A stretch of 63,656 nucleotides of DNA, counting the filler, from Tortispora ganteri (lineage: Eukaryota), in NCBI GenBank assembly GCA_003707115.1. It is 14 parts of 14 records of this genome, joined end to end, with 100 filler letters (N's around TTAATTAATTAA, not from the genome) between each part and the next. Parts side by side here need not be neighbours in the genome. Positions count along the whole stretch, not along the records: positions 53,307 to 57,733 come from PPNB01000080.1; 13 more parts are not named here. One strand, 5' to 3'. Below the pieces are notes generated by a model. That model ran no database searches and was not told the DNA's origin. It was given only the letters and a program-made list of their open reading frames with translations. The position numbers were made by a program, and so were the translations under genes. This document shows, piece after piece, positions 1-63,656 of this stretch (its first letter is position 1; each line of letters opens with the position of its first letter).

Positions 1-14
1 ATATATCGAATTAC

Positions 15-205
15 TATTTCGGGACGTCACGTGACTTGTGTCTATTTCCTATTCGGGATGTCCCGTGTCCGTTTCCATGGTGGCGGGGGTTTTATATATA
101 CTGTATTACCATTTCAGGACGTCACGTGACTAGTGCTTATTTCCCTTTCGGGATGTCACGTGCTTATGATTATTCCCAATTCGGACTGTCCCAATCGGGA
201 AATTA
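15..205. promoter_or_regulatory. Cluster of Mcm1/MADS-like sites (CC-N6-GG, e.g. TCCCAATCGGGAAA), several adjacent to GTCACGTG E-boxes; recurs downstream of several family genes
   Basis: Repeated ~33-nt unit TT(A/C)C..TTCGGGA.GTCACGTG; homologous blocks at ~5500-5625, ~9940-10000, ~13970-14065 and ~43240-43370. Confidence 0.5.
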
Positions 206-226
206 TCTACACTCTATCTTATTCAT

Positions 227-252
227 CTAATCTCCGCTATCGCCGAGATTAG
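227..252. promoter_or_regulatory. Conserved 26-nt element CTAATCTCCGCTATCGCCGAGATTAG (8-bp inverted repeat; minus strand contains CGGnnnTAnCGG)
   Basis: Also at 5648, 10034, 14087, 31777 and 43394, and inverted at 46919 and 51463. Confidence 0.55.
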
Positions 253-339
253 TCTCCATCCCCCTTCAATTTTTTTTCTCTCTCTCTACTCCCGTCCCCA
301 CACTCCTTGAAACGATCAATTTATAACTACAAATATAAA

Positions 340-3300
340 CTAGATATTAGAGTTGAAATAAATGTAAACCGTGGCCCTGCTTTCACCGTAGTACACAAAT
401 CGCAACGGCGTCCACCCCTCCGACAATGACTGATCAATAGACCAAACGGCCCTTGACCCCAATGCGTGCACGAGTTTCCATCCACCGCTTCCGATTGCCT
501 CTATGTCCCCGCACCTCATCCCGCTTTCCCCAACAAACATATACGCTAAGTAGTTAGAGAGCCCACCGACATCCATAATCACGTTCGGTCCCTGAACATA
601 TACCAGCACCTCTGTCACTTCATTCGAATTATAGTAGCGGATACGTAGATAATTCGAAACAATATTCACGACAACCTCGCTGGAGTTCCCTACCCGATAA
701 TCTCCATTGGCCACCTGCGTTTCAGTATACTCCGTAAGATTCACCGTCCACTCCCGCCCCAGCAGCGTCTGCGACGGTTCGCACTTGCAAGCGTTTGACA
801 CCACTCCACAGCTGCTGCTACTCGAGGCGCTAGAACTCCACTGAGCTGAGCTGGATACGCTCGAACTGACACTCGAACTGGGACTGGAACTCAAACTAGA
901 ACTCAGACTAGAAATAGAACTAGAAACAGAACTAGAAACAGAACTCAAACTAGAACTCAAACTAGAACTAGAACTGCTTAACACCAATGAAGATCCCACA
1001 ATTCCAGACGAAGAAACTGTCAATCTGCTAGAGTTGCCCGTCGATGTCGGCAAGACGCTTGAGTTGCTGTAGATCGATGTCGGCAAGACGCTCGAGTTCC
1101 TGAAAGTCGAAGTTGCCAAGGCGCTCGAATTGCCAGACGATGTTGGTAAGACACTCGAGTTGCTGTAGATCGATGATGGCAATACACTCGAGTTACTATA
1201 GATTGATGTTGATAACACACTCGAGTTGCTGTAGATCGAAGATGGTAAGACACTCGAGTTGCTGTATATCGATGTTGGCAAGGCACTCGAGTTGCTATAG
1301 ATCGATGATGGCAATACACTCGAGTTACTATAGATCGATGATGGCAATACACTCGAGTTACTATAGATCGATGATGGCAAAGCACTCGAGTTGCTAAGGA
1401 CCGAGGTTGGCAAGACGCTCGAGTTGCCTGACGAATTTGGTAAGACACTCGAGTTGCTGTAGATCGAAGTTGATAACACACTCGAGTTGCTATAGATCGA
1501 CGATGGCAAGGCACTCGAGTTGCTGAAAATCGATGATGGCAAGGCGCTCGAGTTGCTATAGATCGACGATGGCAAGGCGCTCGAGTTGCTATAAATCGAT
1601 GATGGTAAGGCACTCGAGTTACTATAGATCGACGATGGCAAGGCGCTCGAGTTGCTATAAATCGATGATGGTAAGGCACTCGAGTTGCTGTAGATCGACG
1701 ATGGCAAGGCGCTCGAGTTGCTATAGATCGAAGTTTTTAAGACACTCGAGTTGCTATAAATCGATGATGGTAAGGCGCTCGAGTTGCTATAGATCGAAGT
1801 TGTTAAGACACTCGAGTTGCTATAAATCGATGATGGTAAGGCACTCGAGTTGCTATAGATCGAAGATGGTAACGCACTCGAGTTGCTGTATGTCGATGAT
1901 GACAAGGCGCTCGAGTTACTATAGATCGACGTCGGTAAAGCACTCGAGTTGCTGTACATCGATGTTGGTAAGACGCTTGAGTTGCTGTAGATCGAAGTTG
2001 ATAACACGCTTGAGTTGCTATAGATCGATGTTGTTAAGACACTCGAGTTGCTATAGATCGATGTCGGCAAGAGACTCGAGTTGCTGTAGATCGATGTTGG
2101 CAAAGCACTCGAGTTGCTGTACATCGACGTCGGTAAGGCGCTCGAGTTGCTGTACATCGACGTAGGCAAGGCGCTCGAGTTGCTGTACATCGACGTAGGC
2201 AAGGCGCTCGAGTTGCTAAACACCGATGAAGAAAACAGAATACTTGAGACGTCAGACGAAGTAACCGGTATAGCACTTGAATTGCTGTAGACTGAAGTCG
2301 GTAAGATGCTCCAGTTGCTTAATACCGATGAAGCTGGCACAACACTTGAATTGCTGATGATCATCGAAGACGCAAGAACGCTCGAGCTAGCAACTGAACT
2401 ACTTGGCAACATGCTTGAATTACCAAATGCAGAAGTTGACACGACAGCACTCGAGAAGCTTATGAAAGAGGTCGACACCACACTTGAGTTGCTGGTTATT
2501 GCAGAAGATGCCAAACCACTCGAGGGACTAGGTGACAAACTTTGACCGGCACTCGAGTTAGGCAACATCGAAGACAGAGATCCGGCACTAGATATTCCAG
2601 CACTTGACAAAGGCGTCAAACCACTAGAACTGCCTATAGTTGATGAAGAAAATAAAACGCTTGACAAACCTATAATCGATGAAGAGGGAAAAACACTAGA
2701 ATCAGAAAAGGCGCTTGATCCATGAGCAAAACTCGATTCAGAAACAATATGACCAGTGCTGGAATTACCATATGAGCTCCAGCCAATACTAGAACTTAGT
2801 GCATCACTTGAAGCAGTAGAAATAACTGAGCTGGATGTAACACTAGAACTTGCAGTCAAACTCCAAGATCCGGGGCCTACTGATGAGCCTGATACAACAC
2901 TAGAGCCGGGTACAGCCGAAGATCCTGACGCAGCTGAAGATCCTGATACAACACTAGAGCTGGGTACAGCTGAAGATCCTGACGCAGCCGAAGATCCTGA
3001 TACAACACTGGAGCTGGGTGCAGCTGAAGATCCTGACGCAGCCGAAAATCCTGATACAACACTGGAGCGGGGTGCAGCTGAAGATCCTGACGCAGCCGAA
3101 GATCCTGATACAGTACTAGAGCTGGGTACAGCTGAGGATCCTGATACAACACTAGAGCTGGATGCAGCTGAGGATCCTGACGCAGCCGAAGATCCTGATA
3201 CAACACTAGAGCTGGGTACAGCTGATGATCCTGACGCGGCCGAAGATCCTGATAAAACACGAGAGCCGGGTGCAGCCGAAGATCCTGATACAGTCGAAGA

Positions 3301-5050
3301 TCCTGATAAAACACTAGAGCCGGGTGCAGCTGAGGATCCTGATGCAACTGAGGAGCTAGAGGCTGCTGAGGATCCGGCTGCTGCACTTGAGGCAAAAGAG
3401 AGTTGACTAGTGCTAGAATTTCCATATGAGCTCCGTCCAAAACTGGATTTCAGTGCAGTGCTAGAGGCAGATGGAATTGCTGGAGAAGATAATGTAGTTG
3501 AAACGGAAGTCACGCTAGAGCTTGAGGCGGGACTCGAGCCCGATTCGGTAGAAGAGCTGGGGGAAGCTGAAGATCCCGAGCCGATGCTAGAGTCGGAAGA
3601 TGCAGACGACCCGGAAGCGATAGAGGATCTAGATGCAATTGAGCTAGCAGCAACTAAAGAACTGGAAACAATAGCAGATCCTGAGGCAACTGATGAGCTA
3701 GCAGCAACTGATGAGCTAGCAGCAACTGAGCTAGCAGCAACTGAGCTAGCAGCAACTGAGCTAGCAGCAACTGAGCTAGGTGCAATTGAAGAGCTAAAAA
3801 CAACCGATGAGCTAGGTGCAATTGAAGAGCTAAAAACAACCGATGAGCTAGCAGCAGCTGAGCTAGGTGCAATTGGAGAGCTAAAAACAACTGATGAGCT
3901 AGGTGCAATTGAAGAGCTAAAAACAACTGATGAGCTAGCAGCAACTGATGAGCTAGAAACAACTGAGCTAGGTGCAATTGAAGAGCTAGAAACAACAGAA
4001 GACTCCGGAAAAACACTAGATTCCAATATAATCGATAAGGCTGAACTAACTGAAGAAATAGGATTAACCGGCTCAGGTGATCCACTTGTGGATGCAGACA
4101 CAGATATGGATATTGTCTCGCCACTAGTAGTAGTGAACACAATACTCACGATCACGGAAACCCCAGCTTGACGCTTAAATTGACCCGCCGATCCAAAGCC
4201 CGCAACTGGAATGACTATACGGATTGGGTACAAGAACCCACCGGCAAAGTCGACGGAAAAACTTGCTTTGAACCCATTCGAACTGTCCAGAGGGGCAGTG
4301 GCAGAAGAGCCAGAAGAACCAATAAGGTCCATGTTATCGCACCGCATAGCCAATTCGCCATCAAAGAGGTACGCGTAAGTATCTGCAAAGTTACTAGGAT
4401 CCTGTGCCTGTACATCTACAAACGCAACGTCGGCTGATGGTTCAAGGTAGAAAAGGTACTCGAAATAGCCCTGTTCGGATACCAATGCCGATATAGACTT
4501 TGACGAGACTGTAGCGCCCACATTGTCTCGCTGGTAGTTCCTGTACTCCCCGTTCTGGATATCGCTCGACGACAAGTCTACTGCGCCTTCATATATAGCG
4601 GCAAATACTTCGCCTGAGCTGTAAGCAGGTGTAGTTGAGCATGCGTCTGCAGGCACTGTCGTGTGGGCTGTCGTTGGAACAGTTACTGCAGCTGTAGTGG
4701 GTGGCGTAGCGGGGTGCGTAGGCGGAGGCGTAGGTGCTATAGTCTCCGTGATAATAGCTGGAATCTCAATAGAAACGTGCACGTCAACCAACACGGACAT
4801 AGACACGGACTCGTAGTATGACCAGACATAGGTGCAGTCGTCTTTGACGAGCGGCGGACTAGGTACATAGGTCACCGTAGCGGGTGTGCATTGGTTGCAG
4901 TACCAGCCTGAAACTGTAGACACATAAGGCGCGCATTGGTCGTCGTAGACAGTCGCACGTGTAGTACCAGACTCAGAAGTATACAAACGTCCGTAGACAG
5001 TAGAAGTTTCAACAGGTGGGCTGCAAATGAGCGTGTTCGTTTCCACGATA
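340..5050 (-). CDS. Adhesin/flocculin-like family member A1 (long stalk): Cys-rich N-domain, PA14/GLEYA-like domain, Ser-rich and NSS-repeat stalk, C-terminal PA14/GLEYA-like domain; 5' end cut by contig edge and continued in 29947..30176
   Basis: 1568-aa open frame. Motifs AYLFDGELAMRC...GGFLYPIRIV and AYMFVGESGMRC...GWTPLRFVYY resemble the PA14/GLEYA strands of Flo/Epa adhesins (LSVGG..AFECC; YYP(M/I)(K/R)IVY). Ends FNSNI* with no hydrophobic GPI tail. Confidence 0.8.
1030..2220 (-). repeat. 30-bp coding minisatellite, (S-I/M-Y-S-N-S-S-A/V-L-P-T/S)-type 10-aa unit, roughly 40 copies, each with an N-S-S sequon
   Basis: Recurring ctcgagttgctgtagatcga every 30 nt. Confidence 0.95.
2880..3400 (-). 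repeat. 18-bp-based coding minisatellite (SGSSAA / PSSSVV units)
   Basis: Recurring gaagatcctga; same repeat type at 10287-10800. Confidence 0.9.
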
Positions 5051-5150
5051 NNNNNNNNNNNNNNNNNNNNNNNNNNNNNNNNNNNNNNNNNNNNTTAATT
5101 AATTAANNNNNNNNNNNNNNNNNNNNNNNNNNNNNNNNNNNNNNNNNNNN
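5051..5150. other. Artificial contig linker (N44-TTAATTAATTAA-N44); also at 10187, 15197, 20159, 25036, 29847, 34619, 39366, 44067, 48664, 53207, 57734 and 62261
   Basis: Identical 100-nt spacer with stops in all six frames; intervening contigs decrease monotonically in length. Confidence 0.99.
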
Positions 5151-5766
5151 ACTGTGATCATATTCGGCATGTACCGCTCAATGACCATTTTATAATACAC
5201 CCTGCATTCCGTTCACTCGTTCAGCAACAAAGTATACAACCTTCTAGGCTCTGCTTCAATGATTTACTGGTCCGCGAGCAATGCTGCCATGCTGCAATTC
5301 GCAGTTTGCAGTTTGCAGTTTGCACTACAGCTGCGGTTATCGCACTAGTGTCCTCTGGCTCATTTAATTAAATTTTAAGTTCACCTAGCATTAGTTTAGT
5401 AGGCTTTCCAAATACCGCACTTTTAGTATCGATAGTTTTGGCAATTCACGTAGACAATGCCTGCTCATTTACATTCAGTCAAACATGCATCAATAGTAGG
5501 GGGTGGCGGGGGTTTTATATATATTTGAACCTTATCTCTGGGAATTGTCACGTGATTGGATTTAAAGAATTAGGGTTGTTACACCTTAATCTTAAGTTAC
5601 GTTTACTTTCCCAATCGGGAAATTTGCTAACCTATATCTTACCCCGTCTAATCTCCGTTATCGCCGAGACTATCCTCCATTCCCCTTCAGTTCACTATTT
5701 CTCTCTCTCTCTTCACTCCCGTCCCCACACTCATTGAAACAATCAATTTATGACTACAAATATAAA

Positions 5767-7794
5767 CTAGATGGGAGATTCGAACAAAATTCTAATCGTT
5801 CCAGTGCTGTGACTGTAGAACACAAATCGCAACGGCGTCCACCCCGTCGATAATGGCCCATTAATCTGCCAGTCGGTGAATGAAATGTGCTGCTGCATGG
5901 CTTTCCATCCACCGCTTCCGATTGCCTCTATGTCTCCGCACCTCATCCCGCTTTCCCCAACGAACAGATACCCCAAATCTAGGGCGGATAATGAGACCAT
6001 GTTTATCTGGCTCGGTCCGCGAAAATATATCAGCACCTCCAACACTGGATCGTTCTTACCTTCAAGTTCATACGTAATGAATGAAGGATTAAATTGAATT
6101 GACACATCAACCTTTCTGGAGTTCCCCACCCTGTACTTCCCTTCCGCTATATCCGTTTCATTGTACTGCCCAATATCCACCGCCCACTGTCGCGCCAGCA
6201 CCGTCTGCGACGGTTCGCACTGGCAAGCGTTTGACACCACTCCGTAGCTGCTGCTTGTCGAGTCGCAAGAAATCCATTGAGCTGAGCTGGATATTCTCCC
6301 ACCAACACTCGAACTGACACTCAAACTAGAACTAGAACTAGAACTAGAACTAGAACTAGAACTAGAACTAGAACTAGAACTAGAACTAGAACTAGAACTA
6401 GAACTAGAACTAGAACTAGAACTAGAACTAGAACTAGAACTAGATCTCAAACTAGAACTAGAACTAGACCTTGAACTAGAACTAGAACTAGAACTAGAAC
6501 TAGAACTAGATCTCAAACTAGAACTAGAACTAGACCTTGAACTGGTGCTGGCGCTGGCGCTGGCACTCGAACTGTCACTCAGATTCCTTAATACCGTTGA
6601 AGATTCGGATACAACGGACGATTCTGGCCCAACTGAGCTAGCCGCAACTGATGTCCTTGGACTAACTGACCTGGCCGCAACGGACGAACCTGATACAATC
6701 GATGACCCAGAGCCAGTTGACGATCCCGGAAAAATACTGGATTGAGATATAATCGATAAGGCTGAACTAACTGAAGGAATAGGATTAACCGGCTCAGGTG
6801 ATCCACTTGTAGAGCCATATACTGAAATAGCTATTGTCTCGCCGCTGATGGTAGTGAACATGACACTCACTGTCACAGAGACTCCGCCCTGCCGCTTGAC
6901 TCGACCAGCCGATCCAAAGCCCGCAACAGGAATGACTATACGGACTGGGTACAAATATCCACCAGCAAAGTCGACCGGAAAACTAGCTCTGAACCCATTC
7001 GAACTGTCCAGGTGAGCAGTTCCAGAAGTCCCAGAAGTACCAATAAGGTCCATGTTACCGCACTGCATTGCCAATTCACCGTCGTACAGGTACGCGTAAG
7101 TATCTGCAAAGTTACTAGGATCATGCGCCTGTACATCTACAAACGCAACGTCGGCTGATGGTTCAAGGTAAAACAGGTACTCGACATAGCCCTGTTCGGA
7201 TACCGATGCCGATATGGAGTTTGACGAGACTGTCGCGGCCACATTGTCTCGCTGGTAGTTCCTGTATTCACCGTTCTGGATATCGCTCGACGAGAAGTCT
7301 ACCGCGCCCTCGTATATAGCGGCAAATACTTTGCCTGAGCTGTAAGCAGGTGTAGTTGAGCATGCGTTTGCAGGCTCTGTCGTGCGGGCTGTCGTTGGAA
7401 CAGTTACTGTAGCTGTGGTGGGTGGCGTAGCGGGGTGCGTAGGCGGAGGCGTAGGTGCTATAGTCTCCGTGATAATGACTGGAATCTCAATGGAAACGTG
7501 CACGTCAACCGACACGGACATAGATACAGACTCGTAGTATGACCAGACGTAGGTGCAGTCGTCTTTGACGAGCGGCGGACTAGGTACATAGGTCACCGTA
7601 GCGGGTGTGCATTGGTTGCAGTACCAGCCTGAAATTGTAGACACATGAGGCGCGCATTGGTCATCGTAGACGGTCGCACGTGTAGCAGCAGACTCAGAAG
7701 TGTACAGGCGCCCGTAGACAGTAGAAGTCTCAACAGGTGGGCTGCAAACGAGCGTGTTCGTTTCTACAATAGTACTGTATACTGTATGCACCAT
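5767..7794 (-). CDS. Adhesin-like family member A2 (complete, short poly-Ser stalk)
   Basis: ATG at 7794 (gccATGG context, MVHTVYSTIV...); both PA14-like domains present; ends FESPI*. Confidence 0.8.
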   Translation of the reverse strand: MVHTVYSTIVETNTLVCSPPVETSTVYGRLYTSESAATRATVYDDQCAPHVSTISGWYCNQCTPATVTYVPSPPLVKDDCTYVWSYYESVSMSVSVDVHVSIEIPVIITETIAPTPPPTHPATPPTTATVTVPTTARTTEPANACSTTPAYSSGKVFAAIYEGAVDFSSSDIQNGEYRNYQRDNVAATVSSNSISASVSEQGYVEYLFYLEPSADVAFVDVQAHDPSNFADTYAYLYDGELAMQCGNMDLIGTSGTSGTAHLDSSNGFRASFPVDFAGGYLYPVRIVIPVAGFGSAGRVKRQGGVSVTVSVMFTTISGETIAISVYGSTSGSPEPVNPIPSVSSALSIISQSSIFPGSSTGSGSSIVSGSSVAARSVSPRTSVAASSVGPESSVVSESSTVLRNLSDSSSASASASTSSRSSSSSSLRSSSSSSSSSSSSSRSSSSSSLRSSSSSSSSSSSSSSSSSSSSSSSSSSSSSSSSSSSSSSSSLSVSSSVGGRISSSAQWISCDSTSSSYGVVSNACQCEPSQTVLARQWAVDIGQYNETDIAEGKYRVGNSRKVDVSIQFNPSFITYELEGKNDPVLEVLIYFRGPSQINMVSLSALDLGYLFVGESGMRCGDIEAIGSGGWKAMQQHISFTDWQINGPLSTGWTPLRFVFYSHSTGTIRILFESPI
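6320..6545 (-). repeat. (AGTTCT)n hexamer microsatellite encoding poly-Ser
   Basis: (gaacta)n on + strand; also at 14750-14995 and 40100-40620. Confidence 0.97.
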
Positions 7795-9044
7795 GGCGAG
7801 CAACTGGGGGCAAAACGCTGTGCCTCACCCTTATTATAACTGCTAGCAAAAACCATAATAAGCTTATTAGCTTATGTGTGAAAACTTATCATTGTCTTAT
7901 TCGGCTTTACATTTTTGACATTCTCATAGTCACCAGAGCTAGTCATAATGGTTAATTTGAGAGTTGACCTTGATTGGTGGCTCAATATTTAGAGTTATTA
8001 GCATTGAGCCTGAAAGACTTTAGCCTCAAACTCGTGCGCTCAATGTGCTGCAATGTAACTGGCAAGAACGAGTGCCGTGCATGTACCGTCTAATGTCTTG
8101 CAGCATTAACAATTTACTGGTAAAATTTTTAAAAAACTGGTTTTATTCTGAAAAAGCAAATCCATTGTAGATTGTTATGCCGTGGAAGGCATTGATCAGT
8201 CACTGATGTGCACCGGCCGTTGGCAAGTAAGGAGGAGTTTTTCCATAACTTAAGTAAATATCAAACTAAGCTCTGCTCAATAAGTATGTAGGTTTTATGC
8301 ACGTTCAAGGTTTAGATCATTCATTTAACCTAAACAATGACTTGCTTGAGGTTGCAGTAGTTTAGTAAGTTTACAAATACCGCGTTCTTCGCTCCTATCT
8401 GATCGCCTATTTCTATTGAAGTAAGTTGTTAATATTTCTATAAACCAGCCCTGACTTACCGTAATTTTTTAAGTAACTGCAAATCGCGCAATCACATAAT
8501 TACTCATCGGTTACACTAAGCGTTGAATGTGACTTTTTTCTGATTATACACAATCGCCCTTATTTTATAGATACTTTACATTGTTGATTTCTTCAGTCTC
8601 TTCAGTCTTGGAGACCAACTCTATATAGCTCGCATTCTAATCGCGGTAAACTAGCCTGACTGATACCCGGGTGTTCGGAGATTAAAGGAAATTACCACTG
8701 CATGCATTCATTGGCTAATTAGTAAACTTAGCTTATAATTTCATTAAGGGAAAATATTGTAAGAGAAAATCTGTTGCACTTGTTGTTCTTGCTTGTTCTT
8801 CATGTAACGCATTTGCACTGCTTGGCAATATTCTGCTTTCGATACGCAATTGTACCGCTCTTCGATCCTAAGCATACCATCCTGCATATTTCCGCGTCGC
8901 ATACCGTCTCCATACTGCGAGATTGTAAAGAGTTAATGAAATCCTCATATTTTTTTTATAGTGGGATACGCCAATTGCAAGGTTCACCGACTTAGTTGCG
9001 CGCTAGAATCTATCGAAAAAAAAACAAAATTTACAAAACCTTAC

Positions 9045-9420
9045 CTAACGCACCAATGCAGCCAGCAACCACATCTTGCAGGCGTCCAGCCATTAACTTC
9101 TCGACAATCTTCCATGTGCTATTAATGAGTTTGCTAAGCAATTCTCCGCCAGATACAATCACGTCTATGTCGTCATGTCACATAATCAATCATCGTTGGT
9201 ACGCATTGCTCACTATATCAGCCGTGGACTGTTGTTGCGACATTACCGCATGAGTCCGTTATACGCCCCTAACCTCCCAGAACTGCTATTAAAAACGCGC
9301 AAATAAACCGTGCTAAGGTTGACAGGCAAATCATAGAGAAACGTCCTAGCTTCAGCCACGGCCTTCATCTTGCCCTCAAAGTAAAGTCATACCTTCAAAC
9401 TGGTGCTTAACAGACTGCTG
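9045..9420 (-). pseudogene. Highly decayed relic of a family PA14-like domain within a spacer
   Basis: Minus-strand fragments FEGKMKAVA, M*HDDIDVIVSGG (cf. MRCGDIEAIGSGG) and VNGWTPAR (cf. SGWTPVR), with stops and frameshifts. Confidence 0.45.
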
Positions 9421-10083
9421 CTCGTAGAGTCACACAGTGAACGCAGCACAACCTTTCGGAGCAATTTAGATAACTGCAGTTAACCAGCAGCAGGAATACT
9501 TAGCAGATAAGCTAGATTGCATTTCTAATAGTGCAAGAGAATCTCATCCTCAATTTTCGAGGCAGTCCACTTTGAAAAAAATTGTACATGGTTACTATGC
9601 CTATTCCGTTAATCAGTGACCTTTAAGGCCATTAAACGGCGTTAATTCAATATAAAGCTGTACATGACAATAAATGTCGATATTTCATAGAAATTTGGTA
9701 ACAGGCGGAGCAAGTTGGTTTAAGTTAACTATAGGATGTAAGTTGACACGATGTTGTTGTCATTCTTGTACTTTTATAGCCCCAGCCCTGCGCCTTGTTT
9801 TTCATATAGCGACACCAAAAGATTTCTATGTCTAATGGGGCAAGGTAGCTATATTTGTCACTTAAAAGTTAAGAGACACAGATGAGATAAATACATGCAT
9901 GTTTTTTTTACACGCATTATGGACTAGATAGCTAAGAATGGCTGGCGGGGGATTTTATATATTCTGTATTTCCATTTTGGGACGTCCCAAACGGGAAGTT
10001 TTTTTAACTCTATATTATCTACTCTGTTCAAATCTAATCTCCGCTATCGCCGAGATTATCCTCCCTTTAGTTCGCTATCGCTA

Positions 10084-10186
<103 letters not shown>

Positions 10187-10286
10187 NNNNNNNNNNNNNN
10201 NNNNNNNNNNNNNNNNNNNNNNNNNNNNNNTTAATTAATTAANNNNNNNNNNNNNNNNNNNNNNNNNNNNNNNNNNNNNNNNNNNN

Positions 10287-12388
10287 GATCCTGACGCAGC
10301 AGAAGATCCTGATACAACACTAGAGCTGGGTGCAGCTGAAGATCCTGACGCAGCTGAAGATCCTGATACAGTCGAAGATCCTGATAAAACACTAGATCCG
10401 GGTGCAGCCGAAGATCCTGACGCAGCTGAAGATCCTGATACAACACTGGAGCTGGGTGCAGCTGAAGATCCTGACGCAGCCGAAGATCCTGATACAACAC
10501 TAGAGCCGGGTACAGCCGAGGATCCTGACGCAGCTGAAGATCCTGATACAACACTAGAGCTGGGTGCAGCTGAGGATGCTGACGCAGCCGAAGATCCTGA
10601 TACAACACTAGAGCTGGGTGCAGCTGAAGATCCTGACGCAGCTAAAGATCCTGATACAGTCGAAGATCCTGATAAAACACTAGATCCGGGTGCAACCGAA
10701 GATCCTGACGCAGCCGAAGATCCTGATAAAACACTAGAGCCGGGAGCAGCTGAGGATCCTGATGCAACTGAGGAGCTAGAGACAGCTGAGGATCCGGCTC
10801 CTGCACTTGAGGCAGAAGAGAGTTGACTAGTGCTAGAATTTCCATATGAGCTCCGTCCAAAACTAGATTTCAGTGCAGTGCTAGAGGCAGATGGACTTAT
10901 TGGAGAAGACAATGTAGTTGGAACAGAAGTCACGCTAGAACTTGAGGTGATACTCGATCCTGGTGCGGCAGAAGAGCTGGGGGAAGCTAAAGATTCCAAG
11001 CTAACGCTAGAATCAGAAACGGTAGATGACCCAGAGGCGATAGAGGATCCCGATGCAATGGAGCTAGGTGCAACCGATGACTCGGAGGCAACAGAACTGG
11101 GTGTAACAGAGGATCCTGAGGCAATGGAGCTAGGCGCAACTGATGACTCGGAGGCAACAGAGGATCCTGATGCAACGGAGCTAGGCACAACTGATGACTC
11201 GGAAGCGAGCGAGCTAGGTACAACTGACGACTCGGAGGTGACCGAGCTAGGCGCAACTGAAGATTCTGAGGCAACGGAGCTAGGTGCAATTGACGACTCG
11301 GAGGCAATGGAGCTAGGAGCAACTGAGGATCCCGAAAAAACACTGGATACAGATAGAATCGATAATGTAGAAGTCAATGAAGGAATAGGGTTAACCGGCT
11401 CAGGTGATGCACTTGTAGATGCAAATACAGAGAAGGTTATAATCTCGCCGCTACTAGTAGTAAACACGATAGTCACGGTTACGGACACTCCGGCTTGACG
11501 CTTGAATCGAGACGCCGATCCAAAGGCCGCAACAGGAATGACTATACGGATTGGGTACAAGTACCCACCGGCAAAGTCGACGGAAAAACTAGCTCTGAAG
11601 CCATTTGAACTAGCCAGAGGCGCAGTGGCAGAAGAGCCAGAAGAGCCAATAAGGTCTATGTTATCGCACCTCATGGCCAGTTCGCCGTCGAAGAGGTACG
11701 CGTAAGTATCTGCAAAGTTACTAGGATCCTGTACTTGTACATCTACAAATGTGATGTCGCCTGAGGGTTCAAGGTAAAACAGGTACTCGACGTAGCCCTG
11801 TTTGGATACGGATGCCGATATAGATTTTGACGAGACAGCGGCGTCGATATTATCTTGCTGGTAGTTCCTGTAGTCACCGTTCTGGATATCGCTGGGCAAC
11901 AAGTCTACTGCACCCTCGTATATAGCGGCAAATACTTCGCCTGAGATGTAGGAAGGTGCGGTAGAGCATGCGTCTGCTGGCACAGTAGTGGGCACAGTCG
12001 TAGGGACAGTCGCGGTAGCTGTAGCGGGGTGAGTAGGCGCAGGCGTAGGCGCTATAGTCTCTGTGATAATGACTGGAATCTCAATGGAGACGTGCACGTC
12101 AACCGATACGGACATAGACACGGACTCGTAGTATGACCAAACGTAGGTGCAGTCGTCTTTGACAAGAGGCGGACTAGGTATATAGGTCACCGTAGCGGGT
12201 ATGCACTGGTTGCAGTACCAGCCTGAAACCGTAGACACGTGGGGCGCACATTGGTCGTCGTAGACGGTCGCACGTGTAGCAGCAGACTCAGAAGTATACA
12301 AGCGTCCGTAGACAGTAGAAGTTTCAACAGGTGGGCTGCAAATGAGCGTGTTCGTTTCCACGATAGTACTGTATATTGTCTGCACCAT
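10287..12388 (-). CDS. Adhesin-like family member A3, 5' part (3' truncated by contig edge)
   Basis: MVQTIYSTIV... start, PA14-like domain, SRFKRQ, Ser-rich stalk shared with A1. Confidence 0.8.
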
Positions 12389-14195
12389 GGCGAGCAACTG
12401 GGGGCTAAACGCTGTGCCTCACCCTTATTATAACTGCTAGCAAAAAGCATAATAAGCTTATTGGCTTTTCCAGCAGAATTGGTCACTAATTGTCTGGTCT
12501 GGCCTTCTTGACATTCTTTAAATCATCCTGAATATCTCATAGTGGTAGAAAGAAAGTTTGCCTTATTTGGTTGTTGGGCATTTAAAGTTATTAGAGTTCA
12601 CGCTAAACGACTTTTAGCCTCAAACTCGTGCACTCATTGTTCTGCAGAAAGTAACTGGTAAGAACGAGCGCTGTGCATGTACCGTCTAGTGTATTGCAGC
12701 ATTAGCAATTTACTGGTAAGATTTTAAAGAAACAAAGCTATTGTAACTCATTATATTGTGAAAATTATTGACTAGCCATTAATGTTTAGTGACTGTTGGG
12801 AAGTATGGAAGAGTTTTTCTATAAGTTGAATAAAGTTTCAAACTGAGCTTAGATCAATGTATATGTAGAGCTTAAATACATATTCAAGGTTATATGATTG
12901 AATGAAACCCTGGAAACGCTCGCTTGAGGTTGCAGTAATTGAATAATTTTTTAAAAACCGCCTACTAAGTTTCTATTTGAGCGATTAAATTTATCGAGTT
13001 GAGTCGCTAATAGTCTAAAAAGCGCCTTGATTCACAGTAATTATCTAAGTAACACCTCATCGCAATTATCGCATGATTATTTATTAATGAGATTAATCGT
13101 TGAAGGGTCTCTTTTTCGTAATTCTATATATTTACGCATACTGCATTCTTCTCACTCTTATTTCTATAGATGTTTTATATTCTTGGTCTTTTTGGAGACC
13201 AACTCTATATAGCTCGCAATCTAATCGCGGTAATCTAGCTTCACTGATACCCGGGTGTTCTGAGATTCTAGACAATTAGCACTGCCTGTATTTCTTGGCT
13301 AATTACTAAACTTAGCTCAAAACTTCATCAAGGGGAAAAATTGTAAAAGAAATCTGTTGCAATTGTTGTTCTCGCTTGTTCTTCGTGTAACGCATTTGCA
13401 CTGCTTTGCAGTTTTCTGCTTTCGATACGCCATTGTACCCATCTTCGATTCCAAGCATATCATCCTGCATAATCCCGCGTGCTATACAGTTGCCATACTG
13501 CGAGAATATAGACAGTTAATGAAATCCTCAACTTTTTCTTAGAGCGATACGCCAATAACAAGGTGCATAGATTTCGTTGCGCGCTAGAATCAACCGAAAT
13601 GCAAAATTTAAGAACCTTATTATCTGCTTGGCCGACTGTGATCATATTCGGCATGTACCGCTCAATGACTATTTTATAATACACCCTGCATTCCGTTCAC
13701 TCGTTCAGCAACAAAGTATACAACCCTCTCGGCTCTGCTTCAATGATTTATTGGTCCGCGAGTATTGCTGCCATGCTGCAATTTTGCAGTTTGCAATACA
13801 GCTGCGATTATCGCACTAATCTTCTCTCGCTCATTTAATTAAATTTTAAGTTCAGCTAGCGTTTGTTCAGTCGGCTTTCCAGACACCGCACTTTTAGTAT
13901 CGATAGTTTTGGCAATTCACGTAGACAATGCCTGCTCATTTACATTCAGTCAAACATGAATCAATAGTAGGGGTGGCGGGGGTTTTATATATAATGTATT
14001 TCCATTTCGGGACGTCACGTGATTTATGTTTATTCTCATCTATTTTTGTTCCAATCAGGAAAGTTGCTAAACTCTGTCTTATTCATCTAATCTCCTCTAT
14101 CGCCGAGATTAGTCTACATTCCCCTTCAATTCTCTCTCTCTCTACTCCCGTCCCCACACTCGTTGAAACGATCAATTCATAACTACAAATATAAA

Positions 14196-15196
14196 CTAGA
14201 TATTAGAGTCGAAACGAATGTCAGTCCAGCCCTGTTGTTCACCGTAGAACACAAATCGCAACGGCGTCCACCCCTCCGACAATGGCAGATCAGTAAACCA
14301 AATGGGCTCTGAGTCGAATGAGTGCACGAATTTCCATCCACCACTTCCGATTGCCTCTATGTCCCCGCACCTCATCCCGCTTTCCCCAACAAACATATAC
14401 CCTAAGTAGATAATGATCCCCTCGACATATATTATCCGGTTCGGTCCCTGAACATATACCAGCACCTCCGTCACTGCTTTGAAATTATTGTAGTAGATAT
14501 TTAGAAGATTCCCAAAAATGTTCACGTCAACCTCTCTGGAATTCCCCACCCGGTACTTCCCATCGGCTACCTCCGTTTTATTGTACTCCCTAAGGTGCAC
14601 CGCCCACCTTCTTGCCAGCAGCCTCTGTGAAGGTTCGCACTTGCAAGCATTGGACACCACTCCACAGCTGCTCCTACTCGAGGCGCTAGAACTCCACTGA
14701 GCTGAGCTGGATACGCTCGAACTCACACTCAAACTGGGACTTGAACTGGAACTCAAACTAGAACTAGAACTAGACCTAGAACTAGAACTCAAACTAGAAC
14801 TCAAACTAGAACTCAAACTAGAACTCAAACTAGAACTAGAACTAGAACTAGAACTAGAACTAGAACTAGAACTTGAACTCGAATTCAAACTCAAACTCAA
14901 AGTAGAACTCAGACTAGAACTCAAAGTAGAACTCAGACTAGAACTGGAACTAGAACTCAAACTAGAACTCAAACTCGAACTAGAACTAGAACTGGCGCTG
15001 GCGCTGGCACTCGAACTGACACTCGGATTCCTATCCTCGCCTGCTGACACCCCTAGTACCAAAGATACCCCTGCAAGTCCCACCACCACCTCACCATCTC
15101 GCTTCCGCCTCTCTGGTACAACAACAACACGTACAGGCGTCCACCCAGACACCGCCCTGTTCACCGTTTCCCCGTAAACCGTTCCACCACTACCGA
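14196..15196 (-). CDS. Adhesin-like family member (subfamily B), 3' part: end of a GWTPVRV..KRD domain, poly-Ser, C-terminal PA14-like domain
   Basis: Open frame to contig edge; C-domain aligned with A1; same orientation as A3, 1.8 kb upstream of it. Confidence 0.78.
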
Positions 15197-15296
15197 NNNN
15201 NNNNNNNNNNNNNNNNNNNNNNNNNNNNNNNNNNNNNNNNTTAATTAATTAANNNNNNNNNNNNNNNNNNNNNNNNNNNNNNNNNNNNNNNNNNNN

Positions 15297-16938
15297 CGGA
15301 GGCCGATGCACTGATAACCTCAGAAGATGGCGCAGGTGACGCTGACTCGGAGGCCGATGCACTGAGGACCTCAGAAGAAGGAGCAGCTGAAGCTGACTCG
15401 GAGGTCGACGCACTGAGGACCTCAGAAGAAGGAGCAGGTGACGCTGACTCGGAGGCCGATGCACTGAGAACCTCAGAAGAAGGAGAAGGAGAAGCCGAGG
15501 CCGACGCACTGAGAACCTCAGAAGAAGGAGCAGGTGACGCTGACTCGGAGACCGACGCACTGAGAACCTCAGAAGATGGCGCAGGTGACGCTGACTCGGA
15601 GGCCGATGCACTGATAACCTCAGAAGATGGCGCAGGTGACGCTGACGCTGAAGCCGAGGCAGAGGCACTGGCAACTTCCGATGACGACACAATAACGGAG
15701 GAGATGATCGGATGAACACTAGACAAGATATCAGATGATGAGGCGATCAAAGATGATAACGAGCTGTTCGAGTATACTGCCCGTGATGAATAATATGAGG
15801 GCGCAGATGAAGGTATGTCGGGTAAAATCGAACTGCTTACAGAGCTGACTGTGGCAGTGATTTCAGTGCTATGCTGCAAATCTGAGGAATGAGTGCTGGT
15901 AGAGGAAAAAGGTTGACTTGAAAGCAGTAGAGACGAAATCGCAAGAGAGGTGGCGGTCTGAATTGGAGAGGAGGTTATGAGGTTGCCACTAGGAGACAAG
16001 TCGACAGCTGAGATTTCTATATAGCCGTTATCGTTTGATGGTACTGGAAATACGACTATCCATTTAGAATCAGACATTGATCGAGATTCTGCGAGTGCGG
16101 TGGCGACAGTAGAAGTAACAACTACTATGCGGACTGGGTACCATGTTTCCTGAAGGCCAATGAACGACTGGTCTTCGGTGTAGCCATTCTCTGCAGAAAG
16201 AGACGCTATGTCAGAAAATTGGACGTCGCTGAGACTAGGCAGCGGCATACACTCGACGAGGTGTGGGCCGATGAAGAGGTAAGCTTGAGCGACTGTACCT
16301 GCGGGTGGCGAAGAAAGCGAGAGTCTGAGAGCGGTGATTTCAGCGGCGTTCATACGAAGGTAAACGAAAAGCTCAGTGACACCATAATTAGGGCCAGCTG
16401 CAGCGTAAGAGTGTTCATCATGTTGAGTGTCAACCAACGCATAAGATCCTGTGCGGTATGTGGCATCAGCGATCTGCTGGGGAGACCAATCTGCTGAGTC
16501 TGGGTACCATGTTGCAGCGATAGAGTTTACCGGGGAAAACGTGTAGCAAGAAGACTGTGCGAGAGTTACAGATGTTGAAGGAGTTCCAGGCGTAGAAATA
16601 TCGGCTGGTGATGATGTAGGGACAATGACAGGGTAGCGGTAAGTGATATCACCAGTGACTGAGACATGGACAGATATGTCCTCGTAGACGCTATAAACAT
16701 AAGTGTTAGAATTAATAACAAATGGAGGTTTTGGTACATAGGAGACTACAGTTGAGGTGCACTCGAAACAGTAGACATTATCGGTGTAGGTAGTGTGTGG
16801 ACGGCAATAGTCATCATAAGCGGTGACAATACCTGTAGCTGAGGTAAACCCTTGGGAGTAGAGTGTAGTAGTAGCTAGTGGGGGCGGTGTGCATATGAGT
16901 GTCTCGAGCTCGGTGACGGTGCTCCAAACGGTATGCAT
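15297..16938 (-). CDS. Divergent adhesin-like family member, 5' part; 60-bp SASASESASPAPSSEVL-type repeats
   Basis: MHTVWSTVTELETLICTPP... homologous to the family N-domain; AYLFIGPHLVEC and TWYPVRIV motifs. Confidence 0.72.
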
Positions 16939-18184
16939 GGCTCGTGTAGCGAATAATAGTATATCATATTTACAGGAAATTTGCCGATAGATATATACAT
17001 AGTTAGCGGTGTCATTGTTTGACGAAGGATCATTGTTCGTGGTTTAACAAGGAAGAAGTGACTAGGCCAATTAGAGGTGTGTAAACCTAAAAAGTAAATT
17101 TTAATTGTGTATTATAGACCGTCTATTGGCTGAATGGCAATCTATAGCGAACCCGTTAGTCGCTCTAATCGGATGTCAGCACGCGTAGTGAGAATATTGC
17201 TGGACGCATCAAACCCCTATTTAGTTTATCGTAGTGTAGGCGATACTATTATGTGCAACACTACTATGTGATCTCAATCCTTCGATCGATCAGACTTGCG
17301 AAATGTTAGTAGACACGACCACAAGGATAGGGAAAAAAAAAAAGCAAAAAGAAAAAAAGCAGAACAGCTTCTACGGAATGCAGAAACAATTTTCAGCGAA
17401 TAAACACCTTGCACGCTGCATTAACGTTCAATTTTCTAAATTTGGCTCTTTTTCTTTTGAGAATTTATTCTGCTAAAACTGCGCCATAAATAATGCAAAA
17501 TGTCCATTGTTCCCATCCCAAATACTAATGAGAACAATGACACCCAGTTGAAGTCAAAGAAATCACTCTTGAACTTTAATATACGCTAGCCAATAATACA
17601 AATATATCTTTAACAGAGTTTAGATTGCGTCTAAATGTAATCGGAGATCGCGGCCATTCATTTTAGGAAAGATTTCTTCGAATCCAAAGAAGAAGTTAAG
17701 CCGGTGAACGGACTTGTCCGATTACATACAGATTTTATCTTAGAAACTGCAACTGCGATGTTAGTTATTGCTTAACGCTGCAAGACGTTGATCTACAAAC
17801 AGAGCCTTGTCCAAGTATCAGACTTTTTACCTAATCAATATGTTTAAAAGATATCTGTTTAGAAAATCTCTAGAAGATAGCGTGATAAATGACTTTTAAG
17901 ATTCGAATATCGGACTTCGAATGCCAAGATCCGCTGGAATATCTCGATTATGCATATTCTTGTACCACAAACTGTCCATTTCCTTGTAATCTTGTCATTA
18001 AGCGATCTTAATTAATTAAAAGAAAAACTCAAGTTTGAAATTTGTACGATCGCAAATTTCTCTACCGCTAATATTACTGCAATTACCGTTCTCTTTACAT
18101 TTTTAGCATTCTAACCACACTAAAAAAAAGCCTTCTATGTTGTTAGCCTAGCAACGACTCTTTCTACCCTCTTAACTTGCACAA

Positions 18185-19699
18185 ATGTTCTGCGCGATCT
18201 CAGGAAACCCGCCTAAATCTCCGGTATTTTCGCCGGCAAGCGGATCGATTTTCGACCGTTCACTCATAGAAAACTATATACAACTAAATGGTGTTGATCC
18301 CGTATCTCAAAAACCTCTCAGCGTGGATGAACTCCTGCCGGTCAACACACCAACAGTCATTGCTGCAAAACCTCCAGACACCTTCTCAATACCTAGCCTT
18401 CTCGATTGCCTCGCTAAAGAGTACGATGCGAACGCTTTAGAAACATTCTCCTTACGTAAACAGCTACATGAGACTCGGCAAGAACTCTCAATTGCGCTCT
18501 ATAAGTTCGACGCAGCCGTCCGCGTAGCCGCTAGACTGCAGCAGGAACGAGACGAGGCAAAACAAGCGCTCGAACAACTTGTTATGCGTATTGGCAGCTC
18601 TAGTGCCTCCAATCAGGAGACTGACACCACTAAATCTCTTGAAATAGGTCTGGAATTGCCCTCTTTGCTTCAACAACAACTATCCCTTACAGCGCGTTCT
18701 CTCGCATCCTATCGCAAGAAACACCCTTTGCCTAACTCAGATTGTTTTGTGCCTATTGATACATTCCAGCCTGAAAAAAAGTTTACATTATTTTGTGTCG
18801 CCGCTAAACAAAATAACGCTTCTGAGTCCTCGTATGGTGCTTTAGCTTACGTCTCTGACAACGCTCTACACTTTAATGACGTCTCCGTGCCCCTCTCAGA
18901 TCCCCCGCAGCTGATTATTGGCAACCCACAAATACCCTTCCCTGTAATATTCACAAAATCTGGTCACATTCAGGTTCTTCGTGACGGTTCGCTCTCCACA
19001 GTGCTCACCTTAACCGAACAGTTCACCAATATAGTCACCGGGTTTCTAATCCCAATAGCAGACGTCGCTCATAAGGGGCCAATACCTTACTATTCAGTTC
19101 TACCAAGTTCACTTCTAGTAATAGTTGCCGATAATCAATATTTCATTTACAACCTCTCTGATTTGGATTCGGTGTCATTGGTCGCTAGAAGCCCCTCGCT
19201 CAATCTGATAGATTCCTCTGCACCAGTCGCCGTTCATCCTGACGGCCAGCTGCTCGCAGCATTGACGCCAAACGGTATCAATATTTACGATTTAACAAAC
19301 GGGTCTGTTGCTGCTACTTTCGATGATCAAAATTTAACAAACCTCGCATTTTCTAGCTCCGGTACACTGCTATTGGCGCTCTCGGACGATTCCCTTATCT
19401 TCTACGATCTGCGCAAAATCTCCCGATCACACGATATCAAACTGCCATTTGCACCAACAACTGTCGTGTCGCATTTCCAAAATACTATTTGTATCGCAGA
19501 TACACAGAAAGGCGACATCGCTTTCGTCAACGTTATCGGCAAGTCGGGCCAAGACTCTCAAGTCTCCGAAACCTTCAATCTGACCAGTGCCACCACACCA
19601 CCGCCAATTCGCATTTGTCCTTACCAGAATGGTGTACTCGTATTCCCCTCATGCGGATACACAGGTATTAATGTCGATCCGATTGACGAAACTTCATGA
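18185..19699 (+). CDS. PRP19: Pre-mRNA splicing factor / U-box E3 ligase Prp19
   Basis: N-terminal U-box MFCAISG...DPVSQKPLSVDELL, Prp19 coiled coil SIPSLL...ETFSLRKQLHETRQELSIALY..DAAVRVAARL, divergent WD40 region (AVHPDGQLLA). Confidence 0.93.
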   Translation: MFCAISGNPPKSPVFSPASGSIFDRSLIENYIQLNGVDPVSQKPLSVDELLPVNTPTVIAAKPPDTFSIPSLLDCLAKEYDANALETFSLRKQLHETRQELSIALYKFDAAVRVAARLQQERDEAKQALEQLVMRIGSSSASNQETDTTKSLEIGLELPSLLQQQLSLTARSLASYRKKHPLPNSDCFVPIDTFQPEKKFTLFCVAAKQNNASESSYGALAYVSDNALHFNDVSVPLSDPPQLIIGNPQIPFPVIFTKSGHIQVLRDGSLSTVLTLTEQFTNIVTGFLIPIADVAHKGPIPYYSVLPSSLLVIVADNQYFIYNLSDLDSVSLVARSPSLNLIDSSAPVAVHPDGQLLAALTPNGINIYDLTNGSVAATFDDQNLTNLAFSSSGTLLLALSDDSLIFYDLRKISRSHDIKLPFAPTTVVSHFQNTICIADTQKGDIAFVNVIGKSGQDSQVSETFNLTSATTPPPIRICPYQNGVLVFPSCGYTGINVDPIDETS

Positions 19700-19923
19700 C
19701 CGGTCTCCTGCCAGCATATTTGAAGTATGAACTTTATGTGTTACCCTGCTTAATTTTCAATCTCCACACCTAAAACACACCCAACCTGTATGTACCGTCT
19801 TTAACGTTAGTCAACTAACTATTCCCCCTTCCACCGTACACAACCGCCCCCCTCTAATAACCACCGCTTCTCGCGCCTTCTCTTTCTAACTTTTATTATT
19901 GTTTTTATTGTGAAACTGGGGTC

Positions 19924-20158
19924 ATGGAAAGACCTAGAAAAATTAGAAGGGTCTCTTCTGAAGGACTCGCCTCCAGCTCGTCAAATCACAGATCTTCTTC
20001 TTTCACAACACCACGAACAGGATCTTCTACTGCTCCTTCAAATTCTTTTTCGCATTCTCCAAATGACTCTATAGACATTTCAGAAACTTCTACTGGTAGT
20101 GACGTCCAGCTCACACGGGTTCTTCCAGCGTCTCGGCCTAGAGTTCAGTGGAGATCGC
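19924..20158 (+). CDS. 5' fragment of an unidentified protein (Ser-rich, basic NLS-like start RPRKIRR), truncated by contig edge
   Basis: ATG-initiated open frame running into the linker. Confidence 0.45.
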
Positions 20159-20258
20159 NNNNNNNNNNNNNNNNNNNNNNNNNNNNNNNNNNNNNNNNNN
20201 NNTTAATTAATTAANNNNNNNNNNNNNNNNNNNNNNNNNNNNNNNNNNNNNNNNNNNN

Positions 20259-20916
20259 GGTAAAACAGGTACTCGACGTAGCCTTGTTCGGAAACTGATG
20301 CCGATATAGAGTTTGACGAGACAGTGGCGGCCACGTCGTCTCGCTGGTAGTTCCTGTAGTCACCGTTCTGGATATCGCTGGACGACAAGTCTACTGCGCC
20401 CTCGTATATAGCGGCAAATGCTTGGCCTGCGTTGTAGGCAGGTGCGGTTGAGCATGCGTCTGCAGGGACAGTCGTAGGGACAGTCGTAGGGACAGTCGTA
20501 GGGACAGTCGTAGGGACAGTCGTAGGGACAGTCGTAGGAACAGTCGCGGTAGCTGTAGCCGGGTGAGTAGGCGGAGGCGCTATAGTCTCCGTGATAATGA
20601 CTGGAATCTCAATGGAGACGTGCACGTCAACCGATACAGACATAGACACGGATTCGTAGTATGACCAAACGTAGGTACAGTCGTCTTTGACGAGAGGCGG
20701 ACTAGGTACATAGGTCACCGTAGCGGGTGTGCACTGGTTGCAGTACCAGCCTGAAACTGTAGACACATAAGGCGCGCATTGGTCGTCGTAAACGGTCGCA
20801 TGTGTAGCAGCAGACTCAGAAGTGTATAAGCGTCCGTAGACAGTAGAAGTTTCAACAGGTGGGCTGCAAATGAGCGTGTTCGTTTCCACGATAGTACTGT
20901 ATATTGTCTGCACCAT
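20259..20916 (-). CDS. Adhesin-like family member, 5' fragment (version 1), divergent from the JEN gene
   Basis: MVQTIYSTIV...; 12-bp TVPT repeat expanded at ~20465-20540. Confidence 0.78.
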
Positions 20917-22336
20917 GGCGAGCAACTGGGGGCTAAACGCTGTGCCTCACCCTTATTATAACTGCTAGCAAAAAGCATAATAAGCTTATTGGCTTTTCCA
21001 GCAGAATTGGTCACTAAATGTTTGGTCTGGTCTTCTTGACATTCTTCTAATTATCCTGAATATCTCATAGTGGTAAAAAGAAAGTTGGCCTTATTTGGTT
21101 GCTGGGCATTTATAGTTATTAGAGTTCACGCTAAACGACTTTTTAGCCTCAAACTTGTGCGCTCATTGTACTGCAGAAAGTAACTGGCAAGAACTAAAGC
21201 TGTGCATGTACTGTTTAGTGTATTACAGTGTTAACAGTTTTCTGGTAAAATTTCAAAAAAATAAATATATTGTAGCTCGTTATATTGTGAAAATTATTGA
21301 CTAATCATTGATATGTACTTGCCGCTGGGAAGTACTAGTTTCTTTATAAGTTAGATAAAGTTTCAAATTGAGCTTAGATCAATATATAAGTATAATCTTA
21401 TGCATGTTCAAGATTATATGATTGAATGAAACCCTGAAAACGTTCGCTTGAGGTTGCAGTAATAAAATAATTTTCAAATACCGCCTACTAAGTTTCTATT
21501 TGAGCGATTAAATTTATCGAGTTGAGTCGTTAATAGTCTAAAAAGCGCTCTGATCTACTATTCGTATCTAAATAGCACCTCATCGCAATTATCGCATGAT
21601 TATTTATTAATGAGATTAGTCGTTGAAGGGTCTCTTTTTCGTAATTCTATATATTTACGCATACTGCCTTCTTCTCACTCTTATTTCTATAGATGTTTTA
21701 TATTCTTGGTCTTTTTGGAGACCAACTCTATAGCTCGCAATCTAATCGCGGTAAACTAGCTTCACTGATACCCGGGTGTTCTGAGATTCTAGACAATTAG
21801 CACTGCCTGTATTTCTTGGCTAAATACTAAACTTAGCTCAAAAAGCTATCAAGAAAAAGAGTATGAAGAAAGAAGTGTTACATATGCATGTTTTTGCTTG
21901 TTCTTCATGTAAATGCAATCGCGCCGATTTGAAATATTCTGCTTTTGACACACTATTGCACCATTTATCAATCTTTAACATATTATCCTGCATAGACCTG
22001 TCTGTTATACAGTTAATCACCTTATGACAAGATTATGAAGAGTTAATGAAACTATCAGCATATTTTTTTTAGTGCGATATGCCATTATCAAAGTTCATCA
22101 AACCTCGTTTGCTCGCTAGAACCTTGCCGCAAACCAAATTTAAAAAAAAACCTTATCTCACAGATTGCCAACCGGAAATCGTTTGTGGTCCCTGTTAATC
22201 ACTGCTGATTTCTTATCACATCAGCTTCCTGTGATTATGAGTTATGCTTTCACTATGATCTTTGTCTATAGGGACTTATATATAAGTGTGCATAATGCTA
22301 GGGCGCTATGTTCGCTCATATCAAATATATTGGAAC

Positions 22337-23833
22337 ATGGAAACTGACGAACATTATGAAAAGCTGTTGCAAGATGTGCCAATAATCGATTTATCTCCTT
22401 CGTCTATTGTTAAATACTTTAAGAGTCGCATTCCTACTCTCTGCACTCTTCCTGAAAGCCATGCCCCGATTAATCCGTTCCCTTCCTTAAAACATATGAC
22501 GCGACGTAATTGGCTTTTTTTTGGTGTCGCTTTCTGTGGCTGGACCTGGGATGCTGTCGATTTCTTCGCCGTATCCATTACTGCATCAGATATCGCTAAA
22601 ACATTAGATCGCTCTCTTGCTGACATTACCTGGGGTATCACTTTGGTTCTCATGTTTAGATCTGTCGGCGCTATAATCTTTGGTCTTGCTAGTGATAAAT
22701 GGGGTAGAAAGTGGCCATTCATTATCAACTTATCGATTTTTATTGCACTTGAGATCGGTACCGGATTTGTGAAGACATATCAGGAGTTTTTGGCTGTCCG
22801 TGCTCTGTTTGGTGTGGCTATGGGTGGTCTATTTGGTAATGCTGCTGCAACTGCTCTTGAAGATGCTCCTGCACAGTGCAGAGGTATCCTCTCCGGTTTA
22901 TTTCAACAAGGCTACGCTTTTGGTTATCTTCTTGCTGTGGTTTTCAAAAGAGCCTTAGAAAACACCGCACAAGGATGGCGATCACTTTTCTGGTTTACCT
23001 CCGGTCCCCCCGTTCTGATTATTGCATGGCGTTTATGTCTTCCTGAAACCGATGCATTTCAGAACGAACTGCGAATAAGGAAGGAAGCACAAGAACAGGG
23101 AGTTGAGTCGATTTCAAAGACAGAGCTTTTCAGAAAACAGGCAAAATCTGCTCTTAAACATTACTGGCTTATTACTATATACCTTGTAATATTCATGTCA
23201 ATTATGAATTTTTCTGCACATGGTTCACAGGATCTCTACCCTTCAATGCTCAAAAACCAGTTAGGCTACAGTTCTGACCGCGTCACTGTCACTATGGTCA
23301 TTGCTAATATAGGCGCAATTTGTGGTGGTGTGACAATGGGTCACTTATCAGAATTCCTTGGCCGTAGATTGACTGTGTCAGTTTGTGCCATCATTGGCGG
23401 AGCATGTATCTATCCTGCATTCATGGTCAAGAACAGCAGCATCAACGCCGGCGTTTTCTTTCTACAGTTCATGGTACAAGGTGCTTGGGGTGTGTGTCCT
23501 GTATTCTTGTCTGAGATGTCGCCACCAGCATTCAGATCATTTGTTGCCGGTACTTCATACCAGCTTGGTAACTTGGCTTCAAGCGCCTCATCCACAATTG
23601 AAGCCAAAATCGGTTCTCGTTTCCCTCTCGGAGACAAACCTGGAGTTTACGACTACGGCAAGGTTATGGCTATTTTTATGGGATGCGTTTTTGGAGCTCT
23701 ACTTATTGTTACGGTCCTTGGCATGGAACGATTTCATGCCGATTTCCGTACTGAAGAGCATATTTCTAATGAGGCTGTATATGACAGGTTCGAGGAGAAG
23801 GCAGAAGACGCTAGTATAGACAGAAATAGGTAG
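22337..23833 (+). CDS. JEN1: Jen1/Jen2-family MFS carboxylate:H+ symporter (copy 1)
   Basis: ATG METDEHY...; motifs WTWDAVDFF, ITWGITLVLMFRSVGA, DKWGRKWP, RALFGVAMGG, NFSAHGSQDLYPS, YQLGNLASSAS. Jen1 versus Jen2 assignment is uncertain. Confidence 0.9.
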   Translation: METDEHYEKLLQDVPIIDLSPSSIVKYFKSRIPTLCTLPESHAPINPFPSLKHMTRRNWLFFGVAFCGWTWDAVDFFAVSITASDIAKTLDRSLADITWGITLVLMFRSVGAIIFGLASDKWGRKWPFIINLSIFIALEIGTGFVKTYQEFLAVRALFGVAMGGLFGNAAATALEDAPAQCRGILSGLFQQGYAFGYLLAVVFKRALENTAQGWRSLFWFTSGPPVLIIAWRLCLPETDAFQNELRIRKEAQEQGVESISKTELFRKQAKSALKHYWLITIYLVIFMSIMNFSAHGSQDLYPSMLKNQLGYSSDRVTVTMVIANIGAICGGVTMGHLSEFLGRRLTVSVCAIIGGACIYPAFMVKNSSINAGVFFLQFMVQGAWGVCPVFLSEMSPPAFRSFVAGTSYQLGNLASSASSTIEAKIGSRFPLGDKPGVYDYGKVMAIFMGCVFGALLIVTVLGMERFHADFRTEEHISNEAVYDRFEEKAEDASIDRNR

Positions 23834-24089
23834 GAGCTTTGGTAGAGTATTTAGTTTATTGTGTGGGTTTATCTCTTTAATATTGTAATTTCCTAAGTTG
23901 ATTATTGTGTCCATTGCAATATATTGATGTTAGCAGGAAAGGAACAGCACATTTCATACAGTGTCCGTTCCTATTCAAAACAGTAGAAAATATGTTGTTT
24001 ACTACATTTAAATATAGCAGAATATCCATCAGAATTCACTGCAACAATTTGTATAGATAGACCAGGAGATTGCTCATGAACCACATTGA

Positions 24090-24203
24090 TAACTTAGACT
24101 TAGCATACTCTGCACGTGCTTTATCACGAAGGAATCGTTGGAAAATTATGCCTGAATGCGACTTAGGAATCTCATCAATGATAACAACTCTTTTATCTAG
24201 CCA
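24090..24203 (-). pseudogene. 3'-terminal relic of a peroxisomal AMP-binding (4-coumarate-CoA-ligase-like) acyl-CoA synthetase; second copy at 28891..29016
   Basis: Translates WLDKRVVIIDEIPKSHSGIIFQRFLRDKARAEYAKSKL, cf. family C-terminus VDEIPKSPSGKILRR.LRD plus PTS1 SKL. Confidence 0.65.
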
Positions 24204-25135
24204 CGCGTTAAGTGAGAGAGAGAGGCAGCATGTTGTTGGTTGATTGGTTGGTTGGTTGGTTGGCGGGATTAGAAATGGTGCAGTGGAAACTGATAAAAAC
24301 TACTATAAGAATCTCGAACTGTCAATAATAACTTTCTATTATGGTATCGGTTGCTGTTAATACGGAATTAACTAGGGCGATAGGATCGCAGTCTCCGGCA
24401 GTACGCTAGACAGCGGGAGACTGAATAGTTATGCACTTATTCAGAGTATGACACTATCTATGGATTATGATCTGGTAGCCAGCAACAGTAACTGCAAAAC
24501 TGCGAGGATACTGAAATAGTAAAATGTACCCCGCAAAAGCATCAAAAATATTTAAAAGTCAGTATACTGCAGCTGTCTAATAGGGATACGTGGGATCCGG
24601 CACCACAATCCTATGTTTCCTATTCGGGTAAGAACTATAGAAACTTAAATCGAAGAGCCTTTTTTTTCCTGCGTAGTTCAATTGACTCGGTACGGCTTCT
24701 TTGGACCGCATTTATCTGTTTTAGAATTTGAAACGGCATTTGCACATACAATCTGCGGAGATATTAATCAGATTTTTGTAAGATTTTTGTGGGGTTTTGC
24801 TCCATTATAGTCTATAATTGTGATCGATGTTTTCTGGAACGCGTATCGAACTTTTCGCGTCAGACACTAAACTCCAAGATACTAGCGATATAGTTTAGCG
24901 GAAAATACAGAAAGCACAGAGACAAGTTTAGGTTAGTGTTTGTTAAGGTTTAAATAGGTCTACCGAAAAAAAAAGAAAAAAAACAATCCAAGGCTCTTTA
25001 TTCTGGAAGCTGTGGTATCTGCTACTTCACTTTCCNNNNNNNNNNNNNNNNNNNNNNNNNNNNNNNNNNNNNNNNNNNNTTAATTAATTAANNNNNNNNN
25101 NNNNNNNNNNNNNNNNNNNNNNNNNNNNNNNNNNN

Positions 25136-25715
25136 CGGAAACTGATGCCGATATAGAGTTTGACGAGACAGTGGCGGCCACGTCGTCTCGCTGGTAGTTC
25201 CTGTAGTCACCGTTCTGGATATCGCTGGACGACAAGTCTACTGCGCCCTCGTATATAGCGGCAAATGCTTGGCCTGCGCTGTAGGCAGGTGCGGTTGAGC
25301 ATGCATCTGCAGGCACAGTAGTGGGCACAGTCGTAGGGACAGTCGCGGTAGCTGTAGCCGGGTGAGTAGGCGGAGGAGCTATAGTCTCCGTGATAATGAC
25401 TGGAATCTCAATGGAGACGTGCACGTCAACCGACACGGACATAGACACGGACTCGTAGTATGACCAAACGTAGGTACAGTCGTCTTTGACGAGAGGCGGA
25501 CTAGGTACATAGGTCACCGTAGCGGGTGTGCACTGGTTGCAGTACCAGCCTGAAACCGTAGACACATAAGGCGCGCATTGGTCGTCGTAGACGGTCGCAT
25601 GTGTAGCAGCAGACTCAGAAGTATACAAACGTCCGTAGACAGTAGAAGTTTCAACAGGTGGGCTGCAAATGAGCGTGTTCGTTTCCACGATAGTACTGTA
25701 TATTGTCTGCACCAT
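25136..25715 (-). CDS. Adhesin-like family member, 5' fragment (version 2)
   Basis: Near-identical to 20259..20916 with fewer TVPT repeats. Confidence 0.78.
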
Positions 25716-27137
25716 GGCGAGCAACTGGGAGCAAAACGCTGTGCCTCACCCTTATTATAACTGCTAGCAAAAAGCATAATAAGCTTATTGGCTTTTCCAG
25801 CAGAATTGGTCACTAAATGTTTGGTCTGGTCTTCTTGACATTCTTCTAATTATCCTGAATATCTCATAGTGGTAAAAAGAAAGTTGGCCTTATTTGGTTG
25901 CTGGGCATTTAGAGTTATTAGAGTTCACGCTAAACGACTTTTTAGCCTCAAACTTGTGCGCTCATTGTACTGCAGAAAGTAACTGGCAAGAACTAAAGCT
26001 GTGCATGTACTGTTTAGTGTATTACAGCCTTAACAGTTTTCTGGTAAATTTTAAAGAAACAAAGCTACTGTAACTCATTATATTGTGAAAATTATTGACT
26101 AGCCATTAATGTTTAGTGACTATTGGGAAGTATTGAAGAGTTTCTTTATAAGTTAGATAAAGTTTCAAATTGAGCTTAGATCAATATATAAGTATAATTT
26201 TATGCATGTTCAAGATTATATGATTGAATGAAACCCTGAAAACGTTCGCTTGAGGTTGCAGTAATTAAATAATTTTCAAATACCGCCTACTAAGTTTCTA
26301 TTTGAGCGATTAAATTTATCGAATTGAGTCGTTAATAGTCTAAAAAGCGCTCTGATCTACTATACGTATCTAAATAGCACCTCATCGCAATTATCGCATG
26401 ATTATTTATTAATGAGATTAATCGTTGAAGGGTCTCTTTTTCGTAATTCTATATATTTACGCATACTGACTTCTTCTCACTCTTATTTCTATAGATGTTT
26501 TATATTCTTGGTCTTTTTGGAGACCAACTCTATAGCTCGCAATCTAATCGCGGTAAACTAGCTTCACTGATACCCGGGTGTTCTGAGATTCTAGACAATT
26601 AGCACTGCCTGTATTTCTTGGCTAATTACTAAACTTAGCTCAAAAAGCTATCAAGAAAAAGAGTATGAAAAAAGAAGTGTTACATATGCATGTTTTTGCT
26701 TGTTCTTCATGTAAATGCAATCGCGCCGATTTGATATATTCTGCTTCTGACACACTATTGCACCCTTTATCAATCTTTAACATATTATCCTGCATGGACC
26801 TGTCTGTTATACAGTTAATCACCTTATGACAAGATTATGAAGAGTTAATGAAACTATCAGCATATTTTTTTTAGTGCGATACGCCATTATCAAAGTTCAT
26901 CAAACCTCGTTTGCTCGCTAGAACCTTGCCGCAAACCAAATTTAAAAAAAACCTTATCTCACAGATTGCCAACCGGAAATCGTTTGTGGTCCGTGTTAAT
27001 CACTGCTGATTTCTTATCACATCAGCTTCCTGTGATTATGAGTTATGCTTTCACTATGATCTTTGTCTATAGGGACTTAAATATAAGTGTGCATAATGCT
27101 AGGGCGCTATGTTCGCTCATATCAAATATATTGGAAC

Positions 27138-28634
27138 ATGGAAACTGACGAACATTATGAAAAGCTGTTGCAAGATGTGCCAATAATAGATTTATCTCCT
27201 TCGTCTATTGGTAAATACTTTAAGACTCGCATTCCTACTCTCTGCACTCTTCCTGAAAGCCATGCCCCGATTAATCCGTTCTCTTCCTTAAAACATATGA
27301 CGCGACGTAATTGGCTTTTTTTTGGTGTCGCTTTCTGTGGCTGGACCTGGGACGCTGTCGATTTCTTCGCCGTATCCATTACTGCATCAGATATCGCTAA
27401 AACATTAGATCGCTCTCTTGCTGACATTACCTGGGGTATCACTTTGGTTCTCATGTTTAGATCTGTCGGCGCTACAATCTTTGGTCTTGCTAGTGATAAA
27501 TGGGGTAGAAAGTGGCCATTCATTATCAACTTATCGATTTTTATTGCACTTGAGATCGGTACCGGATTTGTGACGACATATCAGGAGTTTTTGGCTGTCC
27601 GTGCTCTGTTTGGTGTGGCTATGGGTGGTCTATTTGGTAATGCTGCTGCAACTGCTCTTGAAGATGCTCCTGCAGAGTGCAGAGGTATCCTCTCCGGTTT
27701 ATTTCAACAAGGCTACGCTTTTGGTTATCTTCTTGCTGTGGTTTTCAAAAGAGCCTTAGAAAACACCGCACAAGGATGGCGATCACTTTTCTGGTTTACC
27801 TCCGGTCCCCCCGTTCTGATTATTGCATGGCGTTCATGTCTTCCTGAAACCGATGCATTTCAGAACGAACTGCGAGTAAGGAAGGAAGCACAAGAACAGG
27901 GAGTTGAGTCGATTTCAAAGACAGAGCTTTTCAGAAAACAGGCAAAATCTGCCCTTAAACATTACTGGCTTATTACTATATACCTTGTAATATTCATGTC
28001 AATTATGAATTTTTCTGCACATGGTTCACAGGATCTCTACCCTTCAATGCTCAAAAACCAGTTAGGCTACAGTTCTGACCGCGTCACTGTCACTATGGTC
28101 ATTGCTAATATAGGCGCAATTTGTGGTGGTGTGACAATGGGTCACTTATCAGAATTCCTTGGCCGTAGATTGACTGTGTCAGTTTGTGCCATCATTGGCG
28201 GAGCATGTATCTATCCTGCATTCATGGTCAAGAACAGCAGCATCAACGCCGGCGTTTTCTTTCTGCAGTTCATGGTACAAGGTGCTTGGGGTGTGTGTCC
28301 TGTATTCTTGTCTGAGATGTCGCCACCAGCATTCAGATCATTTGTTGCCGGTACTTCATACCAACTTGGTAACTTGGCTTCAAGCGCCTCATCCACAATT
28401 GAAGCCAAAATCGGTTCTCGTTTCCCTCTCGGAGACAAACCTGGAGTTTACGACTACGGCAAGGTTATGGCTATTTTTATGGGATGCGTTTTTGGAGCTC
28501 TACTTATTGTTACGGTCCTTGGCATGGAACGATTTCATGCCGATTTCCGTACTGAAGAGCATATTTCTAATGAGGCTGTATATGACAGGTTCGAGGAGAA
28601 GGCAGAAGACGCTAGTATAGACAGAAATAGGTAG
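27138..28634 (+). CDS. JEN1: Jen1/Jen2-family MFS carboxylate transporter (copy/allele 2)
   Basis: 8 amino-acid differences from copy 1; flanks near-identical; contig ends at the same base context. Confidence 0.9.
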   Translation: METDEHYEKLLQDVPIIDLSPSSIGKYFKTRIPTLCTLPESHAPINPFSSLKHMTRRNWLFFGVAFCGWTWDAVDFFAVSITASDIAKTLDRSLADITWGITLVLMFRSVGATIFGLASDKWGRKWPFIINLSIFIALEIGTGFVTTYQEFLAVRALFGVAMGGLFGNAAATALEDAPAECRGILSGLFQQGYAFGYLLAVVFKRALENTAQGWRSLFWFTSGPPVLIIAWRSCLPETDAFQNELRVRKEAQEQGVESISKTELFRKQAKSALKHYWLITIYLVIFMSIMNFSAHGSQDLYPSMLKNQLGYSSDRVTVTMVIANIGAICGGVTMGHLSEFLGRRLTVSVCAIIGGACIYPAFMVKNSSINAGVFFLQFMVQGAWGVCPVFLSEMSPPAFRSFVAGTSYQLGNLASSASSTIEAKIGSRFPLGDKPGVYDYGKVMAIFMGCVFGALLIVTVLGMERFHADFRTEEHISNEAVYDRFEEKAEDASIDRNR

Positions 28635-29946
28635 GAGCTTTGGTAGAGTATTTAGTTTATTGTGTGGGTTTATCTCTTTAATATTGTAATTTCCTAAGTT
28701 GATTATTGTGTCCATTGCATTATATTGATGTTAGCAGGAAAGGAACAGCACATTTCATACAGTGTCCGTTCCTATTCAAAACAGTAGAAAATATGTTGTT
28801 TACTACATTTAAATATAGCAGAATATCCATCAGAATTCACTGCAACAATTGGTATAGATAGACCAGGAGATTGCTCATGAACCACATTGATAACTAAGAC
28901 TTAGCATGTTGCTTGGCATACTCTGCACGTGCTTTATCACGAAGGAATCGTTGGAAAATTATGCCTGAATGCGACTTAGGAATCTCATCAATGATAACAA
29001 CTCTTTTATCTAGCCACGCGTTAAGTGAGAGAGAGAGGCAGCATGTTGTTGGTTAATTGGTTGGTTGGCGGGATTAGAAATGGTGCAGTGGAAACTGATA
29101 AAAACTACTATAAGAATCTCGAACTGTCAATAATAACTTTCTATTATGGTATCGGTTGCTGTTAATACGGAATTAACTAGGGCGATAGGATCGCAGTCTC
29201 CGGCAGTACGCTAGACAGCGGGAGACTGAATAGTTATGCACTTATTCAGAATATGACACTATCTATGGATTATGATCTGGTAGCCAGCAACAGTAACTGC
29301 AAAACTGCGAGGATACTGAAATAGTAAAATGTACCCCGCAAAAGCATCAAAAATATTTAAAAGTCAGTATACTGCAGCTGTCTAATAGGGATACGTGGGA
29401 TCCGGCACCACAATCCTATGTTTCCTATTCGGGTAAGAACTATAGAAACTTAAATCGAAGAGCCTTTTTTTTCCTGCGTAGTTCAATTGACTCGGTACGG
29501 CTTCTTTGGACCGCATTTATCTGTTTTAGAACTTGAAACGGCATTTGCATTTGCACATACAATCTGCGGAGATATTAATCAGATTTATGTAAGATTTTTG
29601 TGGGGTTTTGCTCCATTATAGTCTATAATTGTGATCGATGTTTTCTAGAACGCGTATCGAACTTTTCGCGTCAGACACTAAACTCCAAGATACTAGCGAT
29701 ATAGTTTAGCGGAAAATACAGAAAGCACAGAGACAAGTTTAGGTTAGTGTTTGTTAAGGTTTAAATAGGTCTACCGAAAAAAAAAGAAAAAAAACAATCC
29801 AAGGCTCTTTATTCTGGAAGCTGTGGTATCTGCTACTTCACTTTCCNNNNNNNNNNNNNNNNNNNNNNNNNNNNNNNNNNNNNNNNNNNNTTAATTAATT
29901 AANNNNNNNNNNNNNNNNNNNNNNNNNNNNNNNNNNNNNNNNNNNN

Positions 29947-30176
29947 GGCGCGCATTGGTCGTCGTAGACAGTCGCACGTGTAGTACCAGACTCAGAAGTA
30001 TACAAACGTCCGTAGACAGTAGAAGTTTCAACAGGTGGGCTGCAAATGAGCGTGTTCGTTTCCACGATAGTACTGTATATTGTCTGTACCATAGAGAGCG
30101 ATTGATGGCAAGAAGCCGCGCTTGCGCTTATTATAGCTGCTAGCAGAAACCATAATAAACTTGTTGCCGTCTTCAA
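29947..30176 (-). CDS. 5' end of family member A1; ATG at 30092, preceded in frame by a TTG-led 28-aa signal-peptide-like leader
   Basis: 29947..30069 is identical to 4928..5050 (123 nt); leader LKTATSLLWFLLAAIISASAASCHQSLS. Confidence 0.7.
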
Positions 30177-32235
30177 TGAAAACTTATCATTGTCTTATTC
30201 GGCATAGCCTTATTGACATTCTTCTAGTCGCCGAATCCTGTCACAATGCCTAAGTTTAAAGTTGACCTTGATTGGTTGCTGCGTGTTTAGAGTTATTAGC
30301 ATTGAGGCTAAAACACTTCAGCCTCAAACTCGTGCGCTCGATATGCCGCAGAATGTAACTGGAAACAATGTGCATGTACCATCCAGCAACTTGCAGCGTT
30401 GTCGACACTGGTTCTATTCTGAAAAAGCAAATCTATTGTAGATTGTTATGCCGTGGAAGGCATTGATCAGTCAATGATGTGCACTGGCCGTTGGCAAGTA
30501 AGGAGGAGTTTTTCCATAACTTAAATAAAGATCAAACTAAGCTCTGCTCAATAAGTATGCAGGTTTTATGCACGTTCAAGAATTAGATCATTCATTTAAC
30601 CTTCAGTTAATGAAATCCTCAATCTTTTTATAGTGCGATATGCCAATATCAAGGTTCACCAACTTCGTTGCGCTCTAGAATCTACCGAAAGCAAAATTTA
30701 AGAACCTTATTATCTGCTTGGCCGACTGTGATCATATTCGACATGTACCGCTCAATGACTATTTTATAATACACCCTGCATTCCGTTCACTCGTTCAGCA
30801 ATAAAGTATACAACCTGCCAGGCTCTGCTTCAATGATTTACTGGTCCGCGAGCAATGCTGCCATGCTGCAATTTGCAGTTTGCAGTTTGCAGTTTGCAGT
30901 TTGCAATACAGCTGCGGTTATCGCACTAGTCTCCTCTCGCTCATCTAACTAAATCTTAAGTTCACCTAGCATTTGTTCAGTAGGCTTTCCAGATACCGCA
31001 CTTTTAAGTATCGATTTTTTTTAGCAATTCCAAACACAACCATCGCCTGTTTAGTTACATTCAGTCTAATATGCATCAATGAATATGTCTATGATTAAAT
31101 AAATACATATATACATATGTACGTTTAAACACTCGAGGAGATAGCATACCCTGCAAATGAAACCTTTCCGTTGAGTGCAGTGAAATCTAAGAACATATTT
31201 TACGTGGCCAACTGGTTGCCTTGGTCAATAACAGCAATAGTGCAAAAATTTGCACCAGTGCGCAGAGCTAAACGACTCAAACATGATATTAACTAACGTC
31301 GTACTCGCACTGTTCACATGCAATACGACGTTGCACGAGCTTGGACCACCATTGCCAATTGCCAACTCATCAAGGCATTCAGCAGCAACAGACCCATCGC
31401 TACATACATAGTAGCATTCTCAACAACTTCATAATATTTCTCAGTGTCAATAATGCATACATCGCATAATTGCTTGACCTAAAATAGCAAACAACTTCGG
31501 ACAGTCCAGTGCTCTCCCCTTGTAATACCCAGCTCACCGAACAGTCAGTGTTGCTAAGATCATTCAAGTAAATGTCTGCTTGCTTAACTTATGCATAACA
31601 TAAGCTATTCTGCTCTAGATGTAGTAGTTCTTCGGTATATCCATCACGGCAAATACTCCAGATAATTTGGCACTAGAGTGGATAGCAACACAGCTAGATG
31701 TCTTGATAGGTGCCAGAGTAGATCAGGAAATCTGTCAGAACCTTATCTTCTCTGGTCCAATCTTATGTGATTTCATCTAATCTCCGCTGTTGCCGAGAAT
31801 ATCGTCCACCTCTACCTCTATCCCTTTTAAATTCACTTTATCCCATCTATACTCCATCTATCTCCTCAACCGCCTAATATAGACACTCCTCTGGACCTCA
31901 TATATATTACTCTCTCTTTTTCATCACAGCTGAGGGGGGAATCTCTTCAGTCCACTGTTGTCACTCCTCTTTTTCTCTTTCTTTGGTTCTCTCTTTCTTA
32001 TCTCTTTTTACTCCCTCTTAAATACACTCGTAATAATCTCGCTCTTCTTTTAATTTCCAAGTATGAGACACTTATCAACAACAACAACAGCAGTATTGTT
32101 CTGTGATTCTCTCTGCCTATCCTCAGACTTCCAAAAATCTTTCCCAATCGCCCCAATTCCCACAAACACTACCTATCAAACCATCTCTGTCCCCATACTC
32201 GGCTCAAACCATCAATTTATAACTACAGAAGTAAA

Positions 32236-33543
32236 CTAGATGGGGTCGAAGAAATCAATATAAATACTGGTAGCCTCCTTACTGTGGATCACCAATCGCA
32301 ACGTTGTCCATTCATAACTCAATCTCCTACCTATATCGTAGACTGCACAGCAGCCAGCGTACGAATATCCTCATATTCCGCTTTCACTTGCCTACATGTT
32401 CCTGACATCATCCCCCTTTTCCCCGATACACATATCCTGATCCTATGTACACACCTGTCGCTGAAGAGACAGATATATAATGCTCTGTCCGGAAATATAC
32501 TTTAGCACCTTGATCGCTGCATCTGTGTCAAGTTGAATTTTATGGATTTATAACGAACATTCCCGGGAAGTTCTACGGAGCTCCCTACGGAGTACTCCCA
32601 TCGGCTACCTGCGTATCACTGTACTGAGTAAGACTTACCCGCCAAATTTGCGCAAGCAACGTCTGCGACGGTTTGTATTGGCAGGCGTACTCTACCACCC
32701 TGCTACTGGCGCTGCTCGAGAGTGTAAAATTCGACTGAACCAAGCTGAACGCTGAAAGCAAGACTCGAACTGGAACTAGCACTAGCACTGGCACTGGCAC
32801 TGGCGCTCGAACATGAACTGTACCTGACACACTCGAACTCCTATCTTCGGCAGCCAATAGTCCCAGCAAGTCAGACCACTACGTCACCATCTCGCTTGCG
32901 GTTGATCAGCCCAAAAACACGCACAGACGTCCACCCAGACACCGCAGTAAACTGCCGGCCCGTCCCGATCACACGACTTCCTCGAGGAATACATCTACAA
33001 ATCCACCCCTGATTTCCGTGATCGCGCCGTCCCCATGTAGACATCACGTCGATCAGTCCCACCCCCCTCTACAGCAATCCCATCGGCTGTCACTTTTGCA
33101 CCAAGAGCCATTTTTGGGCCAGCCATTTACCCACTCGCCGCAATTGCCTCAAAATTACCGTTAAACGCGTCGTAGCCCATCACATACAGGCTTTCGCTGT
33201 ACTGCGGTCGGAAAGCGCACACAGACAGGGTGCTGCCCGTCGACGCTGATACTACTGACTCTCCTGGCACCTCGACCCACAAACTGCCGCTAACAATGAA
33301 TGACGCGCTGACTTCCTCGTAATAGCCCATGGGTGGTGGTTTTCGACCGCCACGCGGGGCGTAGCTTATCGTCGCTGCCAGGCACTGCTGCCTGTACCTG
33401 CCGATGACCGTTGCAACGGCCGCGCATCACGTGCTGTCATAGACAGTTGCCTTGCCCCACTAACTCGCAAATCCCCCGATGACTGTCGTCATTTCCACCA
33501 GCTGATCGCAAAGAAACGTGTTAAATCCTGTCACTACGTGCAT
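32236..33543 (-). pseudogene. Full-length pseudogene of adhesin-like subfamily B
   Basis: MHVVTGFNTFLCDQLVEMTTVIGGFAS*WGKATVYDST*CAAV..., YYEEVSASF, SGWTSVRV..NRKRDGDVVV*, ACQYKPSQTLLA, ends FFDPI*; multiple stops and frameshifts. Confidence 0.8.
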
Positions 33544-34275
33544 TATGTCGGTTTACAGCTGTCAATGCGGTGTCACTAGTGCAGCGGCTGGAGTCGGCCC
33601 AATCGACCACTACCGAGCTAAATATGTAAAGATTAGCCCGCCCACAGACAGGCCAACTAGCAGGGAGTTAACACCAAAGCTAATAGTATTGTGTAGGCGC
33701 AGAAAAGGCTCAGACGCATTGTTGTTAAATACCCCAGGCCAGTCACATGGTTCTCGTCAATCAGCGCGCGGCCGTTACAGGCTGCCACGCTCGTCACATA
33801 GTCGTCACACGCTGCGCGCTATGCACGCGCAGTACCAATCTTCGCCACGGGTTAGCAATTCAAGTCCTCAATGCGCACACCTCGCACTCCTGGTCTTGGA
33901 GTTTATATGCGACTGTGGACCGCTCCACCATCGCCAGCTAACGGTGCTGTTAAGGTTGGGCTGACGTACGAAGAACCTTATCTGACGTCCACCCTCAGGA
34001 ACGCTCAGCCTAAAAGTACGATGTTCTACTGCGTAGGGCACCAGCCGCAATCCAACAATACGTGTAACTACAGTAGAAACGCCTAGAAGTAGTCCACTGA
34101 TGCGCTTGTATGAATAGTTGCGCAATGTGGTTTGTGTTCACACCAGCAGCGATCGTTTCTCCCTTTCTTCTTGTTGGCTCCCTTTGCTCATTCTCATCGT
34201 CCCGTCTACTACTGTTACACCAACCAATCCAGTCACCTGCACGGATGTTGACAGTTCTGTAAGTACAAAAGTAGT

Positions 34276-34618
34276 CTAGGAGGGAGGGAACACTGGGTTT
34301 CCGGAAAATCTGATGTGATAATAACCACTTTTTGAGGAATATAAAACCAGCCGTAAAGGTGTGTAGCCATTATGCAGCTCTTTGTATACGTTCAATGAGC
34401 TGGCAGCATAAGAGCTAACACTCCATCCCTCGTTCCCAATGGTCGAGATACTGTCACATGCCATTGCGCTGTCGCCACCGAATATATATCCATCGAATTT
34501 TCGGCCAAGACTGGTTGATGAACCAGACGACGTATAAAAAACTTGTACGATTTCGTTTGCCACACCAGTAAAATCAATGCCTTTCACGTAAAGCAACACC
34601 TCCAGCGTTACTGAGGCA
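34276..34618 (-). CDS. 3' end (C-terminal PA14-like domain) of a divergent family member
   Basis: EVLLYVKG...GYIFGGDSAMACDSISTIGNEGW...NGYTPLRLVLY matches the family C-domain scaffold. Confidence 0.75.
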
Positions 34619-34718
34619 NNNNNNNNNNNNNNNNNNNNNNNNNNNNNNNNNNNNNNNNNNNNTTAATTAATTAANNNNNNNNNNNNNNNNNNNNNNNNNN
34701 NNNNNNNNNNNNNNNNNN

Positions 34719-37026
34719 CTGAGCCAGATGAAACTGAGCCAGATGAAACTGAGCCAGATGACGCTGAGCCAGATGACGCTGAGTTAAACGACGCTGAGCC
34801 AGATGACGCTGAGCCAGATGACGCTGAGCCAGATGACGCTGAGCCAGATGACGCTGAGCCAGATGACGCTGAGTTAGACGACGCTGAGCCAGATGACGCT
34901 GAGTTAGACGACGCTGAGTTAGACGACGCTGAGCCAGACGACACTGAGCCAGACGACACTGAGCCAGACGAGGTAGAGCCAGAAGACAACGATCCAGATG
35001 ACAACGATCCAGATGACAACGATCCAGATGACAACGATCCAGATGACAACGATCCAGATGACGCTGAGCCAGACGAAGCTAAGCCAGATGAGGCAGAGCC
35101 AGACGCTAACGATCCAGACGATAAAGATCCAGAAGACACTGAGCCAGACGAGGTAGAGCCAGAAGACAACGATCCAGATGACAACGATCCAGATGACGCC
35201 GATCCAGATGATAACGATCCAGATGATAACGATCCAGACAATAACGATCCAGACGATAATGATCCAGAAGACAATGAGCCAGACGATGTTGACACAGATG
35301 AAGCTGAGCCAGACAATAACGATCCAGACGATGCCGATCCAGAAGATAACGAGCCAGACGACGCCAACGAGCCAGAAGGTACCGATCCAGACGCTGCCGA
35401 TCCAGACGATGCCGATCCAGACGAGGCAGAGCCAGATGACGCTGAGTTAAACGACGCTGAGCCAGATGACGCTGAGCCAGACGAAGCTAAGCCAGACGAG
35501 GCAGAGCCAGACAACGCTGAATTAGACGACGCTGAGCCAGATAACACAGAGCCAGACGATGAGACTGCAGACGAGGCAAAACCAGACGACGTTGAGTTAG
35601 ACGACGCTGAGCCAGAAGACGCTGAGCCAGACGATGACATTACAGACGAGGTAGAGCCAGATGATGCTGAGTTAGACGACGCTGAGTTAGACGACGCTGA
35701 GTTAGACGACGCTGAGTTAGACGACGCTGAGTTAGACGACGCTGAGCCAGACAACGCTGAGCTAGAAGACAATGAGCTAGAAGACAATGATCCAGACGAG
35801 GCAGAGCCAGATGACGCTGAGTTAAACGACGCTGAGCCAGATGACGCTGAGCCAGATGACGCTGATTCAGATGACGCTGAGCCAGATGACGCTGAGCCAG
35901 ATGACGCAGATTCAGACGAGGCAGACTCAGATGAGGCAGAACCAGACGATAACGATCCAGATGAGGCAAAGCCAGACGATAACGATCCAGATGAAGCAGA
36001 GCCAGATGAAGCAGAGCCAGAAGAGACAGAGCCAGAGGATGCTGAGCCAGAGGATGCTGAACCAGAGGATGCTGAACCAGAGGATGCTGAACCAGAGGAT
36101 GACGCTGAATTAGACGACGCTGAGTTAGACGACGCAGAGCCAGAGGATGACGCTGAGTTAGACGACGCTGAATTAGACGACGCTGAATTAGACGACGCTG
36201 ATTCAGACGAGGCAGATCCAGACGAGGCAGAGCCAGAGGACGACGCTGAACCAGACGAGGCAGAGCCAGACGATGACATTACAGACGACGCTGAGCCAAA
36301 AGCAGAATTAGAACGTGTTGCAGAGCTGAAGCCAAAGCTAGACATATATTCGTCAGATAAGGAAGAACCCGACTGAGTAGGCGTAGAGTTAGCCGAAGCA
36401 GACGAAAGAGTTGTGTCAGCTGAAGTTGTAGTTATTAAAGACGAAGCAGACCTAATCTCTGACGATAAAATCGAAGTAGGCAGAGAAGTGATCGTACGTG
36501 ATCCGGCTGCCGGAGGCAGCAGTGTTCCGGAAGGAGGAATTGTAGTTGTTATTATCACGGGTACTTCAATAGAGATATCTATATCTATCCTTATTGATAT
36601 AGATACTTCCTCATAGTAAGACCAGACATAGGTACAGTCATTAGTGACTAGAGGAGGAGAAGGAATACAGGATATAACAGTAGGAACGCACTGATTGCAA
36701 TACCAACCTGTTGGGATAGTTTGATAGGGTGAGCATGAGTGATCATAAGCAGTTACCGGTGTAGCTTCAGGGACACCGCCTGCACCACCTGCAGTACCAC
36801 CAGAAAAGACATTAGTGTATCCGAAATCATTTGGATTTCCAGAGTCAGAGGTGTATCCACGTCCATAGACTGTCGTGGTAGTGACAACAGGAGGCTCGCA
36901 GACCAGGGTCTGCCACTCGGTGACGGTGCTCCATACGACGTTCTGCTGCTCTGGAATGGCAAGAGCTGCGGGATCTGCAGCCGGATGGGCTGCGCGCGCA
37001 GCGAGTGCATTCCACAAGTGAGGCAT
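34719..37026 (-). CDS. Divergent family member, 5' part: Cys-rich N-domain followed directly by a 15-bp (SSGSA/SSNSA) repeat stalk
   Basis: VVWSTVTEWQTLVCEPP...GWYCNQCVPTVISCIPSPPLVTNDCTYVWSYYEEVS; no first PA14-like domain seen. Confidence 0.75.
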
Positions 37027-39149
37027 AAGTCGCAGCGTACAGAGATAACGATGAATATGTTTTCAGTATCGATTGAAGTTGTTGTTCTGCCGAGTAGAAG
37101 AGGATGCCTATATTACTGTAAACGGTTAAGTGGCATTATCCGGCGAAAGCTATTCTTAAAAGAGAGATAGATAATAAAATGACACTAGCAACTGAGAGAA
37201 CTACATTGCTTCAGTAGCTCATAGCAGAACGATTAGTTCGAAACTATAATCTGTTCGATTAAAGCTTATCATGAAATAACTAGTACTAGTGGAAAGGTGC
37301 TAATGTACAAGCTGAAAATAGTAGTAGCAAAAGCTACATAGCTGGCTGTTCGCCGGAAATATTATTATAAAACAATAAATTAAGCACAGCCATTTGATAA
37401 GTATTTATACTGTAATTGGTGTACTGATAGTGGAGTTTAGCTGCGAAAAAACGTCATACACGTCGCCACGATGTCAAAAGGTGAATGTGGGAAAGCGTGA
37501 CAGTAGTAGTGCATCCGTGGCATTGTAGCCCCATTTACCCATCCACAAAACAGATGAAAGTTGAACCTTATACATAATAAGGTTCTTACTATATGTAAGT
37601 ATATTTTTTCCCAGCTGTATGATAGCTGATAGGTTTAGGTGTAAGTATAGCTGTCTGTTGCGGTTTAAAAGCAGCTTTTAAACCAGTTGCAGGATTTTTC
37701 TATTATTTTTTTTTGGCTCTAGTGAGCCAGAAGCAAGGTCAGGAAAATAGGGTCCAACAAAGAGCAGGGTAGGTATCTTTTGTACGAGAGTGTCCGGTCA
37801 ATTGCCACTAAAATTGAATATATCATGACTCTTACTAGGCATTCGCGACCTACAAGCAGAACATGAAATCACAGTAAATAATTCGCGCACTTTGATAATC
37901 CACAAGGAGTGGAGCGACTTGCGATATACAGCTTAACTGTTTCCGTATTGGCTGTAGGTTTTGCCGAAATCGATCTAAACTTAAATGAGAACAGTGCTAC
38001 CACATACTCATAACTGGCGACAATAGGCCTATTCTTCTTGGCAGAGTGTGACTAGTAAGTACAGAACTTAGAACTTTGCAGCTAAACCTAAATAACAAAA
38101 TATCGCTTCTTCAATCACTCGATAACGAATAAGGTTCAAAAGTAACAATTACGGGCAAGTCAAACAAACTGTACCCACGTGCGGGCAATCTACGCGGTGG
38201 TGAACCAATTTGTGTTGATTGCCGATTCTTTCTAAATGATCAGTTACCAGTTCATAGCTAAAATTTTTGGGCACACTTAGAACCTTGTAGATGGCCGATT
38301 CTTTCTAAATGACTAGTTCGTAGCTAGAATTGTTGGGCACACCTAAGAGCGTTGATGTAGTGTAATTGTCACAATTGCTTTCAAGGGGAACCGGGACTCA
38401 ATTGTGAGATTTAGGTTACAACCTTATGCACGTCAAATTGACTTTCCTAGCTAGAACACATTTGGAACCGCTTTGGCAGCATTTTAGTGCTATTCTCGCT
38501 TGGTATTGATATATATACTGATATTTTAATCAAAAAGGAATAACTGCAATATTAAGCTTTTATCTTAGTTGCTTTTGATGTAGTATTGCAAATTTCGACC
38601 TGAATTTCGACCTTTCCCATAGCTTTTTTACACTTAGTGCTAACGGTCTCGACCTTGTCCCTCGCCATAGGTTGATAATGAATCGGCAAATTATTTTGAT
38701 TACATTGCTATTTAGCGTCATTAATAGCCCACCTATAGTTACCATTTTGCAGAATCTATCTCGTGTATAGTTTCCTTTCTTGAACTTATCTGCGTTAAAC
38801 CGGCATTCTTTGATATTTTCTATCGTGTAAAGGAGCCCCACATCTGAACCTATACATACCAGCACTCTTGGCTTAGTATATACGTTACCCTGGTTTTTCT
38901 AGATCCATACTGATCATAATAGAGGTTTTATATCATACGAACAGTGCACATGCAAATCCTCAGTCTAGCACTCTAATCTCTACTCACTGCGTCAATTGCA
39001 TTTTAACGAACGGCCTTTTTCTTTCTGTTTAGCAACGAGTGACCATCCCTGCTGAATCCTCCCAACCTCACCACTCCAGCCGCACGCTACACGCTGCATA
39101 CCAGGTGGGGACCTCCCAGCTGATTCTCTCTTACACGCGCACCGCGGCA

Positions 39150-39365
39150 ATGTTTACTGCCAGGACTTGCTGGGCTAAATCCCTGGTTCGCGCCTACTCA
39201 TCACTCGTAAAACTTAGACCGTACCAGGAAAAATGTATCGACTCTATTTTGACTGCGATAAACAACGGTACTAACCGTGTGGGTGTCAGCCTTGCCACCG
39301 GTGCTGGCAAAACAGTCATATTTAGTCACCTGATTGATCGCGTTACTGTCGATGATCCACTGAGA
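39150..39365 (+). CDS. IRC3: Mitochondrial DExH-box helicase Irc3, 5' fragment
   Basis: Mitochondrial-presequence-like MFTARTCWAKSLVRAYSS, Q-motif LRPYQ, RVGVSLATGAGKTVIFS. Confidence 0.8.
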
Positions 39366-39465
39366 NNNNNNNNNNNNNNNNNNNNNNNNNNNNNNNNNNN
39401 NNNNNNNNNTTAATTAATTAANNNNNNNNNNNNNNNNNNNNNNNNNNNNNNNNNNNNNNNNNNNN

Positions 39466-39501
<36 letters not shown>

Positions 39502-39550
39502 CCCGTCCCCACACTCCTTGAAACGATCAATTTATAACTACAAATATAAA

Positions 39551-41635
39551 CTAGATATTAGAGTCGAAAAGAATGTTAAAAGAGCCCCGGGATCCACTGT
39601 AGAACACAAATCGCAACGGCGTCCACCCCTCCGACAATGACAGACCAATAATCCAATAGTCCCTTGACCCCAATGCGTGCACGAGTTTCCGTCCACCGCT
39701 TCCGATTGCCTCTATGTCCCCGCACCTCATCCCGCTTTCCCCAACAAACATATACGCTAAGTAGGGGGAAGCGGGCCCATAGACAGTATTTATCCCGTTC
39801 GGTCCCTGAACATATACCAGCACCTCCGTCACTGCATTGAAATTATAGTATTTGATATCTAGAAAATTCCCAAAAATGTTCACGTCAACCTCTCTGAAAT
39901 TCCCCACCCGGTACTTCCCATCGGCTATCTCCGTTTCAGTATACTTCGTAAGATTCACCGCCCACTCTCGCGCCAGCAGCGTCTGCGACGGTTCGCACTG
40001 GCAAGCATTGGACACGACTCCGCAGCTGCTGCTACTCGAGGCGCTAGAACTCCACTGAGCTGAGCTGGATACGCTCGAACTGACACTCGAACTGGGACTT
40101 GAACTTGAACTCGAACTTGAACTCGAACTCAAACTAGAACTCAAACTAGAACTAGAACTAGAACTCAAACTAGAACTAGAACTAGAACTCAAACTAGAAC
40201 TAGAACTAGAACTAGAACTAGAACTAGAACTAGAACTAGAACTAGAACTCAAACTAGAACTAGAACTAGAACTAGAACTAGAACTAGAACTAGAACTAGA
40301 ACTAGAACTCAAACTCAAACTAGGACTAGAAATTGAACTAGAACTAGAACTAGAACTAGAACTAGAACTAGAACTAGAACTCAAACTCAAACTAGGACTA
40401 GAAATTGAACTAGAACTAGAACTAGAACTAGAACTAGAACTAGAACTAGAACTAGAACTAGAACTGGAGCTAGCACTAGAACTAGAACTCAAACTAGAAC
40501 TCAAACTAGAACTCAAACTGGAGCTAGAACTAGAACTGGAGCTAGCACTAGAACTAGAACTAAAACTAGAACTCAAACTAGAACTCAAACTAGAACTAGA
40601 ACTAGGACTCAGACTAGAACTAGGATCAACTGGCTCTGGTGATCCACTTGCAGAACCATAAACTGAAATAGTTATTGTCTCGCCGCTGATCGTAGTGAAC
40701 ATCACACTCACAGTCACAATGACTCCAGACTGACGCTTGAATTGACCCGCCGATCCCAAGCCCGCAACAGGAATCACTATACGAATTGGGAACAAATATC
40801 CACCGTCAAAGTCCACCGGAAAACTTGCCTTGAACCCATTCGAACTGTCCAGAGGGGCTGTCCCAGAAGTCCCAGAAGTACCAATAAGCTCCATGTTATC
40901 GCACCGCATGGCCAATTCACCCTCGTACACGTACGCATAAGTATCTGCAAAGTTACTAGCATCCTTTGCCTCTACATCTACAAACCCAACGTCGCCTGAT
41001 GGTTCAACGTAAAACAAGTACTCAAAATAGCCCTGTTCCGATACTGATGCCAATATAGAGTTTGACGAAACTCTCCCGGTCACATTGTCTCGTTGGTAGT
41101 TCCTGTACTCACCGTTCTGGATATCGCTCGACAACAAGTCTACCGCACCCTCGAATATAGCGGCAAATACTTCGCCTGCCCTGTAGGCAGGTCTGGTTGA
41201 GCATGCGTCTGCAGGCACTGTCGTGTGGGCTGTCGTTGGAACAGTTACTGTAGCTGTGGTGGGTGGCGTAGCGGGGTGCGTAGGCGGACGCGGAGGTGCT
41301 ATAGTCTCCGTGATAATGACTGGAATCTCAATAGAAACGTGCACGTCAACCGACACCGACATAGACACGGACTCGTAGTATGACCAGACGTAGGTGCAGT
41401 CGTCTTTGACGAGCGGCGGACTAGGTACATAAGTCACCGTAGCGGGTGTGCATTGGTTGCAGTACCAGCCTGAAACTGTAGACACATAAGGCGCGCATTG
41501 GTCGTCGTAGACAGTCGCACGTGTAGTACCAGACTCAAAAGTATACAAACGTCCGTAGACAGTAGAAGTTTCAACAGGTGGGCTGCAAATGAGCGTGTTC
41601 GTTTCCACGATAGTACTGTATATTGTCTGTACCAT
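39551..41635 (-). CDS. Adhesin-like family member A4 (complete, poly-Ser stalk)
   Basis: 694-aa ORF from ATG (MVQTIYSTIV) to FDSNI*; both PA14-like domains present. Confidence 0.82.
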   Translation of the reverse strand: MVQTIYSTIVETNTLICSPPVETSTVYGRLYTFESGTTRATVYDDQCAPYVSTVSGWYCNQCTPATVTYVPSPPLVKDDCTYVWSYYESVSMSVSVDVHVSIEIPVIITETIAPPRPPTHPATPPTTATVTVPTTAHTTVPADACSTRPAYRAGEVFAAIFEGAVDLLSSDIQNGEYRNYQRDNVTGRVSSNSILASVSEQGYFEYLFYVEPSGDVGFVDVEAKDASNFADTYAYVYEGELAMRCDNMELIGTSGTSGTAPLDSSNGFKASFPVDFDGGYLFPIRIVIPVAGLGSAGQFKRQSGVIVTVSVMFTTISGETITISVYGSASGSPEPVDPSSSLSPSSSSSLSSSLSSSFSSSSSASSSSSSSSSLSSSLSSSLSSSSSASSSSSSSSSSSSSSSSSSSSSSISSPSLSLSSSSSSSSSSSSSSSSISSPSLSLSSSSSSSSSSSSSSSSSSSLSSSSSSSSSSSSSSSSSSSLSSSSSSSLSSSSSSSLSSSLSSSSSSSSSSSPSSSVSSSVSSSAQWSSSASSSSSCGVVSNACQCEPSQTLLAREWAVNLTKYTETEIADGKYRVGNFREVDVNIFGNFLDIKYYNFNAVTEVLVYVQGPNGINTVYGPASPYLAYMFVGESGMRCGDIEAIGSGGRKLVHALGSRDYWIIGLSLSEGWTPLRFVFYSGSRGSFNILFDSNI

Positions 41636-43502
41636 AGAGAGCGATTGAAGGCAAGAAGCGGCGCACAGTGCCTCTTTTAAATCTTAGCGGAAACCATATA
41701 AAGCTTATTGCCGTCTTCAATGAAAACTTATCGTTGTCTTATTCGGCCTAGCCTTATTGACATGCTTCTACTCGCCGAATCCTGTCACAATGCCTAAATT
41801 CAAAATTGACCTTGATTGGTTGCTGCGTATTTAGAGTTATTAGCATTGAGGCTAAAACACTTCAGCCTCAAACTCGTGCGCTCGATATGCCGCAGAATGT
41901 AACTGGAAACAATCTGCATGTACCATCCAGCAACTTGCAGCGTTGTCGACACTGGTTTTATTCTGAAAAAGCAAATCCATTGTAGATTGTTATGTCGTGG
42001 AAGGCATTGATCATTGATCAGTCAATGATGTGCACTGGCCGTTGGCAAGTAAGGATGAGTATTTTCCATAACTTAAATAAAGATCAAACTAAGCTCTGCT
42101 CAATAAGTATGTAGGTTTTATGCACGTTCAAGGTTTAAATCATTCATTTAATCTGAAAAAGGACATGCTTGAGGCTGCAGTAATTAAGTAATTTTACAAA
42201 TACTGCTCTCTTCGGTCCTATCGGAGCGCTTATTTTTATTAAAGTAAGTGTTAATATCTCTAAAGCCACGTCCTATTTTGCTGTTAGTCTCTAAGTAACT
42301 CCAAATCGCACAATCACATAATTGTTCATTGATGAGATTAATCGTTGAGGGAGACTCTTTCTCCTGATCATATATGATCACTCTTATTTCATAGACGCTC
42401 TGCATTGTTGATCTCTTCAGTCTCTTCGGTCTTGGAAACCAACACCAACGATATAGCTCGCAATCTAATTGCGGTAAACTAACTTCACTGATACCTGGAT
42501 GTTCTGAGATTTAAGATATTTTAGCACTGCACTCATTTCTTGGCCAATTGGTAAACTCATCTCAAAACTTCATTAAGAGAAAAGATTGTAAGAGAAAATC
42601 TGTTGCACTTGTTGTCTTTGCTTGTTCTTGCTTGTTCTTGCTTGTTCTTCATGTAACGCAATTGCACTGCTTTGCAATACTCTGCTTTCGATACGCCATT
42701 GTACCCATCTTCGATTCCAAGCATATCATCCTGCATACTCCCGCGTGCTATACAGTCGTCATACTGCGAGATTATAGACAGTTAACTAAATCCTCAACCT
42801 TTTTTTTGTCGGATACGCCAATAACAAGGCTCATAGATTTCGTTGCGCGGTAGAATCTACCGAAAGGCAAAAATAGAAAACCTTATCTACCGTTAAACCA
42901 ACTGTGATGGTATTAGTCATGTGCCACTAACTGCCTAATTTATGATGCACCCTGTATTCCGTTCAGTCGTTTCAGCAACAAAGTATACAATGTGCTAGGC
43001 TCTGCTTCAATGATTTATTGGTCCACGGGCATTGCTGCCATGCTGCAATTTGCAGTTTGCAGTTTGCAATACAGCTGCGGTTATCGCACTAGTCTCCTCT
43101 TGCTCATTTAATTAAATTTTAAGTTCAGCTAGCATTAGTTTAGTAGGCTTTCCAAATACCGCACTTTTAGTATCGATAGTTTTGGCAATTCACGTAGACA
43201 ATGCCTGCTCATTTACATTCAGTCAAACATGCATCAATAGTAGGGGTGGCGGGGGTTTTTATATATATCGAATTACCATTTCGGGACGTCACGTGACTAG
43301 TGCTTAGTTCCCTTTCGGGAAGTCACGTGCTTGTGTATATTCCCGTCTTGTTTTGTCCCGATCGGGTAATTTCTTAAACTCTATCTCACTCATCTAATCT
43401 CCGCTATCGCCGAGATTAGTCTCCATTCCCCTTCAATTCTCTCTCTCTCTACTCCCGTCCCCACACTCTTTGAAACGATCAATTTATAACTACAAATATA
43501 AA

Positions 43503-44066
43503 CTAGATGTTAGAGTTGAAATAAGTGACAATAAAGTTGGCGTATTGACTGTAGAACACAAATCGCAACGGCGTCCACCCCTCCGACAATGACCGATCAA
43601 TATCCCACTTGAGGTCTGACTCGAATGGGTGCACCACTTTCCATCCACCGCTTCCGATTGCCTCTATGTCCCCGCATCTCATCCCGCTTTCCCCAGCAAA
43701 CATATACCCTGAGTAGGAGAAACGGTACATCACAGAGACATACCTAATCACGTTCGGTCCTTGAACATACACCAGCACCTCTGCCACTTCATTTGGATCA
43801 TTGTAGAGGATACCTACACGATCCGTATTAATACCGACGATAACCTCTCTGGAATTCCCCACCCGGTACTTCCCATCGGCTACCTCCGTTTCAGTATACT
43901 CCGTAAGATTCACCGCCCACCTTCTTGCCAGCAGCCTCTGTGAAGGTTCGCACTTGCAAGCGTTTGACACCACTCCACAGCTGCTGCTACTCGAGGCGCT
44001 AGAACTCCACTGAGCTGAGCTGGATACGCTCGAACTGACACTCGAACTGGGACTTGAACTTGAACT
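43503..44066 (-). CDS. Adhesin-like family member A5, 3' part (C-terminal domain)
   Basis: Open to contig edge; tandem upstream neighbour of A4. Confidence 0.78.
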   Translation of the reverse strand, partial: SSSSSPSSSVSSSVSSSAQWSSSASSSSSCGVVSNACKCEPSQRLLARRWAVNLTEYTETEVADGKYRVGNSREVIVGINTDRVGILYNDPNEVAEVLVYVQGPNVIRYVSVMYRFSYSGYMFAGESGMRCGDIEAIGSGGWKVVHPFESDLKWDIDRSLSEGWTPLRFVFYSQYANFIVTYFNSNI

Positions 44067-44168
44067 NNNNNNNNNNNNNNNNNNNNNNNNNNNNNNNNNN
44101 NNNNNNNNNNTTAATTAATTAANNNNNNNNNNNNNNNNNNNNNNNNNNNNNNNNNNNNNNNNNNNNTG

Positions 44169-46583
44169 TCACCTAGTCTTTCGAGTGGTTTGGCATCTTC
44201 TTCAATAATCAGCAACTCAAGTCTGCTGTCGACCTCTTTCTTAAGCTTCTCGAGTGCTGTCGTGTCAACTTCTACATTTGGTAATTCAAGCATGTTGCCA
44301 AGTGCTTCAGTTGCTAGCTCGAGCGTTCTTGCGTCTTCAACGATTTTAAGCAATTCAAGTGTTGTATCAGTTTCATCGGTATTAAGCAACTCGAGCATCT
44401 TACCGACTTCGGCCTACAGTAATTCAAGTGCTTTACCGGTTACTTCGTCTGACGTCTCGAGCATTCTGTTTTCTTCATCGGTGTTTAGCAACTCAAGTGC
44501 TTTACCGACGTCGATTTACAGCAACTCAAGTCTCTTGCCCTCGTCGATCTACAGCAACTCGAGCGCCTTGCCATCATCAATTTACAGTAACTCGAGCGCC
44601 TTGCCGACGTCGATCTACAGCAACTCGAGTGTCATACCCTCTTCGATCTACAGCAACTCGAGCGTCTTGCCAACTTCGATCTTCAGCAACTCTACTGTCT
44701 TGCCATCTTCGATCTTCAGCAACTCTACTGTCTTGCCATCTTCGATCTTCAGCAACTCTACTGTCTTGCCATCTTCGATTTACAGCAACTCGAGCACCTT
44801 GCCGACGTCGATCTACAGCAACTCGAGTGTCATACCGACGTCGATCTACAGTAACTCAAGTGCTTTACCGACGTCGATTTACAGTAACTCGAGCGTCTTG
44901 CCGACGTCGATCTACAGCAACTCAAGTCTCTTGCCCTCGTCGATCTATAGTAACTCGAGCGTCTTGCCATCATCAATTTACAGTAACTCAAGTGCTTTAC
45001 CGACGTCCATCTACAGCAACTCGAGTGTCATACCCTCTTCGATCTACAGCAACTCGAGCGTCTTGCCAACTTCGATCTATAGTAACTCGAGTGTGTTACC
45101 AACATCGATCTACAGTAACTCAAGTGCTTTACCGACGTCGATTTACAGTAACTCGAGCGCCTTACCGACGTCGATCTACAGCAACTCGAGTGTCATACCG
45201 ACGTCGATCTACAGTAACTCAAGTGCTTTACCGACGTCGATTTACAGTAACTCGAGCGCCTTGCCGACGTCGATCTACAGCAATTCAAGCGCCTTACCGA
45301 CGTCGATATACAGCAACTCGAGTGTCTTAGCCTCTTCAATCTACAGCAACTCAAGTGCTTTACCGACGTCGATTTACAGTAACTCGAGCGTCTTGCCAAC
45401 GTCGATATACAGCAACTCGAGTGTCATACCGACGTCGATCTACAGCAACTCAAGTGCCTTGTCTACGTCGATCTACAGCAACTCGAGTGTCTGGCCGACG
45501 TCGATCTATAGTAACTCAAGTGTCTTACCATCTTCGATCTACAGCAACTCGAGCACCTTGCCAACTTCGATCTATAGTAACTCGAGCGTGTTACCGACGT
45601 CGATTTACAGCAACTCGAGCATCTTGCCCTCGTCAATCTATAGTAACTCGAGCGTGTTACCGACGTCGATTTACAGCAACTCAAGCGCCTTACCAACGTC
45701 GATCTACAGCAACTCGAGCGCCTTACCAACGTCGATCTACAGCAACTCAAGTGCCTTGTCTACGTCGATCTACAGCAACTCAAGCGCCTTGTCTACGTCG
45801 ATCTACAGTAACTCGAGTGTCTTACCCTCTTCAATCTACAGCAACTCTAGCGTCTTACCAACTTCGATCTACAGCAACTCTAGCACCTTACCGACTTCGT
45901 CTGGCAACTCAAGCGTCTTACCATCTTCGATCTACAGCAACTCTAGCACCTTACCGACTTCGTCTGGCAACTCAAGCGTCTTACCAAATTCGTCTGGCAT
46001 CTCAAGCATTCTATCATATTCATCGGAGTTAAGCACTTCGAGTTTCGATATCAGCACGTCCATCTCGGTTCAGTCGAGTTCGACCATCTCGAGTATCCCC
46101 AGCTGTGCAGTGACGTCTAACGCCTGCCAGTGCGAACCGTCGCAGATACTACTGGCGCGAGAATGGGCGGCGGATCTTATGGAGTACAATGAAACTCAGG
46201 TGGCTAACGGGGAATACAGGGTAGGGAATGCAAGCCATGTTGACGTATCAATTGAGGATACTTTAATGCAATTTTATGCTAGGAGCGAGGCAGTGACAGA
46301 GTTGCTGATGTATGTTCCCGGAACAAATAACATACTTGGCTTCTCTACGTTACTAGGTTTCGCAGATTACATAGGATATGCCTATATCGGGGAAGAGGCG
46401 ATGACGTGCTGGGACATGGAAAGAATTGGAAGCGGCGGATGGGAATATACGCACAGTAACGGCCAAGGATCATGGCTTCGCGGAGTACGATTTTTCAACG
46501 GGTGGACGCCGTTGCGAATAGTGGTCTACTCTGAGACAATGAAGGATTTTAGACTCAGCTTCCAGTTTTCTATATTTCGTTAA
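44169..46583 (+). CDS. Adhesin-like family member A6, 3' part: about 50 NSS repeats plus C-terminal PA14-like domain
   Basis: Open frame from contig edge; GYAYIGEEAMTC...NGWTPLRIVVY; ends FSIFR*. Confidence 0.82.
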   Translation, partial: SPSLSSGLASSSIISNSSLLSTSFLSFSSAVVSTSTFGNSSMLPSASVASSSVLASSTILSNSSVVSVSSVLSNSSILPTSAYSNSSALPVTSSDVSSILFSSSVFSNSSALPTSIYSNSSLLPSSIYSNSSALPSSIYSNSSALPTSIYSNSSVIPSSIYSNSSVLPTSIFSNSTVLPSSIFSNSTVLPSSIFSNSTVLPSSIYSNSSTLPTSIYSNSSVIPTSIYSNSSALPTSIYSNSSVLPTSIYSNSSLLPSSIYSNSSVLPSSIYSNSSALPTSIYSNSSVIPSSIYSNSSVLPTSIYSNSSVLPTSIYSNSSALPTSIYSNSSALPTSIYSNSSVIPTSIYSNSSALPTSIYSNSSALPTSIYSNSSALPTSIYSNSSVLASSIYSNSSALPTSIYSNSSVLPTSIYSNSSVIPTSIYSNSSALSTSIYSNSSVWPTSIYSNSSVLPSSIYSNSSTLPTSIYSNSSVLPTSIYSNSSILPSSIYSNSSVLPTSIYSNSSALPTSIYSNSSALPTSIYSNSSALSTSIYSNSSALSTSIYSNSSVLPSSIYSNSSVLPTSIYSNSSTLPTSSGNSSVLPSSIYSNSSTLPTSSGNSSVLPNSSGISSILSYSSELSTSSFDISTSISVQSSSTISSIPSCAVTSNACQCEPSQILLAREWAADLMEYNETQVANGEYRVGNASHVDVSIEDTLMQFYARSEAVTELLMYVPGTNNILGFSTLLGFADYIGYAYIGEEAMTCWDMERIGSGGWEYTHSNGQGSWLRGVRFFNGWTPLRIVVYSETMKDFRLSFQFSIFR

Positions 46584-48763
46584 ATTTTGTAATTATAAAT
46601 TGATGGTTTCAGCCGGTTGCGGGGACGAGAATAATATGATAGGTAGAGTGTGTGGTACTTAAGGAGATTGGGGAGATGATAGGTGGTTTGGGGTGGAGAA
46701 AAAGAACGACTGAGCAGTATTGATTTTGTTAATATGTGTGTTATTTGGAGATTAAGGGAAAAGTAGTGAACAGAAGTGGTTTCCCCTTTCAGTAATGATG
46801 TAAACGAGAAAGTAAAAACAGAGGAAGGTCAAGATGGTACCTACCAATGAATAGAGGATATATGTAATGTATAGATGAGATAATGTGGATTAAAAAGAAA
46901 TAGACATAGAAGTGGATGATAGTCTCGGCGATAGCGGAGATTAGGCGAGACCCCATATGATTGGACGAGGTTAAGGTAAGGTTCTGACAGATTCGCCGAT
47001 CCGGTCTGGCACCTATCGAGACATCTAGCTGTGTTGCTATCGACTCTAGAGCCGAATTGGAGCATTCGCGGTGATTTATACGTTATTCATGTTAAAAAAC
47101 GTAGTTGAAGCAGTTAAAAATGCTACTATGTGTGTAGCGATGAGTCGGAAACTGGCAGTAGTGGACAAAGCTTATACAACACCTGATTGTAACTGTAACT
47201 GTACAGTGCGAGTACAGCGTTCTCCATTTTGGTCTATTTAGCTCTGCATACTGGTGCCCACTCTGCATTGTTTATGTTATTGACCTGGACAATCGGTTGG
47301 CCGCGTGGAATACGTTCTTGCATTTCACTGCACTCAACGTAAAGTTTCATTTTTTCAGGATATGATATTCCTACGAGTGTTTAAATTTATATTTATAGAC
47401 ATATCTATTGATGCATTTTTGAGTAAATGCAGATGAATAAACGAGGAGTAGTCGTTGTGAATTCCCGAAAAAATCGATACTGAAAAATGTAGGTATCTGG
47501 AAAGCCGGTTGAACATATGTGATTAGAAATTAAAGTTTAACTAAATAAGCGGAAGGATACCGGTGCGATAATCGCAATTGTATTGCGGATTGGATAATGG
47601 TAGCAGTACCGACAAACCAATAAAATATTGAAGCAGAGAGTAACAGGCTTTAGATTTTGTTTCTTTGTTGCTGGAACGAGTGGACGGAATGTAGGAATTG
47701 TAGTAGAGTAAATGTTTCGAGCTACTCCTAATCCCGCCAACCAACCAACTAACGGCTTTCAGCCTCTATAACTTAGCGTGCACACAGCTATCGCAGCCTA
47801 TTTAATCGCTTAGTATATAAACTGCTCTAAATAAATAATTACCTTCTCCAGTTCTCAATAGATTTACCAGCGCGGTCCCGTATTATATATCCAACAATAA
47901 ACTTTCGCATCAACACGTTGCAGGCACGCTCCATAATCTAGCCGGAGCATCTCACATCTCCTCGCTGACTACTCTCCGTTTGTATGGACTACTATAAACT
48001 ATTTTGCTCTCAAAAATAAGCAGTCTTCGCCTACATGCGCCAAAGAAGTCGCGCAATTTCGCTTCTCGTCTGCATTCAAGGGTCGAATAGGCGGAATAAA
48101 CCCTAACCTGGTTTCAGGCGGCGCGAATTCCCAATATACTTTAGGCACATTAATCAAAGCCTTTTCCATATGACGTAGAAGGTATAAACATATAATCCGA
48201 CACCCTTTTACTTACCACCAACTTCTGTGCATTCATGGTTTCTTTGTATTCCAACAGAAGATCTCAAGGCGGCACTGTTGGTGCCGCTGGTTTACAGGTA
48301 AGTTCTTGTCCTGCTAATCTTTTCCTCCATGAATCGTGCATCGCGAGGCTTCCCCCCCAGGTACCCTGCATGAAGCCATTGAATGCATGATTTCTCGACC
48401 GTATAGAAAGCAGCAACTGTGAGGATCATGCGAATTTCGCCTTGTATTCAAATTTGTTGTTTTACGATCTATAACCACCCGCCCATGTGATGCCTCGTGT
48501 TACGCAGTCTGTCCTCAGGATGCTTCGGGCTATGGCTGCCTCCTATGCACTTGGATTCGCCGACCCAGGTTGCATCTCTTTTGTAGCCCAGCTTTTCTTC
48601 TCGTTGGAAGGCTTGTTCTATTTTTGCTCCATTCTTAACATGATTGGCGACGCAGTTATTGATNNNNNNNNNNNNNNNNNNNNNNNNNNNNNNNNNNNNN
48701 NNNNNNNTTAATTAATTAANNNNNNNNNNNNNNNNNNNNNNNNNNNNNNNNNNNNNNNNNNNN

Positions 48764-51127
48764 TCGATCTACAGCAACTCAAGTGCTTTACCGACGTCGA
48801 TTTACAGCAACTCAAGTGCCTTGTCTACGTCGATCTACAGCAACTCGAGTGTCTGGCCAACGTCGATCTACAGCAACTCAAGTGCCTTGTCTACGTCGAT
48901 CTACAGCAACTCGAGTGTCTGGCCGACATCGATCTATAGTAACTCAAGTGCCTTGTCTACGTCGATCTACAGCAACTCGAGTGTCTTGCCATCTTCGATC
49001 TATAGTAACTCGAGCGTGTTACCGACGTCGATTTACAGCAACTCGAGCGTCTTGCCAACTTCGATCTATAGTAACTCGAGCGTGTTACCGACGTCGATTT
49101 ATAGCAACTCGAGCGTCTTGCCCTCGTCAATCTACAGTAACTCGAGCGTGTTACCGACGTCGATTTATAGCAACTCGAGCGTCTTGCCCTCGTCAATCTA
49201 CAGTAACTCAAGTGCCTTGTCTACGTCGATTTACAGCAACTCAAGTCTCTTGCCCTCGTCGATCTATAGTAACTCAAGTGTCTTGCCATCTTCGATATAT
49301 AGTAACTCGAGTGTCTGGCCGTCGTCGATCTACAGCAACTCAAGTGCCTTGTCTACGTCGATCTACAGCAACTCGAGTGTCTGGCCGACATCGATCTATA
49401 GCAACTCGAGTGTCTGGCCGACGTCGATCTATAGTAACTCAAGTGTCTTACCATCTTCGATCTACAGCAACTCGAGCACCTTGCCAACTTCGATCTATAG
49501 TAACTCGAGCGTGTTACCGACGTCGATTTACAGCAACTCGAGCGTCTTGCCCTCGTCGATCTATAGTAACTCAAGTGCCTTGTCTACGTCGATCTACAGC
49601 AACTCGAGCGCCTTGCCATCATCAATTTACAGCAACTCAAGTGCCTTGTCTACGTCGATCTACAGCAACTCGAGCGCCTTGCCATCATCAATTTACAGCA
49701 ACTCGAGCGCCTTACCAGCGTCGATCTACAGTAACTCGAGCACCTTGCCATCATCAATTTACAGCAACTCGAGCGCCTTACCAGCGTCGATCTACAGTAA
49801 CTCGAGCACCTTACCAACGTCGATCTACAGCAACTCGAGCGCCTTACCAACGTCGATCTACAGCAACTCAAGTGCCTTACCAACGTCGATCTACAGCAAC
49901 TCAAGTGCCTTGCCATCATCAATTTACAGCAACTCAAGTGCCTTACCAACGTCGATCTACAGCAACTCAAGTGCCTTGTCTACGTCGATCTACAGCAACT
50001 CGAGCACCTTGCCGACTTCGTCTGGCAACTCAAGCGTCTCACCCTCGTCAATCTACAGCAACTCGAGCGTGTTACCGACGTCGTCTGGCAACTCAAGCGC
50101 CTTACCAACGTCGATCTACAGCAACTCGAGCGCCTTACCTACGTCGATTTACAGCAACTCAAGTGCCTTGTCTACGTCGATCTACAGCAACTCAAGCGCC
50201 TTGTCTACGTCGATCTACAGCAACTCGAGTGTCTTACCCTCTTCAATCTACAGCAACTCAAGCGCCTTGTCTACGTCGATCTACAGTAACTCGAGTGTCT
50301 TGCCCTCTTCAATCTACAGCAACTCAAGCGTCTTACCAACTTCGATCTACAGCAACTCGAGTGTCTTGCCCTCTTCAATCTACAGCAACTCAAGCGTCTT
50401 ACCATCTTCGATCTACAGCAACTCTAGCACCTTACCGACTTCGTCTGGCAACTCAAGCGTCTTACCAAATTCGATCTACAGCAACTCGAGCACCTTACCG
50501 ACTTCGTCTGGCAACTCAAGCGTCTTACCAAATTCGTCTGGCATCTCAAGCATTCTATCATATTCATCGGAGTTAAGCACTTCGAGTTTCGATATCAGCA
50601 CGTCCATCTCGGTTCAGTCGAGTTCGACCATCTCGAGTATCCCCAGCTGTGCAGTGACGTATAACGCCTGCCAGTGCGAACCGTCGCAGATACTACTGGC
50701 GCGAGAATGGGCGGCGGATCTTATGGAGTACAATGAAACTCAGGTGGCTAACGGGGAATACCGGGTAGGGAATGCAAGCCATGTTGACGTATTAATTACG
50801 GATACTTCCATGGAATTTTTTGCTAATAGCAAGGTAGTGACAGAGTTTCTGATGTATGTTCCCGGAACAAATAGCATACTTGACTTCTCTTCGCCAATAG
50901 GTTTCACAGGTTACATAGGATATGCCTATATCGGGGAAGAGGCGATGACGTGCTGGGATATGGAAAGAATTGGAAGCGGCGGATGGGAATATACGCACAG
51001 TAACGGCCAAGGATCATGGCTTGGCGGAGTACGATTTTTCAACGGGTGGACGCCGTTGCGAATAGTGATCTACCCTGAGAGAATGGAGTATTTTTCTCTC
51101 AGCTTCCACAATTCTATATTTCGTTAA
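48764..51127 (+). CDS. Adhesin-like member A7 (allele or recent duplicate of A6), 3' part: over 55 NSS repeats plus C-terminal domain
   Basis: Same 2.08-kb downstream flank as A6; variant C-domain. Confidence 0.82.
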   Translation, partial: SIYSNSSALPTSIYSNSSALSTSIYSNSSVWPTSIYSNSSALSTSIYSNSSVWPTSIYSNSSALSTSIYSNSSVLPSSIYSNSSVLPTSIYSNSSVLPTSIYSNSSVLPTSIYSNSSVLPSSIYSNSSVLPTSIYSNSSVLPSSIYSNSSALSTSIYSNSSLLPSSIYSNSSVLPSSIYSNSSVWPSSIYSNSSALSTSIYSNSSVWPTSIYSNSSVWPTSIYSNSSVLPSSIYSNSSTLPTSIYSNSSVLPTSIYSNSSVLPSSIYSNSSALSTSIYSNSSALPSSIYSNSSALSTSIYSNSSALPSSIYSNSSALPASIYSNSSTLPSSIYSNSSALPASIYSNSSTLPTSIYSNSSALPTSIYSNSSALPTSIYSNSSALPSSIYSNSSALPTSIYSNSSALSTSIYSNSSTLPTSSGNSSVSPSSIYSNSSVLPTSSGNSSALPTSIYSNSSALPTSIYSNSSALSTSIYSNSSALSTSIYSNSSVLPSSIYSNSSALSTSIYSNSSVLPSSIYSNSSVLPTSIYSNSSVLPSSIYSNSSVLPSSIYSNSSTLPTSSGNSSVLPNSIYSNSSTLPTSSGNSSVLPNSSGISSILSYSSELSTSSFDISTSISVQSSSTISSIPSCAVTYNACQCEPSQILLAREWAADLMEYNETQVANGEYRVGNASHVDVLITDTSMEFFANSKVVTEFLMYVPGTNSILDFSSPIGFTGYIGYAYIGEEAMTCWDMERIGSGGWEYTHSNGQGSWLGGVRFFNGWTPLRIVIYPERMEYFSLSFHNSIFR

Positions 51128-53306
51128 ATTTTGTAATTATAAATTGATGGTTTCAGCCGGTTGCGGGGACGAGAATAATATGATAGGTAGAGTGTGTGGT
51201 ACTTAAGGAGATTGGGGAGATGACAGGTGGTTTGGGGTGGAGAAAAAGAACGACTGAGCAGTATTGATTTTGTTAATATGTGTGTTATTTGGAGATTAAG
51301 GGAAAAGTAGTGAACAGAAGTGGTTTCCCCTTTCAGTAATGATGAAAACGAGAAAGTAAAAACAGAGGAAGGTCAAGATGGTACCTACCAATGAATAGAG
51401 GATATATGTAATGTATAGATGAGATAATGTGGATTAAAAAGAAATAGACATAGAAGTGGATGATAGTCTCGGCGATAGCGGAGATTAGGCGAGACCCCAT
51501 ATGATTGGACGAGGTTAAGGTAAGGTTCTGACAGATTCGCCGATCCGGTCTGGCACCTATCGAGACATCTAGCTGTGTTGCTATCGACTCTAGAGCCGAA
51601 TTGGAACATTCGCGGTGATTTATACGTTATTCATGTTAAAAAACGTAGTTGAAGCAGTTAAAAATGCTACTATGTGTGTAGCGATGAGTCGGAAACTGGC
51701 AGTAGTGGACAAAGCTTGTACAACACCTGATTGTAACTGTAACTGTACAGTGCGAGTACAGCGTTCTCCATTCTGGTCTATTTAGCTCTGCATACTGGTG
51801 CCCACTCTGCATTGTTTATGTTATTGACCTGGACAATCGGTTGGCCGCGTGGAATACGTTCTTGCATTTCACTGCACTCAACGTAAAGTTTCATTTTTTC
51901 AGGATATGATATTCCTACGAGTGTTTAAATTTATTTTTATAAACATATCTATTGATGCATTTTTGAGTAAATGCAGATGAATAAACGAGGAGTAGTCGTT
52001 GTGAATTCCCGAAAAAATCGATACTGAAAAATGTAGGTATCTGGAAAGCCGGTTGAACATATGTGATTAGAAATTAAAGTTTAACTAAATAAGCGGAAGG
52101 ATACCGGTGCGATAATCGCAATTGTATTGCGGATTGGATAATGGTAGCAGTACCGACAAACCAATAAAATATTGAAGCAGAGAGTAACAGGCTTTAGATT
52201 TTGTTTCTTTGTTGCTGGAACGAGTGGACGGAATGTAGGAATTGTAGTAGAGTAAATGTTTCGATCTACTCCTAATCCCGCCAACCAACCAACTAACGGC
52301 TTTCAGCCTCTATAACTTAGCGTGCACACAGCTATCGCAGCCTATTTAATCGCTTAGTATATAAACTGCTCTAAATAAATAATTACCTTCTCCAGTTCTC
52401 AATAGATTTACCAGCGCGGTCCCGTACTATATATCCAACAATAAACTTTCGCATCAACACGTTGCAGGCACGCTCCTTAATCTAGCCGGAGCATCTCACA
52501 TCTCCTCGCTGACTACTCTCCGTTTGTATGGACTACTATAAACTATTTTGCTCTCAAAAATAAGCAATCTTCGCCTACATGCGCCGAAGAAGTCGCGCAA
52601 TTTCGCTTCTCGTCTGCATTCAAGGGTCGAATAGGCGGAATAAACCCTAACCTGGTTTCAGGCGGCGCGAATTCCCAATATACTTTAGGCACACTATTCA
52701 AAGCCTTTTCCATATGACGTAGAAGGTATAAACATATAATCCGACACCCTTTTACTTACCACCAACTTCTGTGCATTCATGGTTTCTTTGTATTCCAACA
52801 GAAGATCTCAAGGCGGCACTGTTGGTGCCGCTGGTTTACAGGTAAGTTCTTGTCCTGCTAATCTTTTCCTCCATGAATCGTGCATCGCGAGGCTTCCCCC
52901 CAGGTACCCTGCATGAAGCCATTGAATGCATGATTTCTCGACCGTATAGAAAGCAGCAACTGTGAGGATCATGCGAATTTCGCCTTGTATTCAAATTTGT
53001 TGTTTTTCGATCTATAACCACCCGCCCATGTGATGCCTCGTGTTACGCAGTCTGTCCTCAGGATGCTTCGGGCTATGGCTGCCTCCTATGCACTTGGATT
53101 CGCCGACCCAGGTTGCATCTCTTTTGTAGCCCAGCTTTTCTTCTCGTTGGAAGGCTTGTTCTATTTTTGCTCCATTCTTAACATGATTGGCGACGCAGTT
53201 ATTGATNNNNNNNNNNNNNNNNNNNNNNNNNNNNNNNNNNNNNNNNNNNNTTAATTAATTAANNNNNNNNNNNNNNNNNNNNNNNNNNNNNNNNNNNNNN
53301 NNNNNN

Positions 53307-56300
53307 GAACGAGTGAAGTCTCCTTTGATTGCTGCAATGCATGCTTGATTATCTTCGTAAAGTGCAACGCCTTCAGGATGCTGTATCCCTATTTCTGATA
53401 GCTTTCGTTTAAGATAAACGGCTTCAACGGCGGCAGAAGATATAGCAACGTATTCTGCATGCGCTGTGGCAAGTGCAGTTACTTTTTGCTTGACTGAGGC
53501 CCAAGCAATGGGGCCACCAGCTTGAAATAGAACCCAGCCTGTGGTTGATTTGCAATCCGTGCGATTTTGATAACTGGCATCAGCATATCCATGTATGTGC
53601 TCATCAGCTCCATACTTGTAGAGTATACCTTGGTCTTTTGTATATTTGAGATATTGAAAGATTCGTTTGACGGCATTCCAGTGTGCCTTGGTAGGACAAG
53701 TGGAGAAAGATGCTAGAGCATTCACAGAAAATGCTATATCAGGACGAGTGAGATTTGCAAGAAACATCAGCGTCCCTATTGCACTTCTGAACTCATTGAA
53801 GTCCTCATTGGGTTGAGGTTTTGTAATGATGTCCAGTCCTACAGCCATTGGAGTAAATTTCTCAGCAGCGTCAGTTAATTCGAATCTGGCCAGTGCTCGT
53901 TCTATGAAGAAACTTTGAGATATATGAATGCCTTCGTCAGTGTGTTTGACGTTGAGGCTCAGAAACGAGGAAATTGGTTGTTGAATTGATGCAGTATACT
54001 TAGAGTTTAGTTGATGATGAAATTCAAGGATTAAATCCTCAGATTCTGCAATGACTGCAATATCATCAACATAAATCGCAAGCATAATGTTCTTTTTATA
54101 AAAGAAGCAATCATCATAAGTGTTCTGAGTAAAACCCAGTTCTTTGATGGTTTCAACTAAGGTTTCATTCCAGCGTCTTGGAGCCTGTTTGAGACCATAT
54201 AGAGTTTTCTTGAGTTTGCAGACTCTGTCTGTTCCGTCTTCGAACCCTTGAGGTTGTTTCATATAAACATTTTCTTCCAGTTTAGCATTGAGAAAGGCTG
54301 TCTCGACGTCGATTTGTGCTGTGTACCAATTTCTGGAGGCAGCAATTGCAAGGAGCATCCGTACCATTGTATAGGAGGCCACGCTTGCATAAACTTCGTC
54401 GAAATTCAGTCCTTTTATTTGCTGAAAACCTTTTGCAACGAGTCTAGCTTTGAACTTGTCAAAGACACCTTCAGCTGTCTCTTTGACTCTGAAGACCCAC
54501 ATGTTATCAATTGGTTTGATGCCTGGTGGGCATTTGACCAGTTCCCATGTTCCTTTTGCGATTAGGGAAGTTAATTCGGAGTTGCATGCCTCATTCCATT
54601 TATCTTTGAGCAAAGATTTTTGAGCTTGGACGATGGACTTAGGCGGGTCAGTTACTTCAGGTAACAAAAGGTACTCATCGACTGCGACCTTGTTTGAAGC
54701 TGAATTTGTAGTTCTTCCTTTCTGAGAGAAGGTAAGATATATTGATTCGGTCGATAATTTGCCAATTTTTGGCAGTTTGGACTTTCGAATCATCAAAGCT
54801 CCTACTTCGTTGATTCTCCCTCGCTTTGGTGATGCGGGAGGAGATAGGCCGATGTTGGTGGGTGCAGGCAGAATTCGTAGATACTCCCTCGAACTTGAGA
54901 TGTCAGTATTGAACCAAGTGACAGCAGAGGATGCTGTATAAAAGATCCTATGCTGAGTAGCACTGTTAAAGAATTCCATGCCGGGGAAGACAGATTCAGA
55001 GAATTTGGCCAGTATACCTAGGAAGGTACGACCATCAGGGGAGATAAACAGATAACCTTTTATGGTGTTGTGATACCCGAGAAAGATACCAGGTATCGCA
55101 TGAGGTCCAAACTTCGTTTTGCTCCTATTTGGGGGAGTAACATAGGCCAGACATCCAAATGGATGAAGAAAACCTGGATGTTGTTTTCGACCAAACATTC
55201 CTTCCAAAGGAGACATATCATTTGGTAGATTACCGAAGCTTATTCTGTTATGAGTATCAGTTACAAACTTAAGGGCATCAGGCCAAAAAGTCTGAGATAA
55301 TCCTGATTGAACCAGTACCGTTCGAGTAACATCCGTCATGGTTTGGATAGCACGTTCAGCAGCTCCATTCTGCTGAGGAGTACCAGGAAGGGAATTCTGA
55401 ATGACACCTCCTTCAATATTGACAAATTCTTCAAGAGTGTGATTGATAATTTCAGTTCCGTTGTCGGCGCGAATTATCTGAAGAGGTTTTCCTGTGAGAT
55501 TGATGCACGATTTTAACCAACTAACGAGCTTTTCAGAAAGATTAGCTTTGGTCGGGGATGGAAATACCGTAGTAAAGTGTGTATAATCATCTCTAATGAG
55601 AAGAAAATACCGTTCACCTTCCCGTCCGATTGGTCTAACTGGACCACAGGTGTCAACATGGACAACACCAAGAGGTCTAGTGGCACGATTCGGGGACGAA
55701 GTGAAGGAGTGTCTTATGCGTTTGCCTTCATTGCATGCAACACAGTCCTGACTGTTAAGCCGTGAATCGATCTGATTGTGTTTCAGAGTACGGTTCACAA
55801 GATCATCACCGAAGTGACCGTAGCGAGCATGCCAATCTTTCATAGATGCATTGGCAATAATTGCATAAGTGCCTATACTAAGTGGTAGGCTAGGATCATT
55901 TGATGTCGACATAGTCAGAATAGGAAGACTTGACTCTTGATCATAGCTCCCTCCAAAGGTAAAACCACTTGGATAGGTTACATTCCAAGAATCTTTTCCA
56001 AACTGAACACGAGCATCATCTTGAGTGAGTCTGCTCACAGAGATAATGTTAATATTTCCTAACTCAGGAAAGATACGAACCCCTGTAAGTTTTAGAGTTC
56101 GGCCGCCGTGGAGTGCAAGTGATGTCGAACCAACTAGGTCTGAGTATGTGTTGTATCCTCCAAACTGCATGTTAATACCGTTTGCACGATCAATTATCTC
56201 AAAGCATTGGCCACCACTTACGTGAGCAGAGGCACCACTGTCAAGAATCCAAACATTTCCAGAAGAAATTGTTGTAGGCTTGACCGAAGCATTGAGCGTG

Positions 56301-57514
56301 CTGATCGCTACAAGACATGGTTTGTTTGCGGATTCAACAGTTAACGGACCAGAATTTTGGTTTGATAGGGCCTCTTTAAGGCGACGACAATCTTGAGCAG
56401 AATGACCCTGTTTGGAGCAGTAAATGCAGGTAATAGGACCAGCAGTGTTCCGATTGAAGCGTCCACTTTTCGATCCTTTCTTCTTGTTGTTCTTGGACAA
56501 TTTTTGAGAGTATTCAGATTTATGTCCATGAAGCACAAGAGGCTTGGAGATTGCTGAATTTCCGTAGTTTTGATTGAACTTCGCATATCGGAGATATCTA
56601 TCAGCGATCGACTGAGCAGAAGGTAGAGGTTCATTCTTCCTGGCAGCTTCTTTCAATTCTTCAGTCATAGTAGTAACTATGCCTGACTCAGGTATGTTTG
56701 TTGGCAGGATTTGTAAGAAGTGAGCGAGAACAGCATAGTTGAGAGAAGGGTCAAGAATGTCAATTCTTTCAGCCATCCTAACGTATTTTTCCACTGCTTC
56801 ATCCACCGCAATTCGAGTAGTGTTAGAGTGGTCAATCTTATAGCTTATGGCTTGATGGAGTAAGTCATCAGCAACTTGGCCACTTGAGGCATAAGCATTT
56901 AGGTATGCTCTTTCCATGATTTGGCACAAAGTTGGAGCAGTATGCTTTCCATCTGCGCCTAGATAATCAACATATTCAGGATTGCCAGCCAAATTGTGTT
57001 GAATTTTCCTTAGAGAGTCTGGAGTGACAATTGCCAAAAGAACTAATTTGGCTTGATTATGTTCAACAAATCGCCAATGTCTTGGAAGTCTTAGGCCCGT
57101 AGTACTAAAGACTGAGTGTTCTTCCAGGTAAGGTTCCTCTTTTATCCAACGGGAAATCTTTAAAGGATGTTGGCTTGAGTTAGCACTGCCAAGTATGTTT
57201 GACAGCAAAAACTTGACATCGCTATAGGATTCAGCATCTAAGACATATTTCTTCTGAATGCCCTGAAGAGCAGTTTGAAATGTGCTTCTGATTGAGCTGG
57301 CTAACTTCTCAGCGTTGATGCTTTCAAGAATCCTTATTTCCTCGGAGTTGTTAGACAGATCATGAATTTCTTCATGAGTTAACAAGGTACGTTCAGAAGG
57401 TCGTGAAGTTTCTTCAAGAACCTCAGAGGCTTCTGGAATATTAATGTCATTGTTTGTTCCAGTTGGAACTTCACTTTGAATAGTGCGACGAGCGCGTCCT
57501 CGAGTTTCTGTCAT
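53307..57514 (-). CDS. Gag-Pol polyprotein (Gag CCHC, protease, integrase, RT, RNase H), 3' truncated
   Basis: CIYCSKQGHSAQDC; WILDSGAS; WHARYGH..CVAC; HVDTCGP/RADNGTE/NGAAER; KARLVAKGF, LYGLKQA, YVDD; GYADAS, AEYVA, YEDNQAC; PR-IN-RT order. Confidence 0.97.
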
Positions 57515-57517
57515 TGA

Positions 57518-57535
57518 AGCTTTCGGCTTTTAACC
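57518..57535 (-). other. Primer-binding site complementary to the anticodon arm of tRNA-Lys(UUU); also 62045..62062
   Basis: Minus strand CAACA|GGTTAAAAGCCGAAAGCT; + strand AGCTTTCGGCTTTTAACC versus yeast tRNA-Lys(UUU) ...AGCGTTCGGCTTTTAACC... (recalled from memory). Confidence 0.8.
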
Positions 57536-57833
57536 TGTTGGAGAACTACCTGGATTAGGGTAGTGTAGCTTAGGGTTTAGAGCGCAATGAACAGAAACTA
57601 CGTGATAGTACGTTAAGTATTAGAAAGAGGGAAACCTTGACCTATTACGAGTCTGGGCTAAAACCCTCTGATAGTACGATATTCGAATGTCGTAGAGTGA
57701 GTTATTGTTGAGTCTTCAGGAACCTGTAGTTGCNNNNNNNNNNNNNNNNNNNNNNNNNNNNNNNNNNNNNNNNNNNNTTAATTAATTAANNNNNNNNNNN
57801 NNNNNNNNNNNNNNNNNNNNNNNNNNNNNNNNN

Positions 57834-60800
57834 GAACGAGTGAAGTCTCCTTTGATTGCTGCAATGCATGCTTGATTATCTTCGTAAAGTGCAACGCCTT
57901 CAGGATGCTGTATCCCTATTTCTGATAGCTTTCGTTTAAGATAAACGGCTTCAACGGCGGCAGAAGATATAGCAACGTATTCTGCATGCGCTGTGGCAAG
58001 TGCAGTTACTTTTTGCTTGACTGAGGCCCAAGAGATGGGGCCACCAGCTTGAATTAGAACCCAGCCTGTGGTTGATTTGCAATCCGTGCGATTTTGATAA
58101 CTGGCATCAGCATATCCATGTATGTGCTCATCAGCTCCATACTTGTAGAGTATACCTTGGTCTTTTGTATATTTGAGATATTGAAAGATTCGTTTGACGG
58201 CATTCCAGTGTGCCTTGGTAGGACAAGTGGAAAAAGATGCTAGAGCATTCACAGAAAATGCTATATCAGGACGAGTGAGATTTGCAAGAAACATCAGCGT
58301 CCCTATTGCACTTCTGAACTCATTGAAGTCCTCATTTGGTTGAGGTTTTGTAATGATGTCCAGTCCTACAGCCATTGGAGTAAATTTCTCAGCAGCGTCA
58401 GTTAATTCGAATCTGGCCAGTGCTCGTTCTATGAAGAAACTTTGAGATATATGAATACCTTCGTCAGTGTGTTTGACGTTGAGGCTCAGAAACGAGGAAA
58501 TTGGTTGTTGAATTGATGCAGTATACTTAGAGTTTAATTGATGATGAAATTCAAGGATTAAATCCTCAGATTCTGCAATGACTGCAATATCATCAACATA
58601 AATCGCAAGCATAATGTTCTTTTTATAAAAGAAGCAATCATCATAAGTGTTCTGAGTAAAACCCAGTTCTTTGATGGTTTCAACTAAAGTTTCATTCCAG
58701 CGTCTTGGAGCCTGTTTGAGACCATATAGAGTTTTCTTGAGTTTGCAGACTCTGTCTGTTCCGTCTTCGAACCCTTGAGGTTGTTTCATATAAACATTTT
58801 CTTCTAGTTTAGCATTGAGAAAGGCTGTCTCGACGTCAATTTGTGCAGTGTACCAATTTCTGGAGGCAGCAATTGCAAGGAGCATCCGTACCATAGTGTA
58901 GGAGGCCACGCTTGCATAAACTTCGTCGAAATTCAGTCCTTTTATTTGCTGAAAACCTTTTGCAACGAGTCTAGCTTTGAACTTGTCAAAGACACCTTCA
59001 GCTGTCTCTTTGACTCTGAAGACCCACATGTTATCAATTGGTTTGATGCCTGGTGGGCATTTGACCAGTTCCCATGTTCCTTTTTCGATTAGGGAAGTTA
59101 ATTCGGAGTTGCATGCCTCATTCCATTTATCTTTGAGCAAAGATTTTTGAGCTTGGACGATGGACTTAGGCGGGTCAGTTACTTCAGGTAACAAAAGGTA
59201 CTCATCGACTGCGACCTTGTTTGAAGCTGAATTTGTAGTTCTTCCTTTCTGAGAGTAGGTAAGATATATTGATTCGGTCGATAATTTGCCAATTTTTGGC
59301 AGTTTGGACTTTCGAATCATCAAAGCTCCTACTTCGTTGATTCTCCCTCGCTTTGGTGATGCGGGAGGAGATAGGCCGATGTTGGTGGGTGCAGGCAGAA
59401 TTCGTAGATACTCCCTCGAACTTGAGATGTCAGTATTAAACCAAGTGACAGCAGAGGATGCTGTATAAAAGATCCTATGCTGAGTAGCACTGTTAAAGAA
59501 TTCCATGCCGGGGAAGACAGATTCAGAGAATTTGGCCAGTATACCTAGGAAGGTACGACCATCAGGGGAGATAAACAGGTAACCTTTTATAGTGTTGTGA
59601 TACCCGAGAAAGATACCAGGTATCGCATGAGGTCCAAACTTCGTTTTGCTCCTATTTGGGGGAGTAACATAGGCCAGACATCCAAATGGATGAAGAAAAC
59701 CTGGATGTTGTTTTCGACCAAACATTCCTTCCAAAGGAGACATATCATTTGGTAGATTACCGAAGCTTATTCTGTTATGAGTATCGGTTACAAACTTAAG
59801 GGCATCAGGCCAAAAAGTCTGAGATAATCCTGATTGAACTAGTACCGTTCGAGTAACATCCGTCATGGTTTGGATAGCACGTTCAGCAGCTCCATTCTGC
59901 TGAGGAGTACCAGGAAGGGAATTCTGAATGACACCTCCTTCAATATTCACAAATTCTTCAAGAGTGTGATTGATAATTTCAGTTCCGTTGTCGGCGCGAA
60001 TTATCTGAAGAGGTTTTCCTGTGAGGTTGATGCACGATTTTAACCAACTAACGAGCTTTTCAGAAAGATTAGCTTTGGTCGGGGATGGAAATACCGTAGT
60101 AAAATGTGTATAATCATCTCTAACGAGAAGAAAATACCGTTCACCTTCACGTCCGATTGGTCTAACTGGACCACAGGTGTCAACATGGACAATACCAAGA
60201 GGTCCAGTAGCACGATTCGGGGACGAAGTGAAGGAGTGTCTTATGCGTTTGCCTTCATTGCATGCAACACAGTCCTGACTGTTAAGCCGTGAATCGATCT
60301 GATTGTGTTTCAGAGTACGGTTCACAAGATCATCACCGAAGTGACCGTAGCGAGCATGCCAATCTTTCATAGATGCATTGGCAATAACTGCATAAGTGCC
60401 TATACTAAGTGGTAGGCTAGGATCATTTGATGTCGACATAGTCAGAATAGGAAGACTTGACTCTTGATCATAGCTCCCTCCAAAGGTAAAACCACTTGGA
60501 TAGGTTACATTCCAAGAATCTTTTCCAAACTGAACACGAGCATCATCTTGAGTTAGTCTGCTCACAGAGATAATGTTAATATTTCCTAACTCAGGAAAGA
60601 TACGAACCCCTGTAAGTTTTAGAGTTCGGCCGCCGTGGAGTGCAAGTGATGTCGAACCAACTAGGTCTGAGTATGTGTTGTATCCTCCAAACTGCATGTT
60701 AATACCGTTTGAACGATCAATTATTTCAAAGCATTGGCCACCACTTACGTGAGCAGAGGCACCACTGTCAAGAATCCAAACATTTCCAGAAGAAATTGTT

Positions 60801-62041
60801 GTAGGCTTGACCGAAGCATTGAGTGTGCTGATCGCCACAAGACATGGTTTGTTTGCGGATTCAACAGTTAACGGACCAGAATTTTGGTTTGATAGGGCCT
60901 CTTTGAGGCGACGACAATCTTGAGCAGAATGACCCTGTTTGGAGCAGTAAATGCAGGTAATAGGACCAGCAGTGTTCCGATTGAAGCGACCACTTTTAAA
61001 TCCTTTCTTCTTGTTGTTCTTGGACAATTTTTGAGAGTATTCAGATTTATGTCCATGAAGCACAAGAGGCTTGGAGATTGCTGAATTTCCGTAGTTTTGA
61101 TTGAACTTCGCATATCGGAGATATCTGTCAGCGATCGACTGAACAGAAGGTAGAGGTTCATTCTTCCTGGAAGCTTCTTTCAATTCTTCAGTCATAGTAG
61201 TGACTATGCCTGACTCAGGTATGTTTGTTGGCAGGATTTGCAAGAAGTGAGCGAGAACAGCATAGTTGAGAGAAGGGTCAAGAATGTCAATTCTTTCAGC
61301 CATCCTAACGTATTTTTCCACTGCTTCATCCACCGCAATTCGAGTAGTGTTAGAGTGGTCAATCTTATAGCTTATGGCTTGATGGAGTAAGTCATCAGCA
61401 ACTTGGCCACTTGAGGCATAAGCATTCAGGTATGCTCTTTCCATGATTTGGCACAAAGTTGGAGCAGTATGCTTTCCATCTGCGCCTAGATAATCAACAT
61501 ATTCAGGATTTCCAGCCAAATTGTGTTGAATTTTCCTTAGAGAGTCTGGAGTGACAATTGCCAAAAGAACTAATTTGGCTTGATTATGTTCAACAAATCG
61601 CCAATGTCTTGGAAGTCTTAGGCCCGTAGTACTAAAGACTGAGTGTTCTTCCAGGTAAGGTTCCTCTTTTATCCAACGGGAAATTCTTAAAGGATGTTGG
61701 CTTGAGTTAGCACTGCCAAGTATGTTTGACAGCAAAAACTTGACATCGCTATAGGATTCAGCATCTAAGACATATTTCTTCTGAATGCCCTGAAGAGCAG
61801 TTTGAAATGTGCTTCTGATTGAGCTGGCTAACTTCTCAGCGTTGATGCTTTCAAGAATCCTTATTGCCTCGGAGTTGTTAGACAGATCATGAATTTCTTC
61901 ATGAGTTAACAAGGTACGTTCAGAAGGTCGTGAGGTTTCTTCAAGAACCTCAGAGGCTTCTGGAATATTAATGTCATTGTTTGTTCCAGTTGGAACTTCA
62001 CTTTGAATAGTGCGACGAGCGCGTCCTCGAGTTTCTGTCAT
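57834..62041 (-). CDS. Gag-Pol polyprotein, copy 2, 3' truncated
   Basis: Uninterrupted ORF; about 14 amino-acid differences from copy 1. Confidence 0.97.
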
Positions 62042-62260
62042 TGAAGCTTTCGGCTTTTAACCTGTTGGAGAACTACCTGGATTAGGGTAGTGTAGCTTAG
62101 GGTTTAGAGCGCAATGAACAGAAACTACGTGATAGTACGTTAAGTATTAGAAAGAGGGAAACCTTGACCTATTATGAGTCTGGGCTAAAACCCTCTGATA
62201 GTACGATATTCGAATGTCGTAGAGTGAGTTGTTGTTGAGTCTTCAGGAACCTGTAGTTGC
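57834..62260 (-). mobile_element. Ty1/copia retrotransposon, copy 2 (partial 5' LTR 62063..62260)
   Basis: Same length and breakpoints as copy 1; scattered substitutions. Confidence 0.96.
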
Positions 62261-62362
62261 NNNNNNNNNNNNNNNNNNNNNNNNNNNNNNNNNNNNNNNN
62301 NNNNTTAATTAATTAANNNNNNNNNNNNNNNNNNNNNNNNNNNNNNNNNNNNNNNNNNNNGT

Positions 62363-63656
62363 TCAGCATCCTCTGGTTCAGCATCCTCTGGCTCAGCATC
62401 CTCTGGCTCAGCATCCTCTGGCTCTGTCTCCTCTGGTTCAGCTTCTTCTGGCTCTGCCTCGTCTGGCTCTACCTCGTCTGTAGTGTCATCGTCTGGATCA
62501 TTGTCTTCTGGCTCTGCCTCGTCTGGATCTGCCTCGTCTGGATCGTTGTCTTCTGGATCAGCGTCGTCTGGCTCTGCCTCGTCTGGATCGTTGTCTTCTG
62601 GATCGTTATCGTCTGGCTCTGCGTCGTCTAACTCAGCGTCGTCTAACTCAGCGTCGTCTAATTCAGCGTCGTCTAATTCAGCGTCGTCTGGATCATTGTC
62701 TTCTGGCTCAGCCTCGTCTGGCTCTGCCTCGTCTGGATCTGCGTCGTCTAACTCAGCGTCGTCTAATTCAGCGTCGTCTAACTCAGCATCGTCTAACTCA
62801 GCTTCCTCTGGCTCTGCCTCGTCTGACTCAGCGTCATCCTCTGGCTCTACCTCGTCTGTAGTGTCATCCTCTGGCTCTACCTCGTCTGGCTCTACGTCTT
62901 CTGGTTCAGCTTCGTCTGGCTCTGCCTCGTCTGGCTCTGCCTCGTCTGGCTCTACCTCGTCTGTAGTGTCATCGTCTGGCTCAGCTTCCTCTGGCTCTGC
63001 CTCGTCTGGATCTGCCTCGTCTGGCTCTGCCTCGTCTGGATCTGCCTCGTCTGGATCGTTGTCTTCTGGCTCTGCCTCGTCTGGCTCTACCTCGTCTGTA
63101 GTGTCATCCTCTGGCTCTGCCTCCTCTGGTTCAGCTTCCTCTGGCTCTGCCTCGTCTGGTTCAGCATCCTCTGGTTCAGCATCCTCTGGTTCAGCATCCT
63201 CTGGTTCAGCTTCCTCTGGCTCTGCCTCGTCTGGTTCAGCATCCTCTGGTTCAGCATCCTCTGGTTCAGCATCCTCTGGTTCAGCATCCTCTGGCTCAGC
63301 ATCCTCTGGCTCAGCATCCTCTGGCTCTGTCTCCTCTGGTTCAGCTTCTTCTGGCTCTGCCTCGTCTGGCTCTACCTCGTCTGTAGTGTCATCGTCTGGA
63401 TCAGCGTCGTCTGGCTCAGCTTCGTCTGGCTCAGCTTCGTCTGTAGTGTCATCCTCTGGCTCTGCCTCGTCTGACTCAGCGTCATCCTCTGGCTCTGCCT
63501 CGTCTGGATCAGCGTCGTCTAACTCAGCATCCTCTGGCTCTGTCTCCTCTGGTTCAGCATCCTCTGGTTCAGCATCCTCTGGTTCAGCTTCCTCTGGCTC
63601 TGCCTCGTCTGGTTCAGCATCCTCTGGTTCAGCATCCTCTGGTTCAGCATCCTCTA
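62363..63656 (+). repeat. 15-bp coding minisatellite (SSGSA)n, open reading frame throughout; internal stalk of a family gene
   Basis: tca gca tcc tct ggt units; same unit types as 34719-36300 on the opposite strand. Confidence 0.9.

Follow-up and report, generated by a model that had tools for sequence, protein, structure and literature searches.

The window, by which we mean the whole 63,656-nucleotide stretch of Tortispora ganteri DNA that was analysed (assembly GCA_003707115.1), consists of 14 contigs placed end to end in falling order of length and separated by 13 spacers (44 N, 12 nt and 44 N). It carries intact, partial and decayed members of one gene family, each gene encoding, in addition to a hypervariable C-terminal domain (C-domain), a second, homologous domain further upstream (domain 1). 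Genuine head-to-tail tandems occur within some contigs, to which extent the initial annotation of an array stands, but the window as a whole, being 14 joined contigs, is not a single physical array. Reverse transcriptases occur in the window solely within Ty1/copia elements, which lie on contigs other than those of the family genes. The family features are as follows.

340..819, minus strand: C-terminal domain of the first gene, predicted PA14/GLEYA fold; the protein stops directly after the last strand, with no GPI signal
619..672, minus strand: patch 1 (residues 50-67), a strand hairpin with alternating variable positions and the loop preceding the GLEYA-equivalent strand
553..582, minus strand: patch 2 (residues 80-89), a strand and the CBL1-equivalent loop, with NY in the DD slot of this first copy
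427..474, minus strand: patch 3 (residues 116-131), a loop at the putative L3 position and the following strand
349..387, minus strand: patch 4 (residues 145-157), the CBL2-equivalent loop (Gly in the Asn slot) and the last strand
820..4116, minus strand: Ser-rich stalk of the first gene
4117..4653, minus strand: domain 1 of the first gene, the second predicted PA14/GLEYA-fold domain, under purifying selection
~4171-4176, minus strand: KR (Kex2-like) site in the CBL2-equivalent loop of this domain 1
4744..5046, minus strand: four-cysteine, beta-rich N-terminal domain (N-domain) of the first gene, its start truncated by the contig end
5767..7794, minus strand: complete A-type gene with N-domain, domain 1, poly-Ser stalk and C-domain (5770-6255)
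10287..12388, minus strand: 5' part of an A-type gene, lying in head-to-tail tandem 1.8 kb downstream of the one that ends at 14196
14196..15196, minus strand: 3' part of a family gene, with P0019-type domain 1 tail, short stalk and C-domain (14199-14675)
15297..16938, minus strand: 5' part of a divergent B-type member, with N-domain, domain 1 lacking KR, and Ser-rich stalk
20259..20916, minus strand: 5' portion of an A-type gene, in divergent orientation to a JEN1-like transporter gene, with a near-duplicate at 25136-25715
25136..25715, minus strand: 5' part of an A-type gene, an allele or recent duplicate of the gene at 20916
29947..30092, minus strand: 5' end of an A-type gene, downstream of a decayed copy
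~32245..33543, minus strand: decayed member with stops and frameshifts, readable in three frames only
34276..34618, minus strand: eighth C-domain (34279-34617), partial and divergent, at a contig end (iE 4.4e-15)
34719..37026, minus strand: 5' part of a C-type member, N-domain leading into a long SSGSA-type stalk, this part lacking domain 1
39551..41635, minus strand: complete A-type gene of 694 aa, lying 1.9 kb downstream of the one that ends at 43503
43503..44066, minus strand: C-domain and stalk end of the upstream tandem neighbour
44167..46583, plus strand: 3' portion of a family gene, comprising a stalk of 11-aa repeats and the C-domain (46095-46580)
48764..51127, plus strand: allele or recent duplicate of the gene at 44167..46583

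Seven C-domains run to stops at 340, 5767, 14196, 39551 and 43503 on the minus strand and at 46583 and 51127 on the plus strand. The reading frame is open in each of the seven, and identity to the first copy ranges from 47 to 75%. The initial annotation had described a fixed scaffold interrupted by four variable windows, and the alignment bears this out: every residue of the motifs AC.CEPSQ, G.YRVGN, E.L.Y..G, Y...GE..M.C.D.E.IGSGG and GWTPLR.V.Y occupies an invariant column among the seven sequences, the strings following PLR.V.Y (GESRATVYIYF, SHSTGTIRILF, GEQQGWTDIRF, SGSRGSFNILF, SQYANFIVTYF, SETMKDFRLSF and PERMEYFSLSF) are exactly as quoted, and the variable windows, with their indels, are the four patches listed above. 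One strand set and both short helical regions stay conserved. The N terminus is likewise nearly invariant, with 93-96% identity over the first 110 aa among the four aligned A-type copies. At least eight distinct C-domain tips are encoded in this one genome.

Structure prediction places the C-domain among the PA14-like beta-sandwiches, as had been anticipated, with Epa1A, Cea1A and Flo5A as the best matches. In a Foldseek search with the C-domain model (moderate confidence, pLDDT 71.5), ranks 1-11 were all Epa A domains (best E 5.5e-5). With VIA-align, Cea1A from Komagataella Cea1 (KpFlo1) was the best structural match (Z 8.8, rmsd 3.2, 134 residues aligned) and Flo5A scored Z 7.9, with unrelated sugar-binding sandwiches close to both at Z 8.2 and 8.1. 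The domain 1 model matched Flo5A with Z 10.5 (rmsd 4.3, 165 aligned). Against PDB sequences, a profile of 21 domains found Cea1 as its sole match (E 0.075), and a seven-sequence profile gave no meaningful match (one DARPin, E 1.7). The Pfam GLEYA model (PF10528) scored at best 15.1 bits (E 0.028) among the seven C-domains, below its gathering cut-off of 26.2 bits, and weakly matched 6 of the 21 domains, all under the cut-off (best E 0.0023). ESM Atlas queries with the C-domain and N-domain returned no usable match, a result that speaks neither to absence nor to novelty. On their predicted models, the C-domain and domain 1 belong to the PA14/GLEYA fold superfamily.

In the profile alignment to Cea1, patch 2 ends at the DD of Cea1 and patch 4 opens at the Cea1 CBL2 Asn. 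The proposed equivalence of patches 2 and 4 to CBL1 and CBL2 therefore stands for the positions, but the calcium-lectin mechanism attached to it does not, as the ligands are absent: none of the 21 domains has DD (DcisD) at or near the slot set by the alignment, and none has the calcium-binding Asn of CBL2. Four domain 1 copies retain a single Asp (DT) in the DD slot, and variability at the first DD position (N, L, I, P, S, D or G) ranks with the highest of any column. Since DD and Asn are missing from all 21 domains, calcium-dependent glycan binding by them is unlikely as judged from sequence. By description, the KpFlo4a-f proteins likewise lack DcisD and Asn, which provides a precedent for calcium-less GLEYA paralogues; the KpFlo4 domains are described as devoid of cysteines, whereas the Tortispora domains keep conserved ones, and the literature groups Cea1 and KpFlo4 with GPI-wall adhesins whose A domain is N-terminal.

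The variation of the C-domain bears a strong signature of selection. Comparison of models M1a and M2a gave a likelihood ratio statistic (LRT) of 170, with omega2 of 12.4 on 23% of 149 codons, and all 27 sites with posterior >0.9 lie inside the patches. The statistic was 127 when multi-nucleotide changes were allowed, 93 away from gaps, 55 with both, 85 and 75 on the four closest copies, and 0.0 for domain 1 and for the N-domain. In neutral simulations with conversion-like tracts it often fell between 8 and 33, with a maximum of 32.9, and 0 of 40 reached 85; because such tracts alone inflate the site test, the nominal P values and omega are overstated. Whole-domain pairwise dN/dS (0.75-2.45) is near 1 and significant in no pair, so that the signal requires site models; patch-only pairwise ratios (up to 5.9) are circular and were not relied on. 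Changes in the patches number 143, 139 and 64 at codon positions 1, 2 and 3, and the recombination signal is modest (permutation P 0.007-0.055). The selected sites extend beyond the CDR-like loops first proposed, a description that proved too narrow: 11 of the 27 are in loops and 16 on predicted strands. Of the 32 residues on five strands, 15 are selected, as against 1 of the 40 on the remaining six strands (P 5.6e-6), and PA14 topology suggests that together those five strands probably form one sheet face. Many residues at the selected sites are hydrophobic or aromatic, with L, Y, F, V and I accounting for 56 of 189.

Between the two plus-strand genes, the C-domain differs at 34 of 462 nt (7.4%) versus 15 of 2079 nt (0.7%) in the flank (P 2.5e-15), and 26 of 28 changed codons are non-synonymous. 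This pair was held out when hypervariable columns were defined from five A-type copies, and those columns predict its differences: 19 of the 25 in the domain fall in 46 of 152 columns (P 2.7e-7). Both tip versions were recovered as separate contigs in a public sequencing run, with 0 and 21 differences over 209 nt. The stretch is contained in two of the six runs listed, whose near-identical contigs and depths look like one data set. These two may be where the window itself comes from and do not represent a second strain, no RNA run is listed among those containing the stretch, and contig depth in them does not equate to copy number. A pair of paralogues from T. caseinolytica follows the same trend, with differences at 3 of 108 N-domain, 10 of 176 domain 1 and 22 of 186 C-domain positions. 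Taken together, the site models, robustness runs, held-out pair and simulations indicate that variation in the patches is driven by positive selection.

Diversity-generating retroelements also place variable residues on a fixed scaffold at a protein C terminus. Such targeted hypermutation was considered and rejected here: unlike the products of those elements, the family contains indels and has no adenine bias (variable columns of four copies by consensus base: A 18/38, C 16/33, G 24/39, T 29/61), and no template repeat was noticed. Substitutions between the plus-strand pair comprise nine AG, seven CT, six AT, five CG, four AC and three GT.

In none of the scored window genes or T. caseinolytica models is the conserved Met followed by a signal peptide, and neither a conserved splice signal nor a signal exon was found upstream of the genes, although an upstream exon may have gone unrecognized; this counts against the putative export. 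A hydrophobic stretch just upstream of the A-type genes is in frame in one of six cases, out of frame in four and degenerate in one, and contains neither a Met nor a conserved branch site; a 25-nt intron that would join it in four copies was rejected as too short and not conserved. All eight C-termini lack the hydrophobic tail of a GPI signal, judged by hydropathy and eye. Secretory hallmarks are nonetheless present, namely conserved cysteines, a KR in a low-confidence loop, and a Ser-rich stalk, with 48-55 N-glycosylation sequons in three members (48 in the first gene, whose stalk has ~36 copies of a 33-nt, 11-aa repeat at 1041-2218) but only two in each of two other stalks. The N-domain (modelled at low confidence, pLDDT 32-69) has no Pfam match of note and no PDB sequence match, and of 46 pattern matches to its profile in metagenome contigs none was confirmed.

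The true homologues recovered all belong to the yeast T. caseinolytica, where they are hypothetical proteins. Eight of 16 representatives are family members (P0001-5, 7, 9 and 10), and the others (P0006, P0008 and P0011-16) were dropped as ankyrin-type or other repeat proteins sharing a short GWTPL-like stretch. Two of six further matches were kept, P0021 being dropped as low-complexity and P0022-24 on 0-4% coverage. None of the papers listed from the largely open literature searched contains the word Tortispora, although a prior mention may exist elsewhere, and in the main text of the main cactus-yeast genomics paper neither "adhesin" nor "adhesion" occurs.

We favor, with a probability of roughly 0.55, a reading in which these genes encode calcium-independent, GPI-less recognition proteins that diversify by duplication, conversion and selection, and for which we infer a ligand, export and surface display. 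They would constitute a lineage-restricted multigene family of adhesin-like proteins in a Tortispora-like yeast, built from a four-cysteine N-domain, a conserved PA14-fold domain 1, a Ser-rich glycosylated stalk and a hypervariable PA14-fold tip. The N-terminal half may hold the protein at the cell surface while the stalk lifts the C-terminal domain outward. The tip, whose calcium site is lost as the alignment shows, would recognize its partner through an enlarged surface made up of the CBL1, L3 and CBL2 loops and the exposed face of one beta-sheet, and the tips of different copies might differ in binding specificity, as first proposed. That partner is likely a varying biological surface, a protein or complex glycoconjugate more probably than a simple disaccharide, and might reside on other microbes, insect vectors or plant tissue. 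The diversity arises from duplication in tandem, a measure of gene conversion and positively selected point changes, accompanied by copy decay, all of them shown or statistically supported here, and it requires no dedicated mutator. A more specific version can be offered only tentatively: in a free-living yeast, a calcium-free, protein-binding PA14 receptor that uses the sheet face and the old lectin loops as an arms-race repertoire, is exported and anchored without signal peptide or GPI by a new four-cysteine module, and undergoes Kex2 cleavage in domain 1.

Escape or self-recognition would leave the same selection signature as recognition of a partner. In homotypic self or kin recognition, which we consider unlikely, the tip would bind identical tips on neighboring cells, by analogy with TraA and Flo11. 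By description, myxobacterial TraA resembles the family in having a polymorphic PA14-like domain, varying by substitutions and indels, on a conserved stalked protein, and PMC3820747 proposes that such domains can decide self-recognition by homophilic, non-glycan binding, a non-lectin mode. S. cerevisiae Flo11 likewise sits at the yeast surface, and its interacting regions have been under positive selection (PMC6834051). A calcium-free, broad variable surface suits protein-protein contact, and two very different tips sit within the near-identical flanks of the plus-strand pair. However, strain-to-strain variation in TraA and FLO11 is confined to a single locus each, and with at least eight different tips in one genome a simple identity tag would blur. 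TraA moreover is bacterial, has an N-terminal variable domain and acts with TraB in outer-membrane exchange, and Flo11, by description, has a Fibronectin type III-like fold and a GPI-type layout. A C-domain homodimer prediction scored 0.00 in two runs in which the alignment was unused and the fold of the domain itself was uncertain, and it speaks neither for nor against self-binding.

Escape is also of low probability. Here the outermost tip would vary so as not to be bound by killer toxins, predators, mycoparasites or insect defence proteins, and any binding by the tip itself would be minor or constant. Consistent with this, selection spans a wide exposed surface and not a pocket, no conserved binding residue is left in the CBL slots, the sheltered domain 1 shows no positive selection, and cactophilic yeasts live in a cactus-yeast-Drosophila system (PMC11449361). 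The conserved strand set and helical regions indicate, however, that not all of the outside varies, the abundance of hydrophobic and aromatic residues at selected sites is as in binding surfaces, and no silent-cassette or expression-site layout was seen in this fragmented assembly.

The initial annotation had favored classical calcium-dependent lectins, with CBL1 and CBL2 setting glycan specificity as in the Epa A domains of Candida glabrata and the A domains of Flo1, Flo5 and Lg-Flo1. The fold, the loop positions, the Ser/Thr-rich stalk and the organization as a paralogue family are shared, and Epa domains too combine a conserved core with a highly variable surface and specificity residues in CBL2 (PMC6308950, section 2.2.1). 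This form of the proposal is nevertheless highly improbable, as the DD-N signature, which the same source gives as the invariable core of the Epa/Flo pocket, is missing throughout and its first DD position is hypervariable. Epa and Flo proteins, furthermore, bind glycans via calcium on DcisD and Asn with an N-terminal domain and carry a signal peptide and GPI anchor, whereas the Tortispora proteins have two PA14 domains, the variable one C-terminal, and neither GPI signal nor evident signal peptide.

It is very improbable that "adhesin" is the wrong frame altogether and that the proteins are not exported, or are released, for instance after Kex2 processing as secreted proteins with a targeting or antagonistic role. 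Besides the absence of a GPI signal and of an evident signal peptide, no transmembrane helix was found in the family proteins, eight of the nine T. caseinolytica models with an N-domain start with a Met 11-16 residues before the first Cys, and the KR site, present in domain 1 of 7/8 T. caseinolytica and 5/6 window copies, could free a stalk-tip part. Against this, surface adhesins have the same layout of extended Ser-rich stalk, repeats rich in sequons and PA14 domain at the end (PMC6218569), no catalytic or toxin-like domain was found, and, with KR placed ahead of the final domain 1 strand in the model, the two halves would probably stay connected through that strand even after cleavage. An origin in relaxed constraint, gene conversion, misalignment or assembly error is scarcely credible and already largely refuted, for although the assembly is fragmented, indels lie near the patches, recombination is modestly indicated and simulated conversion inflates the test, the signal persists without gap-near columns and under multi-hit models, exceeds all 40 simulations, is accompanied by the codon-position skew, and involves open frames and tips found on separate contigs of a public run.

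C-terminal GLEYA domains without GPI anchors are an arrangement already described (Linder and Gustafsson 2008, as cited in PMC6308950 and PMC6218569), in which a C-terminal ligand-type domain is combined with repeats and attachment is unexplained, and the Tortispora family shares the C-terminal domain, the repeats and the absence of a GPI signal. As far as the descriptions consulted go, those adhesins have a typical signal peptide, their fission-yeast and filamentous-fungal cluster keeps DcisD, and neither a four-cysteine N-domain nor a second PA14 domain is mentioned, in all of which they appear to differ from the Tortispora family. The conserved N-domain is a concrete candidate for wall attachment of GPI-less C-terminal GLEYA proteins.

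That expanded yeast adhesin families carry selected tips is a general pattern already known. Fungal PA14/GLEYA adhesins have been understood as calcium-dependent lectins with a small pocket, and the present family suggests that this fold can do without the metal and, when strongly selected, vary across a much larger surface. The host yeast is not known as a pathogen, and strong selection on the tip would imply an unrecognized biological conflict or recognition system. The C-domain is also a natural, tolerant scaffold, available in at least eight variants and in a nearly isogenic pair that differs at 25 positions of the domain.

The seven C-domains, the C-terminal tips of this family (named by stop position: 340, 5767, 14196, 39551 and 43503, minus strand; 46583 and 51127, plus strand), all carry the motifs and strings quoted in the initial annotation. 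Its four variable windows, indels included, lie at residues 50-67, 80-89, 116-131 and 145-157 (patches 1-4; numbering of the copy at 340). Tip variation is a real observation and its pattern is predictive: the columns hypervariable in five A-type copies (46/152) account for 19 of 25 differences between 46583 and 51127, a pair that was held out (P 2.7e-7). The anticipated PA14-type fold was borne out by modeling. A model from seven sequences is a beta-sandwich (pLDDT 71.5, pTM 0.70), for which Foldseek ranks 1-11 are Epa1A, Epa6A and variants (E 5.5e-5 to 2.9e-4). VIA-align against 48,161 chains places Cea1A at the top (Z 8.8, rmsd 3.2, 134 aligned) and Flo5A at Z 7.9; other sugar-binding sandwiches reach Z 8.2 and 8.1, so the margin of Cea1A over them is small. 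Domain 1, the second PA14-fold domain upstream, is distantly homologous to the C-domain (iE 1e-10 to 8e-8), and its higher-confidence model ranks Flo5A, Cea1A and Epa6A first (Z 10.5, 9.1 and 8.9); Foldseek lists Epa domains for it as well, beneath a phage fibre at the top that fits poorly (rmsd 34). A profile of 21 domains has Cea1 as its sole match among PDB sequences (E 0.075), and Pfam GLEYA scores weakly in 6 of the 21. Jointly, these matches establish the predicted fold as PA14 type.

Alignment with Cea1, whose calcium ligands are reported as D191-D192 and N257 in excerpts of PMC6218569, upholds the proposal that patches 2 and 4 are equivalent to CBL1 (DcisD) and CBL2 (Asn), the calcium-binding loops of Epa/Flo lectin adhesins. 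The DD slot, eight and seven residues before an invariant Gly, falls where patch 2 ends, and the Asn slot, seven residues after an invariant Pro, where patch 4 starts. The seven tips read NY, LD, IY, PY, SY, DY and GY at the first slot and G, S, G, S, S, S and P at the second; DD occurs in 0/21 domains, as does the CBL2 Asn. Because both are lost throughout, the family would appear to comprise PA14-fold proteins outside the calcium-dependent lectin adhesins.

Selection on the tips was assessed with a custom-written codon site model (GY94-type, F3x4; M1a vs M2a). For the C-domain the likelihood ratio (LRT) is 170, with omega 12.4 for 23% of 149 codons, and all 27 sites at posterior >0.9 lie inside the patches. 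The LRT is 127 with multi-nucleotide changes allowed, 93 after removal of columns ≤5 from a gap, and 55 with both; the four closest copies give 85 and 75. Neutral simulations with conversion-like tracts yield up to 32.9, an inflation that makes nominal P values too small, and 0/40 attain the observed 85. The LRT is 0.0 both for domain 1, tested on 4 sequences, and for the N-terminal four-cysteine domain (N-domain; 6 sequences), with pairwise dN/dS of 0.18-0.34 and 0-0.23, respectively. Across the whole C-domain, pairwise dN/dS is 0.75-2.45, significant in 0/11 pairs. Between 46583 and 51127, 34/462 domain bases differ vs 15/2079 flank bases, and 26 of 28 changed codons are non-synonymous. These two versions are separate contigs in a public run, and their depths (45.5 and 47.8, adjoining flanks near 87) hint at alleles or a two-copy duplicate without discriminating between them. 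A Tortispora caseinolytica paralogue pair has the same, weaker gradient (3/108, 10/176 and 22/186 differences in N-domain, domain 1 and C-domain).

Sixteen selected sites map to predicted strands and 11 to loops. Strands 50-54, 57-62, 80-86, 125-131 and 149-155 contain 15 selected residues among 32, vs 1/40 in the remaining six, with a P of 5.6e-6 that is descriptive, the strands having been grouped after the entropy profile was known. We take these five strands, from PA14 topology, to be one sheet and the other six the second. Selected strand residues mostly alternate with conserved hydrophobic positions. On this grouping, the selected surface is likely a single exposed sheet face that runs into the CBL loops and exceeds a disaccharide pocket.

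The initial annotation spoke of an array. The window is not a single chromosome stretch, as 13 spacers divide it into 14 contigs:

5051, 10187, 15197, 20159, 25036, 29847, 34619, 39366, 44067, 48664, 53207, 57734, 62261: artificial joins of 100 nt (a 12-nt stop linker with 44 N on each side)

Spacer-crossing ORFs are therefore artefacts, and adjoining contigs are not genomic neighbors. The 13 whole contigs descend in size from 5050 to 4427 nt, as we would expect of small unplaced contigs ordered by length. Head-to-tail tandems are nevertheless real within some contigs, where duplication and copy decay are seen directly: in two, the 3' end of one family gene is followed 1.8-1.9 kb on by the next gene's start, and in a third, a partial gene, a decayed copy and another gene start lie in sequence. 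Contig ends 10088-10186 and 39466-39498 are both (TC)n microsatellite with flanks expected on the 3' side of a family gene; a consecutive trio of genes, with stops at 43503, 39551 and 5767, is therefore possible. Among the four closest copies the DNA between patches is near-identical (e.g., 0-1 of 39 nt) and patches differ by 11-48%; neighboring informative sites are compatible above chance (P 0.007-0.055, six settings). Together these lend modest support to gene conversion among copies. Gene 14196-15196, in which a domain 1 tail like that of P0019 is fused to a C-domain closest to A-type copies, is a sign of exchange between subfamilies. A DGR origin of the patches was rejected: changes show no adenine bias and fall 143, 139 and 64 times at codon positions 1, 2 and 3, which argues for ordinary mutation filtered through selection.

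Full-length proteins open with the N-domain (110 aa), in which four cysteines are invariant; a Pro/Thr linker leads to domain 1, and a Ser-rich stalk (25-35% Ser) then runs to the C-domain at the protein end. Stalk sequons number 48-55 in three members, from an 11-aa repeat, and only 2 in two members. KR, a candidate Kex2 site, stands in the loop after the P.R strand of domain 1, its CBL2 equivalent, in 5/6 window copies and 7/8 T. caseinolytica copies (4171-4176, minus strand, in the first gene), often as KRQ or KRD; none occurs at this position in C-domains or the B-type gene. The loop is modeled at pLDDT <50 before the last strand, and a putative cut there would leave the protein halves joined by one strand. 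The proteins scored have no hydrophobic C-terminal tail, transmembrane-strength segment or signal peptide after the start. The first cysteine follows the start Met by 15-16 residues in seven window genes and by 11-16 in 8/9 T. caseinolytica models. The absent signal peptide is at odds with the secretory hallmarks; a missed exon is one possible option, and no conserved splice signals were found upstream of the start in window genes. The N-domain (e.g., 41306-41635, minus strand) also fronts Ser-rich proteins without detected domain 1 (window 37026 and the T. caseinolytica proteins P0020 and P0025), and appears to be a movable module, found so far in this yeast lineage only and never with an evident signal peptide.

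Fold (by prediction), calcium-ligand loss, tip-restricted positive selection and duplication are demonstrated here. We favor, at a probability of about 0.55, calcium-independent recognition proteins that are stalked and associated with the wall, with tips that follow a changing biological partner: the protein would be exported, its N-terminal half may anchor it at the wall, and the tip would be displayed outward and bind that partner. Sequence alone does not separate such recognition from two alternatives that we hold to be clearly less probable, homotypic self-recognition, with precedents described for TraA (PMC3820747) and Flo11 (PMC6834051), and, on a par with it, escape from antagonists. 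A classical lectin is improbable; a released or non-exported protein slightly more so; and a non-adaptive origin is very unlikely. Single ingredients of the recognition-protein reading all have precedents (variable Epa surfaces, calcium-less KpFlo4, selected adhesin tips), and GPI-less C-terminal GLEYA domains are described in PMC6308950 and PMC8621652. The full combination was not found in the main texts searched, an incomplete set. It joins two PA14 domains whose selection runs in opposite directions, a C-terminal tip that lacks the calcium ligands and has diversified on strands as well as loops, a four-cysteine N-domain of no assigned class and the absence of an evident signal peptide.

Among 1.84 billion cluster representatives searched by profile, 16 matched; eight of these are true relatives, each a hypothetical protein of T. 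caseinolytica. Three word-index searches added P0019, P0020 and P0025, again from T. caseinolytica only. P0019 is the closest (identical layout, 46% C-domain identity). The T. caseinolytica relatives P0001 and P0002 carry 3-5 tandem copies of a PA14-like domain with Ser/Thr/Gly-rich spacers, and the P0002 copies, judged by eye, vary in the same windows. Most Tortispora species are described as almost exclusively cactus-associated, within a cactus-yeast-Drosophila system (PMC11449361).

Non-family content marks the window as eukaryotic: a PRP19-like gene, two transporters (Pfam Sugar_tr/MFS) that we presume to be JEN1-like, and two Ty1/copia elements. The PRP19-like gene (18185-19699, plus strand) has a very divergent WD40 part and adjoins the B-type member. 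Contigs 20259-25035 and 25136-29846 (96.7% identity), each with a JEN1-like gene divergent from an A-type gene, are haplotypes or a recent duplication. The Ty1/copia elements (53307-57733 and 57834-62260; 98.8% identity) are single open gag-pol frames truncated at contig ends, and dN/dS of 0.12 between them suggests recent activity. An array of a 15-nt repeat at 62361-63656 resembles the 37026 gene's stalk and is probably another family stalk, cut at the window end.

Follow-up and report, generated by a model that had tools for sequence, protein, structure and literature searches.

Putative half-tRNA-Lys(UUU) priming in a Ty1/copia retrotransposon from a divergent budding yeast

Introduction

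Priming of reverse transcription by a half-tRNA is established for copia and Ty5, both of which use tRNA-iMet, and cDNA synthesis in such hemiviruses is described as starting from nt 40, whose 3'-OH lies in the anticodon stem-loop (PMC1181622); the same nt-40 criterion for hemivirus-type elements is found in the ICTV profile (PMC8515867). The half-tRNA and internal tRNA primers in print, as far as the available portions of the sources extend, comprise iMet, Arg, Ile, Tyr, Asp/Asn and, for FunCo1, an internal region of tRNA-Lys. Seven primer-site classes have been distinguished in Candida albicans, including internal tRNA-Arg(UCU) and internal iMet, and none of those given in the accessible text is Lys (PMC4139406). 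The plant Copia elements Bianca, Osser, Bryco and Gymco-II are reported to use half tRNA-Met and half tRNA-Ile (Neumann 2019, PMC6317226). Among the rust fungi, the half-tRNA sites of Copia families and of the non-autonomous Helenus elements fit the mature tRNA of intron-bearing genes, and at least five primer changes have been inferred among the rust-fungus Copia elements, according to the available part of that study (Kojima 2024, PMC10886601).

Here we describe two copies of a Ty1/copia element in DNA from Tortispora ganteri in which the minus-strand primer site appears to pair with nt 23-40 of the spliced cytoplasmic tRNA-Lys(UUU), pointing to half-tRNA priming in a hemivirus-type element; we put the probability of this reading, which is drawn from sequence, at roughly 0.8.

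Two copies of a Ty1/copia element

The window, by which we mean the whole stretch of 63,656 bases that was analysed, is made up of 14 small contigs, from 5050 down to 1296 bp in length, joined by N44-TTAATTAATTAA-N44 linkers. Because it is a set of joined contigs representing more than one locus, adjacency across the linkers has no meaning. The 12th and 13th contigs (53307-57733 and 57834-62260, each 4427 bp) carry the element, both copies lying on the minus strand, and the features referred to below are as follows.

5051-5150, 10187-10286 and so on to 62261-62360: linkers, between contigs ordered by falling length
53307..57514, minus strand: copy 1 gag-pol, open over 1402 codons up to the contig end, which falls inside RNase H
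57518..57535, minus strand: copy 1 putative primer binding site GGTTAAAAGCCGAAAGCT, complement of tRNA-Lys(UUU) nt 23-40
57536..57733, minus strand: copy 1 5' LTR, last 198 nt, with the end ...TCTCCAACA, its 5' side cut by the contig end
57834..62041, minus strand: copy 2 gag-pol, 1402 codons without a stop
62045..62062, minus strand: copy 2 putative primer binding site, identical to that of copy 1
62063..62260, minus strand: copy 2 5' LTR, last 198 nt, with two differences from copy 1

Both copies are cut by the contig ends, and the LTR start, PPT, 3' LTR and flanks fall outside the contigs. The two differ at 51 of 4427 positions (98.85% identity), with no differences at all between element positions 87 and 326, a segment that includes the primer site. 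Within gag-pol, 33 of the differing codons are synonymous and 14 non-synonymous (pN/pS approximately 0.13) and neither copy contains a stop; this ratio, together with the open frames, fits copies descended from a replicating element.

Judged from its coding sequence, the element is a member of the Ty1/copia group (Pseudoviridae) with a single predicted gag-pol frame of at least 1402 codons. The initial annotation, which had been made from the DNA sequence, called it a copia element, and this is borne out by Pfam and by the order of motifs within the single frame, namely gag CCHC, PR, IN, RT and RH, which is the Ty1/copia order. The strongest Pfam assignment was RVT_2 (E 2.7e-67, aa 989-1223), accompanied by rve (aa 612-700), Pol_BBD (aa 422-499), SH3_retrovirus and a sub-threshold gag_pre-integrs. 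In copy 1 the CCHC motif is at aa 363, DSGA at aa 425, YVDD at aa 1148 and YADAS at aa 1310; integrase occupies aa 562-700, with an HHCC-like stretch at aa 562, and reverse transcriptase aa 989-1223. The full set of catalytic motifs is found in both copies.

A search of 5.8 billion protein clusters returned polyprotein matches of which the best, among those listed, were 30-41% identical, and the 120 listed included neither a close family member nor any reference named as Ty5, Tca or FunCo1. At this level of identity, none of the described proteins in the collection is a close relative of the element. No polyprotein relatives were found in viral contigs.

A putative primer site flush with the LTR

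On the minus strand, the LTR end CAACA (57540..57536) is followed directly by GGTTAAAAGCCGAAAGCT, then by TCA and then by the ATG at 57514, and the spacing between primer site and gag ATG is thus 3 nt. The initial annotation had read these letters directly after CAACA at 57518..57540, with no TGG, and had noted the same 18-mer at 62045..62062; the letters are confirmed at both places, on the minus strand, and no TGG occurs in the 25 nt after CAACA. The 18-mer contains an in-frame TAA, and because of this stop and the 3 nt that remain before the ATG there is no space for another primer site. When up to three mismatches were allowed, the 18-mer was found at only two sites in the window, against an expectation of 0.00 from 100 shuffles.

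The pentamer CAACA is the canonical end of yeast Ty1/copia LTRs, in which TGTTG...CAACA tips are typical, in so far as the available portions of the sources describe them (PMC4139406; bioRxiv 2025.04.25.647736), and of the hallmarks of yeast Ty1/copia LTR structure (such tips, a PPT before the 3' LTR and a 5-bp target duplication) the contigs contain just the CAACA tip of the 5' LTR. No further LTR copy, whether 3' or solo, was found within the window, and it is thus the CAACA tip, in place of a second LTR, that defines the putative LTR boundary. Searches with the junction of LTR and site gave no exact match in viral contigs; a 16-nt version gave at least 120 matches in prokaryote genome contigs, in bacterial MAGs, which are uninformative because this is approximately the number expected by chance for a 16-mer in 596 billion bases.

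The site matches tRNA-Lys(UUU) up to nt 40

The candidate primer was examined in two collections of tRNA genes. For viral contigs, the query was a 17-mer consisting of the complement of the first 14 letters of the site plus the three bases that close the anticodon stem; at least 117 stretches were found and 80 listed, and 20 of those 80 (11 with no gap and nine with a gap of 1-2 nt) were given to ARAGORN. Among these listed matches, a tRNA-Lys(ttt) was called in 8 of the 11 zero-gap stretches and a tRNA in none of the nine gapped ones. The anticodon arm starts at tRNA nt 26-29 in the eight genes, and the full 18-mer is matched at 18/18 positions in three of them (L007, L034 and L049), at 17/18 in four and at 16/18 in one, the mismatches being confined to nt 26 and the D stem. 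The three contigs with a complete match are phage or giant-virus contigs, nt 23-40 of whose tRNA-Lys(UUU) are the exact complement of the site in the yeast element.

For metagenomes, the pattern required an insert of 8-38 nt after CTTTTA and yielded 45 loci. ARAGORN, run with the -i option, called 42 of the 45 as tRNA-Lys(ttt), 41 of these with an intron after the anticodon, while one of the other three was called differently and two were not tRNAs. Most of the genes are of yeast type, reading ...AGAGCGTTCGGCTTTTA[intron]ACCGAAATG..., and the spliced tRNA therefore reads ...CTTTTAACC; the yeast type matches the site at 17/18 positions, the odd position being nt 26. At that position the 42 genes have G in 39 cases, A in three and T in none, and a perfect match to the site needs T. 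Because the anticodon arm was itself fixed by the pattern used to fetch them, these loci do not constitute an unbiased survey of yeast anticodon arms. Likewise, the S. cerevisiae tK(UUU) probe given for northern blots in PMC3568405 contains the site at 17/18 positions.

The claim in the initial annotation that the stem of the site matches yeast tRNA-Lys(UUU) thus stands, given the 17/18 match to yeast-type genes and to the S. cerevisiae probe and the 18/18 match in 3 of 8 viral-contig genes. The site covers the D stem's 3' strand, then nt 26, the anticodon stem's 5' strand, the anticodon loop in full and, on the 3' strand of that stem, its first two bases. Pairing ends at nt 40 because G41 would face the last A of CAACA, with which it cannot pair. 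The annotation had also held that the hemivirus register is kept, with a fragment end near nt 39-40, and it agrees in this with the position of cDNA initiation given in the available text of PMC1181622. The duplex has a predicted energy of -29.2 kcal/mol with a tRNA of the 18/18 type and of -25.0 kcal/mol with one of the 17/18 type. Since the paired segment crosses the junction of the two exons in tRNA genes that carry an intron, only the mature, spliced tRNA can pair with the site. Letters 10-15 of the site (CCGAAA) are those of tRNA nt 39-44, and letters 16-18 (GCT) those of nt 10-12.

The host and its own tRNA-Lys(UUU) gene

No tRNA gene was found in the window by ARAGORN, or by Rfam at gathering score. 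The initial annotation had proposed that the site be checked against the host's own tRNA-Lys(UUU), and for this purpose two public sequencing runs of one organism (X1 and X2; contigs of approximately 10 million letters) were used, in which 71-72% of the sampled words of the element are present. The run contigs were aligned to a yeast-type metagenome tRNA-Lys(UUU) gene (L132:261-386, with the gene at 281-366). One contig from each run (1076 and 1166 nt) matches positions 288-319 of this reference with one other letter and no gap, a stretch that corresponds to tRNA nt 8-37 plus the first two letters of the intron; 12 unmatched letters follow, after which the 3' exon begins with ACCGAAATGTCCAGGGTT. 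From these contigs we conclude that the organism carrying the element has an intron-containing tRNA-Lys(UUU) gene with an intron of approximately 14 nt.

By the contig alignment, the spliced host tRNA departs from the yeast type at no more than one of nt 23-40. The proposed check thus came out in favour of the annotation: contigs of both runs hold the gene, and pairing between host tRNA and site is 17 or 18/18, with a worst case of 16/18, the place of the single differing letter not being given by the alignment. Pairing is 18/18 if this letter is a change of G26 to T, and 17/18 if it falls outside nt 23-37. The acceptor stem's 5' strand in the host's tRNA-Lys(UUU) is unlike that of other yeast-type genes, with four mismatches immediately ahead of nt 8, at which the alignment ends. 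Of two runs from other organisms compared with the same tRNA reference, X5 gave nothing and X3 gave a 41-letter piece with seven other letters, and both were set aside.

Elsewhere in the window, a Prp19 homologue is encoded at 18185-19699 (plus strand) as an intron-less frame of 504 aa, and its best named matches, which include Debaryomyces fabryi (the nearest) and Metschnikowia, are approximately 31-34% identical over most of the length. This divergence indicates that the host is a divergent budding yeast without a close relative in the protein collection. Judged by sequence criteria, classification of the element as a hemivirus-type Ty1/copia LTR retrotransposon of such a yeast is supported.

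Comparison with described elements

The element resembles Ty5 and Drosophila copia (Hemivirus) in having the Ty1/copia gene order, a site flush with an LTR that ends in CAACA, and pairing that ends at nt 40. It differs from them in that the tRNA is Lys(UUU) rather than initiator Met, and in that the tRNA gene has an intron whose splice junction falls within the segment paired by the site. Membership of the Ty5 family was considered and rejected, as the site has AAA opposite a UUU anticodon and the matching genes are Lys(ttt). The single gag-pol frame is a feature in common with Tca5, and a site that matches an internal region of a non-initiator tRNA in a yeast Ty1/copia element is a feature in common with the Tca2-type elements of Candida albicans (gamma and whio LTRs, for example), although the tRNA of the latter is Arg(UCU), as described in the accessible part of the source (PMC4139406).

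A tRNA-Lys is also the reported partner of FunCo1, a clade of Copia elements of filamentous ascomycetes whose site is described as complementary to an internal region of tRNA-Lys (Donnart et al. 2017, PMC5445492). Unlike the 18-nt site described here, the printed FunCo1 site, ATTAAGAGTCT, is of 11 nt, and its hosts are Pezizomycotina (PMC5445492). On our reading of this 11-mer, its AAG is the complement of a CUU anticodon, which would make the tRNA a different isoacceptor, and the complement of the FunCo1 site has no match in the tRNA loci that were fetched. Membership of the FunCo1 clade was rejected because the site differs from ATTAAGAGTCT, the comparison being one of primer sites alone. 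The element is also unlike those of rust fungi and plants, whose hosts are basidiomycetes or plants and among whose named half-tRNA primers, in the available portions of the two papers, tRNA-Lys(UUU) does not figure (PMC10886601, PMC6317226).

Our literature search, made by subject words and by site sequence, found no printed case of a Lys(UUU) half-primer, although an earlier mention may exist. Full-text searches with 11-mers from the site returned no retrotransposon paper, and those with the copia and Ty5 site strings quoted in the initial annotation returned only unrelated primer and probe lists. The suggestion made there, that no fungal element with this primer had been described, therefore survives in part: no Lys(UUU) half-primer was found, whereas an internal tRNA-Lys site is in print for FunCo1 (PMC5445492). 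The novelty expected at that stage was too high, and what remains is modest, because published work already includes diverse half-tRNA primers, an internal tRNA-Lys site and sites that span introns.

Alternative explanations

Several other accounts of the 18-mer have to be set against half-tRNA priming. The boundary of the LTR might be misplaced, or the tRNA match fortuitous, with the 18-mer lying inside the LTR or leader and the true primer site elsewhere or absent; the window holds no second LTR by which the end could be fixed, which leaves some room for this. Nevertheless, CAACA is the canonical tip, the leader between it and the gag ATG cannot accommodate another site, and the shuffled-sequence expectation of 0.00 occurrences at up to three mismatches, along with exact equality to a tRNA segment, speaks against coincidence. 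We consider this account very unlikely as a whole, and chance is excluded because an exact match to a tRNA segment stands at the expected place. Self-priming of the kind known from Tf1, in which the transcript's own 5' end, folded onto the site and cleaved, serves as primer, would make the likeness to a tRNA secondary. Transcription would start in the 5' part of the LTR, which is outside both contigs and could hold a complementary stretch; yet the first 600 nt available (198 nt of LTR, the leader and the start of gag) contain nothing that would pair with the site over 6 nt or more, and self-priming would not predict an exact 18-nt tRNA match ending at the hemivirus position. To this explanation we give slightly less credence still than to a misplaced boundary.

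Somewhat more weight, though still little, is due to the view that the family is no longer mobile and the site a relic, or that the site binds the whole tRNA-Lys(UUU) for packaging or translational control. Just two copies were seen, both truncated, no RNA run is among those listed for the element, and the start codon is only 3 nt away from the site. Against a relic, both frames are intact and a pN/pS of 0.13 fits recent replication under selection. Against a role other than priming, a whole tRNA annealed through its anticodon arm has no paired 3' end, and the element would be left without any primer site. We accordingly regard a relic or a non-priming role as improbable and favour half-tRNA priming.

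A possible mechanism and its significance

Our working model of half-tRNA priming by tRNA-Lys(UUU), in which cleavage of the tRNA, its annealing in particles and priming itself are all inferred, is as follows. The element RNA would carry R-U5-PBS, and a fragment from the 5' side of tRNA-Lys(UUU), with C40 as its last nucleotide and a free 3'-OH, would anneal to the 18-nt site, this fragment having presumably been produced by a cut in the anticodon stem, as is reported for copia and Ty5 with tRNA-iMet. Reverse transcriptase would then extend the primer into U5, the first template base being the last A of CAACA, to give minus strong-stop DNA, and later plus-strand synthesis would recopy the primer and so renew the site. 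If the host tRNA has G26, the A of the site opposite nt 26 would mimic the natural 26-44 tertiary pair. The same tRNA species, tRNA-Lys(UUU), is used by HIV-1, by its 3' end.

A broader proposal can be offered only tentatively, and we think it rather doubtful: that this is the first half-tRNA-primed retroelement on tRNA-Lys(UUU), that the site is a strand-for-strand stand-in for the tRNA's own partners, and that, taken with the iMet, Arg, Ile, Tyr and Asp cases, it suggests a cut placed by the end of the duplex between tRNA and site and not by tRNA identity. What the element adds is one tRNA species and a budding-yeast host to the Ty1/copia elements that prime from the middle of a tRNA. It is a useful example of how freely such primers can be exchanged, and might serve as a natural system in which to study how the cut at nt 40 is made; the point that only a spliced tRNA can pair has already been made for the rust-fungus elements, and the picture of how Ty1/copia elements work is unchanged.

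Other contigs in the window

Several contigs of the window resemble one another. Contigs 5 and 6 (20259-25035 and 25136-29846) are 97.6% alike over 4.5 kb, each with a sugar transporter of 515 aa, contigs 10 and 11 (44167-48663 and 48764-53206) are 92% alike, and contigs 1, 2, 3, 5, 6, 7 and 9 have blocks of 75-93% similarity in common. These near-copies have the look of repeated gene families, subtelomeric perhaps, or of haplotype variants. Degenerate internal tandem repeats fill long open frames at 340-5046 (minus strand), 44190-46583 (plus strand), 48821-51127 (plus strand), 34719-36300 and 62361-63656. No convincing Pfam family was found in these frames, the assignments being a weak Pentapeptide_2 in contig 14 and a sub-threshold CoV_NSP15_N at 44190-46583. 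The repeat of contig 14 is common to contig 8, and the tandem-repeat frames are possibly repeat-rich wall or adhesin-like genes.
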